Source: Bifidobacteriaceae bacterium (lineage in GTDB: Bacteria > Actinomycetota > Actinomycetes > Actinomycetales > WQXJ01). From it: a stretch of 64,000 nt of DNA. The first letter of the stretch is position 1. Each line of letters starts with the position of its first letter. The stretch lies in assembly GCA_031267825.1 (NCBI GenBank), contig JAIRYJ010000033.1, positions 32,519 through 96,518 on the forward strand, in the 5' to 3' direction. The notes under the pieces are model-generated. The model did no database searches. It was given only the letters and a program-made list of their open reading frames with translations, and had not been told where the DNA came from. Shown here in pieces: positions 1 through 64,000 of this stretch. The translations under genes and the position numbers were made by a program.

Positions 1-120
1 GGATAACCAGCGGCCAAAGTGGCGCTCGGCGGATAGTCACTCGCCAAGCTGCCGCTCGGCGGATAATCACCCGCCAGGGAACGGCTCGACGGGTAGCGGG
101 CCGGTGGCGTTCCGGCCGGT
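1..120. repeat. 30-bp tandem repeat, about 4 units (ggataRtcacYcgcca...gctcggc)
   Basis: Units at 1-30, 31-60, 61-90 and a degenerate 91-120. On the minus strand they encode ...YPSSRSLAGDYPPSGSLASDYPPSATLAAGYP, a 10-aa periodic repeat. Confidence 0.7.
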
Positions 121-1442
121 ATAGCGCCGGCTACGGCACGTCGCGGGCCGTCAGTCCAGTCGGCGGCTGATCCAGTGAGTGGCACCACTGGAAGGGCCGA
201 ACCGGGCTGTCCAGCACCCGGCGCCCGTGGCACTGGCACGGCCCCAGTAACCGGATGACGGCCGGGACGGCCGGTTGGCGCGATCCCGCGCGAAACGGGG
301 AAGGCACTATCGCCGCTGCGAACAGCGCCAGCCGTCCGCGGCAACGCGGCCGAAACTGGCCTCGACGGCGGGTACAGGTCACACCGTCGGGGTGGATCGC
401 CGGTTTCAGCGCCATCTGGTCGGCCTTGTCGCAGGCGGCGCTCCGACCGGCTCAGAACAGGCTCAGATTCGGCAACCGCCTGCTGTCCGGCTGTGGCTTG
501 CGCTGGTGTGGCGGCGGGAGGTTTGCCTTGGAGCGGTCCATCTGGTCCGCTGATCCAAGCGCCCGCGTCACCGGCCGGTCGGCGCGAGCGCCGCGACTGC
601 TTCGCCCGGCCAGTCACCGTGGGACCTGGCACCGCTGGGTCAACAACTCCCGCACGGGACGGAGCCGCAGCCACCGGACCGGCACCCGCCAGGCCAGCGC
701 CAGGCGACACTGGCCTGGCAGAACCGACAATCGACACCCCGGCACTGGGCGGGCCAGCAGCGAGTTGTGTTCCGCTGGCGGACGCCACACCAGGCGTGCC
801 ATCGCCAGCCAAACCGACCCCAGCCAAACCAGCCCCAGCCGCCCCTGAGCCCGGTACTGACGGGCTGGCCATTTCGGACGTGGCCCGGGCAGCGGCCAGT
901 GCTTCGGCTGAGACCACCGGAGGTGCCAGGCGGGTCGGCGGGCGTGGCCCGAGAGGCAAACTCCCGGAGGCGCCTCCGGCCGACGGGCGGCCGGTCTCAG
1001 GCAGCGGACGGGCTGGTGGGCGTGGGCCCAGAGGCAAACTCCCTGAGGCAGCGGCTTCGGCCGACGGGCGGGCGGTCTCAGGCAGCGGGCGGCCAGTCTC
1101 ACCTGGCAGAAGACCGTCTGGTCCCAAGGCGGCGGCCGCTGGCGAACCGGGCAGAACAGCGCCACCGCCGACCCTACCAGCGTCTCGGCGGGATCCCCGC
1201 CCAGCCGATGGCTGACTTCCCGCGACCTGGCTCACGCCAGACGCGGCCCGTCCTGAAGGCGGAACAGTCGCTGGCCGCCCTACCGGGCTTGTGCCACCCA
1301 ACTCGGATGAACCGGCCGGTGCACTCAAACCGGCGGTCGCCAAAGGCGTTAACTGTTGACGCGCGCCGGGCGGAGTAGCCGACTGGACGGCATCGGGCAA
1401 ATGAGGAGCCGCACCCTGAACAAACCAATCGGCCGATTCCAT
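1..1442 (-). CDS. Partial CDS (3' end beyond left edge): long Gly/Ala/Pro/Ser-rich low-complexity protein ending in 10-aa tandem repeats
   Basis: Minus-strand frame whose plus-strand triplets start at multiples of 3 has no stop from position 1 to beyond 1600 (>530 codons by my manual read). It is absent from the ORF track because it has no stop inside the window. First ATG in this frame is at 1442-1440 (MESADWFVQGAAPHL...). Co-directional with nadD. All six frames are unusually open here, so start and reality are uncertain. Confidence 0.4.
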   Translation of the reverse strand, partial: MESADWFVQGAAPHLPDAVQSATPPGARQQLTPLATAGLSAPAGSSELGGTSPVGRPATVPPSGRAASGVSQVAGSQPSAGRGSRRDAGRVGGGAVLPGSPAAAALGPDGLLPGETGRPLPETARPSAEAAASGSLPLGPRPPARPLPETGRPSAGGASGSLPLGPRPPTRLAPPVVSAEALAAARATSEMASPSVPGSGAAGAGLAGVGLAGDGTPGVASASGTQLAAGPPSAGVSIVGSARPVSPGAGLAGAGPVAAAPSRAGVVDPAVPGPTVTGRAKQSRRSRRPAGDAGAWISGPDGPLQGKPPAATPAQATAGQQAVAESEPVLSRSERRLRQGRPDGAETGDPPRRCDLYPPSRPVSAALPRTAGAVRSGDSAFPVSRGIAPTGRPGRHPVTGAVPVPRAPGAGQPGSALPVVPLTGSAADWTDGPRRAVAGAIPAGTPPARYPSSRSLAGDYPPSGSLASDYPPSATLAAGY

Positions 1443-1597
1443 CTTCGCCACTGTTGCGGCCCAAGCCGCCGAAGCCGAACTGGACGAACCTGAACCAGGC
1501 GAAGTCGAACCGGCCTGACCAGCGGACAAGGCGGGCGAACCAGACGGGCTAGCAGCGCGGCCAGACCGCGCCGCGGACCGGCGGCTGGGAATCTCCG

Positions 1598-2206
1598 TCA
1601 CTGCGTTCCACTCCTGTAAAGGCCAAACTTGGCGATGTACTGGACCACCCCGTCAGGTACCAGGTACCAAATGGGGCGGCCATCGGCGGCCCTGCGCCTT
1701 ATATCGGTCGAGGATATAGCCAATGCTGGGACTTCGAGCAATGACACGTCATTAGGCGGCAATCCGCAGGCGTGAAGTGTGTGGCCTGGCCGGGTAACAC
1801 CAACGAAATGCGCCAAATCAAACAGTGCGCCTGGTTCTTTCCAAGCCAAGATCTCCCCCATAGCGTCGGCGCCAGTAATAAAGAACAACTCCGCGTTTGG
1901 ATATTCCTGTGTTAGGTCACGCAATGTGTCAATCGTGTAAGTCGGCCCAGGACGGTCGATGTCGACCCGGCTGACAGTAAAACTCGGATTCGACGCGGTG
2001 GCGATTACCGTCATCAAATAGCGGTGTTCGGCCGCGCTAACACCTTCAGCGTTCTTGAAAACAGGCTGGCCAGTCGGCACAAAAATAACCTCGGAAAGAT
2101 CGAATTCGCGGGCCGCTTCACTGGCGGCGACCAAGTGGCCGTGATGTACCGGGTCGAATGTCCCGCCCATCACGCCGACGCGCCGACGCACGGACGAATC
2201 CGGCAT
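1598..2206 (-). CDS. nadD: Nicotinate-nucleotide adenylyltransferase
   Basis: 202 aa. N-terminal [12 protein letters not shown] nucleotidyltransferase motif and ISSTDIRRR near the C-terminus. Lies downstream of proA, as in other actinobacteria. Confidence 0.9.
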
Positions 2207-2313
2207 ACAACCTCCTTGGCAAGTCTGACTGGCCCGCTTTTGGGCTCAAGTCTCTCACTAAACCATCCAGCCTTGGCGAATCATCGACGGCAAGCCTCGA
2301 TCTGGCAGGAGCC

Positions 2314-2434
2314 ACAAGTCAGCCTCAAGTCATCCTCAAGTCAGCCACAAGTCAGTCTCAGATTAGTCTCAGATTGGTCTGAAACTGACCTCAAGTCAGC
2401 CACAGATTGGCCTGAGATTAGCCTGAGCCGACCT
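2314..2434. repeat. Array of eleven contiguous 11-bp direct repeat units (consensus about tcaaGTCAGcc / tcaGATTaGyc)
   Basis: Manual phasing gives units starting at 2314, 2325, 2336, 2347, 2358, 2369, 2380, 2391, 2402, 2413 and 2424. The 11-bp period is not a multiple of 3, so it is non-coding. It fills the proA-nadD spacer. Confidence 0.8.
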
Positions 2435-2450
2435 ATCGACAGGCCGTTCG

Positions 2451-3731
2451 CTAGGTTCTGACCTGGCCTTGGCCCCAGCAGATCCATTTTGTCGTGGTCA
2501 ACTCTGCCAGGCCCATTGGACCGCGGGCATGAAGTTTCTGAGTGGAAATGCCAACTTCGGCACCTAAACCGAACTGGCCGCCATCCGTGAAACGGGTTGA
2601 AACGTTAACCATTACCGCTGCCGCGTCAACCCGGTCAGTGAACCGCTGCGCCCGGGCCAGGTCCGCTGTGCAGATCACCTCAGTGTGGCCTGAACTGTGC
2701 CGTTGGATGTGTTCGATGGCCGCGTCCAGCCCGTCAACCACACCAACTGCCATCTCTAGGGCCAGGTATTCGGTGTCCCAATCGGCTGAAACGGCTGGAA
2801 GCCAATCAACCCCAGCCGGCGCTAAGGCGCCAGCTCGTTCGTCAAGGTGCAGTTTGACTGACTGGCTGGCCAAGGCGGCCAGTATCTGAGGCAGGAAGCT
2901 GTCCGCGACGGCCTGATCAACTAGCAGCGTTTCAGCCGCGTTGCAGACCGAAGGCCGCTGCGTCTTGGAATTAAGGACTATCTGGCTGGCCTGGACCAGA
3001 TCAGCGCTGGCATCAACGTAAACATGGCAGTTGCCGACCCCGGTCTCAATCACTGGAACTTGAGCTTCAGTCACAACGGCTTGGATCAGGCCCGCGCCAC
3101 CGCGCGGAACTAACAGGTCAACTAGGCCACGGGCCCGCATCAGGGCTTGGACGCCGGCCCGGCCCTCAGAATCGATTGTTTGGATGACGTCAACTGGTAG
3201 GCCGACTTGCCCGGCGGCTTGGCGTAGAACTTCAACGATGGCGTGGTTGGTGCGTTGGGCGGCCGAACCACCGCGCAAAATCACCGCGTTACCGGATTTC
3301 AAAGCCAGACCAGCGGTTTCGGCTGTGACGTTGGGCCGAGCTTCATAGATCACGCCAATAACCCCTAGCGGTACGCGAATCTGGCGTAGCCGGATACCGT
3401 TCGGCAGGGTTGTGCCACGCACCAGTTGACCCACTGGGTCATCCTGGCCAACCAGGTCCCGGAGTGATTCAACAATCCCAATGATCCGTTCTGGGGTTAG
3501 CGCCAGGCGGTCTAGCAGAGCCGAGCTGAGGCCGTTTTCTTGGCCTAGTTCTAGGTCAACTCGGTTTTCTTGGACTATCAAGTCGGCCGCTGCGATCAGC
3601 CCGTCAGCCATCGCCAGGAGAGCTTGATTCTTGATGGTGCTGGAGGCCGCGGCCAGTTGGCGGGCGGCTTGCCGGGCCCGCCCGGCGGTCAAGTGGACGG
3701 CCTCGGTGACGGCCGGATCGATTTGACTCAT
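2451..3731 (-). CDS. proA: Gamma-glutamyl phosphate reductase
   Basis: 426 aa. Aldehyde-dehydrogenase-like ProA sequence (VIYEARPNVT, RPSVCNAAETLLV, STRFTDGGQFG). Confidence 0.95.
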   Translation of the reverse strand: MSQIDPAVTEAVHLTAGRARQAARQLAAASSTIKNQALLAMADGLIAAADLIVQENRVDLELGQENGLSSALLDRLALTPERIIGIVESLRDLVGQDDPVGQLVRGTTLPNGIRLRQIRVPLGVIGVIYEARPNVTAETAGLALKSGNAVILRGGSAAQRTNHAIVEVLRQAAGQVGLPVDVIQTIDSEGRAGVQALMRARGLVDLLVPRGGAGLIQAVVTEAQVPVIETGVGNCHVYVDASADLVQASQIVLNSKTQRPSVCNAAETLLVDQAVADSFLPQILAALASQSVKLHLDERAGALAPAGVDWLPAVSADWDTEYLALEMAVGVVDGLDAAIEHIQRHSSGHTEVICTADLARAQRFTDRVDAAAVMVNVSTRFTDGGQFGLGAEVGISTQKLHARGPMGLAELTTTKWICWGQGQVRT

Positions 3732-3799
3732 CGGTCCAGACTATCGCCAGCCGTCTTCCAGCCAGCCAGGCCTCGTCCCAGATCAGGCCGCGTCCCCGA

Positions 3800-4948
3800 T
3801 CAGGCCGGACGGCGTGACCTGGCTTGAGTCACCAGCTCATCGCGGTGAACCGCCGGACGGGCCCCACCTGGGCCAAGCAACTGACCCATTTCCGCCTCAC
3901 TCAAACCCATCACCCGGATCATCTCAGCCGTCCCAAATCCGGCCAAGCCGCGCGCCACCACTGTTCCGTCAGCCAACCGGATAGCCACCGGGTCACCCGC
4001 CTCGAAATCACCTTCAACAGCCACTACCCCAACCGCCAAAAGCGATCTCTTACCGTCGGTGATGGCATGGGCGGCGCCGTCGTCCACTACCAAGGCTCCA
4101 CGCATCGTGGCGGCGTAACCCAGCCACATCCGCCGGGCCGTCAAACGCCGCCCGGTGGCCTGGAAGAAGGTCCCCACATCCGGCTCACCAGCCAGGCTGG
4201 GCCCGGCTTGGGCCGCGCTGGCCAGCAAAACAGGAATCCCGGACGATGACGCCATAGCCGCCGCCTGCACCTTAGCGACCATCCCGCCAGTCCCTAAAGC
4301 TGATGTCCGGCCGGTCACCTCCATGGCTTCTACCTGGTCAAAGGCTGTCACTTCGGTGATCCGGCGGGAACCGGGACGGCCTGGCGGCGCCGAGTAAAGA
4401 CCGTCAACATCGGTCAGGAGCACCAAGCCGTCAGCCCGCACCAAGTGCGCCACCAAGGCGGCCAGCCGGTCGTTGTCGCCGAATCTGATCTCGTCCGTGG
4501 CGACGGCATCGTTCTCATTGATAACTGGTGTGATGCCGCGATGCAGCAGCTCTCCTAGAACCCGCAGCGCGTTACGGTAACGCGGCCGTTGGATGATATC
4601 CGCCGGGGTCAGCAGAACTTGCCCAACACCGCGCCCGTAAACCGCGAAAGCCGCGCTGTAAGCCGCCATCAGCCGTCCCTGCCCAACCGAGGCGGCGGCT
4701 TGGGCTTGAGCCAGCGTCTTAGGCCGCCCCTTGAGCCCGAGTGGTTCCAGCCCAGCGGCTTGGGCACCAGAAGACACCAGCACCACCTCATGCCCGTCAG
4801 CGGCGTACCGTACGATGCCGTCCACTAGGGTTTCCAGCCGCCTGCGGCTTAGTTGGCCGTCGTCTCCGACCAGCGCTGATGACCCGATCTTGATGACCAG
4901 CCGTTTACGGCCAACCATTTCAAGGCGGCTGGTGGCTGGTTGCGTCAT
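3800..4948 (-). CDS. proB: Glutamate 5-kinase
   Basis: 382 aa. Amino-acid kinase N-terminus ([31 protein letters not shown]) plus a PUA-like C-terminus. Its start overlaps the obg stop by 4 nt. Confidence 0.95.
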
Positions 4949-6474
4949 TCTTCCCCCGGGTCAGTCCATTGGCCTTGTTGGCGTTCTGTCCACAGTTCTG
5001 TCCGGGCACGGCTTTTCGCATCCATCAGGGCGCGGTAGTCACGGCGGCGTTCCTGGTTGGACCGGCGCCCTGTTTGACTCAGCCGGGCATCACTGCCGCG
5101 CGGGCCAGCCAACAGTTCGCTGCCAGTTGTCATGGCTGGCTCCCAGTCAAACACCAAGCCGCCTTCCGGCGGCCCGATCACCACTTCATCACCAGCCACG
5201 GCTCCGGCCCGGGCCAGAGCGTCTTCAACTCCGGCCTTCGCTAGGCGGTCAGCCAGGTAGCCGACGGCCTCATCGTTGGTGAAATCGGTTTGAGCCACCC
5301 AACGTTCCACTGTGCGGCCACGCACCAGGAAGAACACACCGCTAGCGGGTTCCATCCGCTGGACTGTGAATCCCGGCGTGATGGGTTGACGGGGTGTTAG
5401 AACGATTCGCTGACGGGTCGCATCAGCCGCTAAACGGGCCCGTGAACGTCCTTCAATGACTTGTTTGGCTAGCTCAAAGCCGAGCGTCCGCAGACCTAAA
5501 TGAGTCACCGCACTGACTTCAAGGACCGGCCAGCCGGTCGCTTCGAGGCTGGGACGGGCCAAGTCAGCTAGTTCTTTGCCGTCTGGCAGGTCAATCTTGT
5601 TCAACACAATGACCCGCGGCCGGTCCATCAGCGGCTGGGCCGCGCCAGTCAGACCTAAATCTTCGGAGTATTGGCTCAGTTCGTTTTCAAGTGCTTGGTA
5701 GTCGCTGAGCGGGTCGCGGCCTGGTTCTAAAGTGGCGCAGTCAATCACATGGCAGATCACCGCGGTGCGTTCAATGTGGCGCAGGAAATCCAAGCCGAGT
5801 CCTTTGCCTTGCGCCGCGCCCGGGATCAGGCCAGGAACGTCCGCCATTGTGAAGCGGACTTGTCCGGCCTGAATCACACCCAAGTTGGGGATCAGAGTGG
5901 TGAACGGGTAGTCGGCGATCTTCGGCCGGGCGGCGGACATGGCCGCGATGAGTGATGATTTACCGGCTGACGGGAATCCGACTAAAGCCACATCAGCGAT
6001 GGTTTTCAGTTCCAGGATGACGTTAGTTTCTTCACCTGGTTCACCGAGCAGGGCGAAGCCTGGTGCTTTACGTTTAGCTGAGGCCAGTGCGGCGTTGCCT
6101 AGGCCGCCGCGTCCTCCGGCAGCGGCCACGAACCGCGTACCTGGACCGATCAGATCAGCTATGACGTCGCCATCGTCGGTTTTTATGACTGTGCCGTCCG
6201 GCACTTTCAGGATCTGATCTGATCCGTTGGCGCCTTCACGGTTCGATCCTTGACCGGCGGCTCCGTCGCCGGCTTTCCGGTGCGGTCCGTGATGGAACGC
6301 GAGCAGCGTTGTGACCTGCGGATCTACTTCAAAAATGATTGATCCGCCGTTACCACCGTTACCACCATCAGGACCGTCCAGCGGCTTGAATTTCTGACGC
6401 CGGATCGAGGCGCACCCGTTGCCGCCTTTACCGGCGGTCAGATGTAAGCGAACCTGATCAACGAATCCGGCCAC
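4945..6474 (-). CDS. obg: GTPase Obg/CgtA
   Basis: 509 aa. Begins [20 protein letters not shown] with a Gly-rich Obg fold. G1 motif is GFPSAGKSS, and DVPGLIPGA is present. An actinobacterial C-terminal extension is also present. Confidence 0.95.
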
Positions 6475-6680
6475 TGCTTAGTCTCCCCTGGTCGCCTCAA
6501 CTGGTAAGTCTCAGGCTAACCCTCGCCGGGCGGGCCTGGCTGGTGCTCGGAGCCTGTAGTGCGACAGGCTCCTGACTCACCCCCACTTTCCTGATCCTCC
6601 GCGTTTCCGCTGGTTAAACTATACGTTGACCTGCGTCAACACGGCCGGTGGTGTTATTCAACACCCGCCTATGCCTCTGA

Positions 6681-6938
6681 CTAGTCAGCCTGGTCAACCA
6701 CGTCAACGACGCGGCGGCCTTTGCGCGCGCCAAACTTGACATGGCCGTCAGCTAAAGCGAACAAAGTGTCGTCACCACCTCGTCCTACACCGTTACCAGG
6801 GTGGAAATGTGTCCCATGTTGACGCACGATTATCTGGCCGGCTTTGACCCGCTGGCCGCCGAATAACTTGACACCCAAGCGCTGGGCATTGGAATCGCGG
6901 CCGTTCCTGGAACTGGATGCGCCTTTCTTATGTGCCAT
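6681..6938 (-). CDS. rpmA: 50S ribosomal protein L27
   Basis: 85 aa. [24 protein letters not shown]... is the canonical L27 N-terminus. Confidence 0.95.
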
Positions 6939-7030
6939 CTTGGCCTCGGCTCCTTACTGCTGCTGGCTCCCGGCGTTACGGCCGGTGCCCGTGGTGCTAC
7001 TGGTGGTACTGCTGGTATTGGCTGTGTGGT

Positions 7031-7339
7031 TTATTCGATCCCGGTCACTTTGACCCGGGTCAGATCTTGGCGGTGACCCTGGCGACGGTGCTGACCGGAC
7101 TTGTTCTTGTAGGTGTAGATGTTGATTTTGGGTCCACGTTCATGGCCCAACACCTCAGCGGTGACCTTGACTTTGGCGAGCGCCTTAGGCGAACTGGTTA
7201 CTTTGTCGCCGTCGATCAACAGCAGGGCGGGCAGGACAATGGCCGTACCGGCGGTTTCTGGGCGGCGGTCAAGCACAACCTCATCGCCGACGCTGACCTT
7301 TTCTTGCCGACCGCCGGCTCTAACTATCGCGTACACCAC
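7031..7339 (-). CDS. rplU: 50S ribosomal protein L21
   Basis: 102 aa containing (M)VYAIVRAGGRQEKV. Two consecutive GTG codons at 7339 and 7336; the second would give the usual MYAIV start. GGAG lies 7-8 nt upstream. Confidence 0.95.
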   Translation of the reverse strand: MVYAIVRAGGRQEKVSVGDEVVLDRRPETAGTAIVLPALLLIDGDKVTSSPKALAKVKVTAEVLGHERGPKINIYTYKNKSGQHRRQGHRQDLTRVKVTGIE

Positions 7340-7360
7340 TTTGACTGCTCCATCTTTTGC

Positions 7361-7381
7361 GGCGCGCGCCTAGCGCGCGCC
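7361..7381 (-). other. GC-only hairpin in the rplU 5' leader (9-bp stem, 3-nt loop)
   Basis: GGCGCGCGC-cta-GCGCGCGCC, about 22 nt upstream of the rplU start. No U-tract in terminator orientation on either strand. Confidence 0.4.
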
Positions 7382-7640
7382 GGACCTACTAAAGAAGACT
7401 GGTTTGCGGCGCCCATGACCCCAGACAGGGAAAAGCCCAGCGCAGGCGCACCGACCCCTTAGACTACGGGCCGCCCGGCACGGTGGTCAAACTGACGGCG
7501 TGCTTGACACACTTTGAGCGCGAAGGTCAAGCTGAGGGCGTTGTGGGTGGCGCGAGCTGGGCCAGACAACGCTGGCTGGGCCAGACAACGCGGGCCAAAC
7601 GGGCGGCATCGTCCAAACGGCGGCCTTGGGGCTGTCCTCG

Positions 7641-8450
7641 TCACGGCTTCCAATAGCCGACAAAAGTGATGCGGGACTTGGGCAGGCCTTGCCGCCGCCA
7701 GATCCGTCTGGCACCGGCGGCCAGCGCCGAAACACCGACAGCGAAACCGTAGGCTTCCGGATCGGCTGGTGGGGCCCCCTCTAACCAGGCCAGTGCGGCC
7801 GCTCCCGGAGCCTGCCCGGGCGCGGGATGAACCCAACTGATCGCCAGCCCGGCTGGAACCCGCAGGCTTACCGAATCGTCTGGTGTGGGCACTTCGAGGA
7901 TCGCCGTGCCGCGAACACTGGACGGCAAGCTGGCAGTGATGCCGCGTAAGGCCGGTAACCCGGTGGCGTCGGATACCAGATGGACCGAGTCCGCGCCGTC
8001 CGGCCGGTCGAACATGATCCCTTGGTCGAGCAGTCCGGCAGGCCAGCCGGGCTCTACCCCGACAGCCCAGATCGCCACCCGGCCCGCCAACTGTCCGGCC
8101 GCGTCGCGGTGCAGCACCACATCGATATCTAGCTCGCTCTGGTCTCCGGCCGGGCGGAAGTCCGCCACTGTGTAGTTGGCGCAGTGCGGACGGCTGGCCT
8201 TCGGTATGGCCAGGTAGGAGCGCCACCAGGAGCGGCCTTTGACGGTTGGTAAGACCAGCCCTTGGCCCGCGGTGAGGGGTATGAACAGGCGGAACCAGTG
8301 ATCAAAACCAATCCATTGGAAACCGGACAGCTCTGGGCCTGTCAAGGTGACGCGTTGGAAGGATTCTGAAATCCGCTCTGACCGGGCAACGCTGGCCCTA
8401 AAGAGGCGAGGAGAGGTTGGCATCAGCCGGGAAGGGGCACCCATGGCCAA
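7641..8450 (-). CDS. Siderophore-interacting protein (FAD-binding ferric-siderophore reductase family)
   Basis: 269 aa. RVTLTGPELSGF...GFDHWFRLF...YTVADFRP followed by a SIP-type C-terminal half (VGYWK). The track start is TTG at 8450, with alternative ATGs at 8444 and 8423. Confidence 0.75.
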   Translation of the reverse strand: MAMGAPSRLMPTSPRLFRASVARSERISESFQRVTLTGPELSGFQWIGFDHWFRLFIPLTAGQGLVLPTVKGRSWWRSYLAIPKASRPHCANYTVADFRPAGDQSELDIDVVLHRDAAGQLAGRVAIWAVGVEPGWPAGLLDQGIMFDRPDGADSVHLVSDATGLPALRGITASLPSSVRGTAILEVPTPDDSVSLRVPAGLAISWVHPAPGQAPGAAALAWLEGAPPADPEAYGFAVGVSALAAGARRIWRRQGLPKSRITFVGYWKP

Positions 8451-8463
8451 CAGCTTAGCCCAA

Positions 8464-8482
8464 TAAGGTAAGGCTACCCTTA
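8464..8482. promoter_or_regulatory. Candidate DtxR/IdeR-type iron box
   Basis: TAAGGTAAGGCTACCCTTA matches the IdeR consensus TTAGGTTAGGCTAACCTAA at 15 of 19 positions by my count. It lies 14 bp upstream of the siderophore-interacting protein start. Confidence 0.55.
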
Positions 8483-8534
8483 GCTATCCGCCCGGGGTCC
8501 TTGATCGGCTCGCCATCGGTAAGACGCGACGGGG

Positions 8535-8600
8535 CATTCCGGGCCTGAGGTCAGACCATTCCGGGTCTGAGGTCAGGCCATGCCGGGTCTGAGGTCGGGA
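8535..8600. repeat. 22-bp tandem repeat x3 (cattccgggYctgaggtcagRc)
   Basis: Units at 8535-8556, 8557-8578 and 8579-8600, in the divergent SIP/LacI intergenic region. Confidence 0.8.
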
Positions 8601-8727
8601 AGTCGACCGAGTGGCCGTTTTGACCCCACTGGGTCAAGTTCCCGACCACCAAGTACTAACTCAGTCATGCCACCTGAACCACGCCCCTTGAAGCCCGCGC
8701 GACCAAATCATCCACCAAGTCACCGCC

Positions 8728-9822
8728 TTGACTACTATCCTGGGCAGCGTGCCAGATCCGAAGCACCGCCCACCAGTCTTGGGCGATGTCGCCCGCGAGG
8801 CAGGCGTGTCAGTGCCGACAGTTTCGCGGGTATTGACCGGTTCAACACCGGTCAGTCCAGCTAAGCGCGAGGCTGTCCACCGTGCGATCGAACGGCTCGG
8901 TTACCGGCCCAACGCGGCTGCCCGCGCCTTAGTGTCTGGCCGACGCTCGATGATCGCTGTACTAGCGGGCCGTACCAGTGACCGTGGTTCGGCCGGAACC
9001 ATCCAAGGGATTGTCGACGTCGCCCGGGGGGCCGACTTTAACGTGGTCATCACGGTTGTCGAAGATGACCAGCCATCTCACGTCAAGGCGGCCGTTGATC
9101 TAGCTTTGTCTCAGCCGGTGGCGGGCGCGATTGTGCTTGAGTTTGACCGGCCAGGCATCGCCGCTCTCAAAGCTCTGCCCGCCTCGCTTCCGGTGGTGGT
9201 GGCAGGTGCCACCCCGACCACGCCACGTGATGTCCCGGTGGCCTCGCTTAACGCCCGCCAGGCGGCTTTTGAAGCGACCCAGTATTTGCTTAGCCTGGGA
9301 CATCCGACAGTTCACCACATTGGCCGGCCGGCCTCTTCCGGCCCGGCCGGGCGTTCGCTCGGTTGGCGGGAAGCTGTTGTTAGCGCCGGGCTGGAGCCTT
9401 ACGCCTACCTTCAGGACCGGGACGATCCAGCGGCCGGGTTCGAGGCGGCCGCTGCCTTGCTGCGTGATCACCCGGATATGACCGCCTTGTTTTGCGCCAA
9501 TGATGATCTAGCTTTCGGTGCGATGCGCCGTCTGCAGGACGCCGGCCGACGGATCCCCCAAGACATCTCAGTGCTCGGCTTTGAGGGCACCGCGCCGGGT
9601 GAGTTCTGGAACCCGGCGTTGTCCACTGTGCTGCTGGACTTCGAGATCATTGGCCGTGGCGCTGCCCGGTTGTTGTTTGATCTGCTTGATACCGGCACCT
9701 GCCAAATGACTGACACAGCCACTCCTGAATTGTTGATCCGGGCATCAACCGGCCCGCCGCCGGGCCCCCGGGCCACCCCTGGCACCTACCCCGCATCCCC
9801 GGACCTGGCGGCACCGAGCTAG
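8728..9822 (+). CDS. LacI-family transcriptional regulator
   Basis: 364 aa. N-terminal HTH (LGDVAREAGVSVPTVSRVLTG...VSPAKREAVHRAIERLGYRPNAAARAL) plus a periplasmic-binding-protein-like sugar-binding core. Confidence 0.9.
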   Translation: MTTILGSVPDPKHRPPVLGDVAREAGVSVPTVSRVLTGSTPVSPAKREAVHRAIERLGYRPNAAARALVSGRRSMIAVLAGRTSDRGSAGTIQGIVDVARGADFNVVITVVEDDQPSHVKAAVDLALSQPVAGAIVLEFDRPGIAALKALPASLPVVVAGATPTTPRDVPVASLNARQAAFEATQYLLSLGHPTVHHIGRPASSGPAGRSLGWREAVVSAGLEPYAYLQDRDDPAAGFEAAAALLRDHPDMTALFCANDDLAFGAMRRLQDAGRRIPQDISVLGFEGTAPGEFWNPALSTVLLDFEIIGRGAARLLFDLLDTGTCQMTDTATPELLIRASTGPPPGPRATPGTYPASPDLAAPS

Positions 9823-9824
9823 TC

Positions 9825-9838
9825 TGAAAACGTTATCA
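9825..9838. promoter_or_regulatory. LacI-type operator half-palindrome, site 1
   Basis: TGAAAACGTTATCA fits the TGnAAnCGnTTnCA style centred on CG. It lies between lacI-family gene and the ABC binding-protein gene. Confidence 0.55.
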
Positions 9839-9869
9839 AATCGTTGCCGGACAGACTTGCGAACCGTCT

Positions 9870-9884
9870 TGATAAACGTTTTCA
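9870..9884. promoter_or_regulatory. LacI-type operator, site 2
   Basis: TGATAAACGTTTTCA is the near reverse complement of site 1. It lies 45 bp downstream of site 1 and about 90 bp upstream of the binding-protein start. Confidence 0.55.
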
Positions 9885-9972
9885 TAGATCCATGGCCCTG
9901 ATGCGTACGCTTTGGGACCAGCCCGTGAGCGGCACGGACAGTCCGCGCCGCAACCGACCTTCATAAGGAGCA

Positions 9973-11292
9973 ATGATGCTGAAAAGAACCAGCCGGATTA
10001 CCTGCTCGGCGGCCGTCGCCGCCCTCCTGATAGGCCTCGCCGGATGCGGCGACAACAACGGCAGCGACACCAGCGACTCACCCGGCACTGACCAGGCCAG
10101 CCAGCCTGTCGCCTTACGTATGACGGTGTGGACCGGCAACGAGGACCACCTCTCCCTGTTCAACTCCATCGCCGATGAATATGTCGCCGCCAACGGCGAC
10201 AAAGTTTCCTCCGTAACCTTCGAAACCCTGCCCTACGACGAATACACCCAGACCCTGACAACCCAGATTTCCGGCGGCAACGCGCCTGACCTGGCCTGGA
10301 TCTTGGAAGCTTCCGGCCCTGAGTTTGTCGCCAGTGGCATCCTGTCCGATCTCAAACCAGCTCTAGAGTCGGCCGAGGGCTACAACCTTGATGAGGTTCT
10401 CGATTCGGCCCTCGCCTTGTGGCAGAAGGACGGCAGTATCTACGCCTATCCGTTCTCCAACTCGCCGTTCGGTGTCCTGGTCAACACCACCATGCTGACC
10501 GAGGCTGGCCAGCCGCTGCCGAAGGACCTGATCGCTTCGGGCGATTGGACCTGGGACAAGCTGCGCCAGATCAGTGCCGCCGCGGTCGCGGCCACTGGTA
10601 AGGGCGGCTTCTATCTGAGCGGCTTTGAATCCTATCTAGCCTGGCAGTTCATGGCCGAAGCGTGGGATTCGTGGGATGCTGCCCCGTGGAGCGCCGATGG
10701 CACCACCTGCACCTTCACGGACAAGCCAATGGTTGACTTCATGACCTGGTATCACGATGCCGTCTACGTTGACAACGCCATCCCGCAGCCGGGCGTTGTA
10801 TCCGATTTCTACGCTGGTGAAGCCGCCATGGTGACAGCTCAGATCTCGCGCGCCGCTGGGCTTGACGGATCCTTCGAATGGGATATTGTGCCGCTGCCCG
10901 AAGGGCCCGCTGGGCTTCACCCGGTGATCGGCCAGGCTGGCATCGGTGTGCTGGCTCAGGGCGCCAACCCAGCCGCCGCCGCCGATTTCCTGGCTTTCTT
11001 CACTAATCCAGCCAACTCAGCCAAGCTGGCGCAGTACTTCCCGCCGCCGCGCGAATCACTGCTCAACACTGACGTGCTGGGTGCGGCTAACCCACTGCTA
11101 ACCGCCGAACAGCTCCAGGCCGTGGTGATTGATCAGATGCCCGATGCCGTCACGCTGCCAAGCCACGTCGTTTTCGCGGAGGTGTCCGATGCCGCCCGCA
11201 TAGTTCTCGACGACCTCTGGACCGCGCAGGCGGACGTTCCAAGCGTCATGGCGAACATCTGCGAAGCCATCGATCCGCTGCTCGGAAACTAG
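9973..11292 (+). CDS. ABC sugar transporter substrate-binding lipoprotein
   Basis: 439 aa. Signal peptide with lipobox LIGLAGC and a family-1 extracellular solute-binding protein look. AAGGAG lies upstream of the ATG. Confidence 0.9.
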   Translation: MMLKRTSRITCSAAVAALLIGLAGCGDNNGSDTSDSPGTDQASQPVALRMTVWTGNEDHLSLFNSIADEYVAANGDKVSSVTFETLPYDEYTQTLTTQISGGNAPDLAWILEASGPEFVASGILSDLKPALESAEGYNLDEVLDSALALWQKDGSIYAYPFSNSPFGVLVNTTMLTEAGQPLPKDLIASGDWTWDKLRQISAAAVAATGKGGFYLSGFESYLAWQFMAEAWDSWDAAPWSADGTTCTFTDKPMVDFMTWYHDAVYVDNAIPQPGVVSDFYAGEAAMVTAQISRAAGLDGSFEWDIVPLPEGPAGLHPVIGQAGIGVLAQGANPAAAADFLAFFTNPANSAKLAQYFPPPRESLLNTDVLGAANPLLTAEQLQAVVIDQMPDAVTLPSHVVFAEVSDAARIVLDDLWTAQADVPSVMANICEAIDPLLGN

Positions 11293-11298
11293 GTTCTA

Positions 11299-12255
11299 GT
11301 GGCGCCGACAGCCAATCCGGCACCCGTCCGGCGGGCCGATGCCCGCCGGACGGGTGCCACCCGCAAGCCGCGCCGAAACGCGATGCGGCGGCGTGAAGCC
11401 CTAACTGGCTACCTGTTCATCACCCCGCAGCTAGCCGGTGCGATTGGCTTGGTGATAATTCCTCTGGTAGTGGTGTTCTATTACTCATTGCATGATTGGA
11501 ACGCACTGTCATCGTCTTTCACTTTTGTTGGCGCCGGCAATTACACCAAGCTGCTGGCTGACCCGTCATTCGCTGATTCTTTGGTCGCCTCGGCCTGGTT
11601 TTCCATTGGACTGGTGACACTGAATATTGTGCTGGCTTTGGCTCTGGCCGTGTTACTCAACCAACGTCTACCCGGCACCACACTATTCCGAACTTTCTTC
11701 TTCTCTCCGGTGATTGTTTCACTGGTCGCCTGGTCAATTGTTTGGAGTTTCCTGCTGCAATTCGACGGCGGCATTAACGGGTTCTTGTCGGCTGTTGGTA
11801 TCCAAGGACCTAACTGGCTGCGGACTGGTCCAACAGCCATGTTGTCAGTCATTGTGGTTCAGGTTTTCAAGAATGTTGGCTTGAACATGATTTTGTTCCT
11901 GGCCGCTCTCCAGTCGGTGCCGTTGGAACTGCGGGAAGCGGCCAGGATTGATGGTGCCCGCGCCTGGCGGGTTTTCCGGTCGATCACTTTGCCGCTGATC
12001 AGCCCAACGCTTCTGTTGGTTTCGATTATCACGGTGATCGGATCACTTGAGGTGTTCGCCCAGATCGCTGTGCTGACCGGTGGCGGGCCGGGTAATTCGA
12101 CCACTGTACTGGTGTTTTTCCTGTACCAGAAGGCATTCCGCTATCACCAGTTTGGTTATGCCAGCGCTGTTGGCGTGGTGTTGTTCGTGATTGTGCTGCT
12201 ACTTACCTTGGCTCAGTTCCAAACCAGGAGGAGGTGGGTTCATGATGAGGTCTGA
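11299..12255 (+). CDS. Carbohydrate ABC transporter permease (MalF/UgpA-like)
   Basis: 318 aa and multi-TM. EAA loop reads LELREAARIDGARAWRVFRSITLPL. Confidence 0.9.
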   Translation: MAPTANPAPVRRADARRTGATRKPRRNAMRRREALTGYLFITPQLAGAIGLVIIPLVVVFYYSLHDWNALSSSFTFVGAGNYTKLLADPSFADSLVASAWFSIGLVTLNIVLALALAVLLNQRLPGTTLFRTFFFSPVIVSLVAWSIVWSFLLQFDGGINGFLSAVGIQGPNWLRTGPTAMLSVIVVQVFKNVGLNMILFLAALQSVPLELREAARIDGARAWRVFRSITLPLISPTLLLVSIITVIGSLEVFAQIAVLTGGGPGNSTTVLVFFLYQKAFRYHQFGYASAVGVVLFVIVLLLTLAQFQTRRRWVHDEV

Positions 12256-13186
12256 TCAGACAGAACCTACGCCGTCGGGCCGTTCGACGGCCGGATCACC
12301 CACCAAGCAACCTGGCCGGTCAAAGGCGGTGAAACCGCGCCGGGCACATCCCCCAATTTGGTGGTGGAGCCGGATCTGTTTGTACGGCCTGATGGCGGTC
12401 ATGTCCATCCCGTTCGTTTTCCCGACAGCTTGGATGTTTCTGTCCTCCTTCAAGCCACAAGCTGAGTTGTTCCGTAAGCCCCCGGCACTGCTACCCGAAC
12501 ACTGGGTGCTTGAGCCGTACATCAACGCCATTACGACCCAGCCCTTCCTGCAGCAGTACTGGAACAGCGTCTATATAGCGACACTGGTAACGCTTGGAAC
12601 CTTGTTGTTTTCTTCGATGGCCGGATACGCCTTTGCCCGGATTCGTTTCCCTGGCGCTAACTTCCTATTCATGGTGGTGTTAGTCGGAATGATGATCCCG
12701 GCTGAGGTGACAATTGTTCCGTTGTACCGGGCAGCCAACGCACTGCATTTAGTGGATACGCATGTGCCCCTGATAGTGATCCCGATGCTTGGTGCGCCGT
12801 CTGTTCTAGCGACCTTCATTATGCGTCAGTTTTTCCTTGGCCTGCCAGGAGAACTGGAAGAGGCCGGACGTCTTGACGGATTGGGGAGGGTTGGAATATT
12901 CGCCCGGATCGCTTTACCGTTGTCTAAACCAGCTCTTAGCGCGGTCGCGATTATCACCTTCCTGAAATCCTGGAATCTGTATCTAGAACCCTTGGTCTTT
13001 GTTTCTACTAAAGCCAAGTTCACGTTGCCTGTCGGATTAACCCAATACCAGGACAGCTACGGTGAACTGCAATGGAACACACAACTAGCCGCCACCACCA
13101 TGACTGTGATTCCAGTGTTGTTGGTGTTCTTGTTCGCCCAAAGGCAGTTTGTTCAAGGGCTGGCTCAAACCGGGCTGAAAGGCTAA
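12242..13186 (+). CDS. Carbohydrate ABC transporter permease (MalG/UgpE-like)
   Basis: EAA loop reads LEEAGRLDGLGRVGIFARIALPL. I prefer the ATG at 12242, preceded by GGAGGAGG, over the track start at 12191. Confidence 0.9.
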   Translation: MMRSDQTEPTPSGRSTAGSPTKQPGRSKAVKPRRAHPPIWWWSRICLYGLMAVMSIPFVFPTAWMFLSSFKPQAELFRKPPALLPEHWVLEPYINAITTQPFLQQYWNSVYIATLVTLGTLLFSSMAGYAFARIRFPGANFLFMVVLVGMMIPAEVTIVPLYRAANALHLVDTHVPLIVIPMLGAPSVLATFIMRQFFLGLPGELEEAGRLDGLGRVGIFARIALPLSKPALSAVAIITFLKSWNLYLEPLVFVSTKAKFTLPVGLTQYQDSYGELQWNTQLAATTMTVIPVLLVFLFAQRQFVQGLAQTGLKG

Positions 13187-13195
13187 CCAACCATC

Positions 13196-14899
13196 ATGCG
13201 AGAAATCAGGACTGATGTCCTTATCTGTGGCGGCGGCCTGGGCGGTATCGCGGCCGCTTTGGCCGCGACCCGCGCCGGGCGCCAAGTTGTTCTGACGGAG
13301 CCGACCAGTTGGATCGGCGGACAGTTAACTAGTCAGCTAGTACCTCTAGATGAGCACCGCCGGATCGAACAGACCGGTGCTAACGCCAGCTACCGGCGGT
13401 TACGTGACGGTATCAGGGATTACTATCGCCGCTGGTATCCCTTGACCAGCCGGGCTCAGGCCGAACCGCACCTTAATCCGGGCGCCGCCTGGGTTTCACC
13501 GGTCTCAGCCGAGCCCAGAGTCGGCCTGGCCGTGCTTGAAGCGATGATCGCTCCAGCCCGGGCCTCGGGACTGCTGACGCTGCTGGTGGGCTGGGAACCG
13601 GTTGGCGCGGAATCGGATGGCGACCGGCTTGAAGCCGTCTACCTGGCACCGGTGACCGCCACCCGGTCGGCCCAGCCGACACCAGCCCAGCCGACACCAG
13701 CCCAACCCAGCACAACCCCAGCCCAGCCGACACCAGCCCAACCCAGCACAACCCCGGAGGTCGTTGTGTTGGCGTCTTTCATCTTGGATGCCACCGAACT
13801 GGGTGACTTACTCGAGTTGGGCGGCATCGAACATGTCACCGGACGCGAATCCCAAGCCCAAACCGGTGAACCGTCGGCTGCCCCAACCAGCGACCCACTC
13901 GACATGCAAGGCGCGACCTGGGTGTTCGGCATCGACCACCGCCCTGGTGAAAACCACACGATTGACCGGCCGGCCAATTACGACTTCTACCGCGAATGGC
14001 GGCCAGCCTCCTGGCAGGGCGGACGCATCCTTGACTGGCCCGGACCCGGCGAGGACAACGGCGGACGTCACCACTACGAATTCCATCCCAACCTGGGTGA
14101 CGACCCGTTCGCCATCGACACTGACCACCGTCACATCCCACCTAATCCGGAACTGTGGAATTACCGCCGGGTGCTGGCCCGTGACCTGTTCCAGCCGGGT
14201 CGATACGCCAGCGACATGGTGGTGATGAACTGCCCGCAAAATGATTACACCGGCGGCCCGCTGTTCGGTATCCCCGACCCCCAGCGGCATTGGACGGGCG
14301 CCAAAGAGCTGTCCCAAGCGTTCTTGTACTGGCTCCAAACTGAGGCGCCCCGGCCCGATGGTGGCACTGGCTGGCCCGGTTTGCGTCTGCTGCCGGATGT
14401 GGCTGGCACCGCGGATGGCTTCGCCATGATGCCTTACATCCGCGAATCGCGGCGAATCCAGGCGCTTTACACCATTGTTGAGCAGGATGTGTCCAGCGCC
14501 CAACGGCCCGGCCAGGATGCCGCCCACTATCAGGACAGTGTTGGCGTGGGCCACTACTACTGGCTTGACCGTCACGCCACCACCGGCGGCCAGGCCGGAT
14601 CAGCTGAACTGCCCTTGCCGTTCGAGATTCCGCTGCGCGCCCTGATCCCGCGCCGGGTCCGCAATCTGGTGGCCGCCTGTAAGAACATCGGCACCACCCA
14701 GCTGACGAACGGCTGTTACCGGCTCCATCCAGTCGAATGGGCGATCGGCGAGGCGGCCGGCACCCTGGTCGCCCTTTGCCTTGAGCATGGCTGGGACCCG
14801 CATGACGTCGCTTTCACGCCCGCAAGAGTCCAGGCCCTGCAAAAAGCCTTATTGGCCGATGCCGTCCAGTTGCGTTGGCCGCCCGGCACCGGTTGGTAG
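13196..14899 (+). CDS. FAD-dependent oxidoreductase with an internal Pro/Thr-rich repeat insert
   Basis: 567 aa. N-terminal dinucleotide-binding motif DVLICGGGLGGIAAALAA. Last gene of the LacI/ABC locus. Substrate unknown. Confidence 0.7.
   Translation: MREIRTDVLICGGGLGGIAAALAATRAGRQVVLTEPTSWIGGQLTSQLVPLDEHRRIEQTGANASYRRLRDGIRDYYRRWYPLTSRAQAEPHLNPGAAWVSPVSAEPRVGLAVLEAMIAPARASGLLTLLVGWEPVGAESDGDRLEAVYLAPVTATRSAQPTPAQPTPAQPSTTPAQPTPAQPSTTPEVVVLASFILDATELGDLLELGGIEHVTGRESQAQTGEPSAAPTSDPLDMQGATWVFGIDHRPGENHTIDRPANYDFYREWRPASWQGGRILDWPGPGEDNGGRHHYEFHPNLGDDPFAIDTDHRHIPPNPELWNYRRVLARDLFQPGRYASDMVVMNCPQNDYTGGPLFGIPDPQRHWTGAKELSQAFLYWLQTEAPRPDGGTGWPGLRLLPDVAGTADGFAMMPYIRESRRIQALYTIVEQDVSSAQRPGQDAAHYQDSVGVGHYYWLDRHATTGGQAGSAELPLPFEIPLRALIPRRVRNLVAACKNIGTTQLTNGCYRLHPVEWAIGEAAGTLVALCLEHGWDPHDVAFTPARVQALQKALLADAVQLRWPPGTGW
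13670..13756 (+). repeat. Coding tandem repeat (AQPTP / AQPSTTP units)
   Basis: gcccagccgacacca-type units encode AQPTPAQPTPAQPSTTPAQPTPAQPSTTP inside the oxidoreductase. Confidence 0.8.
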
Positions 14900-14937
14900 C
14901 ACCTTGTGTTTGGCGGGGTCCAGGTCTCGCGAAAGGC

Positions 14938-16101
14938 CTATTGGCCTTCCATGAGTCGGTCAATCTGTGCCAGCATCTGGTCCAATTCGGTCTTGTGACC
15001 CTCAAGGTATTTGTTTTGGGCGTCAACCACGATCTGTGCATAGCGCTTGACGTAATCGGTTTGCTGGCGGCACTTGAAATCAATCACAGCGATATCGATT
15101 TCAATTTGAGAACCAACCAGCGATTGGTGTTCAACCGGGACGGGGTCTTCAAAGACTTCGCCATCCGGAGGGAAATCCCATTTCGAACCATCCGGGCCGA
15201 TTCGGACTCCTGCGGTAACCGGTCCGTTGATATCAGTTCCAGCATCCCATTTACCGTCCGCCAAATCAGCCACACAACTAGAAAACTCACCATCCAACTC
15301 ATCCAGTCGCGGATCGTGCCGAATGCTGTAAGGACCGTACGACTCGTAAGGTGGTGCGTTCTCAGGAAACGTCACACGAACCTCAAACGCCTCCGTGACA
15401 GCCTGGAGCGGCTCGAATAAGAAATCCGGGTAGACCACCGAGACGGTAGGAACAGGGTATTCGTCCGAAGCTAACGTCATGCATGCTTCGGGGTCAGGGT
15501 CTTGAGCATCCGCGACATCAACGTAGCCGATCAACGCCAAGTCATACGCCTCACGGGCCGATTCTGATAGCCCATCCCGATACTCCGCGTTTCTCAGCTC
15601 ACCCTCAGGCGTGTCCGGCTCAATGCCCGCTTCTCTAGGCGAAAACACACCATAACCAACCCGCTCCACCTCTTCTAGGCTGTCCGGGAGGTACGGTATG
15701 CCCAACTTGGTTTGCCCGCCGTCCATCGGCTCTTCGGTTGCGGCTATTCCCGGGTCAGCTAGCGCTGGATAATAGGTGAAACCTCGCTCTTTCATACACT
15801 CGGCGGTGAAATCCTGTATGGCCGCGTCCCGCTCGGCAATGGCGGCCGCCATTGTTGTACCCTCACCGAGCGCACGCAAGGCATCTGCCGCTTCGTAGTA
15901 CGGCGTCAGCGGTAACGCTTTCGGTGAGGGCGTGAACCATTTCACAAAGATCGCTCCGGTTGGAGTCGGCCTGCCAATGTCACCAGCTGTCTCATCCCGG
16001 GTTGGCTCATCCGTTCGCGTGCAACCTCCCAGTGACAGCAAACTAACCGCCGCCAGGCAGCAGCACATTCGCGAAAAGCGAGACATCATTCCCATATCCA
16101 C
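14938..16101 (-). CDS. Hypothetical lipoprotein; low-GC gene
   Basis: 387 aa. Signal peptide plus lipobox (LLSLGGC). No recognisable domain. Two sampled 60-nt lines inside the gene give 43-48% GC against about 63% in one neighbouring line. Confidence 0.6.
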   Translation of the reverse strand: MDMGMMSRFSRMCCCLAAVSLLSLGGCTRTDEPTRDETAGDIGRPTPTGAIFVKWFTPSPKALPLTPYYEAADALRALGEGTTMAAAIAERDAAIQDFTAECMKERGFTYYPALADPGIAATEEPMDGGQTKLGIPYLPDSLEEVERVGYGVFSPREAGIEPDTPEGELRNAEYRDGLSESAREAYDLALIGYVDVADAQDPDPEACMTLASDEYPVPTVSVVYPDFLFEPLQAVTEAFEVRVTFPENAPPYESYGPYSIRHDPRLDELDGEFSSCVADLADGKWDAGTDINGPVTAGVRIGPDGSKWDFPPDGEVFEDPVPVEHQSLVGSQIEIDIAVIDFKCRQQTDYVKRYAQIVVDAQNKYLEGHKTELDQMLAQIDRLMEGQ

Positions 16102-16186
16102 CCATTCAAGCAGGCAAACAGAGCGAAGGCCGCCTTGCGTGACGGGGGTCTCCAGCCCCTAAACGACGTCTTCGCCCGTCACTATT

Positions 16187-16456
16187 TCACCACTGGACAC
16201 CCAAGATGCTAAGTGGCCCGTAAATGACGTGGACAGCGCTGTAACGGGACGTGGTGGTGGGCCAATAGGTGATGTCCTTGGTGGCGGGCCCAAGCAAGCC
16301 GTCCTGAGTCAGTCCGTTCCAACTCTGTACCTTCTTGACCGCAGGCGTGGTTGTCGTCTGGCTATAGAGCTGACTGGTCGGACTCACCGCCTGGAAGGTT
16401 GCATCCGCCCTGTACGCGGCATGACCCCAGCGGAGCGCGTTGGACAGGTACCTCAA
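16187..16456 (-). CDS. Small hypothetical protein or gene fragment with a peptidoglycan-binding-like motif
   Basis: 89 aa. AVKKVQSWNGLTQDGLLGPATKD resembles the second half of a PG_binding_1 repeat. No clear RBS. May be a remnant. Confidence 0.25.
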   Translation of the reverse strand: MRYLSNALRWGHAAYRADATFQAVSPTSQLYSQTTTTPAVKKVQSWNGLTQDGLLGPATKDITYWPTTTSRYSAVHVIYGPLSILGVQW

Positions 16457-16610
16457 ACCGTGTTAACGCAGATCAACGCATCGTGCTTACCAGCGGAGAC
16501 GCGGCCGACAGGCACGGCGCTATGCCTAGGTCCGTGGCTTCTTACCACGGACCTAGGCGATCGCCTGGCCAGCGCAGGGGCGGCGGACAGGTTATGCGCT
16601 CTGGTCGCGT

Positions 16611-18176
16611 TCAGCCGAAGAGTGCCCGGATCGGCCCAAGGGCGAAGTAGATGATGAACAGCCCGGCCGCGGTCCACATCAGCGGGTGAACCTGCTTGGC
16701 TTTACCGGCCGCCAGTTTGAGGACCACGAATGAGATGAAGCCAGCACCAATTCCAACTGTGATGGAGTAGGTGAACGGCATCAGAATAATCGTCAAGAAA
16801 GCCGGAATGGCGATCTCATAATCCTTCCAGGAAATGCCACTGACCTGCATCATCATCAGGAAACCAACCACTACCAGGGCTGGTGTCGCAGCCTCGTAAG
16901 GCACCACGTTGACTAGCGGTGACAAGAATGTCGCGGCCAGGAACATGATGCCTGTGACAATGTTGGCTAGGCCGGTGCGGGCACCATCACCAACACCAGC
17001 GGCGGACTCAATATAGGCCGTATTGGAGGAGACGCCGCCAGCCCCACCAGCGATCGCCGCTACCGAGTCGACTATCAGGATCTGCTTGGTCTTTGGCGGG
17101 TTGCCGTCTTTGTCCAGCAGGTCACCTTCAGCGCCGATGGCGACCATTGTGCCCATCGTGTCGAAGAAGTCAGCCAGCATGAGTGAGAAAACCATCAGCA
17201 CTAAGGTCAGCAGACCTAGTTTCTGGAAGGCGCCAACAATTGAGAACTGTCCCAGAATGGAGAAGTCCGGCAGTTTGGCCAGACCCTCGAACTTGGGAAC
17301 GTTAAGATTCCAGCCCGCCGGGTTATCGGCCGATCCGCCTAGTTTGCCGATCAGTTCAACTATTACCGCTAGGACTGTGGCAGAAGCGATCGCTATCAGC
17401 AGTGCGCCTTTAACTTTCCTCATCACTAGCACTATCGCGATGATCAAACCGACCACGAAGACCAAGACCGGCCAGGTGTCGAGTGTTCCACCACGACCGA
17501 GTTGTAGTGGTGTGCCTTCGGCTTTGGTCACGAACCCGGCGTCTACCAGGCCGATCAGCGCGATGAACAAGCCGATCCCAACCGAGATGGCGACTTTCAA
17601 CTGGGCGGGAACCGCCCGGAAGACGGCCTGCCTAAATCCTGTTAGCACCAGGATCAAAATGATGATGCCTTCTAGCACCACCACACCCATCGAATCAGCG
17701 AAGCTCATACCGGGTAGTTGGGCCAGCGTGAAAGCTATCACCGCGTTGATGCCTAATCCCGCGGCGATAGCCATCGGATAGTTGGCCACCAAACCCATGG
17801 TGATGGTCATGATGCCAGCGATCAGCGCGGTTCCCGCGGCGACGGAGTCCAGCGCCGGGGCTGAACCGCCACCGATGAAGCTGCCTTCGCTTGACGGGAT
17901 ACCACCTAAAATCAGCGGGTTCAGCACAATGATGTAGCTCATCGCGAAGAATGTGACCAGGCCACCACGGACTTCTTGGCCGATTGTGGAACCTCGTTGA
18001 CTGATCTTGAAGTAGCGGTCTAGCACGCCAGCGAAGCCGCGAGTTGGCGGAGTCTTTGACTGGGAGGGCCCCTTCGCCCCCTTGGCCGCCCGAGCGGCAC
18101 CGCCAAGAGTTGTTTTGGTCTGCTTGGGACCCTGTTGGCCGGAGCGCGGCTGGGGTCCTCGATTTGCTTTTGCCAT
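16611..18176 (-). CDS. NCS2-family purine (adenine/guanine/hypoxanthine) permease, AzgA/PbuG-like
   Basis: About 521 aa and multi-TM. Contains FFDTMGT and TAYIESAAGV motifs. Has a basic, disordered N-terminal tail. The ATG at 18176 is preferred over the TTG at 18182. Confidence 0.85.
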   Translation of the reverse strand: MAKANRGPQPRSGQQGPKQTKTTLGGAARAAKGAKGPSQSKTPPTRGFAGVLDRYFKISQRGSTIGQEVRGGLVTFFAMSYIIVLNPLILGGIPSSEGSFIGGGSAPALDSVAAGTALIAGIMTITMGLVANYPMAIAAGLGINAVIAFTLAQLPGMSFADSMGVVVLEGIIILILVLTGFRQAVFRAVPAQLKVAISVGIGLFIALIGLVDAGFVTKAEGTPLQLGRGGTLDTWPVLVFVVGLIIAIVLVMRKVKGALLIAIASATVLAVIVELIGKLGGSADNPAGWNLNVPKFEGLAKLPDFSILGQFSIVGAFQKLGLLTLVLMVFSLMLADFFDTMGTMVAIGAEGDLLDKDGNPPKTKQILIVDSVAAIAGGAGGVSSNTAYIESAAGVGDGARTGLANIVTGIMFLAATFLSPLVNVVPYEAATPALVVVGFLMMMQVSGISWKDYEIAIPAFLTIILMPFTYSITVGIGAGFISFVVLKLAAGKAKQVHPLMWTAAGLFIIYFALGPIRALFG

Positions 18177-18414
18177 AGTCAAATTGTGTCAGAAGTGTGT
18201 TGCCACCGCGTAACGCTCCTGCCCGCTTGACCGGCCGCAAAGCAGCGGCGGTGGTGGCCCGCCGGATCAACCGGCGGCCTTCATCCGGCCTGCCAGAAAC
18301 TGGCCTGGACCAGCCCAACTGAGTGGTTCGGCTGGCAGACCAGCTAACTGGACCTATTCGGCCAGACGGACGGGCCGGGCCGCCTTCCAGGCAAACCACC
18401 AGGAGGAGTTTTCA

Positions 18415-19944
18415 CTAATCCTCCACAATCTCCTGGCCGTCTGTCTCGGGTGCTGGCCACTCTTCCCGGTCCGGCGGCGTCCGCCCCCTGGAACTGTCTG
18501 TCTCGGGTGCTGGCAACTCTTCCCAGTCAGGCGGCGTCCGCCTCCTGGGGTTGTCCACCCCGGGTCCCGCCCGCCTCGCGGAACCATCCACCCCGGGCCC
18601 GGCTCGCCTCCGGGGCCGACTCGCGTCTCGTGTCGGCCAGTCATCCCCGTCAGGTCGCTCCTGTCCCGTCCGCCCGGCACCCCGTCCAGCCGCGGCGCCA
18701 TCGCGAGTAGCGCCGGTGGCATCTCGAGCACCACCCCGAGCCCCATCCAGAACGGTGGCCTGGCGCCGGCGGCGCCGACCCCTGAACACACTGGCCAAGC
18801 CAGCTAAACAAGCCACCACGATCAGCACCAAGCCAAGCCAAAACCAGGCGGCCAAGCGAAGCGTGACTTGACCGGTGGCGGCGGCTGGAGGGACGGCATC
18901 GTCCTGTTGACTGACAAGCGCGGCCCCAACCGAGACACGCCCTGTCACCTCAAACACCGCGAACACGCCATCAAGCGTCACCGCCCGGTCCAACCGCGAC
19001 CCTGGCAGCAACTCCGGCAAGTCGGCTGCCTCTCCGGCTAGCCCGCCAATCCCAGCCCAGCCGTCAAAACTGACCCGCTCAGTTGGGATTAGCCGAGTGT
19101 TGCCGGTGTTGGCCAGCTTGTAACGCAGATCGGCCCGCCCCCAGCCTGGCCTGCCCGGCGCTGGCGTCCAACGCATCCACACGTCTGTCACTTGCAAGGC
19201 TGGCGCGGCCGGGCCCGCCACGTTGACATAGGCCAGCACCGCGGTGGGCGGATCACTCAGCGGGTTACCCTGACTGGCGCCGTCCGTTTGTGTCTCAGCC
19301 AGGGCCGTCACCAAACCGGCGGCGTAATCGCCTGGGCTGGCATCAGCGGGCACCGTCACCTGGAACGGCACCGTGGCCGATGCTCCCGGGGCAAGCGTCA
19401 ACCTGATCGAGGCCTCGGTCGAGGTGTTGCCTTGCCCGCCGGACCGCCCAAAGGTGATCCAGTTACCGGCCCCGACGCGGGGTTGGCTGGCTGCCCCCAG
19501 CTCAGTTTGCCCGTCGCCGCCGGTGCGTCCGTCAACCGCGTAAATCCGCAGGTCAAGTGGCACGTCGCTGTTTGAGGTCAGTACGATGCCGTCCACCATG
19601 GTTCCGTCACCCGCCAGGTTGTAGTTGACGCTTGTCCGTTTCGTCCCATCAGCGTCATCTACTGGTGCCACCACCCAGGCGGTCTTGGCGCTGTCCGCTT
19701 CTTGGGGCTGCCCCGCCGCGGCCCCCGCTCTTTGTGGATGCCCTAGCGAAGCGATCGCATCTTGAGGCTGTCCCACCGAAGTCGCCATCTCTTGGGGCCG
19801 TCCTGCCGCAGCGCCCGCGACTCCCGCTATTCCGGTCTGTGCCGCGCCTGAACTGTCCGCCCAGGCGCCTGTCAGCGCCAATGCGGCCGCCAAGACCCCC
19901 ACCACCCGGACCTGTCTACTAGGCCGACCGCATCTAACTCTCAC
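18415..19944 (-). CDS. Secreted, C-terminally membrane-anchored protein with a repeat-rich cytoplasmic tail
   Basis: 509 aa. Signal peptide (VLAAALALTGAWA), a beta-rich ectodomain, a TM segment (FWLGLVLIVVACLAGLASVF), then an Arg/Pro-rich repeated tail. Confidence 0.6.
   Translation of the reverse strand: MRVRCGRPSRQVRVVGVLAAALALTGAWADSSGAAQTGIAGVAGAAAGRPQEMATSVGQPQDAIASLGHPQRAGAAAGQPQEADSAKTAWVVAPVDDADGTKRTSVNYNLAGDGTMVDGIVLTSNSDVPLDLRIYAVDGRTGGDGQTELGAASQPRVGAGNWITFGRSGGQGNTSTEASIRLTLAPGASATVPFQVTVPADASPGDYAAGLVTALAETQTDGASQGNPLSDPPTAVLAYVNVAGPAAPALQVTDVWMRWTPAPGRPGWGRADLRYKLANTGNTRLIPTERVSFDGWAGIGGLAGEAADLPELLPGSRLDRAVTLDGVFAVFEVTGRVSVGAALVSQQDDAVPPAAATGQVTLRLAAWFWLGLVLIVVACLAGLASVFRGRRRRRQATVLDGARGGARDATGATRDGAAAGRGAGRTGQERPDGDDWPTRDASRPRRRAGPGVDGSARRAGPGVDNPRRRTPPDWEELPAPETDSSRGRTPPDREEWPAPETDGQEIVED
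18439..18613. repeat. Coding tandem repeats (2 x about 55 bp, then 2 x 32 bp)
   Basis: gtctgtctcgggtgctggcMactcttccc... occurs twice (18439-18548), then ...tccaccccgggYcc... twice (18550-18613). They encode RTPPDxEEWPAPETD and RRAGPGVD repeats. Confidence 0.75.
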
Positions 19945-20051
19945 GCCATCAATACTGCTACGTCAGATGGCTTTCAACCACAAACTCGAATCGAGCGCCG
20001 CGAGTTGCCTGCCCTAATGCGGGCACATGCCATCCGACTAGGCTGGGTTTC

Positions 20052-20903
20052 GTGAGTGAAGAAGCAGACCCGCGTTCGGAGGACACCCGATTCGATATTG
20101 ATCCGAGGGAGTATCTCAAAGCTGGGCTTCCCCGCCCGACCTGGGCCGGGCTATTTGAAGGCAGGCTGCCAGAACGCGTTCAAGTACCGGCCGGTCAAAT
20201 CCCTGACCTGTCTCAAGCGACCGCTGACGACGACAGCAACCCGTCGGTTTACACCGCTGTCGATCAAGACGGCCACCCAGTCGAGGTCGCCTTCGGCCGC
20301 ACCCACTACTATCTGACTAGACCAGCCCGTTGGAGTTTCAACACAAAGACTTGCGTCACCAAGACGGACCGCGCCATGCCACTCGGAGTCCTTGACTTAA
20401 CATTCGGCGAGTTCGGCCAAATCAAGCGTGACGGCGTCCACCTGAAACCGACCATAGATACCGCCACCATCGTCACCATTGACCTTTCTGTGCTCATCGC
20501 CGGGATGCGACCAACAAAGTTCCGCCCCGACGATGCGATCTTCGTATCAGCGGCCTTAGCCGTGGAGACCGCAAAGATACAGGCCTGGTACCCGCGGACA
20601 CCAATGCCTGGCCGAGGCGGAGCTACCTGGCGGCTGACAGTGCCAGTACCCATAGACACTGAAGTGGTCTTCGTCTACGAGAGATTAGTCCCACACGAGG
20701 CCGACAACCCAGAAATGCTTGAACGGGTTGACCTGCTATGTGCCGCCACGGCAATCGTTTACCGCTCTCCGATGTACACCACCAAGCCAGAAGCCTATAA
20801 GGGACTCAGCAAAGACCTGAAAGTCATCAAATATGGGGAAACCCGCAACCCTGACGCCCAAGACGAGGTCGCATGGCAACAGATAGTCGCTGGGCGGCGC
20901 TAA
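20052..20903 (+). CDS. Hypothetical protein (283 aa), no recognisable domain; partner of the downstream STAND NTPase
   Basis: Clean ORF with a GTG start. A decayed paralogous copy lies at 25690-26286. Confidence 0.6.
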   Translation: MSEEADPRSEDTRFDIDPREYLKAGLPRPTWAGLFEGRLPERVQVPAGQIPDLSQATADDDSNPSVYTAVDQDGHPVEVAFGRTHYYLTRPARWSFNTKTCVTKTDRAMPLGVLDLTFGEFGQIKRDGVHLKPTIDTATIVTIDLSVLIAGMRPTKFRPDDAIFVSAALAVETAKIQAWYPRTPMPGRGGATWRLTVPVPIDTEVVFVYERLVPHEADNPEMLERVDLLCAATAIVYRSPMYTTKPEAYKGLSKDLKVIKYGETRNPDAQDEVAWQQIVAGRR

Positions 20904-21022
20904 CCGTCCACAGGATGGGGCCTTCGAGTGGTTCACAACTCGCGGTTCACTGCTGGTTGGGTACTACTGGTCAGGCACTGTTTGTTGGGCGCGCTGCCCG
21001 CCAAGACGTTAGCGTGTGACTC

Positions 21023-24000
21023 ATGGCCGCAACCGGATCTGAGTCTGTCCGCCCGGGTCCCGGGCGGTCCTCGTTTACGCCTTTTGTGGTTGACCGTCAC
21101 ACCGAGCAACCTGACTGGGATATAGACCAAGCCGTGGCGGGTACCGCTGCGCCCTTGGCAGCCAGGGTGGCCGGAGTTTTGGGGGCTGATCCAGTCGGGT
21201 TGACGGAACCCGGCGCTGCTGGACCGTGGTGGCACCGGCCACGGGAGGACAACACCCGCCAACGGCTCCTGGAACGTTTGGCGGCCCTCGGGGAGGGTTC
21301 CCATCCGGTGGCTGACCAAGGCCGCGGCGTGGAACTGATCTATTGGCTGGGGTACGGCGGGGTGGATGAAACTGGACCGTATGTCGCCGCATCGGACACT
21401 AGTTCAGCCTCTGGCGTTGTTGAGGGACAGATCACCGCGCGGGAATTCGGCGATTGTCTGACAAAGATCCTGGAACGCGGCGGCCTGTTCCCTGTGTTGA
21501 TATTGGACATCCGCCACGGCGAGGCGTTCCTAGATGGCGTGCGGGCTGTCTTGGAGGAAGCCGCCATGCGGCACGGTAACGGCGGCGGCACTTGTAGCGA
21601 TGATCCATTCAGCCGCTATCTTCTGCTGACGGCCCCAACCCGGGGAAACGCCGCATTACCAGGTGAAACGCCTGGACGGATGCTGGACTTGATCAGCTAT
21701 GTGTTCCGGACAGAAACCCAGCTACCGGTCGCTGACCTGCTGGAGCGGATCAAACCAGAACAATTGATACACCACGAGGGTGCGGGGACACCTGAGCTGA
21801 TTCTCCAGTTGGACCAGGTTATGCCGCCACTGGGCCAGTCACTGGCTGACCAGGACAGTTTCAAGCTGACCGTTCAGGCCGCCGGGACAGGCATCACCGG
21901 TTTCTTCCAGCGAGGAGCTAGCTGGGAGGCAACAGCTGGCGAACTGGTATTGGATTTCACTGGCCGGGATGAGGAACGCGAGCAGATCGGCCGTTGGGTT
22001 ACTTCTGGCGAGGGCGGTCTGCTGGCAGTCGTGGGGGATCCGGGAACTGGCAAGTCGGCCCTGCTGGGGGATGTGGTGATGCGTGCCTCAGGTCCGCTCC
22101 GCCAAGCGTTGATTGATGCCGGTTTAGCTGAACCGTCGCAATGGGATGACATCCTGGCGGAGCACGGCTGGACGGCCACGGTGAACTTGACTGGGCTGGA
22201 TGCGGCCGAAGCGGCCGAAAGGCTGGGCGCTGAAGCGTTCAAAGACGATTGGGGCGAAGTCACGGCCGAAGCGGAGGACTGGTTGGCTAATGAAGGGCTG
22301 ACTGATGATTGGGCTAAAGCCGAATCCGCCAGGCAACGCGACCCTGTTAGGCGTTTGTTGTCGCTGGCGGACCAGGCGGAAGACCAGCGATTAGTGTTCA
22401 TTGTTGATGGTTTGGATGAATCGGTCCGGCCGTTCGAAGTGGCCGCCGACTTGTTATGTCCTCTAGCCAGGACCGGGTGGGTCACTGTGGTGGTCGGTAC
22501 AGGCCGATCCGTCAATTCCCAATCAGGCCAGACCGAGTTTGGTCCGTTTGATCTGGTGAACGCGCTAAACCCAGCCATGGTGATAGAACTCGACCGGGAC
22601 GCGGCGTCAATGCGCCGCTATCTGGCCGCCCGCCTGCTGCGAAAACTGGCGCCCGGGGCCGCCGCATCGAACGGAGACGATCCGCTAGGCGTACTGGTTG
22701 ACGACTTCGCCGGGCTAGTGGCCTCAGTTGCGGGACAGCCGTTCCTGTTCGCCCGGCTTTGCGCCGCTGAGGTTGAAACCGCCGACGACCCAGTGGCGTT
22801 GATGGAAGAGGCCTTGTCTGATGGTTTGGAACGAACTGTTGGTGGTGGTTGCGCGGAGGTATTCGGGCGCGCGCTGGACCGGATCGAGGCGGCCGCGCCA
22901 GGTAACCGGGCCCTGTTGGAGGCATTGGTTTTGAGTCTGGGACGGGGCGTGCCGCTGCGGGACAGTGTTTGGGCCACGATGGCGAAGGGGCTGGCCCCAG
23001 CGGGTGCACGGCTTGAGGCGGATACGGTTTTGGGTTTGTTGAAATCCCAGGCCAGCGCCTACATCCGCGCGGACATTGATTTGGGCCAGACTGTCTACCG
23101 GTTAGCGCACCGGTCTTTCGCGGAAACGGTCATGACACGGATGGCTTGTGGCGAGGCAAACCCGCCAGGTGCGGTCCGCTCAGCGCACCAGCGGGTCGTG
23201 GAAGCGCTGACCTTTGACGTTTTGGCGGCCCATACCGTGGACGATGCCGCCGGGCAGGCCAACAGCAGAACCGCCGGAGGACGTTGCGCAAGACCCATCC
23301 CGGACCAAGTTGACGCGACGCGGGCAAGTGACTCACCAGCCGAAACGCGGGAGACCGACATCGTTTGGTGTTCCATGAGCCCGTCATCAGACAGGCCACC
23401 AGGCCGCGTCAACCCGTATGTCGCCTATTACTTGCCAGCTCACTGCGGCATGAGTGGCCCCGATGGTTGGGGAATGGTTGAATCTCATCCCGAGGTGTTG
23501 GACTATCTGACGCCGAGCCGGGTGGCATCCTGTGCGCTCGGAGTCGCCAACGGGCCAGATAGGACACTACCGAACGTGGCGGCGGTGGCGGACGAGGAGT
23601 ATTTGCTGGGCCGCCTGGGGGATCTTGATCAGCGGGCACTGGTTCGCGAGTTGCAGGCCTGGTGTTATGGCACACCAGGTGGACGCGATTCAGCCGGGGT
23701 ACAAGGTGACCGGCCGTATGTCGTGTGGGCTGACCTGCTGGTGCACATCCCGCACCGGACCATCATGGGCCGTCAACCGGCGTACGCGTTGACGGCTGTG
23801 AAGGTGGGTGATCGGCCTTTGCTCGCCTCGGGCAGCGTCGACGGCACTGTCAGGCTTTGGGATCCGGTGACAGGTGAACTGGCGGCACCCGCACTCAAGG
23901 GCCACAGCGACGGGGTTGAAGCGCTGGCTGCGGTGGCCTTGCCGAACGGTCAGCGGCTGCTGGCCTCTGGCAGCTTTGATGGCACGGTCAAGCTGTGGGA

Positions 24001-25651
24001 TCTGGCAACCGGCCAACAGATTGGCCCCACATTTGAAGGCACCATCTACGGGTTCAGATCGCTGGCCGCACTGACCATGCCGGACGGTCGGGTGCTGCTT
24101 GCCGGAGGTAGTGACGATGGCACAGTCAGGTTGTGGGATCTGGCGACCTATCAACAGGTCGGCCCTGTGCTCGTCTGTCATTCTGGCCCCGTCGCGGCGT
24201 TGACCTCAGTGACCATGTCAGACGGCCGGGTGTTGCTTGCCTCAGGCGGTTTTGACGGGATGATCCGGTTTTGGGACCCAGTGACCAGCCAACAGGCCGG
24301 GCAAGCGCTCGCGGGTCACGAGAACGGAGTTCTCGCACTGACCACGGTGGCCTTGCCTGATGGCCGGGAACTACTCGCATCCAGCGGCGGTGACGTCACA
24401 TTTCGGTTGTGGGACCTAGTAGCGGGTCAACAGGTCAACCCTTCTTTCGAGGATCGCATCCAGCCGGCTGAAGCGCTGGCCGCGGTGACCGCCGACGGCC
24501 GGGAGTTACTCGTCTCGGGAGACATCGAAGGATTGATCCAATATTGGGATCCGGCTACTGGCGAACGAGTTGGTGGGTCGCTCAAGGGCCACACCACCAT
24601 AGTCAAGGGGCTGACCACAGTGACTGTGGACGGCCAGGGGCTGCTAGCCTCCAGCGGTGATGACGACATAATCCAGTTGTGGGGCCCAGGAACCAACCTG
24701 CGGGATGGTTCCGGACCAAAAGGCCGGGTCGGCCACGTCTGGGCGTTGGCAGCGGTGAACCTGCCGGACGGCCGGGAGCTGCTCGCTTCAGGCGGTGAAC
24801 GCGCCATGATCCGGCTGTGGGACCCGTTGACCGGTCAACAGATGAGCCAAGCGTCTGAGAATCCAACAGGCCAGGACGGAGCGTTGGCGGCGGTTTCAGT
24901 GAACGGCCGGGGATTACTCGTCCGCAGTCTTCCGGACGGCTTGGTTTGGTTATCGGATCCGGTAACTTTCGAGCCGGTTGGTCCCGGATTCAAGAGCCCA
25001 ACTGGCCAGGCTCAAAGATTGGCCTCATTGAACCTGCCCGATGGCCGGACGTTACTGGCCACTGGCGGTGAGGGCGGCACTGTCTGGTTGTGGGATCTAA
25101 CAAGCGACGAACGGGCGGGCCGTCCACTGAGAGATGAAACAGACTGGGTTCTGGCACTGGCCGCGGTAAACCTGCCGGACGGCAGGACACTATTCGCTTC
25201 GGCCAGTAACCATGGAACGATCCGGCTGTGGGATCCTGCGACCTGTGAACAAGCCATCTCGCCGATCAACAGTCACAACGGCTGCGTCTTCGCGCTGGCC
25301 GCTCTGACCATGCCTGACGGCCAGGAACTGCTCGTTTCCGGGGGCGACGACAGGATCATCCGGTTGTGGGATCCGGCAACCGGTGAACTGGCCGCCGCCC
25401 CGCTTAGGGATCAGCCACGCTCGGTAACCGAATTGGCGGCGATTGATCTACCTGACGGCCGACGACTGCTCGCCTCAGGCGGCGGCAACGCGCCGGTTCA
25501 GTTGTGGGGTGCGTCATCGTCCGGTCTCACGCCGCTGGCCGCGATCCACACGGCCACGGGAACTAGTTGCCTCGCCCCAGTTGGTTCAGGTCGGCTTGCC
25601 GTGGGCTTACAAACCGGCCTGGCCGTCTACGACCTCAATAGCATCCCGTAA
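21023..25651 (+). CDS. STAND NTPase: caspase-like N-terminal module + NACHT-type P-loop + helical arm + 14 WD40 repeats
   Basis: 1542 aa. Walker A is GDPGTGKS (22034-22057). Walker B is LVFIVDGLDES (22391-22423). 14 repeats of the type DGRxLLASGsxDGTvRLWD run from about 23770 to 25650, consistent with two 7-bladed propellers. Confidence 0.9.
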   Translation: MAATGSESVRPGPGRSSFTPFVVDRHTEQPDWDIDQAVAGTAAPLAARVAGVLGADPVGLTEPGAAGPWWHRPREDNTRQRLLERLAALGEGSHPVADQGRGVELIYWLGYGGVDETGPYVAASDTSSASGVVEGQITAREFGDCLTKILERGGLFPVLILDIRHGEAFLDGVRAVLEEAAMRHGNGGGTCSDDPFSRYLLLTAPTRGNAALPGETPGRMLDLISYVFRTETQLPVADLLERIKPEQLIHHEGAGTPELILQLDQVMPPLGQSLADQDSFKLTVQAAGTGITGFFQRGASWEATAGELVLDFTGRDEEREQIGRWVTSGEGGLLAVVGDPGTGKSALLGDVVMRASGPLRQALIDAGLAEPSQWDDILAEHGWTATVNLTGLDAAEAAERLGAEAFKDDWGEVTAEAEDWLANEGLTDDWAKAESARQRDPVRRLLSLADQAEDQRLVFIVDGLDESVRPFEVAADLLCPLARTGWVTVVVGTGRSVNSQSGQTEFGPFDLVNALNPAMVIELDRDAASMRRYLAARLLRKLAPGAAASNGDDPLGVLVDDFAGLVASVAGQPFLFARLCAAEVETADDPVALMEEALSDGLERTVGGGCAEVFGRALDRIEAAAPGNRALLEALVLSLGRGVPLRDSVWATMAKGLAPAGARLEADTVLGLLKSQASAYIRADIDLGQTVYRLAHRSFAETVMTRMACGEANPPGAVRSAHQRVVEALTFDVLAAHTVDDAAGQANSRTAGGRCARPIPDQVDATRASDSPAETRETDIVWCSMSPSSDRPPGRVNPYVAYYLPAHCGMSGPDGWGMVESHPEVLDYLTPSRVASCALGVANGPDRTLPNVAAVADEEYLLGRLGDLDQRALVRELQAWCYGTPGGRDSAGVQGDRPYVVWADLLVHIPHRTIMGRQPAYALTAVKVGDRPLLASGSVDGTVRLWDPVTGELAAPALKGHSDGVEALAAVALPNGQRLLASGSFDGTVKLWDLATGQQIGPTFEGTIYGFRSLAALTMPDGRVLLAGGSDDGTVRLWDLATYQQVGPVLVCHSGPVAALTSVTMSDGRVLLASGGFDGMIRFWDPVTSQQAGQALAGHENGVLALTTVALPDGRELLASSGGDVTFRLWDLVAGQQVNPSFEDRIQPAEALAAVTADGRELLVSGDIEGLIQYWDPATGERVGGSLKGHTTIVKGLTTVTVDGQGLLASSGDDDIIQLWGPGTNLRDGSGPKGRVGHVWALAAVNLPDGRELLASGGERAMIRLWDPLTGQQMSQASENPTGQDGALAAVSVNGRGLLVRSLPDGLVWLSDPVTFEPVGPGFKSPTGQAQRLASLNLPDGRTLLATGGEGGTVWLWDLTSDERAGRPLRDETDWVLALAAVNLPDGRTLFASASNHGTIRLWDPATCEQAISPINSHNGCVFALAALTMPDGQELLVSGGDDRIIRLWDPATGELAAAPLRDQPRSVTELAAIDLPDGRRLLASGGGNAPVQLWGASSSGLTPLAAIHTATGTSCLAPVGSGRLAVGLQTGLAVYDLNSIP

Positions 25652-25689
25652 CCCGACCACTGGCGGCATCTCACCCAGTCAGCGATCAG

Positions 25690-26286
25690 CCGAAGCGCGA
25701 TCTCGAGAACTATGACGGGCAAAGGCCGGGCATCCCCGGCCGACCTACACGGGCCAATTCGATGCCAGGCTGCCTGCCCGCGTCCAGTTGCCAGCCGGGC
25801 AGAACCCGGATCTTTCACAAGTGACCGCCGACAGTGACGACAGACCATGGGCGTAAACGGCTGTCGATCAAGACGGCCACCCAGTCGAGGTCGCCTTCAG
25901 CCGCACGCACCACTGCCTGACTAGACCGGCCCGTTGGAGCTTCAACACAAAGACTCCCGTCACCGAGACGGCCCGCGCCGTCCCACTCGGAGTCCTTGAC
26001 TTAACATTCGGCGAGTTCGGCCAAATCAAGCGTGACGGCGTCCACCTGAAACCGACCATGGATACCGCCGCCACCGTCACAATCGACCTATCCGTCGAAA
26101 CTGGAACAGGTCGATTTCCTGTGTGCCGCCACGGCTATCGTTTACCGCTCTGAGATGTATTCCCTCAGGCCTGAAGTCTATAAGGGACTCAGCCAAGACC
26201 TGATAGTCATCGAGTATGGCGAAACCCGCAACCCTGACGCCCAAGTCCCGGACTCATTGGAGTCCTTCTTCCCTGACCTGTCCTAA
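25690..26286 (+). pseudogene. Decayed paralogue of the 283-aa gene at 20052-20903
   Basis: About 90% nucleotide identity by eye over the aligned core (25861-26095 vs 20256-20490), including a roughly 78-nt identical block. In-frame TAA at 25854-25856. A deletion of about 230 bp relative to 20490-20715 causes a frameshift. Confidence 0.75.
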
Positions 26287-26350
26287 AGAACAATCGGACG
26301 TCAGGATACAAAACGTCACCGGCCCGCCAATAGCCAGGCCACCAAATGAA

Positions 26351-26382
26351 GGTGGCCCCGGCGCCTAAGCGCCGGGGCCACC
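26351..26382 (-). terminator. Strong hairpin downstream of cydB
   Basis: GGTGGCCCCGGCGC-ctaa-GCGCCGGGGCCACC, a 14-bp perfect stem. On the minus strand it is followed by TTCATTTGG. Confidence 0.6.
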
Positions 26383-26447
26383 CGGAACAGTGCTGAGGAG
26401 GTGATTCCCGCCTCAGACTTGACTAGATCGCTAGATCAGCTTCAGAC

Positions 26448-28697
26448 CTACTTGGAGGCCGGTTCGAGGCCGGATTCATCCGGGATCCGGTCCGCTGAGA
26501 TGCGGCGGCGGAAGACCCAAATTGACCAAGCCTGATAGGCCAGCACAATCGGCACCAAGCAGGCGGCCACAATGGTCATCAGCTTGAGTGTCAACGGGCT
26601 GGAGGCCGCGGCGAAGATCGGCTGACCGGTGATGACATCACCGCTTTCGAACTCAACCAGATCGGTGTGCTCTTGCAGCAAACCAAGCGATACCAGAGCG
26701 TTGAGAGCCTTGTTGGCGTTGACAACCCTGTCATTCAGGTTGGCCAAACCGGCCTCATTGTTCCAGTCGACACCCGAGATTTCGGGGTCGTTGCTGGTGA
26801 CAACCGCTGTGATATCTAGACCATCATGGAAGGTCTGGGTTGCCGGGTTATCGGCCACACTCTGGAGCGTGGCGACAACGTAACCGTCCGGCGTGGGCGA
26901 GACAACCTGGCCCACACTCTTGGCGATTTCTGGCACCAGTGCTTCAACCGTGTTCGCGATTTGCGGTACACAGGCTTCAATGGTGATCGCGACTTGCGCT
27001 GCCACATCGGCTGCGGGCAGGCCACCAATGGTGGCGCTACCGGCTTGGATGTCAGCCACAATCTGGCCGACTAGAGCATCAGTCGGTTCGATCCCCAAAC
27101 GCAGCAGCGTGATCTTAACCGTGGTCACAACGTTGTCCTGGGAGATGACCTGAGCCGCCGGGAAGGTCCCGGAAGCCACGTCAGCCAGTACAGCGTTGGT
27201 TATGGCTGTCGCCAGTGGGCTGGCTTCTAGGCCAACACCAATCTGGGACAAGTCAGCGACATGCGCACCAACCCGGGCGAAGGTGATGTCAACAACGTCC
27301 TTGACGTTGTCAACTGGGATAACGCCGCGAGCCGGGAATACTCCGTCCCTGACGTCTTCCAGAACACCAACTGTCACCTTGGTTGCCAGGTCGCCGGCTG
27401 TTACGCCAACACCCACATCAGCCAAATTGACGCCACTGGCCTTGACCCGGTCAAAGGTCGCGACCACAGTCGACTCAACATCACCTTGCGGGATCAGATC
27501 AATTGCCGGATAGGACACAACCGCGACGTCTTCCAGGATGCCGGTGGTCAGTTCAACGGCCTTGTCGCTCGGTGCGTCTGGCACCGTGGGCAGGCCTTCA
27601 TTCCTGACCTTGTCGAAGGTTCCGGCTACAACGTCATCAAGTGTGACGCCGTCAAGAACCACCGCGCCGACAATCGGATCAGCTATCGCGTCACCATGAA
27701 TGGTGACCCGTGAACCGTTGATGACGTTGGGGAACAAACCAGCGAAGATCGTCACAACCGCCGCTAGCAGTGCGACTGTCATCGCACCGAAGGCCAGGCC
27801 GAACTTCTTGGCCAGTGTGGTCAGTACTACAACCACTAGGGCCAGGGCCGCCAAGCCAATGGCGATCCAGACTATGACTGTCGGATGGTTGCCGCCGACA
27901 TACTTCAGGCCAAGCCAAACAACCCAAACCGCGGCGATGACCGTAGCCACAATCGACAGTTTGGGTGCCAGCGCCTCAGACCGCTGCCGTACTACGCCAT
28001 CGGTCTTGAGTGACAGGAAGATTGACCCGTGCGCCAAGAAGAGCGCTGCTGTGGTCAAGCCGCCCAGCAGCAAGAAGCCGGCATGGCCGAATACGAGGTC
28101 CCAGAAGGTGCCGTCGTAGAGGATCTTTGTTGGGCCCAGCTGAGCTGGGTCGACCGCTGCTTTGACACCAGACACCAAGTTGGCGAAGGCTACGCCCCAC
28201 AGGACAGCGGGGATCCAGGAACCGAGGATGATGCACCAGTCCCAAACCTTGCGCCAAGTGTCGGAGTTGATCTTGCCGCGATATTCGAAAGCCACCGCCC
28301 TGATAATCAAACCAACCAGAATCAGGAACAACGGCAGATAAGCGGCCGAGAACAGCGTGGCGTACCATTCCGGGAAAGCGGCGAAGGTGGCGCCACCAGC
28401 GGTCAGCACCCAAACTTCATTGCCGTCCCAGAGCGGGCCGATGGTCGAAAGCATGGCCCGGCGTTCTTTGTCCTTCTTACCGATGAACGGCAGAAGCATG
28501 CCGACGCCGAAGTCGAAGCCTTCCAGTACCAGGTAGCCGGTCCACAGGACCGCGATCAAAATGAACCACAAGAGCTGCAGCGCGGTTGGCGTTTCAGCCA
28601 GACGGTGCAGCAAACCTACTAGACCCTGAGCAGTGCTCTCAGTTACCTGAGGATCGACTGGGGCCGCGGAAACGAACGCGAGAACGTTACTCAACAT
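26448..28697 (-). CDS. cydB: Cytochrome bd ubiquinol/menaquinol oxidase subunit II with a large extracytoplasmic insertion
   Basis: 749 aa. CydB signatures are WFILIAVLWTGYLVLEGFDFGVGML, GPLWDGNEVW and the C-terminal AAASSPLTLKLMTIVAACLVPIVLAYQAWSIWVFRRR. AAGGAG lies 7 nt before the ATG at 28697, and the gene starts 19 nt after the cydA stop. Confidence 0.9.
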   Translation of the reverse strand: MLSNVLAFVSAAPVDPQVTESTAQGLVGLLHRLAETPTALQLLWFILIAVLWTGYLVLEGFDFGVGMLLPFIGKKDKERRAMLSTIGPLWDGNEVWVLTAGGATFAAFPEWYATLFSAAYLPLFLILVGLIIRAVAFEYRGKINSDTWRKVWDWCIILGSWIPAVLWGVAFANLVSGVKAAVDPAQLGPTKILYDGTFWDLVFGHAGFLLLGGLTTAALFLAHGSIFLSLKTDGVVRQRSEALAPKLSIVATVIAAVWVVWLGLKYVGGNHPTVIVWIAIGLAALALVVVVLTTLAKKFGLAFGAMTVALLAAVVTIFAGLFPNVINGSRVTIHGDAIADPIVGAVVLDGVTLDDVVAGTFDKVRNEGLPTVPDAPSDKAVELTTGILEDVAVVSYPAIDLIPQGDVESTVVATFDRVKASGVNLADVGVGVTAGDLATKVTVGVLEDVRDGVFPARGVIPVDNVKDVVDITFARVGAHVADLSQIGVGLEASPLATAITNAVLADVASGTFPAAQVISQDNVVTTVKITLLRLGIEPTDALVGQIVADIQAGSATIGGLPAADVAAQVAITIEACVPQIANTVEALVPEIAKSVGQVVSPTPDGYVVATLQSVADNPATQTFHDGLDITAVVTSNDPEISGVDWNNEAGLANLNDRVVNANKALNALVSLGLLQEHTDLVEFESGDVITGQPIFAAASSPLTLKLMTIVAACLVPIVLAYQAWSIWVFRRRISADRIPDESGLEPASK

Positions 28698-28716
28698 GAT
28701 TGTTTCTCCTTAGCCC

Positions 28717-30264
28717 TCAGTATGAGAAGGTCAGCGGCTTGGAATCATCCAAGTCAGCCTTGACCTCAGGGATCGATTCTTCATTGTTCAGCCCCTTGGC
28801 GACATACCGCTTCATGAGGTAGAACCAGGCGACCGCTAGTACCAGATAGATCAGCGTGAAGCAGATCACGGTCAGCCAGATAGCACCGGCGCCAACTACT
28901 GGTGAAACAGCGTTAGCCGTGCTTAGTGACAGGGCGGAAGATTCCTCCGTCAGCGGAGTCAACAAGTGGTCACCGTTAAGTGAGACAACCGGATAGACAA
29001 TGAACGGCTGGCGGCCGATTTCTGTGAAAATCCAGCCGAAAGCCGCGGCCAGGAACGGCATTGGCAACGACAGGATTGACCAGAACTTGAGGAAACCACT
29101 GCCGGATGTCCGTCCGCCGCGCAGAGCGATCAACGCGACCACCGCCAAGACGGCTGAGAACAAGCCGAAGGCGATCATCAGACGGAAGGTCCAGAAGGTG
29201 GCCTGCTGCGCTGGAATGAAGTCCAGCGTCTCGGCTTGTTCAGCCGTCAGGTTTTCTGGATCCCAGTAAGCCGCTTCTAAGGTCGTTTCAGCTTCCTCCA
29301 TGCCGACCACCTGGGCGCCGCCGTCACCGTAGGCTAGCCAGGACAGCAGCTTGGGGATCTCAATGATGCGGGTGGTTTCATCAACTACCTCACCATTGAC
29401 GACGGAGCATTGGCCGAAGGCGGCCACTGTAAATCCGGCCCCTTCACCTGGTTCAGGCGTCACGCAGAGTAATTCGGCTGCCGCCATCTTGGTTGGCTGG
29501 ATCTCGGTGATGACCTGGGCTTGGTGGTGCCCGGAGAAGATCAGTGAGATACCGGCGATGAGTACTGCCCAAGCACCAACAGCCCCACCGAGGCGGTAAA
29601 CCTTGGCTGAGGCCTCGTTGTCCGCCCGGCGGGCCTTGACCATCCACCAGATCGCGATGCCGGCCATGAAGGTGCCAGCCACCACGAATGAGGTTGAGAT
29701 GGTGTGCCAGAAGGTTGACAACGAGAGCTTGGAGAACAGCACCTCTGCCAGGTTGTCCATCTGGGCGCGCTGCAGCTCGCTGTCGAAGGAGGAACCCTTG
29801 GGGTATTGCATAAAGGAGTTAGCGGCCAGAATGAAGAAGGCCGACAGGTTAACCGCGAATGCCACCAGCCAGATCGTCAGCAGGTGTACGCCACGTGAGA
29901 GGCGCCCCCAGCCAAAGATCCAAATGCCCAGGAAAGTGGACTCAATGAAGAACGCGGCCAGCGCCTCCATCGCCAGGGGAGCGCCAAAGATGTCGCCCAC
30001 CATGCGTGAGTATTCAGACCAGTTCAAGCCGAACTGGAATTCCTGGACAATGCCGGTAACGATGCCCAGCGCGAAGTTGATCAGCAATAACTTGCCGAAA
30101 AATCGCGTGAGCCGGTACCACTCCTCTTTGCCCGTCTTGAACCAGAAGGTCTGAAGTAGCGCTACGAGCGGTGTCAGACCAATGGTCAAGGGTACAAAGA
30201 TGAAGTGGTACACAGTGGTAATGCCGAACTGCCATCTGGCTAGGTCGAGTGCTTCCACGTGCAC
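28717..30264 (-). CDS. cydA: Cytochrome bd oxidase subunit I
   Basis: 515 aa. LARWQFGITTVYHFIFVPLTIG, GWIFTEIGRQPF and a Q-loop region. Confidence 0.95.
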   Translation of the reverse strand: MHVEALDLARWQFGITTVYHFIFVPLTIGLTPLVALLQTFWFKTGKEEWYRLTRFFGKLLLINFALGIVTGIVQEFQFGLNWSEYSRMVGDIFGAPLAMEALAAFFIESTFLGIWIFGWGRLSRGVHLLTIWLVAFAVNLSAFFILAANSFMQYPKGSSFDSELQRAQMDNLAEVLFSKLSLSTFWHTISTSFVVAGTFMAGIAIWWMVKARRADNEASAKVYRLGGAVGAWAVLIAGISLIFSGHHQAQVITEIQPTKMAAAELLCVTPEPGEGAGFTVAAFGQCSVVNGEVVDETTRIIEIPKLLSWLAYGDGGAQVVGMEEAETTLEAAYWDPENLTAEQAETLDFIPAQQATFWTFRLMIAFGLFSAVLAVVALIALRGGRTSGSGFLKFWSILSLPMPFLAAAFGWIFTEIGRQPFIVYPVVSLNGDHLLTPLTEESSALSLSTANAVSPVVGAGAIWLTVICFTLIYLVLAVAWFYLMKRYVAKGLNNEESIPEVKADLDDSKPLTFSY

Positions 30265-30906
30265 CTCCGCTTTGAGGATGGATCGGAATGGGACAATTTT
30301 CAGTTGTAACTATGGCAGGGAGGGACCAACCCCAGCCCTCCCATCAAAGTAGGACCACGACCGCCGCGAGACTAGGACTTACGTCCCGTCTTCTTCACAG
30401 TTTCTACCGATTTGTTCACGGTTTTTGTGCCAAATGGGGCGTTTTGCGTAGAACCACCCACCAATTGGGCCGGTTCGCTCCTGACCTTCCGGCGAAAACC
30501 CGGCAACACCCAGCAACACCCAGTGAGACTCCAGCGACGCCCAGCCACACCCGGCAGCGCGTCGGCCAGGGCTGAAACATATCGCTGTGCCATACTGGAT
30601 CCAGTCTTGCGGCACACCATGCCAGCCGCTTGACCGAAGGACATCTTCGCGGCCCTGATCGCGGTCGGCTTGACCGTTTGGGCTCGCGGTGCTCGCATCG
30701 CGGCCACTTGGGGGCTATGCCTGGTGGCGGGTGGGTCTGATTAGGCCCCTTCGCACCGCGCCGGGTCGGCGTTCGGTTATTTCCGACGCGTAGGGCTCCG
30801 TAAGCCGCCGTGGGATGTCCGGATTGACAGGCTTCGCGGCACCAGCGCCTATTACCGGACGCGGCGCCGTGTGAAATGACTAAGGCAAGGCGCCGGGGGC
30901 CGTGGC

Positions 30907-33900
30907 GTGGGGTACCCAACGCGCCGTGGAGCATTCGTGACTGAAGATCAAACGCAATTCCAGATTGAACTGCCCGCACCCGTTAGGCGCGCCCCGCGCA
31001 GGGCTGCCAAATCCCAAACCAAACCCAGCTTGGCTGATCTTGACTCGCTGTTGGACCTGCCGGGCGGCTCCCAGGACACCCCTGACGCCGCGGCTAGTGC
31101 GGCTCAGCGGCCAAGGACACGCCGGGCCAGCAGGGCTACCCAAACCAGTCCGGGCACCAGCACCAGCCAGGAGGCGGCGGCTGCGGGCGTTGGCCAGGCC
31201 AGCCCACCAGAGGCGGGCCCAGATACGGCCACAGGCGCCAGCGGCTCCGGTCGCGGCCGGGCCACCAGGCGTAGCACCAGGTCAGCCGCCAGCCCAGACG
31301 CGGGCGAAGATACGGCCACAGGCGCCAGCGGTTCCGGTCGCGGCCGGGCCTCCAGGCGTAGCACCAGGTCAGCCGCCAGCCCAGACGCGGGTACGATGCC
31401 GTCCCCCGGCTCACAGCCCACCGTCTTGGAGGCAGCACCGACAGCGGGCGCCGTTTCGGAGCAGAGTCAGGCCGCACCTGGTGCGGCTCAGCGGCCAAGG
31501 ACACGCCGGGCCAGCCGGGCTACCCAAGTCGGCCGAACGACTGGCGGCGAACAAAACGCCGAATCGACCGGGATGGGCTCCAGCCAAGCGGCGGCCGCGG
31601 GCGTTGGCCAGGCCAGCACATCAGACGCGGGCCAAGATACGGCCACAGGCGCCAGCGGCTCCGGTCGCGGCCGGGCCACCAGGCGGAGCACCAGACCGGC
31701 CGCCAGACCGGCGAAGGCCGACCAGGGCGAGGCCACCAGAACCGGGCAAGACCAAACAGCCGGGACCGGGCAGGATGCGGCCGCCGGAACCGGCGCCACA
31801 GCGGCACAGGCAGCGGTGGCCGGAGCCAGCCAGGAGGCCGAAATCACCGGTTCGGGATTGGACCAGTCCGGTTTGGGATTGGGCCAGTCCGGGACTGGCC
31901 CGGACGCCGACCCGGCGGTTCGCCCAAGGGGACGTTCACGCCGCGCCACAGCACCAGCCGTCACGCCGCCACCGGCCATCACGCCGCCACCGGCCGACCA
32001 GCCGAACGGGTCCACCACCGCCCCAGCTAACCTTCAGACCGCATCCGAATCGGCTGGCCCAGATCAGACCGACACCGCGTCAGACGCAACATCCGTGGCT
32101 GACCACGAAACCACAACAGGCGCCAGCCCGCCAGGCCGGCGCCTGACAATGACCGCACTGCTGTTCCAAGCCCCAACGGCGGCCCCCGCCTTGGCCCGCG
32201 CCAAGCGGGCCAAGGCGGGCGAACCGCCAGTCGGCGCCGCCACCACACAAACCGCAGCCACATCCGGCGGGCCAAGCGGACCAGGCGGACCAGGCGGACC
32301 AGGGGGACCAGGGGGATCAAGCGGACCAAACGGATCGAGCGGATCAGGCGGGCCAAACGGATCAGGCGCCGCCAGGCAAGGCACGGCCGGAAAACCACCA
32401 GCCGGTCAGGCGCCAGCCAAAGCGGGCCGCCGCGCCACCTCCAAAACTCAAACCACTCAAACCGAACCAGGAGCGACAACCGGGGAGACGGCATCGGACA
32501 AACAACCGACCGGCACCGAACCAGACGATTCGGAAGACGCCAGCTCACGCCGCCGCCGCCGGCGCAACCGGACCGGACGCAAAACCGAAACAACCGGCGA
32601 AGTCTCATCAGAAGGTGTTACCGCCCTGGCCGGTTCAACCCGGCTTGAAGCCAAACGCCAACGGCGCAAAGAAAGCCGCGACGGCGGCAGGCGGCGCACC
32701 CCAATCACCGAAGCCGAATTCCTCGCCCGGCGCGAATCAGTTGACCGCCGCATGGTGGTACGCGAATCTGACGGCCGCACCCAGATCGCCGTCCTAGAAG
32801 ACGGTGTTTTGGTAGAACATCACGTCGCCCGGCGAACCCAACATTCACTGGTCGGCTCAATCTACTTAGGCCGGGTACAAAACGTTCTGCCCTCAATGGA
32901 GGCGGCCTTCGTTGACATTGGGCGTGGACGTAACGCTGTGCTCTACGCCGGTGAAGTCAACTGGGACGCGGCCGGGCTGGAAGGCCAACCACGGCGGATC
33001 GAACAAGCCTTATCCTCCGGTGACGCGATCATGGTGCAAGTCACCAAAGACCCGATCGGCCATAAAGGTGCCCGCCTGACCTCACAGATCACCCTGGCCG
33101 GACGTTACCTGGTGCTGGTGCCAGGCGGCGGAATGACCGGCATTTCACGCAAACTGCCAGACGCTGAACGCACCAGGCTGAAAAAACTGCTCAAAGAGAT
33201 CGTGCCTGAAGGTGTCAGTGTGATCGTCCGGACAGCGGCCGAAGGCGCCAGCCAAGCTGAACTGGTGGCGGACGTCGCCCGGCTGACCGCTTCTTGGGAG
33301 AAAGCCAAGCTCAAAGCCGCCACCGCCCACGCCCCAGCCCTCCTTAAGGGTGAGCCTGATTTGGCGATCCGGGTGGTGCGGGACATTTTCAACGACGATT
33401 TCAGTTCGCTCACAATCTCAGGTCAGGCCGCCTGGCAAGAAATCACCGCCTACCTTGATGAAGTCGCCCCAGAGTTGCGTGGCCGTGTCACGCAATGGGT
33501 CTCCGACCAGGACATTTTTGCCGCCGACCGGATTGACGAACAGTTAGCCAAAGGCATGGACCGCAAAGTCTGGCTGCCGTCGGGCGGGTCGCTGGTGATC
33601 GACCGGACCGAAGCGATGACTGTGATCGACGTCAACACCGGTAAGTTCACCGGTTCTGGTGGCACGCTTGAAGAAACGGTGACGCGCAACAACTTGGAAG
33701 CGGCCGAAGAGATCGTGCGCCAGTTACGCCTCCGCGACATCGGCGGGATCATTGTTATCGACTTCATTGATATGGTCCTCGAATCGAACCGTGACCTGGT
33801 GTTACGCCGCCTGGTTGAGGCTTTGTCCCGTGACCGGACACGCCATCAGGTAGCTGAGGTGACATCGCTTGGACTGGTTCAAATGACCCGCAAACGGGTT

Positions 33901-34239
33901 GGCCAGGGGCTGGTTGAAGCTTTCTCTGAAACCTGTGAGGTTTGTGGTGGGCGCGGTTTCATAGTTCACAGTCATCCAGTCGAACGCGCCTCGAGTGGTG
34001 CGGCCGCCGGGGGTGGCCCTAGCGTGAGCCCAGGGCCGGAAGGCACCAAGCGCAAGAAGCGGGGCGGCAAGAAACACAAGAAGAAGTCGCCCGATGCCGC
34101 CGGGTCGTCTTCCGAGCCCACCTCAGGCGGGGTAGGCGCCATGCCCGCCGCTGTTGTGTCTGAATCCACCGCTGAGGTCAAGGCCGCTTTGGCTTCAATC
34201 GTGGCGGCGGCTACCGCCGCCCGCGAACAGGCCAACTAA
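30907..34239 (+). CDS. rne: Ribonuclease E/G family endoribonuclease with a ~560-aa disordered Arg/Ala/Thr/Gly-rich N-terminal region
   Basis: 1110 aa. S1 domain plus catalytic core from about residue 590 (LVGSIYLGRVQNVLPSMEAAFVDIG, LVIDRTEAMTVIDVNTG, GGIIVIDFIDM, CxxCxGRG). Basic C-terminal tail. The exact start is uncertain. Confidence 0.9.
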   Translation: MGYPTRRGAFVTEDQTQFQIELPAPVRRAPRRAAKSQTKPSLADLDSLLDLPGGSQDTPDAAASAAQRPRTRRASRATQTSPGTSTSQEAAAAGVGQASPPEAGPDTATGASGSGRGRATRRSTRSAASPDAGEDTATGASGSGRGRASRRSTRSAASPDAGTMPSPGSQPTVLEAAPTAGAVSEQSQAAPGAAQRPRTRRASRATQVGRTTGGEQNAESTGMGSSQAAAAGVGQASTSDAGQDTATGASGSGRGRATRRSTRPAARPAKADQGEATRTGQDQTAGTGQDAAAGTGATAAQAAVAGASQEAEITGSGLDQSGLGLGQSGTGPDADPAVRPRGRSRRATAPAVTPPPAITPPPADQPNGSTTAPANLQTASESAGPDQTDTASDATSVADHETTTGASPPGRRLTMTALLFQAPTAAPALARAKRAKAGEPPVGAATTQTAATSGGPSGPGGPGGPGGPGGSSGPNGSSGSGGPNGSGAARQGTAGKPPAGQAPAKAGRRATSKTQTTQTEPGATTGETASDKQPTGTEPDDSEDASSRRRRRRNRTGRKTETTGEVSSEGVTALAGSTRLEAKRQRRKESRDGGRRRTPITEAEFLARRESVDRRMVVRESDGRTQIAVLEDGVLVEHHVARRTQHSLVGSIYLGRVQNVLPSMEAAFVDIGRGRNAVLYAGEVNWDAAGLEGQPRRIEQALSSGDAIMVQVTKDPIGHKGARLTSQITLAGRYLVLVPGGGMTGISRKLPDAERTRLKKLLKEIVPEGVSVIVRTAAEGASQAELVADVARLTASWEKAKLKAATAHAPALLKGEPDLAIRVVRDIFNDDFSSLTISGQAAWQEITAYLDEVAPELRGRVTQWVSDQDIFAADRIDEQLAKGMDRKVWLPSGGSLVIDRTEAMTVIDVNTGKFTGSGGTLEETVTRNNLEAAEEIVRQLRLRDIGGIIVIDFIDMVLESNRDLVLRRLVEALSRDRTRHQVAEVTSLGLVQMTRKRVGQGLVEAFSETCEVCGGRGFIVHSHPVERASSGAAAGGGPSVSPGPEGTKRKKRGGKKHKKKSPDAAGSSSEPTSGGVGAMPAAVVSESTAEVKAALASIVAAATAAREQAN
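31207..31380 (+). repeat. 87-bp coding tandem repeat x2, with a diverged third copy near 31617-31700
   Basis: Units start at 31207 and 31294, and a further partial unit starts at 31381. They encode P(E/D)AG(P/E)DTATGASGSGRGRA(T/S)RRSTRSAAS. Confidence 0.85.
32267..32366 (+). repeat. 9-bp-period microsatellite-like coding repeat (ggaccaggc variants)
   Basis: Encodes GGPSGPGGPGGPGGPGGSSGPNGSSGSGGPNGSG within the RNase E disordered region. Confidence 0.75.
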
Positions 34240-34247
34240 GGCGGCCG

Positions 34248-34278
34248 GGCGCGGACACCTCGAAGAGATGTCCGCGCC
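34248..34278 (+). terminator. Hairpin immediately after the rne stop
   Basis: GGCGCGGACA-cctcgaagaga-TGTCCGCGCC, a 10-bp stem. No U-tract, which is common for actinobacterial terminators. Confidence 0.45.
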
Positions 34279-34459
34279 TCCGAGGGATATCCGAGGCTTA
34301 CACAAATGACAGCAGGTAGTGACGCGAGATATCCGCTGCCAGCCAAGACAGTAACTGGCCCGGTAAACCTGCGGCCGCCTCGGGTTAGACGTCGCCTGAT
34401 GGCCGGGCCGGTTTACTCTCCGTTTACCTGGGCCCGCCCTGAGGTAGTATCTTCCAGCC

Positions 34460-36148
34460 ATGAAGCCGCTCGACCCACGCCTGATCCGGCACGCCCGGGC
34501 GGCCCGCGCCTATATCATCCTGACCGCCGCACTTGGCCTGATCACATCAATCGCCGTTGTTGCTCAAGCCATGTTGGTGGCCCGCCTGGTCGGCACAATA
34601 GCGGCCGACGGCGACCTCACCCGACCAGCCTTGTTGTCCGGTTTGGGATGGATCACGCTGGCTATCGGACTGCGGGCCGCCGCCGCCTGGACCCAGGAAC
34701 GATTCGCTCACCGGGCCGCCACCAACACCATCGCCGAACTGCGCGGCGCGGTAGTTCGCCATGTGGTGGCACTTGGCCCGCGCTACGCCGCCAACCAGGG
34801 CGCCGCTGGCGCCGCCCAACTAGTGACCCGCGGCCTGGACGCCCTTGACCCTTACTTCGCGCGCTACCTGCCACAGTTGCTGATGGTTGCCACGGTTACG
34901 CCAATCCTGCTGGTCGTGGCTGGTTTTGTGGACTGGTTGTCAGCTTTGATCATGTTTTTGACCATCCCGCTGATACCGGTCTTCATGATGCTGATCGGAC
35001 GGGTCACCCAAGCCTATTCAGACCGCCGTTTACGCACCATGACACAGCTCGGTTCCCAAGTGATGGACCTCATCACTGGCCTGCCAACACTTAAAGCGCT
35101 CGGCCGCGAGAAAGGACCAGCCGCCCGCGTCCGGGAACTATCGCAAGCTCATCAACGGGCCACCTTCGGCACTGTCAAGGTCGCTTTCTTGTCAGGCGCG
35201 GCCCTTGAACTGATCGCCACCTTATCGGTCGCCTTGGTCGCGGTGTCAGTTGGTTTACGCCTCCAGGCCGGCAACATGGACCTGGTCAGCGGGTTAGCGA
35301 TCATTATGATCGCGCCAGAAATCTACCTGCCGCTACGTAACGTGGGAGCCCATTTCCACGCCTCAGCTAACGGCGTGGCCGCCTCCAGCTTGGCCTTCGA
35401 CATCCTGGCGATTGAACCGCCAGCCGATGGTTCCGTCCCGGCGCCAGACCTGAGCCAAGCCAGCATCGAGTTCCATGATGTTTCAGTGCGGGCCGCCGGG
35501 CGGGCCTACGACGCCCCGGCTGGTCTCAGCTTCAGCTTGCCGCCCGGCTCATTGACAGCCCTGACCGGCCCAAACGGCGCCGGCAAGTCAACCGCTGTGG
35601 CTGTTCTGCTGGGGTTGACCAGACCAGATCAAGGCCAAGTCCTGATCCGGCCCGCCACCGGCCAGCCAGTTGACCTGGCTGACATAGACCCGGCCAGCTG
35701 GTGGCGGCAGATCTCTTGGGCGCCGCAACGCCCAGTCTTACTGCCCGGCACAGTTCTACAAAACCTGCTCGAGGTTTACGACAAACCGGCCATTTTGACC
35801 CCTCAAGCCGAGGCCGCCGCCAAGGCGGCCGGCTTTGACCAAGTGGTCAGTTCGCTGCCGCAAGGCTGGTCCAGTCTGATTGGCCAAGGTGGCACTGGCT
35901 TATCAGTTGGCCAGCGCCAGCGCCTGGCGCTGGCCCGAGCCTTCTTACGTGACACCCCGTTGGTCATCTTGGATGAGCCGACGGCTCATCTTGATGTTGT
36001 CACTGAACAGGCTGTCCTAAATTCGATAACCCACCTGCCCGCTACTGGCAAGACAGTTCTGCTGGTGGCTCACCGCCCAGCTCTGCTGAAAGGTGCCCAC
36101 AACGCGGTCGCGGTGACCTCATCAGCCGCTACGGAGATGCCAGCATGA
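34460..36148 (+). CDS. cydD: Thiol reductant ABC exporter subunit CydD
   Basis: 562 aa. Begins MKPLDPRL, then a 6-TM domain and an ABC ATPase (GPNGAGKST, LSVGQRQRLALARA, ILDEPTAHLD). Overlaps cydC by 4 nt. Confidence 0.85.
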   Translation: MKPLDPRLIRHARAARAYIILTAALGLITSIAVVAQAMLVARLVGTIAADGDLTRPALLSGLGWITLAIGLRAAAAWTQERFAHRAATNTIAELRGAVVRHVVALGPRYAANQGAAGAAQLVTRGLDALDPYFARYLPQLLMVATVTPILLVVAGFVDWLSALIMFLTIPLIPVFMMLIGRVTQAYSDRRLRTMTQLGSQVMDLITGLPTLKALGREKGPAARVRELSQAHQRATFGTVKVAFLSGAALELIATLSVALVAVSVGLRLQAGNMDLVSGLAIIMIAPEIYLPLRNVGAHFHASANGVAASSLAFDILAIEPPADGSVPAPDLSQASIEFHDVSVRAAGRAYDAPAGLSFSLPPGSLTALTGPNGAGKSTAVAVLLGLTRPDQGQVLIRPATGQPVDLADIDPASWWRQISWAPQRPVLLPGTVLQNLLEVYDKPAILTPQAEAAAKAAGFDQVVSSLPQGWSSLIGQGGTGLSVGQRQRLALARAFLRDTPLVILDEPTAHLDVVTEQAVLNSITHLPATGKTVLLVAHRPALLKGAHNAVAVTSSAATEMPA

Positions 36149-38040
36149 ACCGGCCGTCAGCTAAGCCAGTCAAGACCAGTCAGGCCCAAGGATCCAGTGC
36201 GGTGCCTTCCGGCCGATCAGGTCCGGACGGATCAGCACCCAATCGACGGGCTTCAGGCGGGCCAGCCCGCGGCGGATCAGGTCCGGGCGGATCGGCACCC
36301 GGCGCCCTAGCGCCGGTCAAACGTCCACTGCGGCGGGCAGTCGGACTGACCGGCCTGAAAACTAGCCAACTGATCGCCGCGGTGTTCTTTGGTGCCCTCA
36401 CCCAAGCCGCTTCAGTCGCCTTGGCTGGAGCCTCAGCCTGGCTGATCGTACGGGCCTCGCAGATGCCACCAGTGCTCTCACTCCAGGTCGCGGTGGTTGG
36501 AGTACGGGCCTTCGGCATCACACGCGGCGTGTCACGCTATATCGAACGCCTCACAGCGCACCGGGTCGCCCTGAACGGCATGACCGAATTACGTGTCCGG
36601 CTCTACCAACGAATGGCCTCCGGCACTGGGGCTGGAGCCGTCGCCCTGAAACGCGGTGACCTGCTGGCGCGGGTCGGCGCTGACATTGACGATGTCGGCG
36701 ATCTAGTAGTTCGGGGCATCATCCCCGCCCTGGTAGCCGGGGTTGTGGTACTCGGTTCAGCCGGAGCCGTCGCGGCCTTCCTACCAGCCGCTGGACTGGC
36801 CGTCTTGATATGTCTGACAGCTGTCGGCATAGGCGGTCCGGCCTTGACACTAAGGGCCGCCCGAATCTCAGAACTGATGGCCTCAGCCGCCCGGTCAAAT
36901 GTTTCAGCCAGCGCCATGAACATCATTGAAAATGCCTCTGAACTGCGCGTTTCTGGCCAAATGAACCCAGCCATGGCATCCCTCAAGACTCACGAAACAG
37001 CCTTAGCTAAAGCCAATGACGCCGCCGCCAGGCCATCCGCCCTGGCTAACGCCCTAACCGAAATCGGTTCCGGGGCGGCCCTCATCCTGACCCTGTTGCT
37101 ATCCGCCGCCGCCTACAAGGCCGGTACCATCAGCGCCACCGAGGTGGCTGTGATTGTGCTGATGCCATTGGCGGCCTTCGAAGCGGTCGCCGCCCTATCC
37201 CCGGCCGCCGCCCAAGTTTACAAGTCACGGGCGGCCGCCAGCCGAATAGTCGCCCTAGCCGATGCCGGTCACCCGGACAGCCAGCGGTCAAGCCGGCCGA
37301 CTGCCGGGCCGAACGCCGCTAAGGCCGAAAGCGAACCCGAACCGGCGGCATCGGGCAAGACAAATCCAGCGGCTCGCGGCGACCTGATAGCCCACGACCT
37401 GACGGCCGGCTGGGTGGCTGGGCACCCGGTATTGACGGGAGTCAACCTACGCCTAGCCCCAGGCAGCGTGATGGGCCTGGTCGGAGCGTCCGGCGCGGGC
37501 AAAACCACGCTGCTGGCCAGCCTCGCTGGGCTGCTTGAACCCCTGGCAGGGCAAGCCCTAATTGGCCGAACACCACTCGTCGCCCTGACCTCTGAAGAAC
37601 GAGGCCGCCTAGTGGCCTTCATCCCAGAAGACGCCCACATCTTCGCCACCACGGTGTTAGAAAACCTGCGCGTCGCTGAAGGTAGCCTCACCCCCGCCAA
37701 AGCCGCCGGCGTGCTGCACCGGGTTGGGCTGGGCCGCTGGATGGCGAGCCTGCCAGATGGGCTTGACACCATGCTCGGATCTGGCGGGAACACCATCTCA
37801 GGCGGCGAACGCCGCCGCCTGTTACTGGCCCGGGCCTTGGTCAGCCCGGCCCAGTTCATCTTGCTGGACGAGCCTGGCGAACACCTCGACGCGGCTGACG
37901 CGGTGCGCCTGACCGGCCAGCTAATGCGGGCCGCCCGTAGTTCTGGCCGGGGCTTGCTGATCGTGTCGCACCAGGAGGCCTCACTGGCCGGAGCTGACCA
38001 GATCTGGCGGGCGAAGGACGGCCAGATAGTAGCCGCCTGA
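36145..38040 (+). CDS. cydC: Thiol reductant ABC exporter subunit CydC with a ~60-aa Gly/Ser/Pro-rich N-terminal extension
   Basis: 631 aa. TM domain plus ABC ATPase (GASGAGKTT, ISGGERRRLLLARA, LLDEPGEHLD). Confidence 0.85.
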   Translation: MNRPSAKPVKTSQAQGSSAVPSGRSGPDGSAPNRRASGGPARGGSGPGGSAPGALAPVKRPLRRAVGLTGLKTSQLIAAVFFGALTQAASVALAGASAWLIVRASQMPPVLSLQVAVVGVRAFGITRGVSRYIERLTAHRVALNGMTELRVRLYQRMASGTGAGAVALKRGDLLARVGADIDDVGDLVVRGIIPALVAGVVVLGSAGAVAAFLPAAGLAVLICLTAVGIGGPALTLRAARISELMASAARSNVSASAMNIIENASELRVSGQMNPAMASLKTHETALAKANDAAARPSALANALTEIGSGAALILTLLLSAAAYKAGTISATEVAVIVLMPLAAFEAVAALSPAAAQVYKSRAAASRIVALADAGHPDSQRSSRPTAGPNAAKAESEPEPAASGKTNPAARGDLIAHDLTAGWVAGHPVLTGVNLRLAPGSVMGLVGASGAGKTTLLASLAGLLEPLAGQALIGRTPLVALTSEERGRLVAFIPEDAHIFATTVLENLRVAEGSLTPAKAAGVLHRVGLGRWMASLPDGLDTMLGSGGNTISGGERRRLLLARALVSPAQFILLDEPGEHLDAADAVRLTGQLMRAARSSGRGLLIVSHQEASLAGADQIWRAKDGQIVAA

Positions 38041-38064
38041 AGCTTGCTGGTGGGGCCTGGGTGG

Positions 38065-38084
38065 GGTCGGCTGGGAGGCCGACC
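38065..38084 (+). terminator. Weak hairpin after cydC
   Basis: GGTCGGC-tgggag-GCCGACC followed by GAGGTTTG. Confidence 0.3.
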
Positions 38085-38150
38085 GAGGTTTGCGGCTGGG
38101 AATGCGACTGGGGTTCGGCCACGACGGGCAGATAGGGCGATAATCGTTCT

Positions 38151-39833
38151 ATGACGCGCGGGCCAACCAAAACTGAGCCGGAACTGCTGGCGGCGGTGCT
38201 GGCGCTGTCGCGGCGCCTCGACCTGACACAAGCCCTGGCCCAACTAGTTCAGACCGCGCCAGAACTGACCGGCGCTGAAGCCGCCGCCGTTAACGTGCTT
38301 GACGGACGCGGCGTCAACGAACGGTTCTACGCCCACGGGGCATCACCCGAACTGCACCACCAACTCCATGAGTTCCGCCGCGCACTGGACCTGATGGCCC
38401 GCATCCCAGCACATGAACCACTCATCCTGGATGATGTCCCAGCCAACCTAGTTGGTTTACCAGCCGACGCCCCAGCCCTAGTGAACAACTTTCTAGCGGC
38501 CCCAATCCGGGTGCGAGACACCGTCTTCGCTCACGTTTACCTAGTCAACAAGCCTGGCGGTTTCACCGCCGAAGACGCCGAAACAATGTCAGTCCTGACC
38601 ACAGCGGTCGGTGTGGCGGTCGAAAACGCCCAGCTCTACCAGGCTTCACAGCGCCGCGAGAACTGGTTGACGGCCGGTCAAGTCATCGCCACCATGCTGC
38701 TGTCCGGCGCGGATGAAGACGAAGCCCTCAGTGTTATAGCGACACAAGCCCGCCAAGTGGCCGGTGCGACCACCGCGGCACTGATACTGCCATCAATTGG
38801 CGGCCAGCTAGTGGTTGAGATCGCCGAAGGGCGTTCGGCCGACAGCCTGATAGGCACCCGGATGCCGCCTGACGGGCGTTCCAACACGGTCCTGACCGAA
38901 GGCATCGGCATGATAGTTGACTCGATGGCGGACGCCTACACCTTGCGGGTCGCCAAGCTGCGTGATTTTGGACCGGCCCTCTACGCGCCAATGCGTACCT
39001 CCGGCCACGGTGTTGGCGTCATGCTGCTGTTACGTGACCGGGGTGCGGCATCATTCGATCAAGCTGATCTGACAACCGCTGAATCATTCGCCGCGCAAGC
39101 CGCTTTAGCCTTAGTGCTGGCTGAAGCGCGCCACACCAAAGACCTGGCAGCCATGGTTTCCGAGCGCAGCCGGATCGCCCGCGACCTGCATGACTTAGCG
39201 ATTCAACAGCTCTTCGCCACCGGCATGCGCCTCGAATCAGCCCGCCGTGACGCCACCGCCGGGGTAGAGCCGCAAGGCCTGGTCAAGACACTGACCGACG
39301 CTTTGGATTCGATCGATTCAACGGTCCGTGAAATCCGGTCAATCGTTTCCCATCTGCGTAACCCCGGCACCGACGAGCCAGTCACCGAACGTCTACGCCA
39401 TGAAGCCTCCACTGCCCGGGCTTTGCTCGGGTTCGCGCCGTCATTGGTCATGCTGTTAGACGGCCGGGCCCTGTCAGCTGGTCAAGCCGACCAAGACGCG
39501 GCCACCACCGAAGAATTGGTTCCAGCCTCCTTGGCGGATGATCTGGTCGCCGTGGTACGTGAAGGCCTGTCCAACGCTGGGCGTCACGCCGGAGCCTCAT
39601 CGGTCACAGTGACAGTCGGTTTGGATTCGCCTGGCGCCCTGACCGGGCGTCCCGGCCAGGTCACCGTCCGGGTTGAGGACGATGGCGTCGGTTTGCCCGC
39701 CGTACCGCAGCGGCAGTCCGGCCTAGCGAATCTCGCGGACAGGGCGGCCGCCCGTGGTGGCGTGTTCGAGTCCGGGCCCGGCCCGGCAGGCCGGGGCACC
39801 AGACTCGAATGGATCGTCCCATTAGGTCCGTGA
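38151..39833 (+). CDS. DevS/DosT-like sensor histidine kinase (GAF-GAF-HisKA_3-HATPase)
   Basis: 560 aa. FLAAPIRVRDTVFAHVYLVNK...AVGVAVENAQLYQ..RRENWL parallels mycobacterial DevS as I remember it. H-box is RIARDLHDLAIQQLFA, and the N-box region is REGLSNAGRHA. GATAAT ends 6 nt before the ATG, so the transcript may be leaderless. Confidence 0.8.
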   Translation: MTRGPTKTEPELLAAVLALSRRLDLTQALAQLVQTAPELTGAEAAAVNVLDGRGVNERFYAHGASPELHHQLHEFRRALDLMARIPAHEPLILDDVPANLVGLPADAPALVNNFLAAPIRVRDTVFAHVYLVNKPGGFTAEDAETMSVLTTAVGVAVENAQLYQASQRRENWLTAGQVIATMLLSGADEDEALSVIATQARQVAGATTAALILPSIGGQLVVEIAEGRSADSLIGTRMPPDGRSNTVLTEGIGMIVDSMADAYTLRVAKLRDFGPALYAPMRTSGHGVGVMLLLRDRGAASFDQADLTTAESFAAQAALALVLAEARHTKDLAAMVSERSRIARDLHDLAIQQLFATGMRLESARRDATAGVEPQGLVKTLTDALDSIDSTVREIRSIVSHLRNPGTDEPVTERLRHEASTARALLGFAPSLVMLLDGRALSAGQADQDAATTEELVPASLADDLVAVVREGLSNAGRHAGASSVTVTVGLDSPGALTGRPGQVTVRVEDDGVGLPAVPQRQSGLANLADRAAARGGVFESGPGPAGRGTRLEWIVPLGP

Positions 39834-40026
39834 CGGAACCACCGACCGAGGCACAGCTCCCGGCCTGTCTAACAAGCGCGCCAGGCCTGTCTGACTGACC
39901 TGCGGGCTTGTCTGGTCGCCATCCTGAGGCGCGGCCGCCCGTGGTGGCGTCAGCGGGCGGTCTAACCGCGTAGCCCAGCCACAGGGCGTATTGACACCCT
40001 CTCAGGCGCGGCCGCCCCCAGCGCCG

Positions 40027-40800
40027 TCAGCGGGCGGTGTAACCGCCGTCAACAACTAACTGGGTGCCGCTGGCGAAGGAGGCGTCGTCACTCAGAAGCC
40101 ACAGCACAGCCGCCGCGACTTCCTTGTCAGTGCCCAGACGGCCCTGAGGATGCAGTGAAATCAGTGCCGACCTGCGGGCATCACCCAGATTCTGCAGCAA
40201 AGGCGTGTCAATGTAGCCGGGGTGGACCGAGTTGATGCGGATACCTTGTTCGGCGTAGCCGACAGCGGCCGCCTTAGTCATGCCGGTGACACCATGTTTA
40301 GCGGTGACATACGGCACAGCCGTCGGCGTACCAACCAACCCAAGAATCGATGACGTGTTGACAATCGCGCCACCCCCAGCCCGCAGCATGGCAGGGATTT
40401 CGTAATACATGCCATAGAAGACAGCGTTCAGATTGACGTTTATAGTGCGTTGATAGCCCTCAATGTCAATATCCGCCAAGAGGCCTGTCGGGCCGGTAAT
40501 ACCGGCGTTGTTGAAAGCTAAATCAAGGCGGCCAAACTGGCTTTCGGTGTACTCAACGGCGGAACGAACCATCGCCGGGTCAGCCACATCAGCCACCACC
40601 GCCTTGGCCTCGCCACCAGCCGAGGTGATCAGCGCCACCGTTTCGTCAACAGCCTCACGGCTGAGATCAACCACCACCAGACGGGCACCTTGTTCGGCTA
40701 GTTCTCTTGAAACGGCCCGCCCAATGCCGCTGGCCGCGCCAGTCACCAACGCCACCTTGCCGTCAAATTTCTTTGTCATGCTGACTCCTTCGAGGATCAC
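40027..40800 (-). CDS. SDR-family oxidoreductase
   Basis: 257 aa. Contains TGAASGIGRA, NNAG and YVTAKHG motifs. Confidence 0.9.
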   Translation of the reverse strand: MILEGVSMTKKFDGKVALVTGAASGIGRAVSRELAEQGARLVVVDLSREAVDETVALITSAGGEAKAVVADVADPAMVRSAVEYTESQFGRLDLAFNNAGITGPTGLLADIDIEGYQRTINVNLNAVFYGMYYEIPAMLRAGGGAIVNTSSILGLVGTPTAVPYVTAKHGVTGMTKAAAVGYAEQGIRINSVHPGYIDTPLLQNLGDARRSALISLHPQGRLGTDKEVAAAVLWLLSDDASFASGTQLVVDGGYTAR

Positions 40801-40912
40801 TCAGGGATTTGTTCAGGGGTTGTGTCTCCAGGCTAATTGGCTGGCGGCAAAGCGCCGCCGCCTTGCCAAAGCGTCTCATTGGCGGACGGCCCAGTGTGGG
40901 CCACAGCGGCCG

Positions 40913-41013
40913 AGCGGGCGGCATCGGGCAACGAAAACCAACCCAAGCCCAGACGGGACAAACGTTAACAACGGCAGCCAAGCGGGCGGCATCGGGCAAC
41001 GAAAACCAACCCA
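40913..41013. repeat. 33-bp perfect direct repeat, two copies 68 bp apart
   Basis: agcgggcggcatcgggcaacgaaaaccaaccca at 40913-40945 and 40981-41013. Lies in the intergenic region between the response regulator stop and the SDR start. Confidence 0.85.
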
Positions 41014-41059
41014 GACGCCTCAAAACCCAAAGCGGCCGCGAAAACCGTTGCCTGAAAGG

Positions 41060-41722
41060 TCAGGCACGCCAGGAACTCGACTCTTTGGCCGCCACCCAAG
41101 CCGCCACCTGGGTGCGGCGCTGCAGGCCCATCTTGGCGAGCAGCGACGTGATGTGATTCTTGACCGTCTTTTCCGCCACACCCAGACGTTCCGCGATCTC
41201 GCGGTTCGACAAACCCTCACCGATCAACGCCAGCACCTTATGCTCTGACGGCGTCAAATCAGCCGTCGGATCCTCGTGATCCGCCCGCCGCCGAGTCAAC
41301 GTGCGCTCATCCAGCAAAGTCCGGCCCTGAGCGACCGCCCGAATAACATCAGCGATCTCCGCGCCACGGACCGACTTAAGCAAGAACGCCGCCGCCCCCA
41401 CCTCAAGCGCCGCCGCTAAAGCGTCGTCATCGTCGAAAGATGTCAACACCACCGGCCGCGCTTTAGGCGCCGCCGATTGGAGCTGCTTCATCAACTCAAT
41501 ACCGGTGCCATCCGGCAGACGCAAATCAACCAGGATGACATGAGGGTTAACCAGCACAGCCCGGCGCAAAGCCTCAGCCACTGAGCCGGCCTCCGCCACC
41601 ACCCTCATACCGTCAGATCTTTCAACTACTTCAGCGATTCCGCGGCGCACCACCTCGTGATCATCGACGATCATCACGTTAATGGAGTCCAACGGCAAAG
41701 GTTCAAGGTCACTCGATTGCAC
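41060..41722 (-). CDS. NarL/LuxR-family response regulator (DevR-like)
   Basis: 220 aa. Receiver domain (VMIVDDHEVVRRG, ILVDLRLPDG) plus a LuxR HTH (LTPSEHKVLALIGEGLSNREIAERLGVAEKTVKNH). Confidence 0.9.
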   Translation of the reverse strand: MQSSDLEPLPLDSINVMIVDDHEVVRRGIAEVVERSDGMRVVAEAGSVAEALRRAVLVNPHVILVDLRLPDGTGIELMKQLQSAAPKARPVVLTSFDDDDALAAALEVGAAAFLLKSVRGAEIADVIRAVAQGRTLLDERTLTRRRADHEDPTADLTPSEHKVLALIGEGLSNREIAERLGVAEKTVKNHITSLLAKMGLQRRTQVAAWVAAKESSSWRA

Positions 41723-41791
41723 GGCACAACCCTATAAGGTGAGCCAGAAACGGCACAAAGAACTGTCAGCGTTTATTACGCTGCCTGATCG

Positions 41792-42514
41792 TCAATCGGT
41801 CGCATTATCCGCAATCGCTGAAAGCTGGCGGTACGCCGCCTCAGCCGCGTTCGCCTCCGCCAACTTCTTCGACGAGCCACTACCGACACCAAAAACTTCA
41901 GATCCGACCAGCACTTCAGCTTCAAAGACGCGGGCGTGATCTGGGCCGTTAGTTTGTGAACGATATTCAATCGTTCCCATCCCGCGCGAAGCGACTAGCT
42001 CCTGCAATGACGTTTTCGGGTCAAGTGCGGCCCCCAAAACCGCTGCTGTAGCCAACGTTGGCCCCATCACTTTGAGCACCGCCCGGCGTGTCTCCTCAAG
42101 GCCATTACACAGGTAGGCCGCTCCCAGTAAAGCCTCCAACGTGTCAGACAGAATCGAGTCCTTATTAGCTCCACCGGTGGTTTTTTCACCCTTCCCAAGC
42201 AGCACAAAGGAACCAAGATCAATAGTCCGCGCCACCTTGGCCAGAGCCCGCTGCGACACTGAAGCGGCCCTCATTTTGGCCAACTCACCTTCAGGCAAGC
42301 TGGGATGAGTGCGGTAAAGGTACTCCGTGACGATCAAACCGACCACCGAATCGCCCAGGAACTCAAGCCGTTCGTTCTCTGGGATACCGCCCGCCTCATG
42401 AGCGTAGGAACGGTGAGTCAATGCCAGGACCAGCAGTTCTGGGTCAACACCGCAACCCAACCAGCTCAGCAGGCGGCTAGCCGCCGCCAGATCAAGCTGT
42501 TCTGGCTGCCGCAT
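41792..42514 (-). CDS. rnc: Ribonuclease III
   Basis: 240 aa. Contains the NERLEFLGDSV signature and a C-terminal dsRBD. Confidence 0.95.
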   Translation of the reverse strand: MRQPEQLDLAAASRLLSWLGCGVDPELLVLALTHRSYAHEAGGIPENERLEFLGDSVVGLIVTEYLYRTHPSLPEGELAKMRAASVSQRALAKVARTIDLGSFVLLGKGEKTTGGANKDSILSDTLEALLGAAYLCNGLEETRRAVLKVMGPTLATAAVLGAALDPKTSLQELVASRGMGTIEYRSQTNGPDHARVFEAEVLVGSEVFGVGSGSSKKLAEANAAEAAYRQLSAIADNATD

Positions 42515-42714
42515 CAGTCCTTGGCCTGGAACTCGCTACGTACAGCGGCGTTATAGAAACGGTCCTTATAGGTGCCGCAGCTAGGGCACGCGGTGTGCGG
42601 GCGGGTCGATTCACCGCATTTGGGGCAAGTCGTCAAGGCCGGAACACTGGCCTTCCACTGCGCCCGGCGCGACCGAGTGTTGGCGCGCGACATTCTTCTC
42701 TTGGGAACAGCCAC
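42514..42714 (-). CDS. rpmF: 50S ribosomal protein L32
   Basis: A GTG at 42714 gives [21 protein letters not shown], the canonical L32 N-terminus. CPKCGE...CPSCG zinc ribbon is present. The track's 83-aa version starts too far upstream. Confidence 0.9.
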
Positions 42715-42716
42715 AG

Positions 42717-43313
42717 CTAGCCCTCTTCTTTCTTGTCTTCTAATATGTCTTCCAGTACCGCCCAACGCGGGTCCACCATCTGGTGGGCGTGGTCTGGCTG
42801 TTCAGCCAGAGGCACACCGCATTGGGGGCATAAGCCCGGGCAGTCATCGCGGCAGAGCGGCCCGAATGGCAGTGCCAACACCACCGCGTCGCGCACCGCC
42901 GGGTTCAGGTCCACCGTTTGGCCGACCACCGTGGGCTGTCCTTCATCGAAATCCTGCCCAGCCGACGCCGTCCCGTCTGCCCGTTCAGGATAGACGAACA
43001 GCTCTTGAAATGTGACCTCGACCGGCATTGTCACCTCGCCCAGGCAGCGGACGCATTGGCCGGCGGCTTGAGCGTTGACTTGCCCAGTTGCCAGCACGCC
43101 TTCAAGTAGCGCTTCGAGCAGCAATTTTAGGTGGACGATGCCGTCCGTCGGCACCCCGATCAGGCCGTTTCCCAGACCCTGGGCCGTCTTGAAACTGATC
43201 GCACGGTCAATTGATGTACCTGGCCGACCGCTTAGCGGTTTAACTGATACGACCAGTTCAGGCGTGTCAACGGCGGATGTGTCAGGCATTTTCTTCGGTG
43301 ATCGGTTCGGCAT
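42717..43313 (-). CDS. YceD/DUF177 family protein
   Basis: 198 aa, immediately upstream of rpmF. C-terminal [13 protein letters not shown] motif. Confidence 0.85.
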
Positions 43314-43372
43314 CGGGTACGGCTGTTGGCTGGCCAGCTAGGAGGTCTCTGAAGAGCAGCCTCCGTCCGTTC

Positions 43373-43407
43373 TTACGCTGGTGCGAGCGAAGCTCTCACC
43401 AGCGTAA
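43373..43407. other. Long hairpin upstream of yceD
   Basis: TTACGCTGGTG-c-GAGC-gaa-GCTC-t-CACCAGCGTAA, 15 paired positions with one mismatch. Confidence 0.6.
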
Positions 43408-43524
43408 ACGCGGTAGACAAGCGTGGTGCTGTGCCCAGGTCAGCGGATTTTCGCCGCGGACCTGGCCTGGCCAGGCCGAGGCGCAAGTCTAACGCACCCT
43501 CCCTTGGCCACCCAAACCCTTGGC

Positions 43525-43578
43525 CCCGGTCCTGGTCTCGAACCCGGCCCTGGTCTCGGCCCCGGCCCTGGTCTCGAC
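43525..43578. repeat. 18-bp tandem repeat x3 (cccggYcctggtctcgRM)
   Basis: Units at 43525, 43543 and 43561. Intergenic. Confidence 0.8.
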
Positions 43579-43588
43579 TCCGCCACCC

Positions 43589-43644
43589 GTCAACTAATTC
43601 CTCCGGGGAATTAGTTGACTAATTCCCCGGAGGAATTAGTTGAC
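43589..43644. repeat. Two overlapping inverted copies of a 31-bp palindromic element
   Basis: GTCAACTAATTCCTCCGGGGAATTAGTTGAC at 43589-43619 and GTTGACTAATTCCCCGGAGGAATTAGTTGAC at 43614-43644. Together they form a stem of about 26 bp. A third copy lies at 49510-49540. Confidence 0.85.
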
Positions 43645-43826
43645 GGCAAACCCGCAGGTCAGCGGGCCGCACCTGTTCCGCCGCTGACACACCATCCTGG
43701 TCTAAAGTCAGGAAGTGGTCACAGTCGCTGTCTTAACCCCACTGTGTCCACTTCCCGACCACGCAGCACCAACCTAGCTAGCCCACACCAACCAGTCCGG
43801 ACCTAAAGCCTGACGAAACCCACGAA

Positions 43827-44414
43827 TCAAGCCGGGTCGACAACCGGACGGCGAGCGCTCCGAGCGGCCCACATCGCCAAGCTGACGGCTAAGGCAATAC
43901 CGACCAGATCAGCCAGGCAGTCCGACGGGTCCGCTGACCGCGCCGGCAGCAACCTCCCCTGAATCATTTCGCTGACCAAGGCGTGAACCGCGAAGATCGC
44001 GGCCACTAGCCACAGCCGGGGGCCGCCTTTCGGCAGCCGCCCGATTCGGTGGATGATCCGATGAATGCCGCTGTGTTCGGCTGGTTTGAGCACAACACCC
44101 GGTGAATCCTCGGCCGGGGCAGGCAGCTCGGACGATGGCTGGGCGGCTTGCCGTCCAGCCAGGCCAAGCGCATTGTTCCAACACCAGACCGCCAAGGCAA
44201 AGACAAAACCGTGTACAAGTTTGTCACCCCAGACCGGCGCCAAACTGATCTGGTCCGGCAGGCGCGGGATGTACAACACCATCAGCTGGAGACACAACGA
44301 GAGCCAGGCCGCCAACCATATTCGGGCCGATCCGCCAGTCGGCTCCGGCGTTTTTTCTCCCGAACGGGCCGGTTCCCTGGCAGGCACGCCGCCAGACGCC
44401 CAAGGCGAACTCAT
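43827..44414 (-). CDS. VanZ-like family membrane protein
   Basis: DKLVHGFVFALAVW and SEMIQG...DPSDCLADLVG motifs plus TM segments. The ATG at 44414 is preferred over the track start at 44546. Confidence 0.55.
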   Translation of the reverse strand: MSSPWASGGVPAREPARSGEKTPEPTGGSARIWLAAWLSLCLQLMVLYIPRLPDQISLAPVWGDKLVHGFVFALAVWCWNNALGLAGRQAAQPSSELPAPAEDSPGVVLKPAEHSGIHRIIHRIGRLPKGGPRLWLVAAIFAVHALVSEMIQGRLLPARSADPSDCLADLVGIALAVSLAMWAARSARRPVVDPA

Positions 44415-44669
44415 CGATCTAGCTTCCTGTCCTCTAGCTGGCCGGTTGCCCAAGCAAGTCTTCATCGGCAGCGTAATACAGGCACAAAGGTACTTCGGTG
44501 CGGCTCGGCAACACGGAAACATCCTCAGTGACCTCAGGACGGCCACTGGGTCGACTTCCTGACCTCACACCCGGGATGGCGTGTCGCTGGTTTATTCGGC
44601 ACAAGTAACTGACCTGAGATTTTACTGTGGAGCGGAGTAGTGCGACCCGGGGGTTGTGGGACCAGTTAG

Positions 44670-45788
44670 TTGACCTGCCGGATTACTCCAAAGGGTTTGG
44701 CGACGGTTGGGCGCACCAGGTTAGCCGGCACAGCCAACAGACAGGCGAACGGCGTAGTGTGTTGCGCCGTGAACCTCGCAGGCCAAGACCAGACAGCAGC
44801 CGACCGAGATCGGGGACCATCCGGCCAACCTCCAAGCAGGCCCCAACCACAGGCCACCACACCAGGCCAAACTGAGGGATTAGCAGGCGGGTTGGCCGGT
44901 GGACCGACAGCTGGACCGGACGACGACCTGACGGACGGATTAGCAGGTGGATTAGCAGGCGGACTGGCAGACGGCCTGACGGCCGACCAGCTAGCGGATG
45001 CCAGTGCCGCCAGTGTCGGCAGTGATAGCAGCGCGGGCAGTGCGCTTGACCTGCTGACCGGCGGCCAGAATCTGCGTGAACAGTTTGTCCGCCTAATGAT
45101 GAGCTACAAGGCGGGCATCAGCGAGGTTCTGACCAAGATCGCGATCCTGAGCGACGAGTTCGCTTTGCTACACCGCTCCAACCCGATCGAACATGTCACG
45201 CACCGCCTCAAGACGCCTCAATCAATGCTTGAGAAACTGTCCCGCAAAGGTGTCGACCCGTCGTTCGAAGCCATCAAACGTGACCTGACAGACATCGCCG
45301 GAGTACGCATCACCTGCAGTTTCATTGCTGACACTTATCGCGTCTGCGATGCCTTAGTGGCGCAGGATGACATTACAGTGCTTCAACTCAAGGACTACAT
45401 CAAGCAGCCCAAACCGAACGGTTACCGCTCACTGCACGCCATAGTGCAGGTACCTGTTTTCTTGTCCTCCGGGCCGGCACCAGTCACAGTCGAGGTCCAG
45501 ATCCGCACCATCGCGATGGATTTTTGGGCGTCACTCGAACACAAAATCTTCTACAAGTACAACGGCGCTGTCCCGCCAGAGCTTGTTGCTTCCCTGACTG
45601 ACGCCGCCGAGACCGCCTGTGAGCTGGATCAACGCATGGAGCGTCTGCATGATGAAGTCCGGGGACCGGCCTCCGCGGCTGGCCCGGTCCTAGGCGTTGA
45701 CGAGGCCGCCATCCGGACTTTGGCCTCGCTGATCGCCGCCGCCAAGTCAGCCACACCCCCACCCAGCCCCGAGTCTTCCAGCGACTAG
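44670..45788 (+). CDS. Small alarmone synthetase (RelP/RelQ-type GTP pyrophosphokinase) with a low-complexity N-terminal extension
   Basis: HRLKTPQSMLEKL, DIAGVRITCSF, KDYIKQPKPNGYRSLH and VEVQIRTIAMDFWASLEHKIFYKY. The N-terminal ~120 aa (GLAGG repeats) and the TTG start are uncertain. Confidence 0.8.
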   Translation: MTCRITPKGLATVGRTRLAGTANRQANGVVCCAVNLAGQDQTAADRDRGPSGQPPSRPQPQATTPGQTEGLAGGLAGGPTAGPDDDLTDGLAGGLAGGLADGLTADQLADASAASVGSDSSAGSALDLLTGGQNLREQFVRLMMSYKAGISEVLTKIAILSDEFALLHRSNPIEHVTHRLKTPQSMLEKLSRKGVDPSFEAIKRDLTDIAGVRITCSFIADTYRVCDALVAQDDITVLQLKDYIKQPKPNGYRSLHAIVQVPVFLSSGPAPVTVEVQIRTIAMDFWASLEHKIFYKYNGAVPPELVASLTDAAETACELDQRMERLHDEVRGPASAAGPVLGVDEAAIRTLASLIAAAKSATPPPSPESSSD

Positions 45789-45818
45789 TCACCCAGCACC
45801 AAGCCACCCAGCCCAGGG

Positions 45819-46604
45819 TCAGATGTGCTTTAGGGCTTCGCGCCGGCTCAAAGTACTCAGTTCGACTTCGCTGGTGAACCGCCTAACCCAGTCCGGGTCG
45901 GTGTAGGCGTAGTCACGCAACGCCCAGCCGATGGCCTTACGGATGAAGAACTCACGATCCTCGGCGTTAGCCCTGATGACCTCCGCCAACAGTTCAGTAT
46001 CAGTCCGCGCACCGCGTCTAAGCTGCCCAATAATCGCCAAGCGGCGCAACCAAAGCGAACTGGCCGAACTCCAGGAACGCGCCAAGGCGGCCGTTTCCGC
46101 TGGATGAACCTCATGCAAGACCGCCACCCGGTGAGCGATCCGGTCCACATAATCCCACCAAGCACCACTGGTGGCTTGATACTGATACAACTCCACCAGT
46201 TCGATCCGCCCATGAGCCGGTTTCAGCCCAGTCAACCCGATGGCCACATGGCGTTCCTCACGCCAGGCCGCGTCATCCCAAAGTTGGCGAGAAGCGGCCC
46301 TGATAGTTTCAAGATCTGGACGATGCCGCCGGGCCAGGTTCATCACCAAACGTCGGATTCGCGGCATGGTTACGCCCCGGTAAGGCATGGCGGATTTCAT
46401 ATAAGCCTGCTGTTGGACTGCCCGGGCAGGGTCGGCCAGATCGGCCAAGGCTGTCTTGGCTTCGTCTAGTATCAGCCGCACCACGGACTCAGCGGGGCGC
46501 TGCGAGGCGGCCCGCGACCGTGTGGCAGGCGGTCGGAGCGAAGCTTCCGCCAGCCAAGACGCGGCAGGTTGGGATGGTGGCGTGCCTGGGTCGGTGGTTT
46601 CCAC
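45819..46604 (-). CDS. DNA alkylation repair protein (AlkD-like HEAT-repeat family)
   Basis: 261 aa. QQAYMKSAMPYRGVTMPRIRRL, WWDYVDRIA and FFIRKAIGWALRDY. Confidence 0.8.
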   Translation of the reverse strand: METTDPGTPPSQPAASWLAEASLRPPATRSRAASQRPAESVVRLILDEAKTALADLADPARAVQQQAYMKSAMPYRGVTMPRIRRLVMNLARRHRPDLETIRAASRQLWDDAAWREERHVAIGLTGLKPAHGRIELVELYQYQATSGAWWDYVDRIAHRVAVLHEVHPAETAALARSWSSASSLWLRRLAIIGQLRRGARTDTELLAEVIRANAEDREFFIRKAIGWALRDYAYTDPDWVRRFTSEVELSTLSRREALKHI

Positions 46605-46641
46605 GGACCCAGGCTAGTGCCCGACGGGTAGTCTGTTCGCC

Positions 46642-47517
46642 GTGCCTGAATTGCCTGAGGTAGAAACTGTCCGCCGCGGCCTGGAACGGCTCATCTTGGG
46701 CAGCGTGGTGGCTTCAGTTGAAGTCCTAACAGACAAATCGTTCCGCGGTGATCCGGCCCAGTTGGCGGGCCGGGCGGTCAACCGAATCGGCCGCCGAGGT
46801 AAAGTCCTGATCATTGAACTAGACGGCCAATTGTCCTTAGTGGCGCACCTGAAAATGACTGGCCAGATGGTTTACCGGTCAGATGAATCAGGTTGGGGAG
46901 CGGGGCATCCGACTGGTTCACTGATCGGTCAGCTACCGGACGCCTCAACCAGAGTCATATTGCGTTTCACTGACGGCGCCGCCCTGTTTTTCAATGACCA
47001 ACGCAAATTCGGTTGGCTCGCCTTGATGCCGAATGATCAAGTGGCCGCCATACCGTTACTCGCCCAGATGGGACCAGAACCATTGGACGGTGACCCGTGG
47101 CCAGAGTTTCACCGCCGCATCCGGCGCCACCAGCGGACTTCAATCAAAGCCGCCTTATTGAATCAGGCGGTGGTCGGCGGTATTGGCAATATTTACGCCG
47201 ATGAGGCCCTCTGGGCTGCCCGCACCCACCCAGCTAGCCTGGTCGGGGACCTGAGCGACCGTAAGCTGCGAGCGATACTGCGGGCGGCGGCATCGTCCAT
47301 TGAATTGTCTTTATCGCTTGGCGGCTCAACTGACCGTAACTATGTTGACGCTGAAGGTCGGCCCGGCGCCTATCTTGACTTCGCTGAAGTCTTCCGGCGG
47401 GACGGCCGCCCGTGCCGACGCTGCGGCCAGAGCATCGTCAAAACTCGTGTCGCTGGGCGCGGCACTCACTTCTGCCCGCACTGCCAACGGCTTAAGCCGG
47501 CCTCAGCTAAGAGTTGA
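46642..47517 (+). CDS. mutM: Formamidopyrimidine-DNA glycosylase
   Basis: 291 aa. N-terminus is MPELPEVETVRRGL. H2TH region present. C-terminal zinc finger CRRCG...FCPHCQ. Confidence 0.95.
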   Translation: MPELPEVETVRRGLERLILGSVVASVEVLTDKSFRGDPAQLAGRAVNRIGRRGKVLIIELDGQLSLVAHLKMTGQMVYRSDESGWGAGHPTGSLIGQLPDASTRVILRFTDGAALFFNDQRKFGWLALMPNDQVAAIPLLAQMGPEPLDGDPWPEFHRRIRRHQRTSIKAALLNQAVVGGIGNIYADEALWAARTHPASLVGDLSDRKLRAILRAAASSIELSLSLGGSTDRNYVDAEGRPGAYLDFAEVFRRDGRPCRRCGQSIVKTRVAGRGTHFCPHCQRLKPASAKS

Positions 47518-48712
47518 TCAGGCGGCCGAAGAGCCGCGCCAGAAGGGTTATCAGGCCAGCCAGGAGCCATAAACCCGCCGGTATTAGGACCCAGCCCAGA
47601 CCGATTATGCCGAAGACGGTGACCGGTTGGACAGTTTCGTAAACTGTTCCGATTTCTTCATCGGCGCTGGCCTGATAGAAGGCGATGTCGTCAGCGATGT
47701 TCTCGGCTGGGTCCCAGAAGTCGAGGTGGAAAGCTGTCATCCAACCGCCGAAGCGTTCCAGTGTGGGCTGGTCGACAGGTCCGGACCAAACCGGCCAGGA
47801 CCGCAACGTGTCACCGGCGGACGGATCCTCCCAGGCGACGTCATATTGGTGGTCAGCGAACACGTAAAGGTTGACTTGCTGTTCGATCCGCGCCGCGCGC
47901 GACAACGCCAACGGATAGACCGGGCCGTCAGCTGGCAGATCAAAACTGAAACTGATTGGTGCTAGATCGCCGCCTAAACCGTCTGGGTTGGTTAAGCTCA
48001 GCGCCACAAAGTACCAGCCTTTGGTGATGTATTGGCGGAGCAAGGGTTCGACTTCGTCGCGCACCATGAAGCCGTTGTCTTCCAGCCAGGCGGTCAAACC
48101 GTCGCTGTCCGATGCCGCCAGGGTTGTCGCCCGGAGCGGCCCAAGTTGGACTTCGCTTAGTATGACCGGCGCACCCGCTCCGCCTTCGCCGTTTGGTCCG
48201 GCCGCACCAGGGAACGGCAAGTACCAGAAGTCGTAGTGCACCACTTCGCGGGGTCTCATTTGGGAGGTTATGGCGTCGAAGTCAGCTTCATCGCCGAGGC
48301 TGACGGTGGCCGGTTCAGGTGTTGGGAAGATCAGGCCGGAGTCTTGGGCTACCGTTTCGACGCTCAAACGCATGTCAATCTGTTCGCGTTGATCTGTGAT
48401 TGAGATGATGGCGTATTCGGAGCCGATCATGACGTCACCCATTGGGTCGTTGGCTCGCGGGGCTGGCGCACCGCAGGCACAAGCCCAGGCGGGTACCGCC
48501 AGGTCAACTATTTGCAGACCGGTCGCGACCAGGACCACAGACAGGACAATCCGTCCTAGGCGGCCGCGCCTATTGGCGTGTCTGGCCTGTTCGCCATGTC
48601 CGCTGTGTTCGCCGTGTCCGGGCTGTTGGCCGTGCCTGACCTGTTCGCCATGTCCGCCGTGTTTGGGTTGTCCAGCCCGCGTTTGGTGTTTCACCAGCCG
48701 CGCTCCCACCAT
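47507..48712 (-). CDS. Membrane-anchored extracytoplasmic protein with a His-rich N-terminal tail (possibly DUF2330-like)
   Basis: 401 aa. HGGHGEQVRHGQQPGHGEHSGHGEQARH precedes the first TM segment, and a second TM segment lies at the C-terminus. The track start overlaps the upstream gene, so the true start is probably internal. The family call is tentative. Confidence 0.5.
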   Translation of the reverse strand: MVGARLVKHQTRAGQPKHGGHGEQVRHGQQPGHGEHSGHGEQARHANRRGRLGRIVLSVVLVATGLQIVDLAVPAWACACGAPAPRANDPMGDVMIGSEYAIISITDQREQIDMRLSVETVAQDSGLIFPTPEPATVSLGDEADFDAITSQMRPREVVHYDFWYLPFPGAAGPNGEGGAGAPVILSEVQLGPLRATTLAASDSDGLTAWLEDNGFMVRDEVEPLLRQYITKGWYFVALSLTNPDGLGGDLAPISFSFDLPADGPVYPLALSRAARIEQQVNLYVFADHQYDVAWEDPSAGDTLRSWPVWSGPVDQPTLERFGGWMTAFHLDFWDPAENIADDIAFYQASADEEIGTVYETVQPVTVFGIIGLGWVLIPAGLWLLAGLITLLARLFGRLINS

Positions 48713-49350
48713 TCGGATAGATACGGCCGTTCGGCGCCCAATGTGGTTGGCGCGCCGTGCCCTGGATGGACGATGGCTGAGTCGTCAAAAACGTTGAAGA
48801 TTCGTTCTGTCACATCAGTCATCAACTGGTTGAAGCGGACCGGATCGCGCCCGGTGTTACCGACCCCGCCGGGGAAAAGCGAATCACCGGTGAATAGGTG
48901 GACCGGCTGGCCTGGTTCAGCGAAAGCCAAAGCGATTGAGCCTGGAGTGTGGCCGCGTAAGGCGATGACATCGAACGATAAGCCTGGGATTTTGACTGTG
49001 TCGCCGTGTTGTAAGCTGCGGCGGACCTTGACACCGGTGGTGTTTTCAATCTCGGCCGCATCGGCTTGGCCGGCCAGGACTGTCGCACCAGAAACACCAG
49101 ATAGGGCCCGCAACGCCCGGACATGGTCACCGTGAGCATGGGTAGTGATGATGGCGCGCAACGCCACTTGATGTCCGTCACGCACAGCGGCGCGCAGCAG
49201 ATCAACTATTTTGACCATGTCGTCAGCGGCGTCAACCAATACCTGGTTACCGGTCTCTGTTGAGGTCAGCAAGTAGACGTTGTTGTCCATTGAGGAGACC
49301 GAGACTTGCCGGATCGTGACTGATGGTGTGACGGCGATCAGTGCGGGCAT
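48691..49350 (-). CDS. MBL-fold metallo-hydrolase (glyoxalase II-like)
   Basis: 219 aa. Contains the THAHGDH motif, with downstream His/Asp ligands. Confidence 0.85.
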   Translation of the reverse strand: MPALIAVTPSVTIRQVSVSSMDNNVYLLTSTETGNQVLVDAADDMVKIVDLLRAAVRDGHQVALRAIITTHAHGDHVRALRALSGVSGATVLAGQADAAEIENTTGVKVRRSLQHGDTVKIPGLSFDVIALRGHTPGSIALAFAEPGQPVHLFTGDSLFPGGVGNTGRDPVRFNQLMTDVTERIFNVFDDSAIVHPGHGAPTTLGAERPYLSEWWERGW

Positions 49351-49509
49351 TGTCCGGTCCAGGTTGTAGCGGCGTTCAGACCCATAGGCCCAACCTACTC
49401 CGTTAGTCTTGCCCGGAAAGCGGCCCAGCCGTCGGCGAGTCTGAGTTCGTCAGCGAATGACCTAATCAGGGGCCTTTTCCGAGCCAGATAGTTTGACGTC
49501 AAGCAAAGC

Positions 49510-49540
49510 GTGAACTAATTCCCCGGAGGAATTAAGTGAC
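49510..49540. repeat. Third copy of the 31-bp palindromic element
   Basis: GTGAACTAATTCCCCGGAGGAATTAAGTGAC, in the intergenic region between the MBL hydrolase and ATP-grasp genes. Confidence 0.8.
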
Positions 49541-49608
49541 GGATAGTTCGACGTCGAAGGGTTCCGGAGCGTTGGGGGACTCCGGGGCGTCCGTTATCTA
49601 ACGGACTT

Positions 49609-50526
49609 TTAGACTGGGTTGAGTCGGCCCATGATGGCACGGCAAACCAGGTCGATGCCGCCCGGGGCGAGTTCCGGGAACAAGGCCGGCTCAGTTAGTT
49701 CCAGTTCCAGTAACACTGGGTGACCGTCGGCGCCTGGAACCACATCAGCCCGGGCGTAGAGGAAGGGTCTGGCCGGATTGCCCAAGGCGTCCATCGCGGC
49801 CGCTACCGCCTCAGTTCCGAGCCGCAGTTCGGCCGGCGCTGGACTGTAACCGCCTTGCAGTTTCTCCGCCTCATAAAGACGGTCACCGCCGGATTCTGGC
49901 CCGTGCAGCATGGCCTCCTTGCGAACGGCGTAAGCGTAGCGGCCGTCAAGGAAAACCATTGAAACTTCACCCAATGTGTCAACGGCCGGCAAATAACGCT
50001 GTAGCATCACAGTCTTGCCTTCCGCCAGCAGCCGCAAAGCGTAGACGATCGCCCGGCCACGCAAATATGAATCATTCGCGGTGTAACGGCCGGCCCCAAC
50101 CGCGCCAGCCCCGATGGCTGGTTTCAGGACAAAATCACCTAAGGCCGGCATCCGCGTGTGCAGCCCTCTGGCATCCAAACCGGCACCCGGTTCGAGCCAA
50201 GTGGTTGGCACAATCGCCACACCGCGCCGCTCAAGATCCTTCAAATAGTGCTTATCCGTGTTCCAGCGCAACACCGCGAAAGGATTAGCCAACCTGGGAA
50301 CGCCTGCCGCCCAAGCTAAGAAATCGTCCCGCCGGGCAGCATAATCCCAGGTAGAACGCACTATTGCGAGATCAAACTGGTCCCAGTCAACGGCTCGGTC
50401 ATCCCATATCGCAGCCGTCACCTCGGCTCCTAACGCCTCCAGGCGTGGCACTAGCACGGCATCGTAGGCGTCTAAGCCGGGGAACGCACGGCAGGTGACG
50501 AGAGCTACTCGCTTTGTGGACGGCAT
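49609..50526 (-). CDS. ATP-grasp domain protein (RimK/glutathione-synthetase-like fold)
   Basis: 305 aa. Pre-ATP-grasp region (VALVTCRAFPGLD...IVRSTWDY) followed by an ATP-grasp-like core. Substrate unknown. Confidence 0.65.
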   Translation of the reverse strand: MPSTKRVALVTCRAFPGLDAYDAVLVPRLEALGAEVTAAIWDDRAVDWDQFDLAIVRSTWDYAARRDDFLAWAAGVPRLANPFAVLRWNTDKHYLKDLERRGVAIVPTTWLEPGAGLDARGLHTRMPALGDFVLKPAIGAGAVGAGRYTANDSYLRGRAIVYALRLLAEGKTVMLQRYLPAVDTLGEVSMVFLDGRYAYAVRKEAMLHGPESGGDRLYEAEKLQGGYSPAPAELRLGTEAVAAAMDALGNPARPFLYARADVVPGADGHPVLLELELTEPALFPELAPGGIDLVCRAIMGRLNPV

Positions 50527-50794
50527 CGTTCTCCTTCGCTTTGACCGGACAAAAACGGCTCACACAGAACTGAGCCACGCCCAGCATACGCAATTGACAA
50601 GGTGATGGGACGCGATTTACCGTTGTTTTGGATCCCGGCTGAAAGCGGCTCCAGCGAGTTCTGCCGGAAGTCCGACTGTCGCTTCCCCAGGGCTACGTTG
50701 TGACCACCTGTGGTACATAAAACCGCCGGGACCTGACCAATCCGAATTGGTTGTGGCCCCACACAGCTCTTACCACGTGAAGGCGGTGAGCCAG

Positions 50795-51937
50795 ATGAGC
50801 AAACCTAAGACCAATCCGCGACGCATGTTTCTCGGATCAGAACTAGTCGGCGGCGTCGCAAGAATACCCAACCGCGTTGACCTAGAAGATGACGATTCCG
50901 ACCGCTCGCCACGCGTACCTGACCTCGGTGAGGCGGCCCGGCTGGCGCGTCTAGCTCAGCGCGGTGTGCTTGATTACATTTCGATCGACGACGCTTTGGC
51001 CGGCAACCCGGCCTTCTCCGGTCGCCGCCGCGGGGGCCTAGACGCGATCCGCTTAGCTAGCCGGTTAGCTCCAGCCACTGAAGGCATTTTTCTGGTCCCG
51101 TTGGTCCGGGCATCTTGGGTTGAGCCGTCCAATCTGATTGAAGCTTTGATCGATCTGGAAGCCGCCTCCGGCGGGCGGCACGGCTGGGAACTGCAACTAC
51201 ATGACAACCATTCACCAATGGAACACAGCGGCCAACTGCTCAGCGCGATAGTTGATGACACCTGGTCAGATGCCGAACCGTTGACCCGGCTGGCGGCTCA
51301 GGCACGGGCCTTACGCAAACGCCGCACCGACTGGAACGCTAGCCCTGGACACGCCAGCGCGGCGTCCGGCCAGCCGGTCCACGTGATGCGGGCCGACACA
51401 CCCGAATCGGCCGCTCTGGCCGCTGCCCGGGCTGATGTCGCCCGTCTAACGGTCCGCAACCAGGATGACGCCCTGGCCAAACGCCAGTCATTGCGTCAAG
51501 CGACGGCCGACTGTGGCCGTCCTGCCGACGCCCTGAAAGTGCTGATCGATCTGACATTGGTTTTAGCTCACGATCAGTCCCACGCTGAGGCCAGGCGCGA
51601 CCTAGCTGAAGAGATCACCGGCCGGCGCCTAGGCGGCCCAGGTATCCGGTTTGTTGGCACGCCGACCGCCTTGGCTGAAGCCTGCGTTGACTGGGTTGAT
51701 TCAGGGGCCTGCGATGGTTTCACCTTCTTGCCGACCTCACTGCCAGTCGATCTGGCCATGGTGGTGCGTGAGGTGACGCCAGTGCTGACAGCGGCAGGCC
51801 GACTGCCGACCTCTTATCGCGAGCGTCAGCCCGGCCGGGCACCACGCTCCCCCCGGGCGATACCACTGCCCCGGCCCCGCGGTGCGGCCCCCACCCGGTT
51901 CAGGCACGGCCGCCGGGTCGGAGTCGGCGCCGCCTAG
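50795..51937 (+). CDS. LLM-class (luciferase-like) flavin-dependent oxidoreductase, divergent
   Basis: RMFLGSEL, LARLAQRGVLDYISIDD and WVEPSNLIEALIDLEAASGGRHGWELQL parallel NtaA/SsuD-type motifs. The ATG at 50795 is preferred. Confidence 0.55.
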   Translation: MSKPKTNPRRMFLGSELVGGVARIPNRVDLEDDDSDRSPRVPDLGEAARLARLAQRGVLDYISIDDALAGNPAFSGRRRGGLDAIRLASRLAPATEGIFLVPLVRASWVEPSNLIEALIDLEAASGGRHGWELQLHDNHSPMEHSGQLLSAIVDDTWSDAEPLTRLAAQARALRKRRTDWNASPGHASAASGQPVHVMRADTPESAALAAARADVARLTVRNQDDALAKRQSLRQATADCGRPADALKVLIDLTLVLAHDQSHAEARRDLAEEITGRRLGGPGIRFVGTPTALAEACVDWVDSGACDGFTFLPTSLPVDLAMVVREVTPVLTAAGRLPTSYRERQPGRAPRSPRAIPLPRPRGAAPTRFRHGRRVGVGAA

Positions 51938-51960
51938 CCGGTAGCCTCCGTCAGCGCCGC

Positions 51961-53610
51961 CTAAAGCGGGGTGACACCAAACTGGGTCAGACCGTAGGTG
52001 AAGGCATCAGTCAAAGCCTCCCAGGAGGCTTCAATGATGTTCGTCCCAACGCCAACCGTCCGCCAAACCTTCGACCCGTCGGTTGTCTCAATCATGACAC
52101 GAGTAACCGCGTCCGTGCCTCGCGCCGAATCCAAAATCCGCACCTTGTAATCGACCAGTTCAAGACGCTCCAACTGGGGATAGATGCTGGCCAAAGCCAA
52201 ACGTAAAGCGGCATCAAGCGCGTTGACTGGGCCGTTGCCCTCGCCGGTGGCGACCAAGCGCTGATCCCCGGCCCACAACTTGACGGTCGCCTCCGAAGCC
52301 GTGACGGCGGCATCGTCCGCACCGTCCGTCCCAGCGGCGTTACTTTGCCCGATGCCGCCCGCTTGGCCCGCGCTGCCCACTAGTGTTTCGGAGATGGTCC
52401 GCCACGATTCCACCCTGAAATAGCGCGGCGCCCCGCCCGGCAACTCGGAACGCAACAAGAGCTCAAAGGAAGCGTCAGCCGCGTCAAAGGTGTAGCCGCG
52501 GGCCTCCAAGTCTTTCACCCGCTGGGTGACCCGGCTGAGGAGTTCGTTCTGGCCACGCAGGTCAAAACCAAGCTCCTTGCCTTTCAGTTCAACTGACGCC
52601 CGGCCAGCCATCTCAGAGACCAGCATGCGCATGTCATTACCGACCGCCAACGGGTCAATATGCTGGTAAAGGTCAGGATCAACCCGGATAGCCGAAGCAT
52701 GCAAACCCGCCTTATGAGCGAAAGCCGACGATCCAACATACGGCTGACGAGCCAACGGCGCGATGTTCGTCACCTCACTGATGGCATGAGCCACGGCCGT
52801 CAGGTCAGCTAACCTGCCCAACCCAGCGCCGACCCGATCAAGTTTGAGTTCAAGATTCGGGATGATAGCGGTCAGGTCAGCGTTACCGGTGCGTTCACCA
52901 TAACCGTTGATGGTGCCTTGAACATGCATCGCGCCAGCCTCAACCGCGGCCAGCGAATTCGCCACAGCGCAGCCTGTGTCATTGTGGCAATGGATCCCAA
53001 AATCGGCTTCCACCTGGGCTTTGACCTCTGAGACGATCCGCCAGACAAGCGGCGGCAGCATGCCGCCGTTAGTGTCACAAAGCACCACCGCTTCGGCGCC
53101 AGCTTGAGCCGCCGCCCGGGCGCAAGCCACGGCGTAGAGCGGATCAAACTGGTAGCCGTCAAAGAAATGCTCAGCGTCAAGGAAAACTCGGCGACCCTCA
53201 CCAACCAGGTAGCTGACAGTGTCCGTGATCATCGCCAGGTTTTCTTCTGGGCTGGTTTTCAAAGCCTGTTCGACATGTCTGATGTCAGATTTGGCGACCA
53301 GCGTCACAACTCCAGTCTCAGCTTCCAGTAGCGCCCTGACCTGCGGATCAGCTGACGCTTTGGTGCCTGGCCGACGGGTCGCGCCAAAGGCCGCCAAAAC
53401 GGCATGACTGAGCTGGACTTCCTTGGCGGCGCGGGCGAAGAACTCAGTGTCCTTCGGGATCGCGCCCGGCCAGCCGCCTTCAATAATGTCCACCGCGAGA
53501 CGGTCCAGCAGAGCTGTGATCAGCAGTTTGTCCGCTACAGACAGGTTCATGCCTTCCTGTTGGGCGCCATCACGCAAGGTGGTGTCATAGACCTGGAGTT
53601 CGGCTGTCAT
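51961..53610 (-). CDS. cimA: Citramalate synthase (LeuA/CimA family with LeuA-type allosteric C-terminal domain)
   Basis: 549 aa. VYDTTLRDGAQQEGMNLSVADKL and HCHNDTGCAVANSLAAVEAGA. The ~550 aa length and N-terminus fit CimA better than the long actinobacterial LeuA. Confidence 0.8.
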   Translation of the reverse strand: MTAELQVYDTTLRDGAQQEGMNLSVADKLLITALLDRLAVDIIEGGWPGAIPKDTEFFARAAKEVQLSHAVLAAFGATRRPGTKASADPQVRALLEAETGVVTLVAKSDIRHVEQALKTSPEENLAMITDTVSYLVGEGRRVFLDAEHFFDGYQFDPLYAVACARAAAQAGAEAVVLCDTNGGMLPPLVWRIVSEVKAQVEADFGIHCHNDTGCAVANSLAAVEAGAMHVQGTINGYGERTGNADLTAIIPNLELKLDRVGAGLGRLADLTAVAHAISEVTNIAPLARQPYVGSSAFAHKAGLHASAIRVDPDLYQHIDPLAVGNDMRMLVSEMAGRASVELKGKELGFDLRGQNELLSRVTQRVKDLEARGYTFDAADASFELLLRSELPGGAPRYFRVESWRTISETLVGSAGQAGGIGQSNAAGTDGADDAAVTASEATVKLWAGDQRLVATGEGNGPVNALDAALRLALASIYPQLERLELVDYKVRILDSARGTDAVTRVMIETTDGSKVWRTVGVGTNIIEASWEALTDAFTYGLTQFGVTPL

Positions 53611-53660
53611 GGTGTCTCCTCGGTTTGGTTTGGTTTGGTCATAGGTGCGGTCTGGGCAAC

Positions 53661-53692
53661 AAAAAACCTCCCGCCAAACGGACAGGAGGTTT
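53661..53692 (-). terminator. Terminator/attenuator hairpin between ilvE and cimA
   Basis: Minus strand reads AAACCTCC-tgtccgtttggcg-GGAGGTTT followed by TTTTGTTGCC. It ends 50 nt upstream of the cimA ATG. Confidence 0.55.
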
Positions 53693-53721
53693 GCGCACCG
53701 GGCGGATCGCCGCCAGGCGCG

Positions 53722-53760
53722 CTACGTAATGATGCTGACCTGATAAGTCATGCCGTACAT
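53722..53760 (-). CDS. Candidate leader peptide MYGMTYQVSIIT upstream of cimA
   Basis: 12 codons plus TAG, with Val-Ser-Ile-Ile-Thr at the end. Stops 29 nt before the hairpin. No convincing SD sequence. Confidence 0.3.
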   Translation of the reverse strand: MYGMTYQVSIIT

Positions 53761-53800
53761 CGTGCCACATCAACTGGCCGGGCGCGAACTAGCCGGTTTC

Positions 53801-54886
53801 CTAAACCAGTCGGTGCGTCCAGCCATGGCGGTCCGCCACCCGGCCGTACTGGATACCAGTTAGCTCGTCATATAACGCCATGGTCAGTTCACCAGGTGTG
53901 CCGTCACCAACTGTGACATCGAAGGTTTCACCAGCTAAACGCCCAACTGGTGTCACCACGGCGGCCGTGCCGCAAGCGAAAACCTCAGCCACGCCACCAG
54001 TGGCGATCCCATCAAGCAACTCAGTCAAAGTGATCGGCCGTTCAACCACTTCACGGCCACGGTCCCGGATCAACCCCAGCAGCGAACCGCGTGTCACACC
54101 CTCAAGGATGGTGCCTGAAGTAGGTGGCGTCACAACCTCACCTGAAGCCATCACAACCAGCACATTCATGCCGCCCAGCTCCTCCAAAGTGGAAGACGTC
54201 ATGGCGTCAAGGAACAGCACCTGCTCACAACCATGCTGGTAAGCGGCCTCCTGGGCAACCAGTGAAGCGGCATAGTTACCGCCACACTTGGCGGCCCCGG
54301 TTCCGCCCGGGCCAGCCCGGTGGAAAACCTGGTCAACCCAGATCGAAACCGGTGCCACCCCGCCTTTGAAATAGGCTCCCACCGGTGAGGCGATCACAAA
54401 ATAGGACACCTCATGGGCGGCCCGCACGCCAATGAAAGCCTCACTAGCGAACATGAACGGCCGCAAGTAAAGCGAAGTGCCCGGCTGGCTGGGCACCCAC
54501 TCCTGGTCAACCGCCACTAACGCCTCAAGTGAGCCGATGAAATCCTCGACTGGCAGTTCTGGTAGCGCCATGCGCCTAGCCGAACGGGCGAACCGTTCAG
54601 CGTTGGCGTCTGGCCGGAAGGTATGAATCGAACCATCCGCCCAGCGGTAGGCTTTCAAACCCTCAAAAACCTCCTGGGCGTAATGCAGCACGGCGGCAGC
54701 CGGTTCTAAAGACAACCGGGCGTATGGCGTGATACGCCGGTCATGCCAGCCGGTACCCCCAGCCGACCAGGTGATGGCCGCCATGTGGTCGGCGAATACA
54801 GTGCCGAAGGTTGGCGCCTGAACTAAGGCGGCCCGTTCGGCCGGCCCGGTGGGTGAGGGATGCGGTTCAAGAGCAAACTGGTTCAT
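53801..54886 (-). CDS. ilvE: Branched-chain amino acid aminotransferase
   Basis: 361 aa. Fold-type IV PLP enzyme (EGLKAYR, GTGAAKCGGNYAAS). Confidence 0.95.
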   Translation of the reverse strand: MNQFALEPHPSPTGPAERAALVQAPTFGTVFADHMAAITWSAGGTGWHDRRITPYARLSLEPAAAVLHYAQEVFEGLKAYRWADGSIHTFRPDANAERFARSARRMALPELPVEDFIGSLEALVAVDQEWVPSQPGTSLYLRPFMFASEAFIGVRAAHEVSYFVIASPVGAYFKGGVAPVSIWVDQVFHRAGPGGTGAAKCGGNYAASLVAQEAAYQHGCEQVLFLDAMTSSTLEELGGMNVLVVMASGEVVTPPTSGTILEGVTRGSLLGLIRDRGREVVERPITLTELLDGIATGGVAEVFACGTAAVVTPVGRLAGETFDVTVGDGTPGELTMALYDELTGIQYGRVADRHGWTHRLV

Positions 54887-54922
54887 TGTTCCTCCTTCGT
54901 TGTGGCCCGGCGAACCTGAAGC

Positions 54923-57078
<2,156 letters not shown>

Positions 57079-57126
57079 CTAGTGCTAAGCCGGAATGGGG
57101 CTGGGACTGGTAGGGCGGCATCGTAC

Positions 57127-57648
57127 TTATTCAAGGGCTCGCTCCAAAGCCCGGTCGGTGATCCGTTTGGCTCCCCGGCCAATTCCGACTGTGCCGGACT
57201 TGACCAGTTCGCGGATACCGTACGGTTCAAGCAAAGTAAGTAAAGCGCTCAGCTTCGAATCGGTTCCGGTCACCTCAATAATCAGAGTTTCAGCTGAAAC
57301 GTCAACAATGTGGGCGCGGAACAATTCAGCTATCTGTGTCACCTGGCCGCGGCTGGCGGCGTCCGCCTCAACCTTGACCAGCAGCAGGTCACGCTGAACC
57401 GAGCCTTCCAAGCCGTCCAGTTCAACTACTTTCAGCACGTTGATCAACTTGTTGAGTTGTTTGGTGACCTGCTCTAAAGGGTGATCTTCGACATCAACCA
57501 CAGCGGTGATACGGGAGATCGCTGGATGCTCAGTTGGGCCAACCGCCAGCGAGTTGATGTTGAAACCGCGGCGGGCGAACAATGCCGCCACCCGCGTTAG
57601 GACGCCTGGTTTGTTCTCCACCAGGACGGACAAGGTATGTGTTGCCAT
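57127..57648 (-). CDS. ilvN: Acetolactate synthase small (regulatory) subunit
   Basis: 173 aa. ACT domain begins HTLSVLVENKPGVLTRVAALFARRGFNI. Confidence 0.95.
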   Translation of the reverse strand: MATHTLSVLVENKPGVLTRVAALFARRGFNINSLAVGPTEHPAISRITAVVDVEDHPLEQVTKQLNKLINVLKVVELDGLEGSVQRDLLLVKVEADAASRGQVTQIAELFRAHIVDVSAETLIIEVTGTDSKLSALLTLLEPYGIRELVKSGTVGIGRGAKRITDRALERALE

Positions 57649-57671
57649 GATTCGCCTCTTTCCCGGAGATC

Positions 57672-59453
57672 CTAGAACTCGTCACGCTCGAAAGTTGGGG
57701 CTAAGCCTCGGGCGTATTCAATTGTGTTGTTCGAAGCGCCGCCCGCGATCATTGGCCAGACCTGGGCGTCACGCGAGACTTGGAAATCAATCAGGACCGG
57801 GCGGTCAGTGATCACACCAGCCTGTTGAATGACTTCATCAATCTGCCTAGCTTCAGTGCAACGCAGGGCGGCGCAGCCGTAAGCCTCAGCCAGTTTGACG
57901 AAATCAGGGATCATGGCGGTGTCATCCCCGGTGTGCAGGTCGGTGTTGGAATAGCGCTGACCGTAGAACAGGGTCTGCCATTGCCGCACCATGCCAAGCG
58001 ACGAGTTGTTGATCAACGCCACCTTGACCGGAATGTTGTTTAGGGCGCAGGTCACCAATTCGTGGCCGGTCATCTGGAAACAGCCGTCACCATCAACCGC
58101 CCAGACTTGGCGGTCTGGGTTCGCTACCTGTGCTCCCATGGCCGCCGGAACGGCGTAACCCATGGTGCCTAAACCACCAGAATTGAGTAGGCGCCGCCCA
58201 CCCGAAATGTCGAGGAACTGCTGCGCCCACATTTGATGTTGGCCCACACCGGCCACAAAAATCGCGTCCGGGGCGGTCAGAGCTGACAGACGCTCAATTA
58301 CTAGCTGCGGGGCGAGCCGTCCGTCTGATGGCTGGGCGTAGCCCGCTGGGTAGCGTTCACGCAAGTCATTCAGATGCTTCCACCAATTGGTGTAGGCCGG
58401 TTTGGTTTCCCAAGCGGCGACCTGCTGATTGAGGTCGGCCAGGACCAGGGCGGCATCCCCCACGATCGGGATTGACACTTCAACGTTCTTACCGATTTCG
58501 GCTGGGTCAATATCAGCGTGGATGATTTTGGCACCAGGCGCGAAGCTGTCGAGTTGGCCTGTCAGGCGATCATCGAACCGTGAACCGATCGCCAAAATGA
58601 CATCGGCCTGCTGTAAGGCGGCTACCGCTGGCACTGTCCCATGCATGCCTCCCATACCGAGGTTGGCCGGATGGTCATCAGGAATAGAACCAACCGACAT
58701 CAAGGTGATGACAACTGGTGCGCCCGACTGGTCCGCTAACCGGACCAGATCACGCCCGGCACCAGCCCGGATAATGCCGCCGCCCGCCAGAATGACTGGC
58801 CGTTTGGCCTGCCGCAAAGCGGCCGCCGCTAGCTCAACTTGTTTGGCTCGTGGCTTGGTCACCGGGTTATAGCCAGGTAGTTCCATTTTGGCTGGCCAAG
58901 CCCAGTCGGTCAGTTCATTTTGGGCGGATTTGGTGATGTCCACTAGGACCGGGCCAGGCCGTCCGGTGTGAGCGATGTGATAGGCCGCTGAAATGGCGGC
59001 CGCGATCTGGCTGGCCTCCTTGACAAGGAAGGAATGCTTCGTCAGCGGCATGGTGGCGCCGACTATGTCAGCCTCCTGGAAGGCGTCCGTGCCGATGGCT
59101 TTAGCACCAACCTGACCGGTGATCGCCAGCAGCGGCACAGAGTCAATGTTGGCGTCGGCTAGAGCGGTGATCAGGTTGGTCGCTCCCGGCCCGGAGGTTG
59201 CCAGACAGACACCGACCCGCCCAGACGATGCCGCGTAGCCGGTCGCGGCGTGCCCGGCGCCTTGTTCGTGGCGGACCAGGATATGGCGGATCGAGGACGA
59301 ATAGAGCGGGTCATAGGTCGGCAGGATGGTTCCACCTGGGATACCGAAGATTACATCGACACCCAATGCCTCCAGGGTTCTGATGATGGCTTGGGCACCG
59401 GTTAAGCCTGTTGCCGCCGCTGCTGAGCGGACGGTTGGGCGCGGTTCCGTCAT
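57672..59453 (-). CDS. ilvB: Acetolactate synthase large subunit
   Basis: 593 aa. ThDP enzyme ([24 protein letters not shown]). AAGGAAAGGAG lies upstream of the ATG. Confidence 0.95.
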
Positions 59454-59527
59454 GGCCTGCTCCTTTCCTTAGTGACTCGTCCTAGTTGAAAGTTGAGTTG
59501 GTATTTGACTGTTGCGGCTGCGGCAAC

Positions 59528-59557
59528 AAAAAACCCTCCAGCCGTTTGGCGGGAGGG
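59528..59557 (-). terminator. Attenuator terminator in the ilvB leader
   Basis: Minus strand reads CCCTCC-cgccaaacggct-GGAGGG followed by TTTTTTGTTGCC. It ends 74 nt upstream of the ilvB ATG. Confidence 0.6.
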
Positions 59558-59578
59558 CGCGCGGCAGACCTCGGGCGG

Positions 59579-59617
59579 TTAGTCCGCACGCGGGTTAGCT
59601 ACTACAAGCTGTCGCAC
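59579..59617 (-). CDS. Candidate ilvB leader peptide MRQLVVANPRAD
   Basis: GTG start, 12 codons plus TAA, containing Leu-Val-Val. TAGACT (a TANNNT -10 hexamer) ends 6 nt upstream of the GTG, suggesting a leaderless start. Stops 21 nt before the hairpin. Confidence 0.4.
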   Translation of the reverse strand: MRQLVVANPRAD

Positions 59618-59738
59618 GCGGTCAGTCTAGACCGCGTGGCCACGCCTCGGAAAGAACTGTCCAGATGGCGGACAGGGTGAATCTGGCGCGACTGGATTAG
59701 GACAAAGGTGGAACCAGGCCGGCTGGGCGTCAGGTAGC

Positions 59739-61361
59739 GTGAAGGACATGACTGCCGTGCTTGAGTTTTTGGCTGGCCAACCTGTCCTCCTGCTATTCAT
59801 CCTGGTGGGGATCGGTTCGGCGATAGGCGAAATCCGGGTCAAAGGTGTGGCGATAGCGGCCGCCGCGGTTCTTTTCATCGCCATCGCTTTCTCGGCTTGG
59901 GCCAAATCCGGCGGCATTGATATCAGCCTCGAACACCTTGAGATCTTGGGCTCGCTTGGGCTTATTTTGTTCACTTACACCGTTGGTGTGCTGTCCGGCT
60001 CGAACTTTTTCGCCTCACTGCGTGAAGGCTGGCGGCCGATTCTAGCGATGATTGGTCTATTAGTGGTCTGCGCCTTGGTCGCTTTCGGTGGCGGCAAAGT
60101 CCTCGGTTTAGATGAGGCGACTTCTGGCGGCACACTGGCCGGCGCTCTGACTAACACACCAATGCTGGCTTCAGTCCGGTCCGCTTCTGGCGACAATAAC
60201 GCACCAACCATTGGCTACGCCGTGGCTTACATATTCGGCGTGCTCGGGATGTTGTTCTTCGCCCAGATGGCTTTACGTCAAGCCCCTAAAGACCGTGACG
60301 CCCCAACTCCACTAACTTCGCGCACAATCCGGGTCGAAACTGACTCGTCTCCTTCAATCGCCGCCCTTGAAGAACGCTATGAAGGTCACATCAAATTCGC
60401 CCGCATTCGCCACGGTGAGCACAACCCAGTATTGGCCGCCACCGATGAGGACGTATTACGCCGCGACGATCTGGTGACTGTGGTTGGCCCGGCCGGCTTA
60501 GTTCAAGATGTCACGGCCGAACTAGGTCACAAATCATCCCATGATCTGAGAGCCGACCGGCGTTTTCTGGATTTCAGACGAATTACAGTATCTAACCCTT
60601 CATTGTCTGGGCGTACCATCGCCGAACTAGATCTAGAGGAACGTTTTTCCGCCCGGATCATCCGGGTGCGGCGCGGTGACGTTGACATGCTGGCCGAACC
60701 GGGTCTGGTACTTCAAACCGGTGACCGGGTCCGGGTGGTGGCCTCACGCCAAACGATGGATTCACTGTCAAAGTACTTCGGGGACTCAGCTCGTGGCCTG
60801 GCTGACATCAATCCAGTTGGATTCGCTATTGGATTGGCTCTTGGAGTTGGGCTTGGTCTGATCCAAATACCTCTCGGATCCTTTTCTTTCGCGCTCGGTC
60901 CGGCCGCTGGAACGCTGCTGATGGGACTAGTTTTCGGCCGTTTAAGACGGGTTGGGCCTTTCGTCACAACAATGCCAACATCTTCTTCCCAGGCGATCTC
61001 CGAATTAGGTTTACTAATGTTCTTGGCCCAAGCCGGGATCTCAGCTGGAACTCAGATCGCTGGCGCCTTCGCCTCCGGCGAATGGATCAAGATCTTGGTC
61101 CTCGGCATGGTAGTAACAACAGTCCTAGGACTAGGCATGTACTTAGTGATGCGTCGGGTCTTCAAGTCCGGCGGTACACGCTTGAGCGGAATGCTAGCTG
61201 GCGCCCAAACTCAACCGGCTGTCTTGGCCTTCGCCAATGCCAAGACCAACACTGATTCACGCGTCGCATTAGGTTACGCCCTGATCTACCCTGGAGCGAT
61301 GGTCGCCAAAATCCTCCTAGGACAGATCATGGGGCTACTAGCATTAGCTCAGATCAACTAA
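59739..61361 (+). CDS. AAE-family (YidE/YbjL-like) transporter with two central RCK_C/TrkA-C domains
   Basis: 540 aa. Duplicated TM halves flank two TrkA-C-like segments (RDDLVTVVG, TGDRVRVVAS). Confidence 0.75.
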   Translation: MKDMTAVLEFLAGQPVLLLFILVGIGSAIGEIRVKGVAIAAAAVLFIAIAFSAWAKSGGIDISLEHLEILGSLGLILFTYTVGVLSGSNFFASLREGWRPILAMIGLLVVCALVAFGGGKVLGLDEATSGGTLAGALTNTPMLASVRSASGDNNAPTIGYAVAYIFGVLGMLFFAQMALRQAPKDRDAPTPLTSRTIRVETDSSPSIAALEERYEGHIKFARIRHGEHNPVLAATDEDVLRRDDLVTVVGPAGLVQDVTAELGHKSSHDLRADRRFLDFRRITVSNPSLSGRTIAELDLEERFSARIIRVRRGDVDMLAEPGLVLQTGDRVRVVASRQTMDSLSKYFGDSARGLADINPVGFAIGLALGVGLGLIQIPLGSFSFALGPAAGTLLMGLVFGRLRRVGPFVTTMPTSSSQAISELGLLMFLAQAGISAGTQIAGAFASGEWIKILVLGMVVTTVLGLGMYLVMRRVFKSGGTRLSGMLAGAQTQPAVLAFANAKTNTDSRVALGYALIYPGAMVAKILLGQIMGLLALAQIN

Positions 61362-61502
61362 GCCGGACCTAACTCAACCAAATGGGTCACGTTTTACAGT
61401 CCGGGATCGGTGCGGCCGATTCGGCCAAATGTGGAGACCCGGCAAGACTTGCTAAGATAATTTCAAATAACCACTCAAATCTCTACTACAGAAAGACGGT
61501 CA

Positions 61503-61832
61503 ATGGCCAAACGAGTTGTTCTTGAGTTGTTAGACGATCTAGACCAGACACCGGCCACACAGTCGGTTGTCTTTGGACTGGACGGCCGCCTCTTCACGAT
61601 TGATCTGAATGATCAGCACGCCGGGGAGTTACGCGCGTTTCTGGAAACCTACACCGCAGCGGGCCGTAAAGTAACCGGCCGCCGGGCGGGCGTCGGCGCC
61701 AGGCGGACCGAAACTGAAGATGTCGATCTGGCCGCTGTGCGGGCCTGGGCGGCATCGAACGGCATCCCGGTCCCTAAGCGTGGCCGCGTCTCCAACGACA
61801 TCATCGCCAAATATAAAGCGGCCGGTTACTAA
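61503..61832 (+). CDS. lsr2: Lsr2-family nucleoid-associated protein
   Basis: 109 aa. N-terminus is MAKRVVLELLDDLD, and the C-terminal DNA-binding motif is VRAWAASNGIPVPKRGRVSNDIIAKYKAAG. The upstream region is AT-rich. Confidence 0.9.
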   Translation: MAKRVVLELLDDLDQTPATQSVVFGLDGRLFTIDLNDQHAGELRAFLETYTAAGRKVTGRRAGVGARRTETEDVDLAAVRAWAASNGIPVPKRGRVSNDIIAKYKAAGY

Positions 61833-61898
61833 AAACTGGCCTGTTAGCCATCAGCTAGCTGGGCCACCTGAGGCGGCCCAGCTAGCTAGGTTTAGTTC

Positions 61899-62921
61899 AT
61901 GCGCGCAATCACCGCTCAGCTTCCCGGCGTGCCGGAAGTCTTAGTCCCCACCGAAGTTCCTTTGCCAACCCCCGGGCCGGGCGAGGTTCTGGTCAAAGTG
62001 GCCGCCGCTGGGGTCAATTTCATTGACACTTACTTACGTTCCGGTGTTTACAGGACACCTTTCCCGATTTTCCCCGGCTCAGAAGGAGCCGGACTGATCG
62101 AACAGCTAGGTGACGGCACCGAAGAGTTCAGCCTTGGCCAGCCAGTCGCCTGGGCTAACTCACTGACCGGTTCTTATGCCGAATACGCCCTAGTAGCGGC
62201 CAGCCAAGTACTTCCCCTGCCGCCAGGCTTACCTTTAGAGACCGCTGCCGCGCTGCCGTTACAAGGCATGACAGCTGATTACCTAACCCGCTCAACCTAT
62301 GGCGTCACCCGGGGCACTCAAGCCGTCATCTACGCCGCGGCCGGCGGCGTTGGCGGACTGGCCACCCAGATGGCGCTGGCCGCCGGGGCTAGAGTCATCG
62401 CCACTGTTGGCACGGCCGACAAAATAGCCACTGTCGAAGCCTTCGGCGTTGAACCAAGCGACATCATTGTTCTAGGCGCGATGAGCCAACTTGAACGGCA
62501 GTTACCGCAAGCCATCCTGGAACGGACCAACCTGGCGGGGGCTGATGTCATATACGACGGCATCGGACAAACTACTTTCCGGGCGACGCTGGCAGCCCTG
62601 CGGCCACGCGGCATGGCGGTGCTCTACGGCGGGGCTTCCGGCCAAGTTGAACCGTTCGACCCGCAAGAACTCAACGCCCACGGATCGCTCTATCTCACCC
62701 GGCCAAAACTCGGCGACTACAGCCGGACCCGCCAAGAACTCCTCGACCGGGCTGGCCGCGTCCTTCAAGCCGCTGTCAGCGGTGATCTGGTGGTGCGGAT
62801 CGGGCAGCGTTTCGCCCTGACCAACGCGGTTGAGGCCCACCGGGCGATCGAATCCGGCCTGACCCAGGGCAAGATCCTGCTGATTCCTGGCGCCACCACT
62901 TGGGACACACCCAATCAATAG
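61899..62921 (+). CDS. qor: NADPH:quinone oxidoreductase (zeta-crystallin/MDR family)
   Basis: 340 aa. Contains GVNFIDTYLRSGVY and AAAGGVG motifs. Confidence 0.8.
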   Translation: MRAITAQLPGVPEVLVPTEVPLPTPGPGEVLVKVAAAGVNFIDTYLRSGVYRTPFPIFPGSEGAGLIEQLGDGTEEFSLGQPVAWANSLTGSYAEYALVAASQVLPLPPGLPLETAAALPLQGMTADYLTRSTYGVTRGTQAVIYAAAGGVGGLATQMALAAGARVIATVGTADKIATVEAFGVEPSDIIVLGAMSQLERQLPQAILERTNLAGADVIYDGIGQTTFRATLAALRPRGMAVLYGGASGQVEPFDPQELNAHGSLYLTRPKLGDYSRTRQELLDRAGRVLQAAVSGDLVVRIGQRFALTNAVEAHRAIESGLTQGKILLIPGATTWDTPNQ

Positions 62922-62978
62922 CAATTCCGCAGGTAAACTGGCCGCAAGCGATCCGGCCATAACCGAAAGGTCAACACT

Positions 62979-64000
62979 GTGCGCCCTTCTTCACGTTCCA
63001 CGGAGTCCGCTGCCATCATCACGGCAACGGCCGTCCTGATAGCCGGGCTGATCGCCGCCGCGCCAGCCACGGCGGCCGAGCCGACCGAACCCGCCGGTGC
63101 GGCGCCCGCCGAGCAGGCAGCGGGTACGGCGCTTGACCCGCAAGCGGCACCCAGCGAACCCGCTGGAGGACAAGCCCCAGCGGCGCTTGACCCGCAAGCG
63201 GCGCCCAACGCCGTCCCGGCGAGCTGGACGCTGAGCGGCTCAGGCTACGGCCATGGTGTCGGCATGTCGCAATACGGCGCCCAAGAGATGGCCAAAGCCG
63301 GCTACAACGCCAACTCCATCCTCAACTTCTACTATCCGGGAACCACCATCGCCAACCGGCCAATGGACAAAATCCGGGTCCAGCTAATCCAAGCCCCCAC
63401 CGTCACAGTGCGCTACGCGGCGACCGCCGGCTACCTGACACCGGCTGGCGGCAACCCGGTTTACGCCACCACCGGAACGGTTGTCACCTTGTCAGTCTCC
63501 GGATCACAAGTCGTGGCCAGCGGCTTAGGCTCAACTGTCACCGGCTCATCGATAGCTTTAACCTGGTTAGGTGCCTCAAACTGCACCGGCTTTGTGACCG
63601 TGGACGGCACCAACGGAGGAACCTTTGGCTACTGCCGCGGCACCATGACAGCTAGCGTGATCGGCGGCAAAGTCAACCTGACGGCCAACTTGAGTCTGGC
63701 AAGGGAATACATCTACGGCCTAGGTGAAGTGCCGTCATCTTGGGCGGCCGCGGCCCTCCAAGCTCAGGCCACCGCCGCCCGGACTTACGGCGCCAAACAA
63801 ACCTACAAAGCGAGCTGCGACTGCGAGGTCTACTCCGACACCAGGTCACAGTATTACGCTGGGCGCTCCAAAGAAGCCGAAGCCTACGGCGACAACTGGG
63901 TGTCTAACGTCAACCTGACATCCGCTAGCGACACGAGCGCCGCACTGGTGCTTTACAACGGAAGCCCAATCACGGCATCGTACAGCGCGGCTAACGGCGG
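62979..64000 (+). CDS. SpoIID/LytB domain protein, partial (3' end beyond right edge)
   Basis: GTG at 62979 follows GAAAGG. Signal/TM segment, Ala/Pro repeats, then [13 protein letters not shown] and [19 protein letters not shown]...SYSAANGG. My manual translation shows the frame open to position 64000. Absent from the track because it has no stop in the window. Confidence 0.8.

Follow-up and report, generated by a model that had tools for sequence, protein, structure and literature searches.

On balance, the locus at positions 20,052–26,286 of the window (the whole 64,000-nucleotide stretch of Bifidobacteriaceae DNA that was analysed, from a genome with a G+C content of 62%) appears to be a derivative of a known system, orphaned and with a dead protease, that lies between copies of an autonomous PIN-like gene. 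The best reading is of two unrelated conflict-type genes in juxtaposition, and not of a conserved two-gene NLR system. The features of the locus are listed below, with the evidence for each in parentheses.

20052..20903, + strand: intact PIN-like gene, 283 aa, GTG start (ORF call; family search; VapC-like fold)
20052..20456, + strand: N-terminal extension of the PIN-like protein, ~135 aa, beta-rich, with the conserved motif YL(K/R)AGLPRP (family alignment)
20457..20840, + strand: PIN core, aa ~136–263 (alignment invariants; Foldseek)
21023..25651, + strand: caspase-fold/STAND NTPase/WD40 gene, 1542 aa (ORF call; homologue alignment)
21023..21955, + strand: caspase-fold domain, aa 1 to ~311, predicted to be catalytically dead (Foldseek matches; Pfam match of a homologue)
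21353..21355, + strand: codon Y111 (TAC) at the catalytic His position, H111Y (homologue alignment)
21512..21514, + strand: codon R164 (CGC) at the catalytic Cys position, C164R (homologue alignment)
21956..22522, + strand: P-loop NTPase, NACHT-like STAND (Pfam and motifs)
22034–22057, + strand: Walker A, GDPGTGKS, aa 338–345 (motif inspection)
22203..22313, + strand: 51-nt internal tandem duplication, acidic Trp-rich insert (DNA repeat search)
22397–22420, + strand: Walker B, FIVDGLDES, aa 459–467, NACHT-type (DGLDE) (motif inspection)
22502..22504, + strand: codon G494 (GGC) at the sensor-1 Arg position, R494G (homologue alignment)
22523..23782, + strand: helical arm, the winged-helix/helical domains of the NOD module (homologue alignment)
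23783..25648, + strand: 14 WD40 blades (Pfam WD40 and beta-propeller models; DNA repeats)
25709..26286, + strand: pseudogene copy of the PIN-like gene (DNA repeat alignment to the intact copy)

Both open reading frames reported in the first-pass annotation, of 283 aa and 1542 aa, were recovered at their coordinates as co-oriented, adjacent genes with a gap of 120 nt; on its 5' side, the PIN-like gene is separated by 107 nt from a divergent gene. The genes flanking the locus are housekeeping genes, no integrase was found near the locus, and no tRNA was found in the whole 64-kb window, in agreement with the earlier observation that neither element is adjacent. The codon-position G+C of both the PIN-like and the STAND gene is host-like, suggesting that the two are long-term co-residents.

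By sequence similarity, the 1542-aa protein is assigned to an actinobacterial caspase–STAND (NACHT-like)–WD40 family, with the domain order caspase-like domain, NOD, and WD40 propellers. The ATG at 21023 was favoured as start codon over those of shorter proteins annotated publicly (1440 and 1505 aa), because the strand SFTPFVV aligns with CFTPLVV of the homologue P0014 and forms a strand in the model. The best Foldseek matches for the N-terminal domain were the MALT1 paracaspase, the yeast metacaspase Yca1, the Arabidopsis metacaspase 9, and caspase-3 (E ~1e-4), and P0014 matches Pfam Peptidase_C14 (E 3e-4). The NTPase passes the Pfam cut-offs for AAA_16 (40.9 bits; cut-off, 32.6) and NPHP3_N (25.6 bits; cut-off, 24.8) and falls below the gathering cut-off for NACHT (PF05729; 19.3 bits; cut-off, 26.7). 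The Walker A and Walker B motifs and the 14 WD40 blades described previously were all confirmed, as was an acidic, Trp-rich insert with three DDW/EDW motifs (KDDW, AEDW, and TDDW), which appears to have been created by the 51-nt tandem duplication (units 22203–22253 and 22263–22313, 71% identical) and part of which is missing from homologues in the alignment. The helical arm holds a low-complexity insert of ~45 aa that is specific to the window (alignment columns 893–960). The WD40 blades, 45–46 aa in length with a DNA repeat period of 135–138 nt, probably form two beta-propellers, and these presumably act as the sensor.

While the caspase-like assignment of the first-pass annotation stands with respect to the fold, neither the catalytic His nor the catalytic Cys has been kept. 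The catalytic His motif (WxGHG) and the catalytic Cys motif ((D/E)xC) are each kept in 46 of 47 homologues, with Tyr and Arg, respectively, at these positions in the window. The sensor-1 motif (G/S-T-R), present in all 49 other aligned sequences, reads GTG in the window and is followed by an Arg at position 495 that may compensate for R494G. Each of the three replaced residues has a codon one base from a codon of the ancestral amino acid. With Y111 and R164, proteolytic activity is expected to be absent from the window protein. Outside of the three catalytic residues, the protein deviates no more than intact homologues in the alignment, and 52 of the 56 other highly conserved positions are intact. 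Because these positions, Walker A and B, the 14 blades, and the 4.6-kb frame have all been maintained, the protein resembles a pseudo-enzyme, or one that lost its function very recently, and not an old pseudogene. The only other homologue with a dead dyad (L023) also lacks the hydrolase gene; its STAND gene stands alone, and none of its neighbours resembles an effector.

Judged from gene order, the normal operon of the STAND family has a hydrolase gene immediately upstream, with predicted translational coupling. Across the 79 genome loci with STAND homologues, 31 of the 38 tightly coupled upstream genes (same strand, within 300 nt of the STAND homologue) belong to one LCAT-like alpha/beta-hydrolase family, and the hydrolase–STAND gap is between −5 and +20 nt in most pairs. 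The hydrolase partners are ~470–620 aa in length, carry the motifs PGIMGS, AHSMGG, and GDGTV, and score 35.7–39.3 bits against Pfam LCAT (cut-off, 21). No conserved R-G cleavage dipeptide was found in the hydrolase family, and PADLOC returned no match for the STAND homologues and their hydrolase partners. The STAND protein of the window is 38% identical to P0014 and 33–37% identical to L009 and L010, all three with the hydrolase upstream; among the nearest relatives, the hydrolase is present in L007, L009, L010 (two pairs), and L011. A profile built from 29 partner sequences had no match among the six-frame ORFs of the window.

By analogy with the hydrolase–caspase pair characterised in the literature, we infer an ancestral circuit for the STAND family in which binding of an invader-derived ligand by the WD40 sensor would lead the NTPase to oligomerise, and the caspase domain of the oligomer would cleave the hydrolase zymogen, resulting in cell death. 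In this genome the circuit would be broken, with the hydrolase gene gone and H111Y, C164R, and R494G in place. A dead STAND could instead act as a dominant-negative or decoy for an active caspase–STAND paralogue and its hydrolase elsewhere in the genome, co-oligomerising with the paralogue or soaking up ligand, with the PIN-like genes as bystanders. This is improbable: it would suit the conservation of the protein outside of the catalytic residues, the paralogous tandem pairs of the hydrolase–STAND system in the near relative L010, and the proposal that such systems repeatedly use inactive enzyme domains as decoys or dominant-negative regulators (PMC7159879), but the argument is purely inferential, and neither a STAND paralogue nor a hydrolase was found within the 64-kb window.

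The 283-aa protein, previously described as having no recognisable motif, is identified by structural modelling and family membership as a divergent PIN domain of the VapC type that carries an extra ~135 aa at its N-terminus, and is presumed to be a Mg-dependent RNase. The best Foldseek match for the PIN core was 3dbo_B (VapC-5; E 7.6e-6; TM 0.70 normalised to target), the top matches are all VapC toxins, and the matches ranked 1–35 (E below 0.05) are all VapC, FitB, or archaeal PIN proteins. The block-mean pLDDT of the AF2 model is ~50–89 for the PIN core, lower in the 175–197 loop, and model confidence is low over the N-terminal extension. The acidic core residues D144, D227, and E247 do not vary within the family and position 172 is E or D, with the canonical fourth Asp after T-x replaced in the window (TTKPE). 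Pfam PIN (PF01850) matches 7 of 12 family members (best E 1e-5), though not the protein of the window itself; the homologue P0027 scores 23.3 bits (cut-off, 23.6), and NCBI labels one homologue as a VapC family toxin. The N-terminal extension has no match in Pfam, PHROG, or PADLOC and no similarity to the hydrolase partner.

This PIN-like family is small, uncharacterised, and actinobacterial (58 clusters), and its members occur stand-alone, among toxin–antitoxin pairs, or fused to their own C-terminal domains. The C-terminal modules vary, being absent, a helical domain of ~200 aa, or an RCC1 beta-propeller, the last in two distant members. No VapB-type antitoxin is adjacent in the window, and there is no conserved small neighbour across 11 homologous loci, several of which are on contigs that are short or cut at the gene. 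The 283-aa protein most probably works on its own, as seems to be the case for its homologues, and the family, with its N-terminal extension and no antitoxin, may represent a toxin or defence module made up of one gene.

The frameshifted, internally deleted copy of the PIN-like gene that had been noted downstream of the STAND gene was confirmed. Positions 20105–20870 of the window align with ~25709–26257 at 67–92% identity, far beyond chance. The downstream copy has no start codon and carries two in-frame stops (TGA, 25713–25715; TAA, 25854–25856), and a 221-nt deletion (equivalent to 20492–20712 of the intact copy; junction at 26095/26096) removed the PIN core and shifted the frame. Since PIN-like genes tend towards tandem duplication, the simplest history would start from two such genes in tandem, with the STAND gene located between them; the downstream copy would then have decayed, with partial gene conversion. 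In the closest homologue (P0027/L090), two PIN-like units lie directly adjacent in one ORF with nothing between them, on a contig that stops inside the second unit, and adjoin Phd-PIN and RHH-PIN pairs.

Among the loci examined, the PIN–STAND pairing is confined to this window. The PIN-like profile had no match in the 79 STAND loci (no close relative of the host among them), and the STAND profile had no match in 12 PIN-like loci (11 independent of each other). The expectation that homologues of the 283-aa protein would neighbour STAND genes, set beforehand as a test, was therefore negative in both directions. A conserved two-gene NLR system composed of an unknown 283-aa partner and an effector-less STAND, as first proposed, is highly improbable given a pairing seen here alone, a partner that is a PIN domain, and a STAND family with another, conserved, and described partner, even with no PADLOC, NCBIfam, or PHROG model recognising either protein and with the 283-aa protein belonging to so small and little characterised a family.

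A tentative alternative, itself unlikely, is that the STAND, once the hydrolase was lost, took on the PIN-like RNase as its effector. A phage protein would bind to the WD40 sensor and the NOD would oligomerise; the dead caspase domain, kept as a peptide-binding module, would recruit the PIN-like protein via its N-terminal extension; and clustering or release of autoinhibition would activate the RNase and cause abortive infection, by proximity and not by cleavage. Consistent with this are the co-orientation and adjacency of the genes, their host-like codon-position G+C, an intact STAND frame with only the catalytic residues lost (a pseudo-enzyme signature), the proposed peptide-binding role of inactive caspase domains (PMC7159879), and the modularity of the PIN-like family, with its RCC1 propellers and ~200-aa helical domain. 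It is countered by the lack of co-occurrence elsewhere in either direction, the lost sensor-1 Arg, the solo dead-caspase homologue, and a PIN-like N-terminus unlike the hydrolase partner. Further, the 120-nt PIN–STAND gap, with no translational coupling, differs from the overlap or ≤20 nt of most canonical hydrolase–STAND pairs and favours the orphaned derivative. The most novel form of this reading, that a VapC-like PIN RNase replaced the hydrolase zymogen as the death effector of an Apaf-1-like sensor, with the caspase domain as a non-catalytic docking module, is a shade more doubtful; if true, it would represent a change from protease-licensed activation to activation by recruitment or proximity, and an observable intermediate in NLR effector exchange.

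An orphaned, protease-dead derivative beside an autonomous PIN-like gene remains the preferred reading, though some observations speak against it. A 1542-codon open frame at 62% G+C is hard to keep without selection and, together with normal conservation, suggests that the STAND probably still has some role. If the two genes were unrelated, it would be an odd coincidence for the STAND to be flanked on either side by the same PIN-like gene, and the RCC1 fusions indicate that PIN-like modules can work with propeller domains. The role of the STAND may involve its only co-oriented neighbour, the PIN-like gene. The locus is a clear case of a protease-effector defence module decaying or being rewired, with the effector gene lost, three catalytic residues changed, and a 4.6-kb sensor gene still open. 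If still functional, the STAND would be a natural pseudo-caspase NLR, useful for exploring roles of caspase domains beyond cleavage.

Comparison with known systems supports the earlier proposal that the locus is related to NLR-like conflict systems. Like bNACHT and Avs proteins, the window protein combines a STAND NTPase, a repeat sensor, and a NACHT-like Walker B, but it has no fused nuclease, TIR, or other active effector. The PADLOC check suggested with the first-pass annotation found no model that matches the locus significantly; the sole match of PADLOC 2.0 to the STAND was mad8 (E 0.0015; 16 bits), over the P-loop. No gasdermin gene lies beside the protease, the neighbour being a PIN fold in the window and an alpha/beta-hydrolase in the homologues. 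The VMAP ternary systems (Kaur et al. 2020) similarly retain a dyad-less caspase-fold domain in an otherwise conserved conflict protein, and related conflict systems are proposed to use such domains to bind peptides or to exert dominant-negative effects (PMC7159879); in contrast, the window has no MoxR, vWA, or VMAP, and inactivity is exceptional in its STAND family (2 of 47 homologues). As in VapC toxins (M. tuberculosis VapC-5, PDB 3DBO), the C-terminal half of the 283-aa protein has a PIN fold, with D144, E172, D227, and E247 as candidate counterparts of the conserved acidic residues, and the closest PIN-like homologue lies beside two canonical antitoxin–PIN pairs. The 283-aa protein differs from VapC toxins in its ~135-aa N-terminal extension and in having no adjacent VapB-like antitoxin, its homologues included, and members of its family carry their own C-terminal helical or RCC1 domains.

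The pairing of a caspase with an alpha/beta-hydrolase is already described. Caspase domains of such systems always have a neighbouring alpha/beta-hydrolase gene (PMC7159879). The hydrolase of the Lysobacter capsici pair LcHydrolase/LcCaspase (Evans et al. 2025, PMC12642450; predicted by Kaur et al. 2020, PMC7159879) is a zymogen that the linked caspase cuts, leading to cell death; in Actinobacteria, proteases of this kind are fused to sensors of the beta-transducin and STAND types (PMC12642450). The window protein likewise joins a caspase fold to a STAND NTPase and to beta-transducin (WD40) repeats, its homologues have a tightly coupled upstream alpha/beta-hydrolase, and its family is actinobacterial, as PMC12642450 describes. 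In contrast, the window has no hydrolase gene and a substituted caspase dyad, so that proteolytic licensing would not be able to operate in it, and the partner of the homologues (~500 aa, LCAT-like, without the conserved R-G dipeptide) is only a candidate for the same family as LcHydrolase. Though the locus had been considered not mappable to a described system, it matches the caspase–STAND/beta-propeller and alpha/beta-hydrolase zymogen kind (PMC7159879, PMC12642450), and the operon of an LCAT-like hydrolase and a caspase–STAND–WD40 protein, documented in dozens of actinomycete genomes, is natural material with which to test the zymogen model outside Lysobacter.

The locus comprises two co-oriented open reading frames (ORFs) and the remains of a second copy of the first:

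20052–20903, + strand: PIN-like gene, an ORF of 283 aa with a GTG start
21023–25651, + strand: STAND gene, an ORF of 1542 aa, co-oriented with the PIN-like gene
~25709–26257, 3′ of the STAND ORF: broken second copy of the PIN-like gene (ψPIN), aligned at the DNA level with 20105–20870

The STAND protein carries Walker A (GDPGTGKS) and Walker B (FIVDGLDES) motifs, an acidic, Trp-rich insert that is partly the product of a 51-nt internal duplication (22203–22313), a helical arm, and 14 WD40 blades of 45–46 aa each. The first-pass annotation had described the same anatomy (two co-oriented ORFs, a broken downstream copy, Walker motifs, Trp-rich insert, helical arm, and 14 blades), which is upheld by ORF, motif, and alignment evidence. 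Public gene calls place the STAND start at 21134 (1505 aa; NCBI) or 21329 (1440 aa; JGI), compared to 21023 here; alignment to a STAND homologue (P0014) and the structure model both favour the ATG at 21023 (1542 aa), and the two shorter calls drop the first β-strand of the caspase fold. In ψPIN the start codon is absent, there are two in-frame stops (TGA, 25713–25715; TAA, 25854–25856), and a 221-nt deletion (equivalent to 20492–20712; junction 26095/26096) has removed the catalytic core and shifted the frame. Identity between the two copies varies along the alignment (67–68% at the 5′ end; 90–92% in the middle, 20260–20497; 79–87% at the 3′ end), which suggests an old duplication and a later, putative gene conversion of the central segment.

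The 283-aa protein had been considered to lack any recognisable motif, and searches of Pfam, NCBIfam, PADLOC, and PHROGs returned no significant match to it, while a PDB sequence-profile search with the family alignment yielded a chance match at best. An indexed search yielded 12 homologues, and exhaustive scanning of 1.84 billion proteins yielded 58 clusters (50% identity); NCBI names the homologues from Cellulomonas soli VapC family toxin or PIN domain-containing. Pfam PIN was matched by 7 of the 12 aligned members (best E = 1e-5), and the closest homologue, P0027, fell just below the threshold (23.3 bits; cut-off, 23.6). An AlphaFold2 model built from the family alignment (mean pLDDT, 60; block means in the core, ~50–89) had significant Foldseek matches exclusively to VapC, FitB, or archaeal PIN proteins. 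Mycobacterium tuberculosis VapC-5 ranked first (3dbo_B; E = 7.6e-6; target-normalised TM, 0.70). On the basis of the Foldseek and Pfam matches, the earlier view is replaced: the supposedly unknown partner is identified as a divergent, VapC-like PIN protein from a PIN-like family that is small and uncharacterised. The PIN core spans approximately aa 136–263, with D144, D227, and E247 invariant in the family and either E or D at position 172. It is preceded by a conserved, β-rich extension of ~135 aa with the motif YL(R/K)AGLPRP, which may be a built-in regulator. The family includes short forms, like that of the window, long forms with a helical C-terminal domain of ~200 aa (Cellulomonas), and two members (P0029 and P0033) fused to a C-terminal RCC1-like β-propeller. 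The propeller has seven blades in both P0029 (L091, 6616–8757) and P0033, and the neighbours of the former, among them an RTX-repeat protein and a Schlafen/AlbA_2-HATPase protein, resemble a defence-island setting.

The genomic company of the PIN-like family was explored in 12 loci, 11 of them independent (L001–L006 and L088–L093). A profile constructed from 50 STAND homologues identified no STAND gene near the PIN-like homologues (0 of 12 loci), and a PIN-like profile had no match in the 79 loci with STAND homologues. This outcome contradicts the conserved, novel two-gene system implied by the first-pass annotation, which we regard as very improbable. Across the loci examined, neither a conserved small neighbour nor a recognisable antitoxin was found beside the PIN-like homologues, and no separate-gene version of the C-terminal extension of the long forms occurred near them. 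The PIN-like protein would most likely act alone, as a toxin or defence effector of the RNase type. The locus with the closest homologue (L090, from an uncultured-bacterium MAG; 47% identity to the protein of the window) is a toxin-antitoxin neighbourhood, in which the PIN-like ORF directly follows a Phd/YefM-PIN pair and an RHH-PIN pair. This ORF (P0027; 7287–8831) runs off the contig end and encodes two PIN-like units in direct tandem that are 55% identical to each other, with nothing between them, making a tandem PIN-like pair plausible as the ancestral state of the site in the window. On a metagenomic contig (L093), the PIN-like gene is bracketed by paralogous genes (6–332 and 1444–2109; 53% identity over 81 aa), a further example of a family member with duplicated genes on either side.

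Homologues of the STAND protein emerged only when the first 920 residues were used as a query; a word-indexed homology search with aa 1–325 alone found nothing, and the NOD module had no meaningful match among PDB sequences. In species-representative genomes, among which the genome of the window itself did not appear, STAND homologues were present at 79 loci, the nearest in uncultured Bifidobacteriaceae and Propionibacteriaceae MAGs (33–38% identity) and the more distant in Thermopolyspora, Streptomyces, Kitasatospora, and other actinomycetes. The gene immediately 5′ of each homologue was surveyed with a simple gene caller (same strand, within 300 nt), and 31 of 38 such genes belonged to one homologous family of ~470–620 aa, separated from the STAND gene by −5 to +20 nt in most pairs. 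The remaining seven, judged by eye from their sequences, resemble unrelated housekeeping genes. Family motifs (PGIMGS, AHSMGG, GDGTV, and QQH) and matches to Pfam LCAT (35.7–39.3 bits; cut-off, 21), with weaker matches to PGAP1 and DUF676, indicate a lipase-like α/β-hydrolase with a Ser-Asp-His triad. All of the nearest relatives of the STAND gene in the window possess the hydrolase (L007, L009, L010 with two tandem pairs, and L011), while a search of the window with the hydrolase-family profile, remnants included, returned 0 matches. Among these, L010 (2791–12805; from a Propionibacteriaceae MAG) is a tandemly duplicated canonical system, consisting of two consecutive hydrolase and caspase-STAND-WD40 pairs, each with an apparent gene overlap of 5 nt.

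The N-terminal 320 residues of the STAND protein, modelled with homologues (pLDDT, 67.6), matched MALT1 paracaspase, yeast metacaspase, Arabidopsis metacaspase 9, and caspase-3 in Foldseek (E ~1e-4), and P0014 was just short of the Pfam Peptidase_C14 threshold (21.0 bits; cut-off, 21.4). In an alignment of 50 sequences, including 47 homologues with a caspase domain, 46 of the 47 retain the catalytic His (WxGHG), and 46 retain the catalytic Cys ((D/E)xC, which reads DACRG in the nearest relatives). The window has WLGYGG and LDIRHG at these sites (H111Y and C164R), and the sensor-1 motif (G/S)TR, present in all 49 other sequences, is GTG (R494G). A single base change in each of the three codons (TAC, CGC, and GGC) would restore the conserved residue. 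At other highly conserved positions the window deviates at 4 of 56, within the range of intact homologues; neither Walker motif is altered, and the frame stays open over 4.6 kb. An old pseudogene fits this pattern less well than does a pseudo-enzyme or a protein that lost its function very recently. Only one other homologue has a dead dyad (L023; H to R and C to S), and it likewise has no hydrolase partner. This second, independent orphan pseudo-caspase STAND (5548–11274 in a Streptosporangiaceae MAG; 1909 aa) has an upstream neighbour that resembles a PfkB-type sugar kinase.

If the mechanism described in published work on a related pair extends to the STAND family, the WD40 sensor would bind a ligand, ligand binding would lead to NOD oligomerisation, and the caspase would then cleave the hydrolase zymogen, resulting in cell death. 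This canonical mechanism cannot run in the window. The locus is probably, at modest confidence, an orphaned, protease-dead derivative of a hydrolase and caspase-STAND-WD40 kill-switch that lies between intact and decayed copies of an autonomous VapC-like PIN gene. It could alternatively be a new functional pair, in which the dead caspase domain would serve as a docking site for the PIN-like protein, and the proximity brought about by oligomerisation would switch on the RNase. We consider this unlikely: the STAND ORF is maintained, the two genes adjoin, the PIN-like family is modular (propeller fusions included), and inactive caspases are viewed in the literature as binding modules, but the co-occurrence of the two genes is nil elsewhere in the loci examined, the gap between them is 120 nt, the sensor-1 Arg is lost, and the dead-caspase homologue of L023 stands solo. 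The significance of the locus would rise only if the PIN-STAND pairing were functional. It is improbable that the STAND protein regulates an active paralogue encoded at another site in the genome, whether as a decoy or in a dominant-negative manner.

The orphaned kill-switch derivative, as we favour it, is embedded among genes of chromosomal type, including a sugar ABC transporter, an FAD oxidoreductase, a xanthine/uracil-type permease, and a 509-aa protein without a Pfam match, followed by cydB, cydA, and RNase E. The contig that contains the window is 98 kb long and comes from a poorly sampled actinobacterium; clusters at 90% identity comprise just alternative gene calls of the window's own proteins, with one conserved protein (426 aa) as a singleton, and a search for sequencing runs that cover the region gave no match. 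Apart from the PIN-like gene, there was no synteny with the contigs of L090 or the RCC1 fusion (L091). Third-position G+C (GC3) is 0.64 and 0.67 for the two genes, compared to 0.58–0.76 for host genes and 0.75–0.9 for actinomycete homologues, and this host-like composition indicates that neither gene is a recent import. An origin from a mobile element was rejected based on this composition, a tblastn search of plasmid and phage collections with the 283-aa protein (0 matches), and the lack of any tRNA, Rfam family, or integrase in the 64-kb window, which extends the earlier remark that no integrase or tRNA adjoins the locus. The 509-aa ORF (18415–19944, − strand) is transcribed divergently from the PIN-like gene, with 107 nt between the two. 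Its product has a signal-like segment at the N-terminus and a hydrophobic stretch near the C-terminus, and its tail is repetitive and rich in Arg, Pro, and Gly. CydB (cytochrome bd subunit II; 26448–28697, − strand) has 749 aa compared to a Pfam model of ~300 positions, which it matches in two stretches (best, aa 40–336), indicating an insertion of ~350–400 aa, rich in V/A/D/G repeats, inside or after the conserved core. In the RNase E ORF (30907–34239), a stretch of very high G+C (0.66–0.73 at 31000–33000) and extreme AT skew (+0.4) corresponds to a long, low-complexity N-terminal region before the catalytic RNase_E_G domain (aa 729–998).

Of the first-pass interpretation, the NLR-type architecture stands, but the statement that the locus maps to no named system does not, as the hydrolase and caspase-STAND kind has been described (PMC7159879, PMC12642450). 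PADLOC 2.0 contains no model for the tested STAND homologues or hydrolase partners. Amyloid-motif (BASS-like) signalling between a partner and the N-terminus of the NLR was considered, but inspection by eye revealed no terminal motif common to the two. In NTP-dependent conflict systems, the caspase domain always has a neighbouring α/β-hydrolase gene (Kaur et al. 2020, PMC7159879). In the Lysobacter pair, the hydrolase is a zymogen that the linked caspase-like protease cuts at two R-G sites, leading to cell death, and such proteases, fused to β-transducin repeats and STAND NTPases, are widespread in Actinobacteria (Evans et al. 2025, PMC12642450). Compared to the Lysobacter capsici hydrolase (LcHydrolase), the hydrolase partner family is longer and has no conserved R-G dipeptide that could represent a shared cleavage site. 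The hydrolase and caspase-STAND operon is the same kind of pairing as that of Lysobacter, with no claim that the families are the same, and the STAND architecture belongs to this known kind, of which the instance in the window is a degenerate or rewired variant.

Follow-up and report, generated by a model that had tools for sequence, protein, structure and literature searches.

The cytochrome bd oxidases that have been studied structurally are nearly wholly buried in the membrane, with an outer face that is bare except for the Q-loop of CydA; subunit II, CydB, is usually viewed as a passive scaffold, and its TM8-TM9 loop has ~10 to 16 residues in all studied enzymes. The stretch of Bifidobacteriaceae DNA analyzed here (64,000 nucleotides, referred to as the window) encodes a CydB of 749 residues, about half of which appear to lie in that one loop. 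Is this a genuine CydB, where did the additional sequence come from, and what might it do?

The cydB open reading frame is a single intact frame that starts with ATG, and its GC content is even along the whole gene. The product matches PF02322 in two stretches (321.5 bits, cut-off 35.6; the best covers residues 40 to 336) and TIGR00203 (290.9 bits, cut-off 117.3). The cydA gene lies directly upstream, its end 19 nt from the cydB start, and cydDC is present in the genome, with the CydD and CydC equivalog models above their cut-offs (Table 1). CydA has all of the expected ligand and quinol-site residues (H20, H187, M363, E415, and K259/E264, assigned from motif positions and alignment with the relatives' CydA) and a Cys pair, C267/C286, in its Q-loop. 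In CydB, D91 and E94 are the equivalents of the Mycobacterium tuberculosis proton-path residues Asp59.B and Glu62.B (PMC8413341); among 63 sequences, D91 is invariant and E94 is at least 90% conserved. We conclude that this gene is the organism's ordinary cydB within a cydAB and cydDC set, and its product would be expected to form an active quinol:O2 oxidoreductase with CydA. We found no small hydrophobic (CydX-like) ORF within 800 bp downstream of cydB; a 37-residue ORF called after cydB at the related locus L081 is Arg-rich and not membrane-like. Rfam and tRNA scans of the whole window gave no matches, and a promoter/terminator scan around cydAB gave nothing above shuffle expectation.

Table 1. 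Features of the cyd locus and of the expanded CydB, in window coordinates
Feature	Coordinates	Strand	Basis and remarks
cydB, 749 aa plus stop	26448..28697	-	CydB with expanded TM8-TM9 loop; PF02322, TIGR00203, AF2, Foldseek
TM9 and cytoplasmic tail (FRRRISADRIP...), residues 691-749, plus stop	26448..26627	-	Aligns to 7D5I_B 295-346; helix 701-732
Insert C-terminal subdomain, residues 552-690	26628..27044	-	Long helix 562-599; helices 606-616, 650-670
Repeat 3, residues 494-551	27045..27218	-	Helices 494-509, 520-533; invariant T530-L531-x-R533
Repeat 2, residues 436-493	27219..27392	-	Helices 436-451 and 462-479
Repeat 1, residues 379-435	27393..27563	-	Helix 378-392, FPA-type loop, helix 404-420
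Insert stem, residues 326-378	27564..27722	-	Beta-strand 324-333 leaving TM8; DSSP of model, invariant columns
CydB core, residues 39-325, TM1-TM8	27723..28583	-	LEGFDFG (58-64), WDGNEVW (90-96)
N-terminal extension, residues 1-38	28584..28697	-	Predicted helix 16-33; conserved in 22 orthologs
AAGGAG ribosome-binding site	28706..28711	-	8 nt upstream of cydB ATG, read from sequence
cydA, cytochrome bd subunit I, 515 aa	28717..30264	-	PF01654, 462.7 bits
cydD, 562 aa	34460..36148	+	TIGR02857, 569 bits, cut-off 435
cydC, 631 aa	36145..38040	+	TIGR02868, 518 bits, cut-off 329
GAF-GAF-HisKA_3 sensor kinase	38151..39833	+	Pfam; downstream of cydABDC in related loci L082, L083, L084

The solved actinobacterial CydBs (Mycobacterium smegmatis 7D5I_B, M. 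tuberculosis 7NKZ_B and 9FKA_B, and Corynebacterium glutamicum 8B4O_B) share with the window CydB the nine-helix fold, the sequence motifs, and the operon partners cydA, cydD, and cydC, at a core identity of 42 to 46%. In the AlphaFold2 (AF2) model, TM1 to TM8 are predicted within residues 39 to 321 and TM9 at 701 to 732, and Foldseek comparison with these structures gave E values of ~5e-17, target TM-scores of 0.75 to 0.79, and an rmsd of ~2 Å over ~300 columns (4.5e-17 to 5.4e-16 for 8B4O_B, 7D5I_B, 7NKZ_B, and 6RKO_B). The solved chains have 333 to 360 residues, of which ~10 connect TM8 to TM9, and hardly any N-terminal tail, whereas the window CydB has a 366-residue loop and a 38-residue N-terminal extension. 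Against 7D5I_B, residues 39 to 327 align with 2 to 284 of the chain and residues 694 to 745 with 295 to 346, so that a linker of 10 residues in the M. smegmatis protein faces one of 366 here. This is the loop (PL8) that is periplasmic in the solved nine-helix structures, and because homology places it there, the insert is predicted to face the outside of the membrane. The charge pattern fits this topology: the cytoplasmic loops and tail are rich in K and R, and the insert has a net charge of -33 and a pI of ~4.05, compared with a pI of 9.0 for the CydB core; the inserts of all 22 orthologs carry net charges of -16 to -42. The original prediction, of one uninterrupted CydB with an outward-facing insertion of ~365 residues in its last extracytoplasmic loop (residues 326 to 690, nucleotides 26628 to 27722) between ~325 N-terminal and ~55 C-terminal residues of ordinary CydB, is borne out by the intact frame, the family matches, the structural alignment, and the orthologs, and its coordinates are correct. 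It had also held that no bd oxidase with such a domain has been described, and a comparable CydB ectodomain is indeed absent from the solved bd oxidase structures and from the literature searched.

The N-terminal extension, likewise proposed to be real, is genuine. The first 40 residues are kept in 22 orthologs, with A7, T19, A23, V27, L29, L30, and P37 invariant, the AF2 pLDDT is 87 to 94 over residues 11 to 40, and the ATG follows a ribosome-binding site. The database gene call places the start at codon 29, a TTG inside the frame, and yields 721 residues; an exact database look-up of this shorter form returned no record. Since the CydB N terminus is periplasmic, the extension would lie on the outer face, like the insert. 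It measures 41 to 43 residues before TM1 in long and mid forms, 21 to 35 in forms of 411 to 420 residues, and ~5 in solved CydBs, and its length rises with that of the TM8-TM9 loop.

To what extent is this architecture shared? We found at least 23 full-length orthologs with the insert (673 to 845 residues), which come from termite-gut metagenome-assembled genomes wherever source labels exist; one of the related loci, L001, was found only in termite-gut DNA runs. The TM8-TM9 loop has 15 to 16 residues in outgroups, 41 to 64 in the sister clade, ~160 in the next clade, and 297 to 473 in the long forms. On a neighbor-joining tree built from core columns only, these length classes form nested clades along which size grows monotonically, with no reversions. 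The tree shows an insert that, as far as these sequences tell, grew stepwise by vertical descent within one termite-gut Actinomycetota clade. The order RNase E, cydABDC, GAF kinase, and response regulator is common to the loci of 413- and 712-residue forms, and relatives with 41- to 64-residue loops have the same operon. The order also holds at the locus of a 532-residue form, where a toxin-antitoxin pair separates cydB from cydD and the stretch read contains no regulator. Because cydABDC synteny is shared, long and short forms are orthologs rather than one being a spare paralog. Among the matches listed by a search for relatives with the full-length alignment, one is a long form and most are ordinary CydBs. 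The survey of CydB lengths suggested with the original prediction, run on the 79 species representatives among the matches listed, gave a median of 16 residues for the same loop and a maximum of 22.

Within the insert, the stem carries an invariant DPIVG motif (340 to 344), followed by a partial repeat-like helix pair. The three tandem units of ~57 residues previously noticed by eye (nucleotides 27045 to 27563) are statistically robust. Their local BLOSUM62 scores are 100 (R1-R2), 97 (R2-R3), and 69 (R1-R3), against ~25 ± 5 for shuffled sequences (n = 500), which corresponds to z-scores of 14.7, 15.9, and 8.5, with 0 of 500 shuffles attaining the observed score. With a repeat HMM, the count is exactly three (380 to 429, 438 to 487, and 496 to 544; E = 1e-19 to 6e-23), and residues 340 to 378 bear a weak resemblance to part of a fourth copy (z about 2.5). 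At the DNA level, the units are far apart, with 57 of 180 aligned columns invariant, and Tandem Repeats Finder detects no array, indicating that the repeats are old. Orthologs have two to four copies. The C-terminal subdomain, with its conserved motif GLANLNxRxxNANxALxAL, is the oldest part of the insert; its D(I/L)T and NAN motifs can also be recognized by eye in CydB forms of 532 to 534 residues.

The full-length AF2 model has a pLDDT of 90.1 and a pTM of 0.81, with most of the insert above 90, and the insert modeled alone is similarly helical (pLDDT 87.4, pTM 0.80); the underlying alignments are shallow (63 and 25 sequences), and over-confidence is possible on regular helical repeats. Each repeat is modeled as a helix-loop-helix and the insert as all-alpha, and a pTM this high for the whole chain suggests that the ectodomain packs against the membrane core in a defined way. 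We detected no Pfam or NCBIfam family in the insert; for Pfam, residues 326 to 690 gave none even at E ≤ 1. Searching with the insert alone, also proposed with the original prediction, yielded matches restricted to CydBs of its own clade: two among 1.84 billion cluster representatives. A profile of 14 inserts run against 5.8 billion proteins retrieved 18 long CydBs only and no free-standing or differently fused copies. Together, these searches show a domain that appears restricted to this CydB clade. A PDB sequence profile search returned CydB cores only, and Foldseek with the insert model gave best E values of 0.09 in the PDB (TM ≤ 0.2) and 0.12 in BFVD. Known alpha-helical repeat families (TPR, HEAT, ARM, Sel1, and others) were considered and rejected, as neither Pfam nor Foldseek gave a match; the repeat unit of ~57 residues is longer than theirs. 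The insert is a candidate new helical-repeat fold.

The insert evolves faster than the core, with a mean pairwise identity of 0.47 to 0.54 versus 0.80. Its dN/dS is 0.27 to 0.6 and that of the core 0.09 to 0.27, values that are rough because dS is near saturation, and dN/dS is below 1 in every pair compared. There are no stop codons or frameshifts in any ortholog, including five checked at the DNA level for internal stops, and 26 positions in residues 326 to 690 are invariant across 23 sequences. These comparisons show an insert that is evidently under purifying selection. The invariant residues are mostly hydrophobic or Gly, Thr, and Asn. The repeats are the fastest-evolving part, whereas the end motifs, DPIVG and GLANLN...NAN, do not vary. 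The insert has no conserved Cys or His, and that of the window lacks Met altogether.

What could such a domain do? Docking, replacement of an accessory subunit, and sensing were suggested with the original prediction and are speculative. Our tentative answer, and the likeliest of the roles considered, is that the insert acts structurally, as an integral cap or accessory domain at the outer surface of the enzyme. Within the termite-gut clade, the short periplasmic TM8-TM9 loop has grown into an ectodomain of ~365 residues that is strongly acidic and, in the model, folded and all-helical; it would carry no cofactor and perform no catalysis. In the model, the chain runs from a beta-strand stem through DPIVG and the partial repeat to the three helix-loop-helix repeats, then through the more conserved C-terminal helical subdomain into TM9. 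Together with the N-terminal helix, the ectodomain would cap the outer surface of the non-catalytic subunit and stabilize or shield CydAB on its periplasmic side, perhaps extending as far as the Q-loop and PL8 region of CydA. The absence of conserved Cys and His and the concerted lengthening of N-terminal extension and loop argue for this role.

By analogy, such a cap would resemble the stabilizing additions of other bd oxidases. The best functional parallel is the insertion in CydAs of the long-Q-loop (L) subfamily, which, like the CydB insert, is lineage specific, helical, periplasmic, and on the outer surface. This C-terminal Q-loop insertion forms a periplasmic helix-turn-helix that is essential for the stability of CydA rather than for chemistry (PMC8413341); unlike the CydB insert, it resides in CydA, has tens of residues, contains no repeats, and has no sequence relationship to the insert. 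CydX, CydS, and CydH/CydY are also non-catalytic additions that stabilize the CydAB core, as we propose for the insert, but they are separate single-transmembrane peptides in the membrane, whereas the insert is a soluble domain fused into CydB. Actinobacterial bd oxidases lack these small accessory subunits (PMC8413341), which leaves room for another stabilizing solution. Among terminal oxidases more broadly, a sizeable outer-face domain is found in subunit II of heme-copper oxidases, where it is a beta-rich cupredoxin, often with CuA, that takes part in electron entry. Both domains sit on the outer face, but the insert is all-helical in the model, lacks conserved metal ligands, and is unrelated.

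The variable copy number (two to four) and fast evolution of the repeats are accounted for no less well by a spacer or reach function, or by weak constraint, than by a fixed cap. The insert could then be a variable-length helical arm that extends into the cell-wall zone and tethers the oxidase to envelope polymers or docks an extracytoplasmic protein. Such an arm agrees with the indels among orthologs, which recall surface stalk proteins, with the contrast between variable repeats and invariant end motifs, and with the strongly acidic surface. We consider it unlikely: no known wall-binding or adhesion domain is matched, the insert is fixed to the membrane at its two ends, at points 10 residues apart in the canonical fold, pTM values of 0.80 to 0.81 suggest a compact domain and not a free arm, and no conserved partner gene adjoins cydB, whose neighbors vary among loci.

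A function of the charge itself is quite doubtful. The acidic ectodomain might retain cations or protons outside a proton-releasing oxidase, perhaps as an adaptation to gut pH or ions, as the marked acidity of the insert and its orthologs beside a basic core and the termite-gut habitat would allow. Alkaliphiles enrich acidic residues on the outward-facing parts of their respiratory proteins, which would accord with such a role. Yet exposed and secreted actinobacterial proteins are commonly acidic, the positive-inside rule alone favors acidic outer loops, and the ortholog alignment reveals no conserved Asp/Glu cluster or Ca-binding motif.

It is also improbable that the insert is tolerated baggage, a largely neutral loop expansion that folds and adds nothing to function. 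CydB is a non-catalytic, fast-evolving subunit that changes faster than CydA (PMC8413341), the insert is variable in length and evolves at ~3 times the rate of the core, and close relatives keep the same operon with loops of 41 to 64 residues. Against neutrality stand the dN/dS values, the invariant positions, the intact orthologous frames, growth without reversion, and the confident fold prediction. At the opposite extreme, the insert might be a new fold that gives bd oxidase a capability on the outside, either gating or stabilizing the CydA Q-loop from the CydB side or docking an extracytoplasmic partner, through which something beyond the membrane would regulate the oxidase or be wired to it; we regard this as a long shot that, if true, would give the bd oxidase superfamily its first known functional extracellular module.

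That the long ORF stems from a chimeric assembly or a frameshift, or that the insert is an intein or mobile element removed after translation, can be dismissed on the sequence data as extremely improbable: only the unusual CydB length and the alternative start of the database call speak for an artefact, which is excluded because the same architecture and frame recur in at least 23 orthologs from independent assemblies (five of them checked at the DNA level and free of internal stops) and is at odds with the even GC content, and an intein is excluded because the insert matches no Hint, intein, or endonuclease family, its junctions (...FPNVI-NGSRV... and ...SGDVITG-QPIF...) are not of the Cys/Ser...His-Asn-Cys/Ser/Thr type, and the distribution on the core-only tree is nested and vertical, not sporadic as for a mobile element.

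A CydB doubled in size by a conserved and, as modeled, folded outer domain indicates that the outer face of bd oxidases can be elaborated. The loop classes of 16, 41 to 64, ~160, and 297 to 473 residues, in orthologous operons, constitute a natural series for probing what the outer surface contributes to stability, quinol access, and interaction with the envelope. The practical consequences are modest, the carriers being uncultured bacteria of the termite gut. In keeping with the proposed cap, CydA of this clade has slightly longer outer loops, in the Q-loop and in PL8. CydA PL8 is ~10 residues longer in the window and at loci L001, L081, L085, and L082; against the cap, this lengthening does not follow insert size cleanly, as L084, with a 712-residue CydB, has a short PL8. 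Outside the clade, no CydB among the matches compared exceeds a PL8 excess of ~84 residues (P0044). Other long CydB matches owe their length to different additions: those with annotation are CydBs fused to CydA, ABC, MFS, or NDH-2 domains, and two whose sequences were read (P0046 and P0084) have Arg/Pro-rich read-through tails.

The window cydB is one uninterrupted reading frame (table), and its product matches Pfam PF02322 (CydB) in two stretches (321.5 bits; the best is residues 40 to 336) and TIGR00203 (290.9 bits), with no Pfam or NCBIfam match in its middle part. Residues 39 to 327 align to positions 2 to 284 of the solved Mycobacterium smegmatis CydB (7D5I_B), and residues 694 to 745 to positions 295 to 346; the linker between the two pieces is 10 residues in 7D5I_B versus 366 in the window CydB. 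The coordinates first proposed for the insert and its repeats proved exact. The public record (P0001, 721 aa) begins at an internal TTG, codon 29 (window 28614 region). We favor the ATG at 28697, and with it a real N-terminal extension, because residues 1 to 28 are conserved in 22 orthologs and AAGGAG precedes the ATG.

Features of the cydB neighborhood (window nucleotides) and predicted elements of the CydB insert (residues)
Feature	Position	Strand	Description
WD40 protein	nt 21023-25651	+	1542 aa, convergent with cydB
Gap	nt 25652-26447		~800 bp directly downstream of cydB
cydB	nt 26448-28697	-	single ORF, 749 codons, ATG start
Insert	nt 26628-27722	-	residues 326-690
Repeats	nt 27045-27563	-	three units
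AAGGAG	nt 28706-28711	-	8 nt upstream of cydB ATG
cydA	nt 28717-30264	-	515 aa; stop 19 nt upstream of cydB
RNase E/G homolog	nt 30907-34239	+	catalytic domain, residues 729-998
cydD, cydC, kinase	nt 34460-39833	+	beyond RNase E
Strand (AF2)	residues 324-333		runs from TM8 beside 178-194 hairpin of TM4-TM5 loop
Partial repeat unit (AF2)			after strand 324-333
Three helix-loop-helix units (AF2)			after partial unit; short bridge in each 'FPA.G.IP' loop
38-residue helix (AF2)	residues 562-599
Helices (AF2)	residues 606-616 and 650-670

Among 5.8 billion proteins searched, 23 further CydBs have 673 to 845 aa and 52 to 74% identity to the window CydB, 22 of them covering 97 to 100% of the query. 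They originate from independent assemblies, and the named carriers are MAGs labelled "Bifidobacteriaceae bacterium" or "Micrococcales bacterium." Five long-form genes read as DNA have no internal stops, and GC content is even along cydB. Together, these observations led us to reject an assembly chimera or frameshift, which the original prediction had raised against itself; its other concern, an intein-like element, was rejected since the protein has no Hint/intein signature and lacks splice-junction residues. The chance that an artefact or intein is the source of the long CydB is negligible. Of the 80 GTDB species-representative loci listed, a single one, from isolate Pcl387_bin9 (L001), encodes a long form, and its sequence is present in a "termite gut metagenome" run; according to one paper, Pcl387 bins are MAGs from lower termites. 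We conclude that the finding is real and its first interpretation sound: a known enzyme subunit appears to carry a new domain, a surprise for bd-oxidase specialists, yet one restricted to uncultured termite-gut bacteria and with a role that is so far a proposal.

In 79 species-representative CydBs, mostly from Actinomycetota with some Chloroflexota, the TM8-TM9 loop never exceeds 22 residues (median, 16). For the top 120 database matches, the loop excess is 281 to 454 aa in long forms, 143 to 145 aa in three CydBs of 532 to 534 aa, 84 aa in P0044 (436 aa), and 25 to 48 aa in CydBs of 411 to 422 aa, which include a separate lineage (P0040 to P0042); a large excess is limited to the clade of the window CydB. 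This loop is not enlarged in the other long "CydBs": proteins with additional Pfam domains are fusions, and P0046 and P0084, read by eye, have Arg/Pro-rich read-through tails. Structure and sequence comparison revealed no comparable CydB domain in solved bd oxidases, and we found no description of one in the literature searched. P0040 to P0042 (420 to 422 aa; P0042 is labelled Kineosporiaceae) form a separate actinobacterial lineage on the core tree, where the loop grew independently to 46 to 53 residues of unrelated sequence.

Subunits of bd oxidases have nine transmembrane helices, and the TMH8-TMH9 loop (PL8) is periplasmic (PMC8413341). The full-length AF2 model (pLDDT 90.1, pTM 0.81; shallow alignment of 63 sequences) shows the CydB fold, with Foldseek matches to 8B4O_B, 7D5I_B, and 7NKZ_B (E ~5e-17, target TM-score 0.75 to 0.79, rmsd ~2 Å), and places the insert between TM8 (299-321) and TM9 (701-732). 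The expected cytoplasmic loops are K/R-rich (GKKDKERR, YRGK, an AKK loop, and the FRRR tail), and the insert has a net charge of -33. The insert therefore faces outward, as originally predicted. The conserved 38-residue N-terminal extension, with a predicted helix at 16-33 (pLDDT 87 to 94 over residues 11 to 40), is on the same side, since the CydB N terminus is periplasmic. Foldseek searches with an insert-only model (pLDDT 87.4, pTM 0.80), also from a shallow alignment (25 sequences), yielded no structural match in either the PDB (best E = 0.09, TM ≤ 0.2) or BFVD. It is the high pTM that suggests packing of the domain on the CydB core.

The similarity of the three tandem repeats is significant: pairwise local alignments score 100, 97, and 69, against 25 ± 5 for shuffled units (z = 8.5 to 15.9; 0/500 shuffles reach the observed scores). 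An HMM seeded with the units and iterated across the family detects three copies in the window CydB (E = 1e-19 to 6e-23), two to four full copies in orthologs, often preceded by a partial remnant, and none in the shorter relatives; the repeats are confined to long-form CydBs. At the DNA level the copies are far diverged, and TRF reports no tandem array over them, which indicates ancient duplications rather than recent slippage or an assembly artefact.

The 23 long forms are most alike in the core (mean pairwise identity 0.80), followed by the N-terminal extension (0.61), the C-terminal subdomain of the insert (0.54), the insert stem (0.52), and the repeats (0.47). Nei-Gojobori dN/dS is 0.27 to 0.6 for the insert and 0.09 to 0.27 for the core, rough values with dS near saturation. 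DPIVG (340-344), T530-L531-x-R533, G642, N655, A661, A664, A667, L668, and G672 are among the invariant positions of the insert; no Cys or His is conserved there among long forms, and Met is absent from the insert of the window CydB.

The oxidase itself looks functional, judged by its residues and genes, because CydA keeps H20, H187, M363, E415, K259/E264, and the Q-loop Cys pair, CydB keeps D91 and E94, and cydDC is present in the window. The insert has neither cofactor ligands nor an enzyme signature, occurs only in these CydBs, and sits on the non-catalytic subunit. For these reasons, we tentatively favor a structural role, in which the outer face of the oxidase would carry the insert and N-terminal helix as a built-in cap or accessory domain. 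Such a cap would serve a purpose like that of two stabilizing elements in other bd oxidases, the long Q-loop insertion and the small subunits (PMC8413341). A reach or docking arm, with which the varying repeat number agrees, is unlikely; a charge-based function is more doubtful still, and we give equally little credence to tolerated baggage. The CydA Q-loop is slightly longer in the window CydB's clade than in outgroup Actinomycetales. The CydA PL8 is ~10 residues longer in the window, in three long-form loci (L001, L081, and L085), and in the 532-aa CydB locus (L082), and shorter in L084 (712-aa CydB) and L083 (413-aa CydB). The slightly longer CydA outer loops are compatible with contact with the CydB domain but do not follow insert size cleanly.

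On an NJ tree of core columns only, with the insert left out, loop lengths fall in nested clades: outgroups have 15 to 16 aa and one clade 41 to 64 aa, its sister comprising a ~160-aa and a 297- to 473-aa group. By eye, motifs from the C-terminal part of the long insert (DIT..., ...NAN..L) are already present in the ~160-aa loops. The N-terminal extension grows in parallel with the loop, from ~5 residues before TM1 in the solved CydB through 8 to 9 in P0040 to P0042 and 21 to 35 in 411- to 420-aa forms to 41 to 43 in the 532- to 534-aa and long forms.

Loci of the 413- and 712-aa CydBs share the order RNase E / cydA cydB cydD cydC / GAF-GAF-HisKA_3 kinase / response regulator. The 532-aa locus keeps this order, except that a PIN/PhdYeFM pair separates cydB from cydD and the stretch read shows no regulator. 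This common order indicates that the three CydBs are orthologs. We take the kinase architecture to be reminiscent of DosS/DevS-type kinases. In L083 and L084, cydB is directly followed by cydD, cydC, and the kinase; in the window, RNase E lies between cydB and these three genes, which suggests that this genome underwent a local rearrangement. The gap after cydB, where GC dips to ~0.55, contains no ORF of at least 100 aa, Rfam family, tRNA, or CydX-like small membrane ORF and may be a scar of rearrangement. In L081 (12403-15415) and L085 (10580-13724), cydB is directly followed not by cydDC but by an import system with Peripla_BP_2 and ABC_tran, plus FecCD in L081, of the kind that takes up iron-siderophores, heme, or cobalamin. 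The 1542-aa protein combines an AAA_16 (STAND-type) NTPase region with many WD40 repeats (at least two beta-propellers). The N-terminal ~720 aa of the RNase E/G homolog are low-complexity and Ala/Gly/Pro/Ser/Thr/Arg-rich (GC up to 0.76), with an 87-bp × 2.1 tandem repeat at 31207-31391 and a GGCGGACCA array at 32266-32368.
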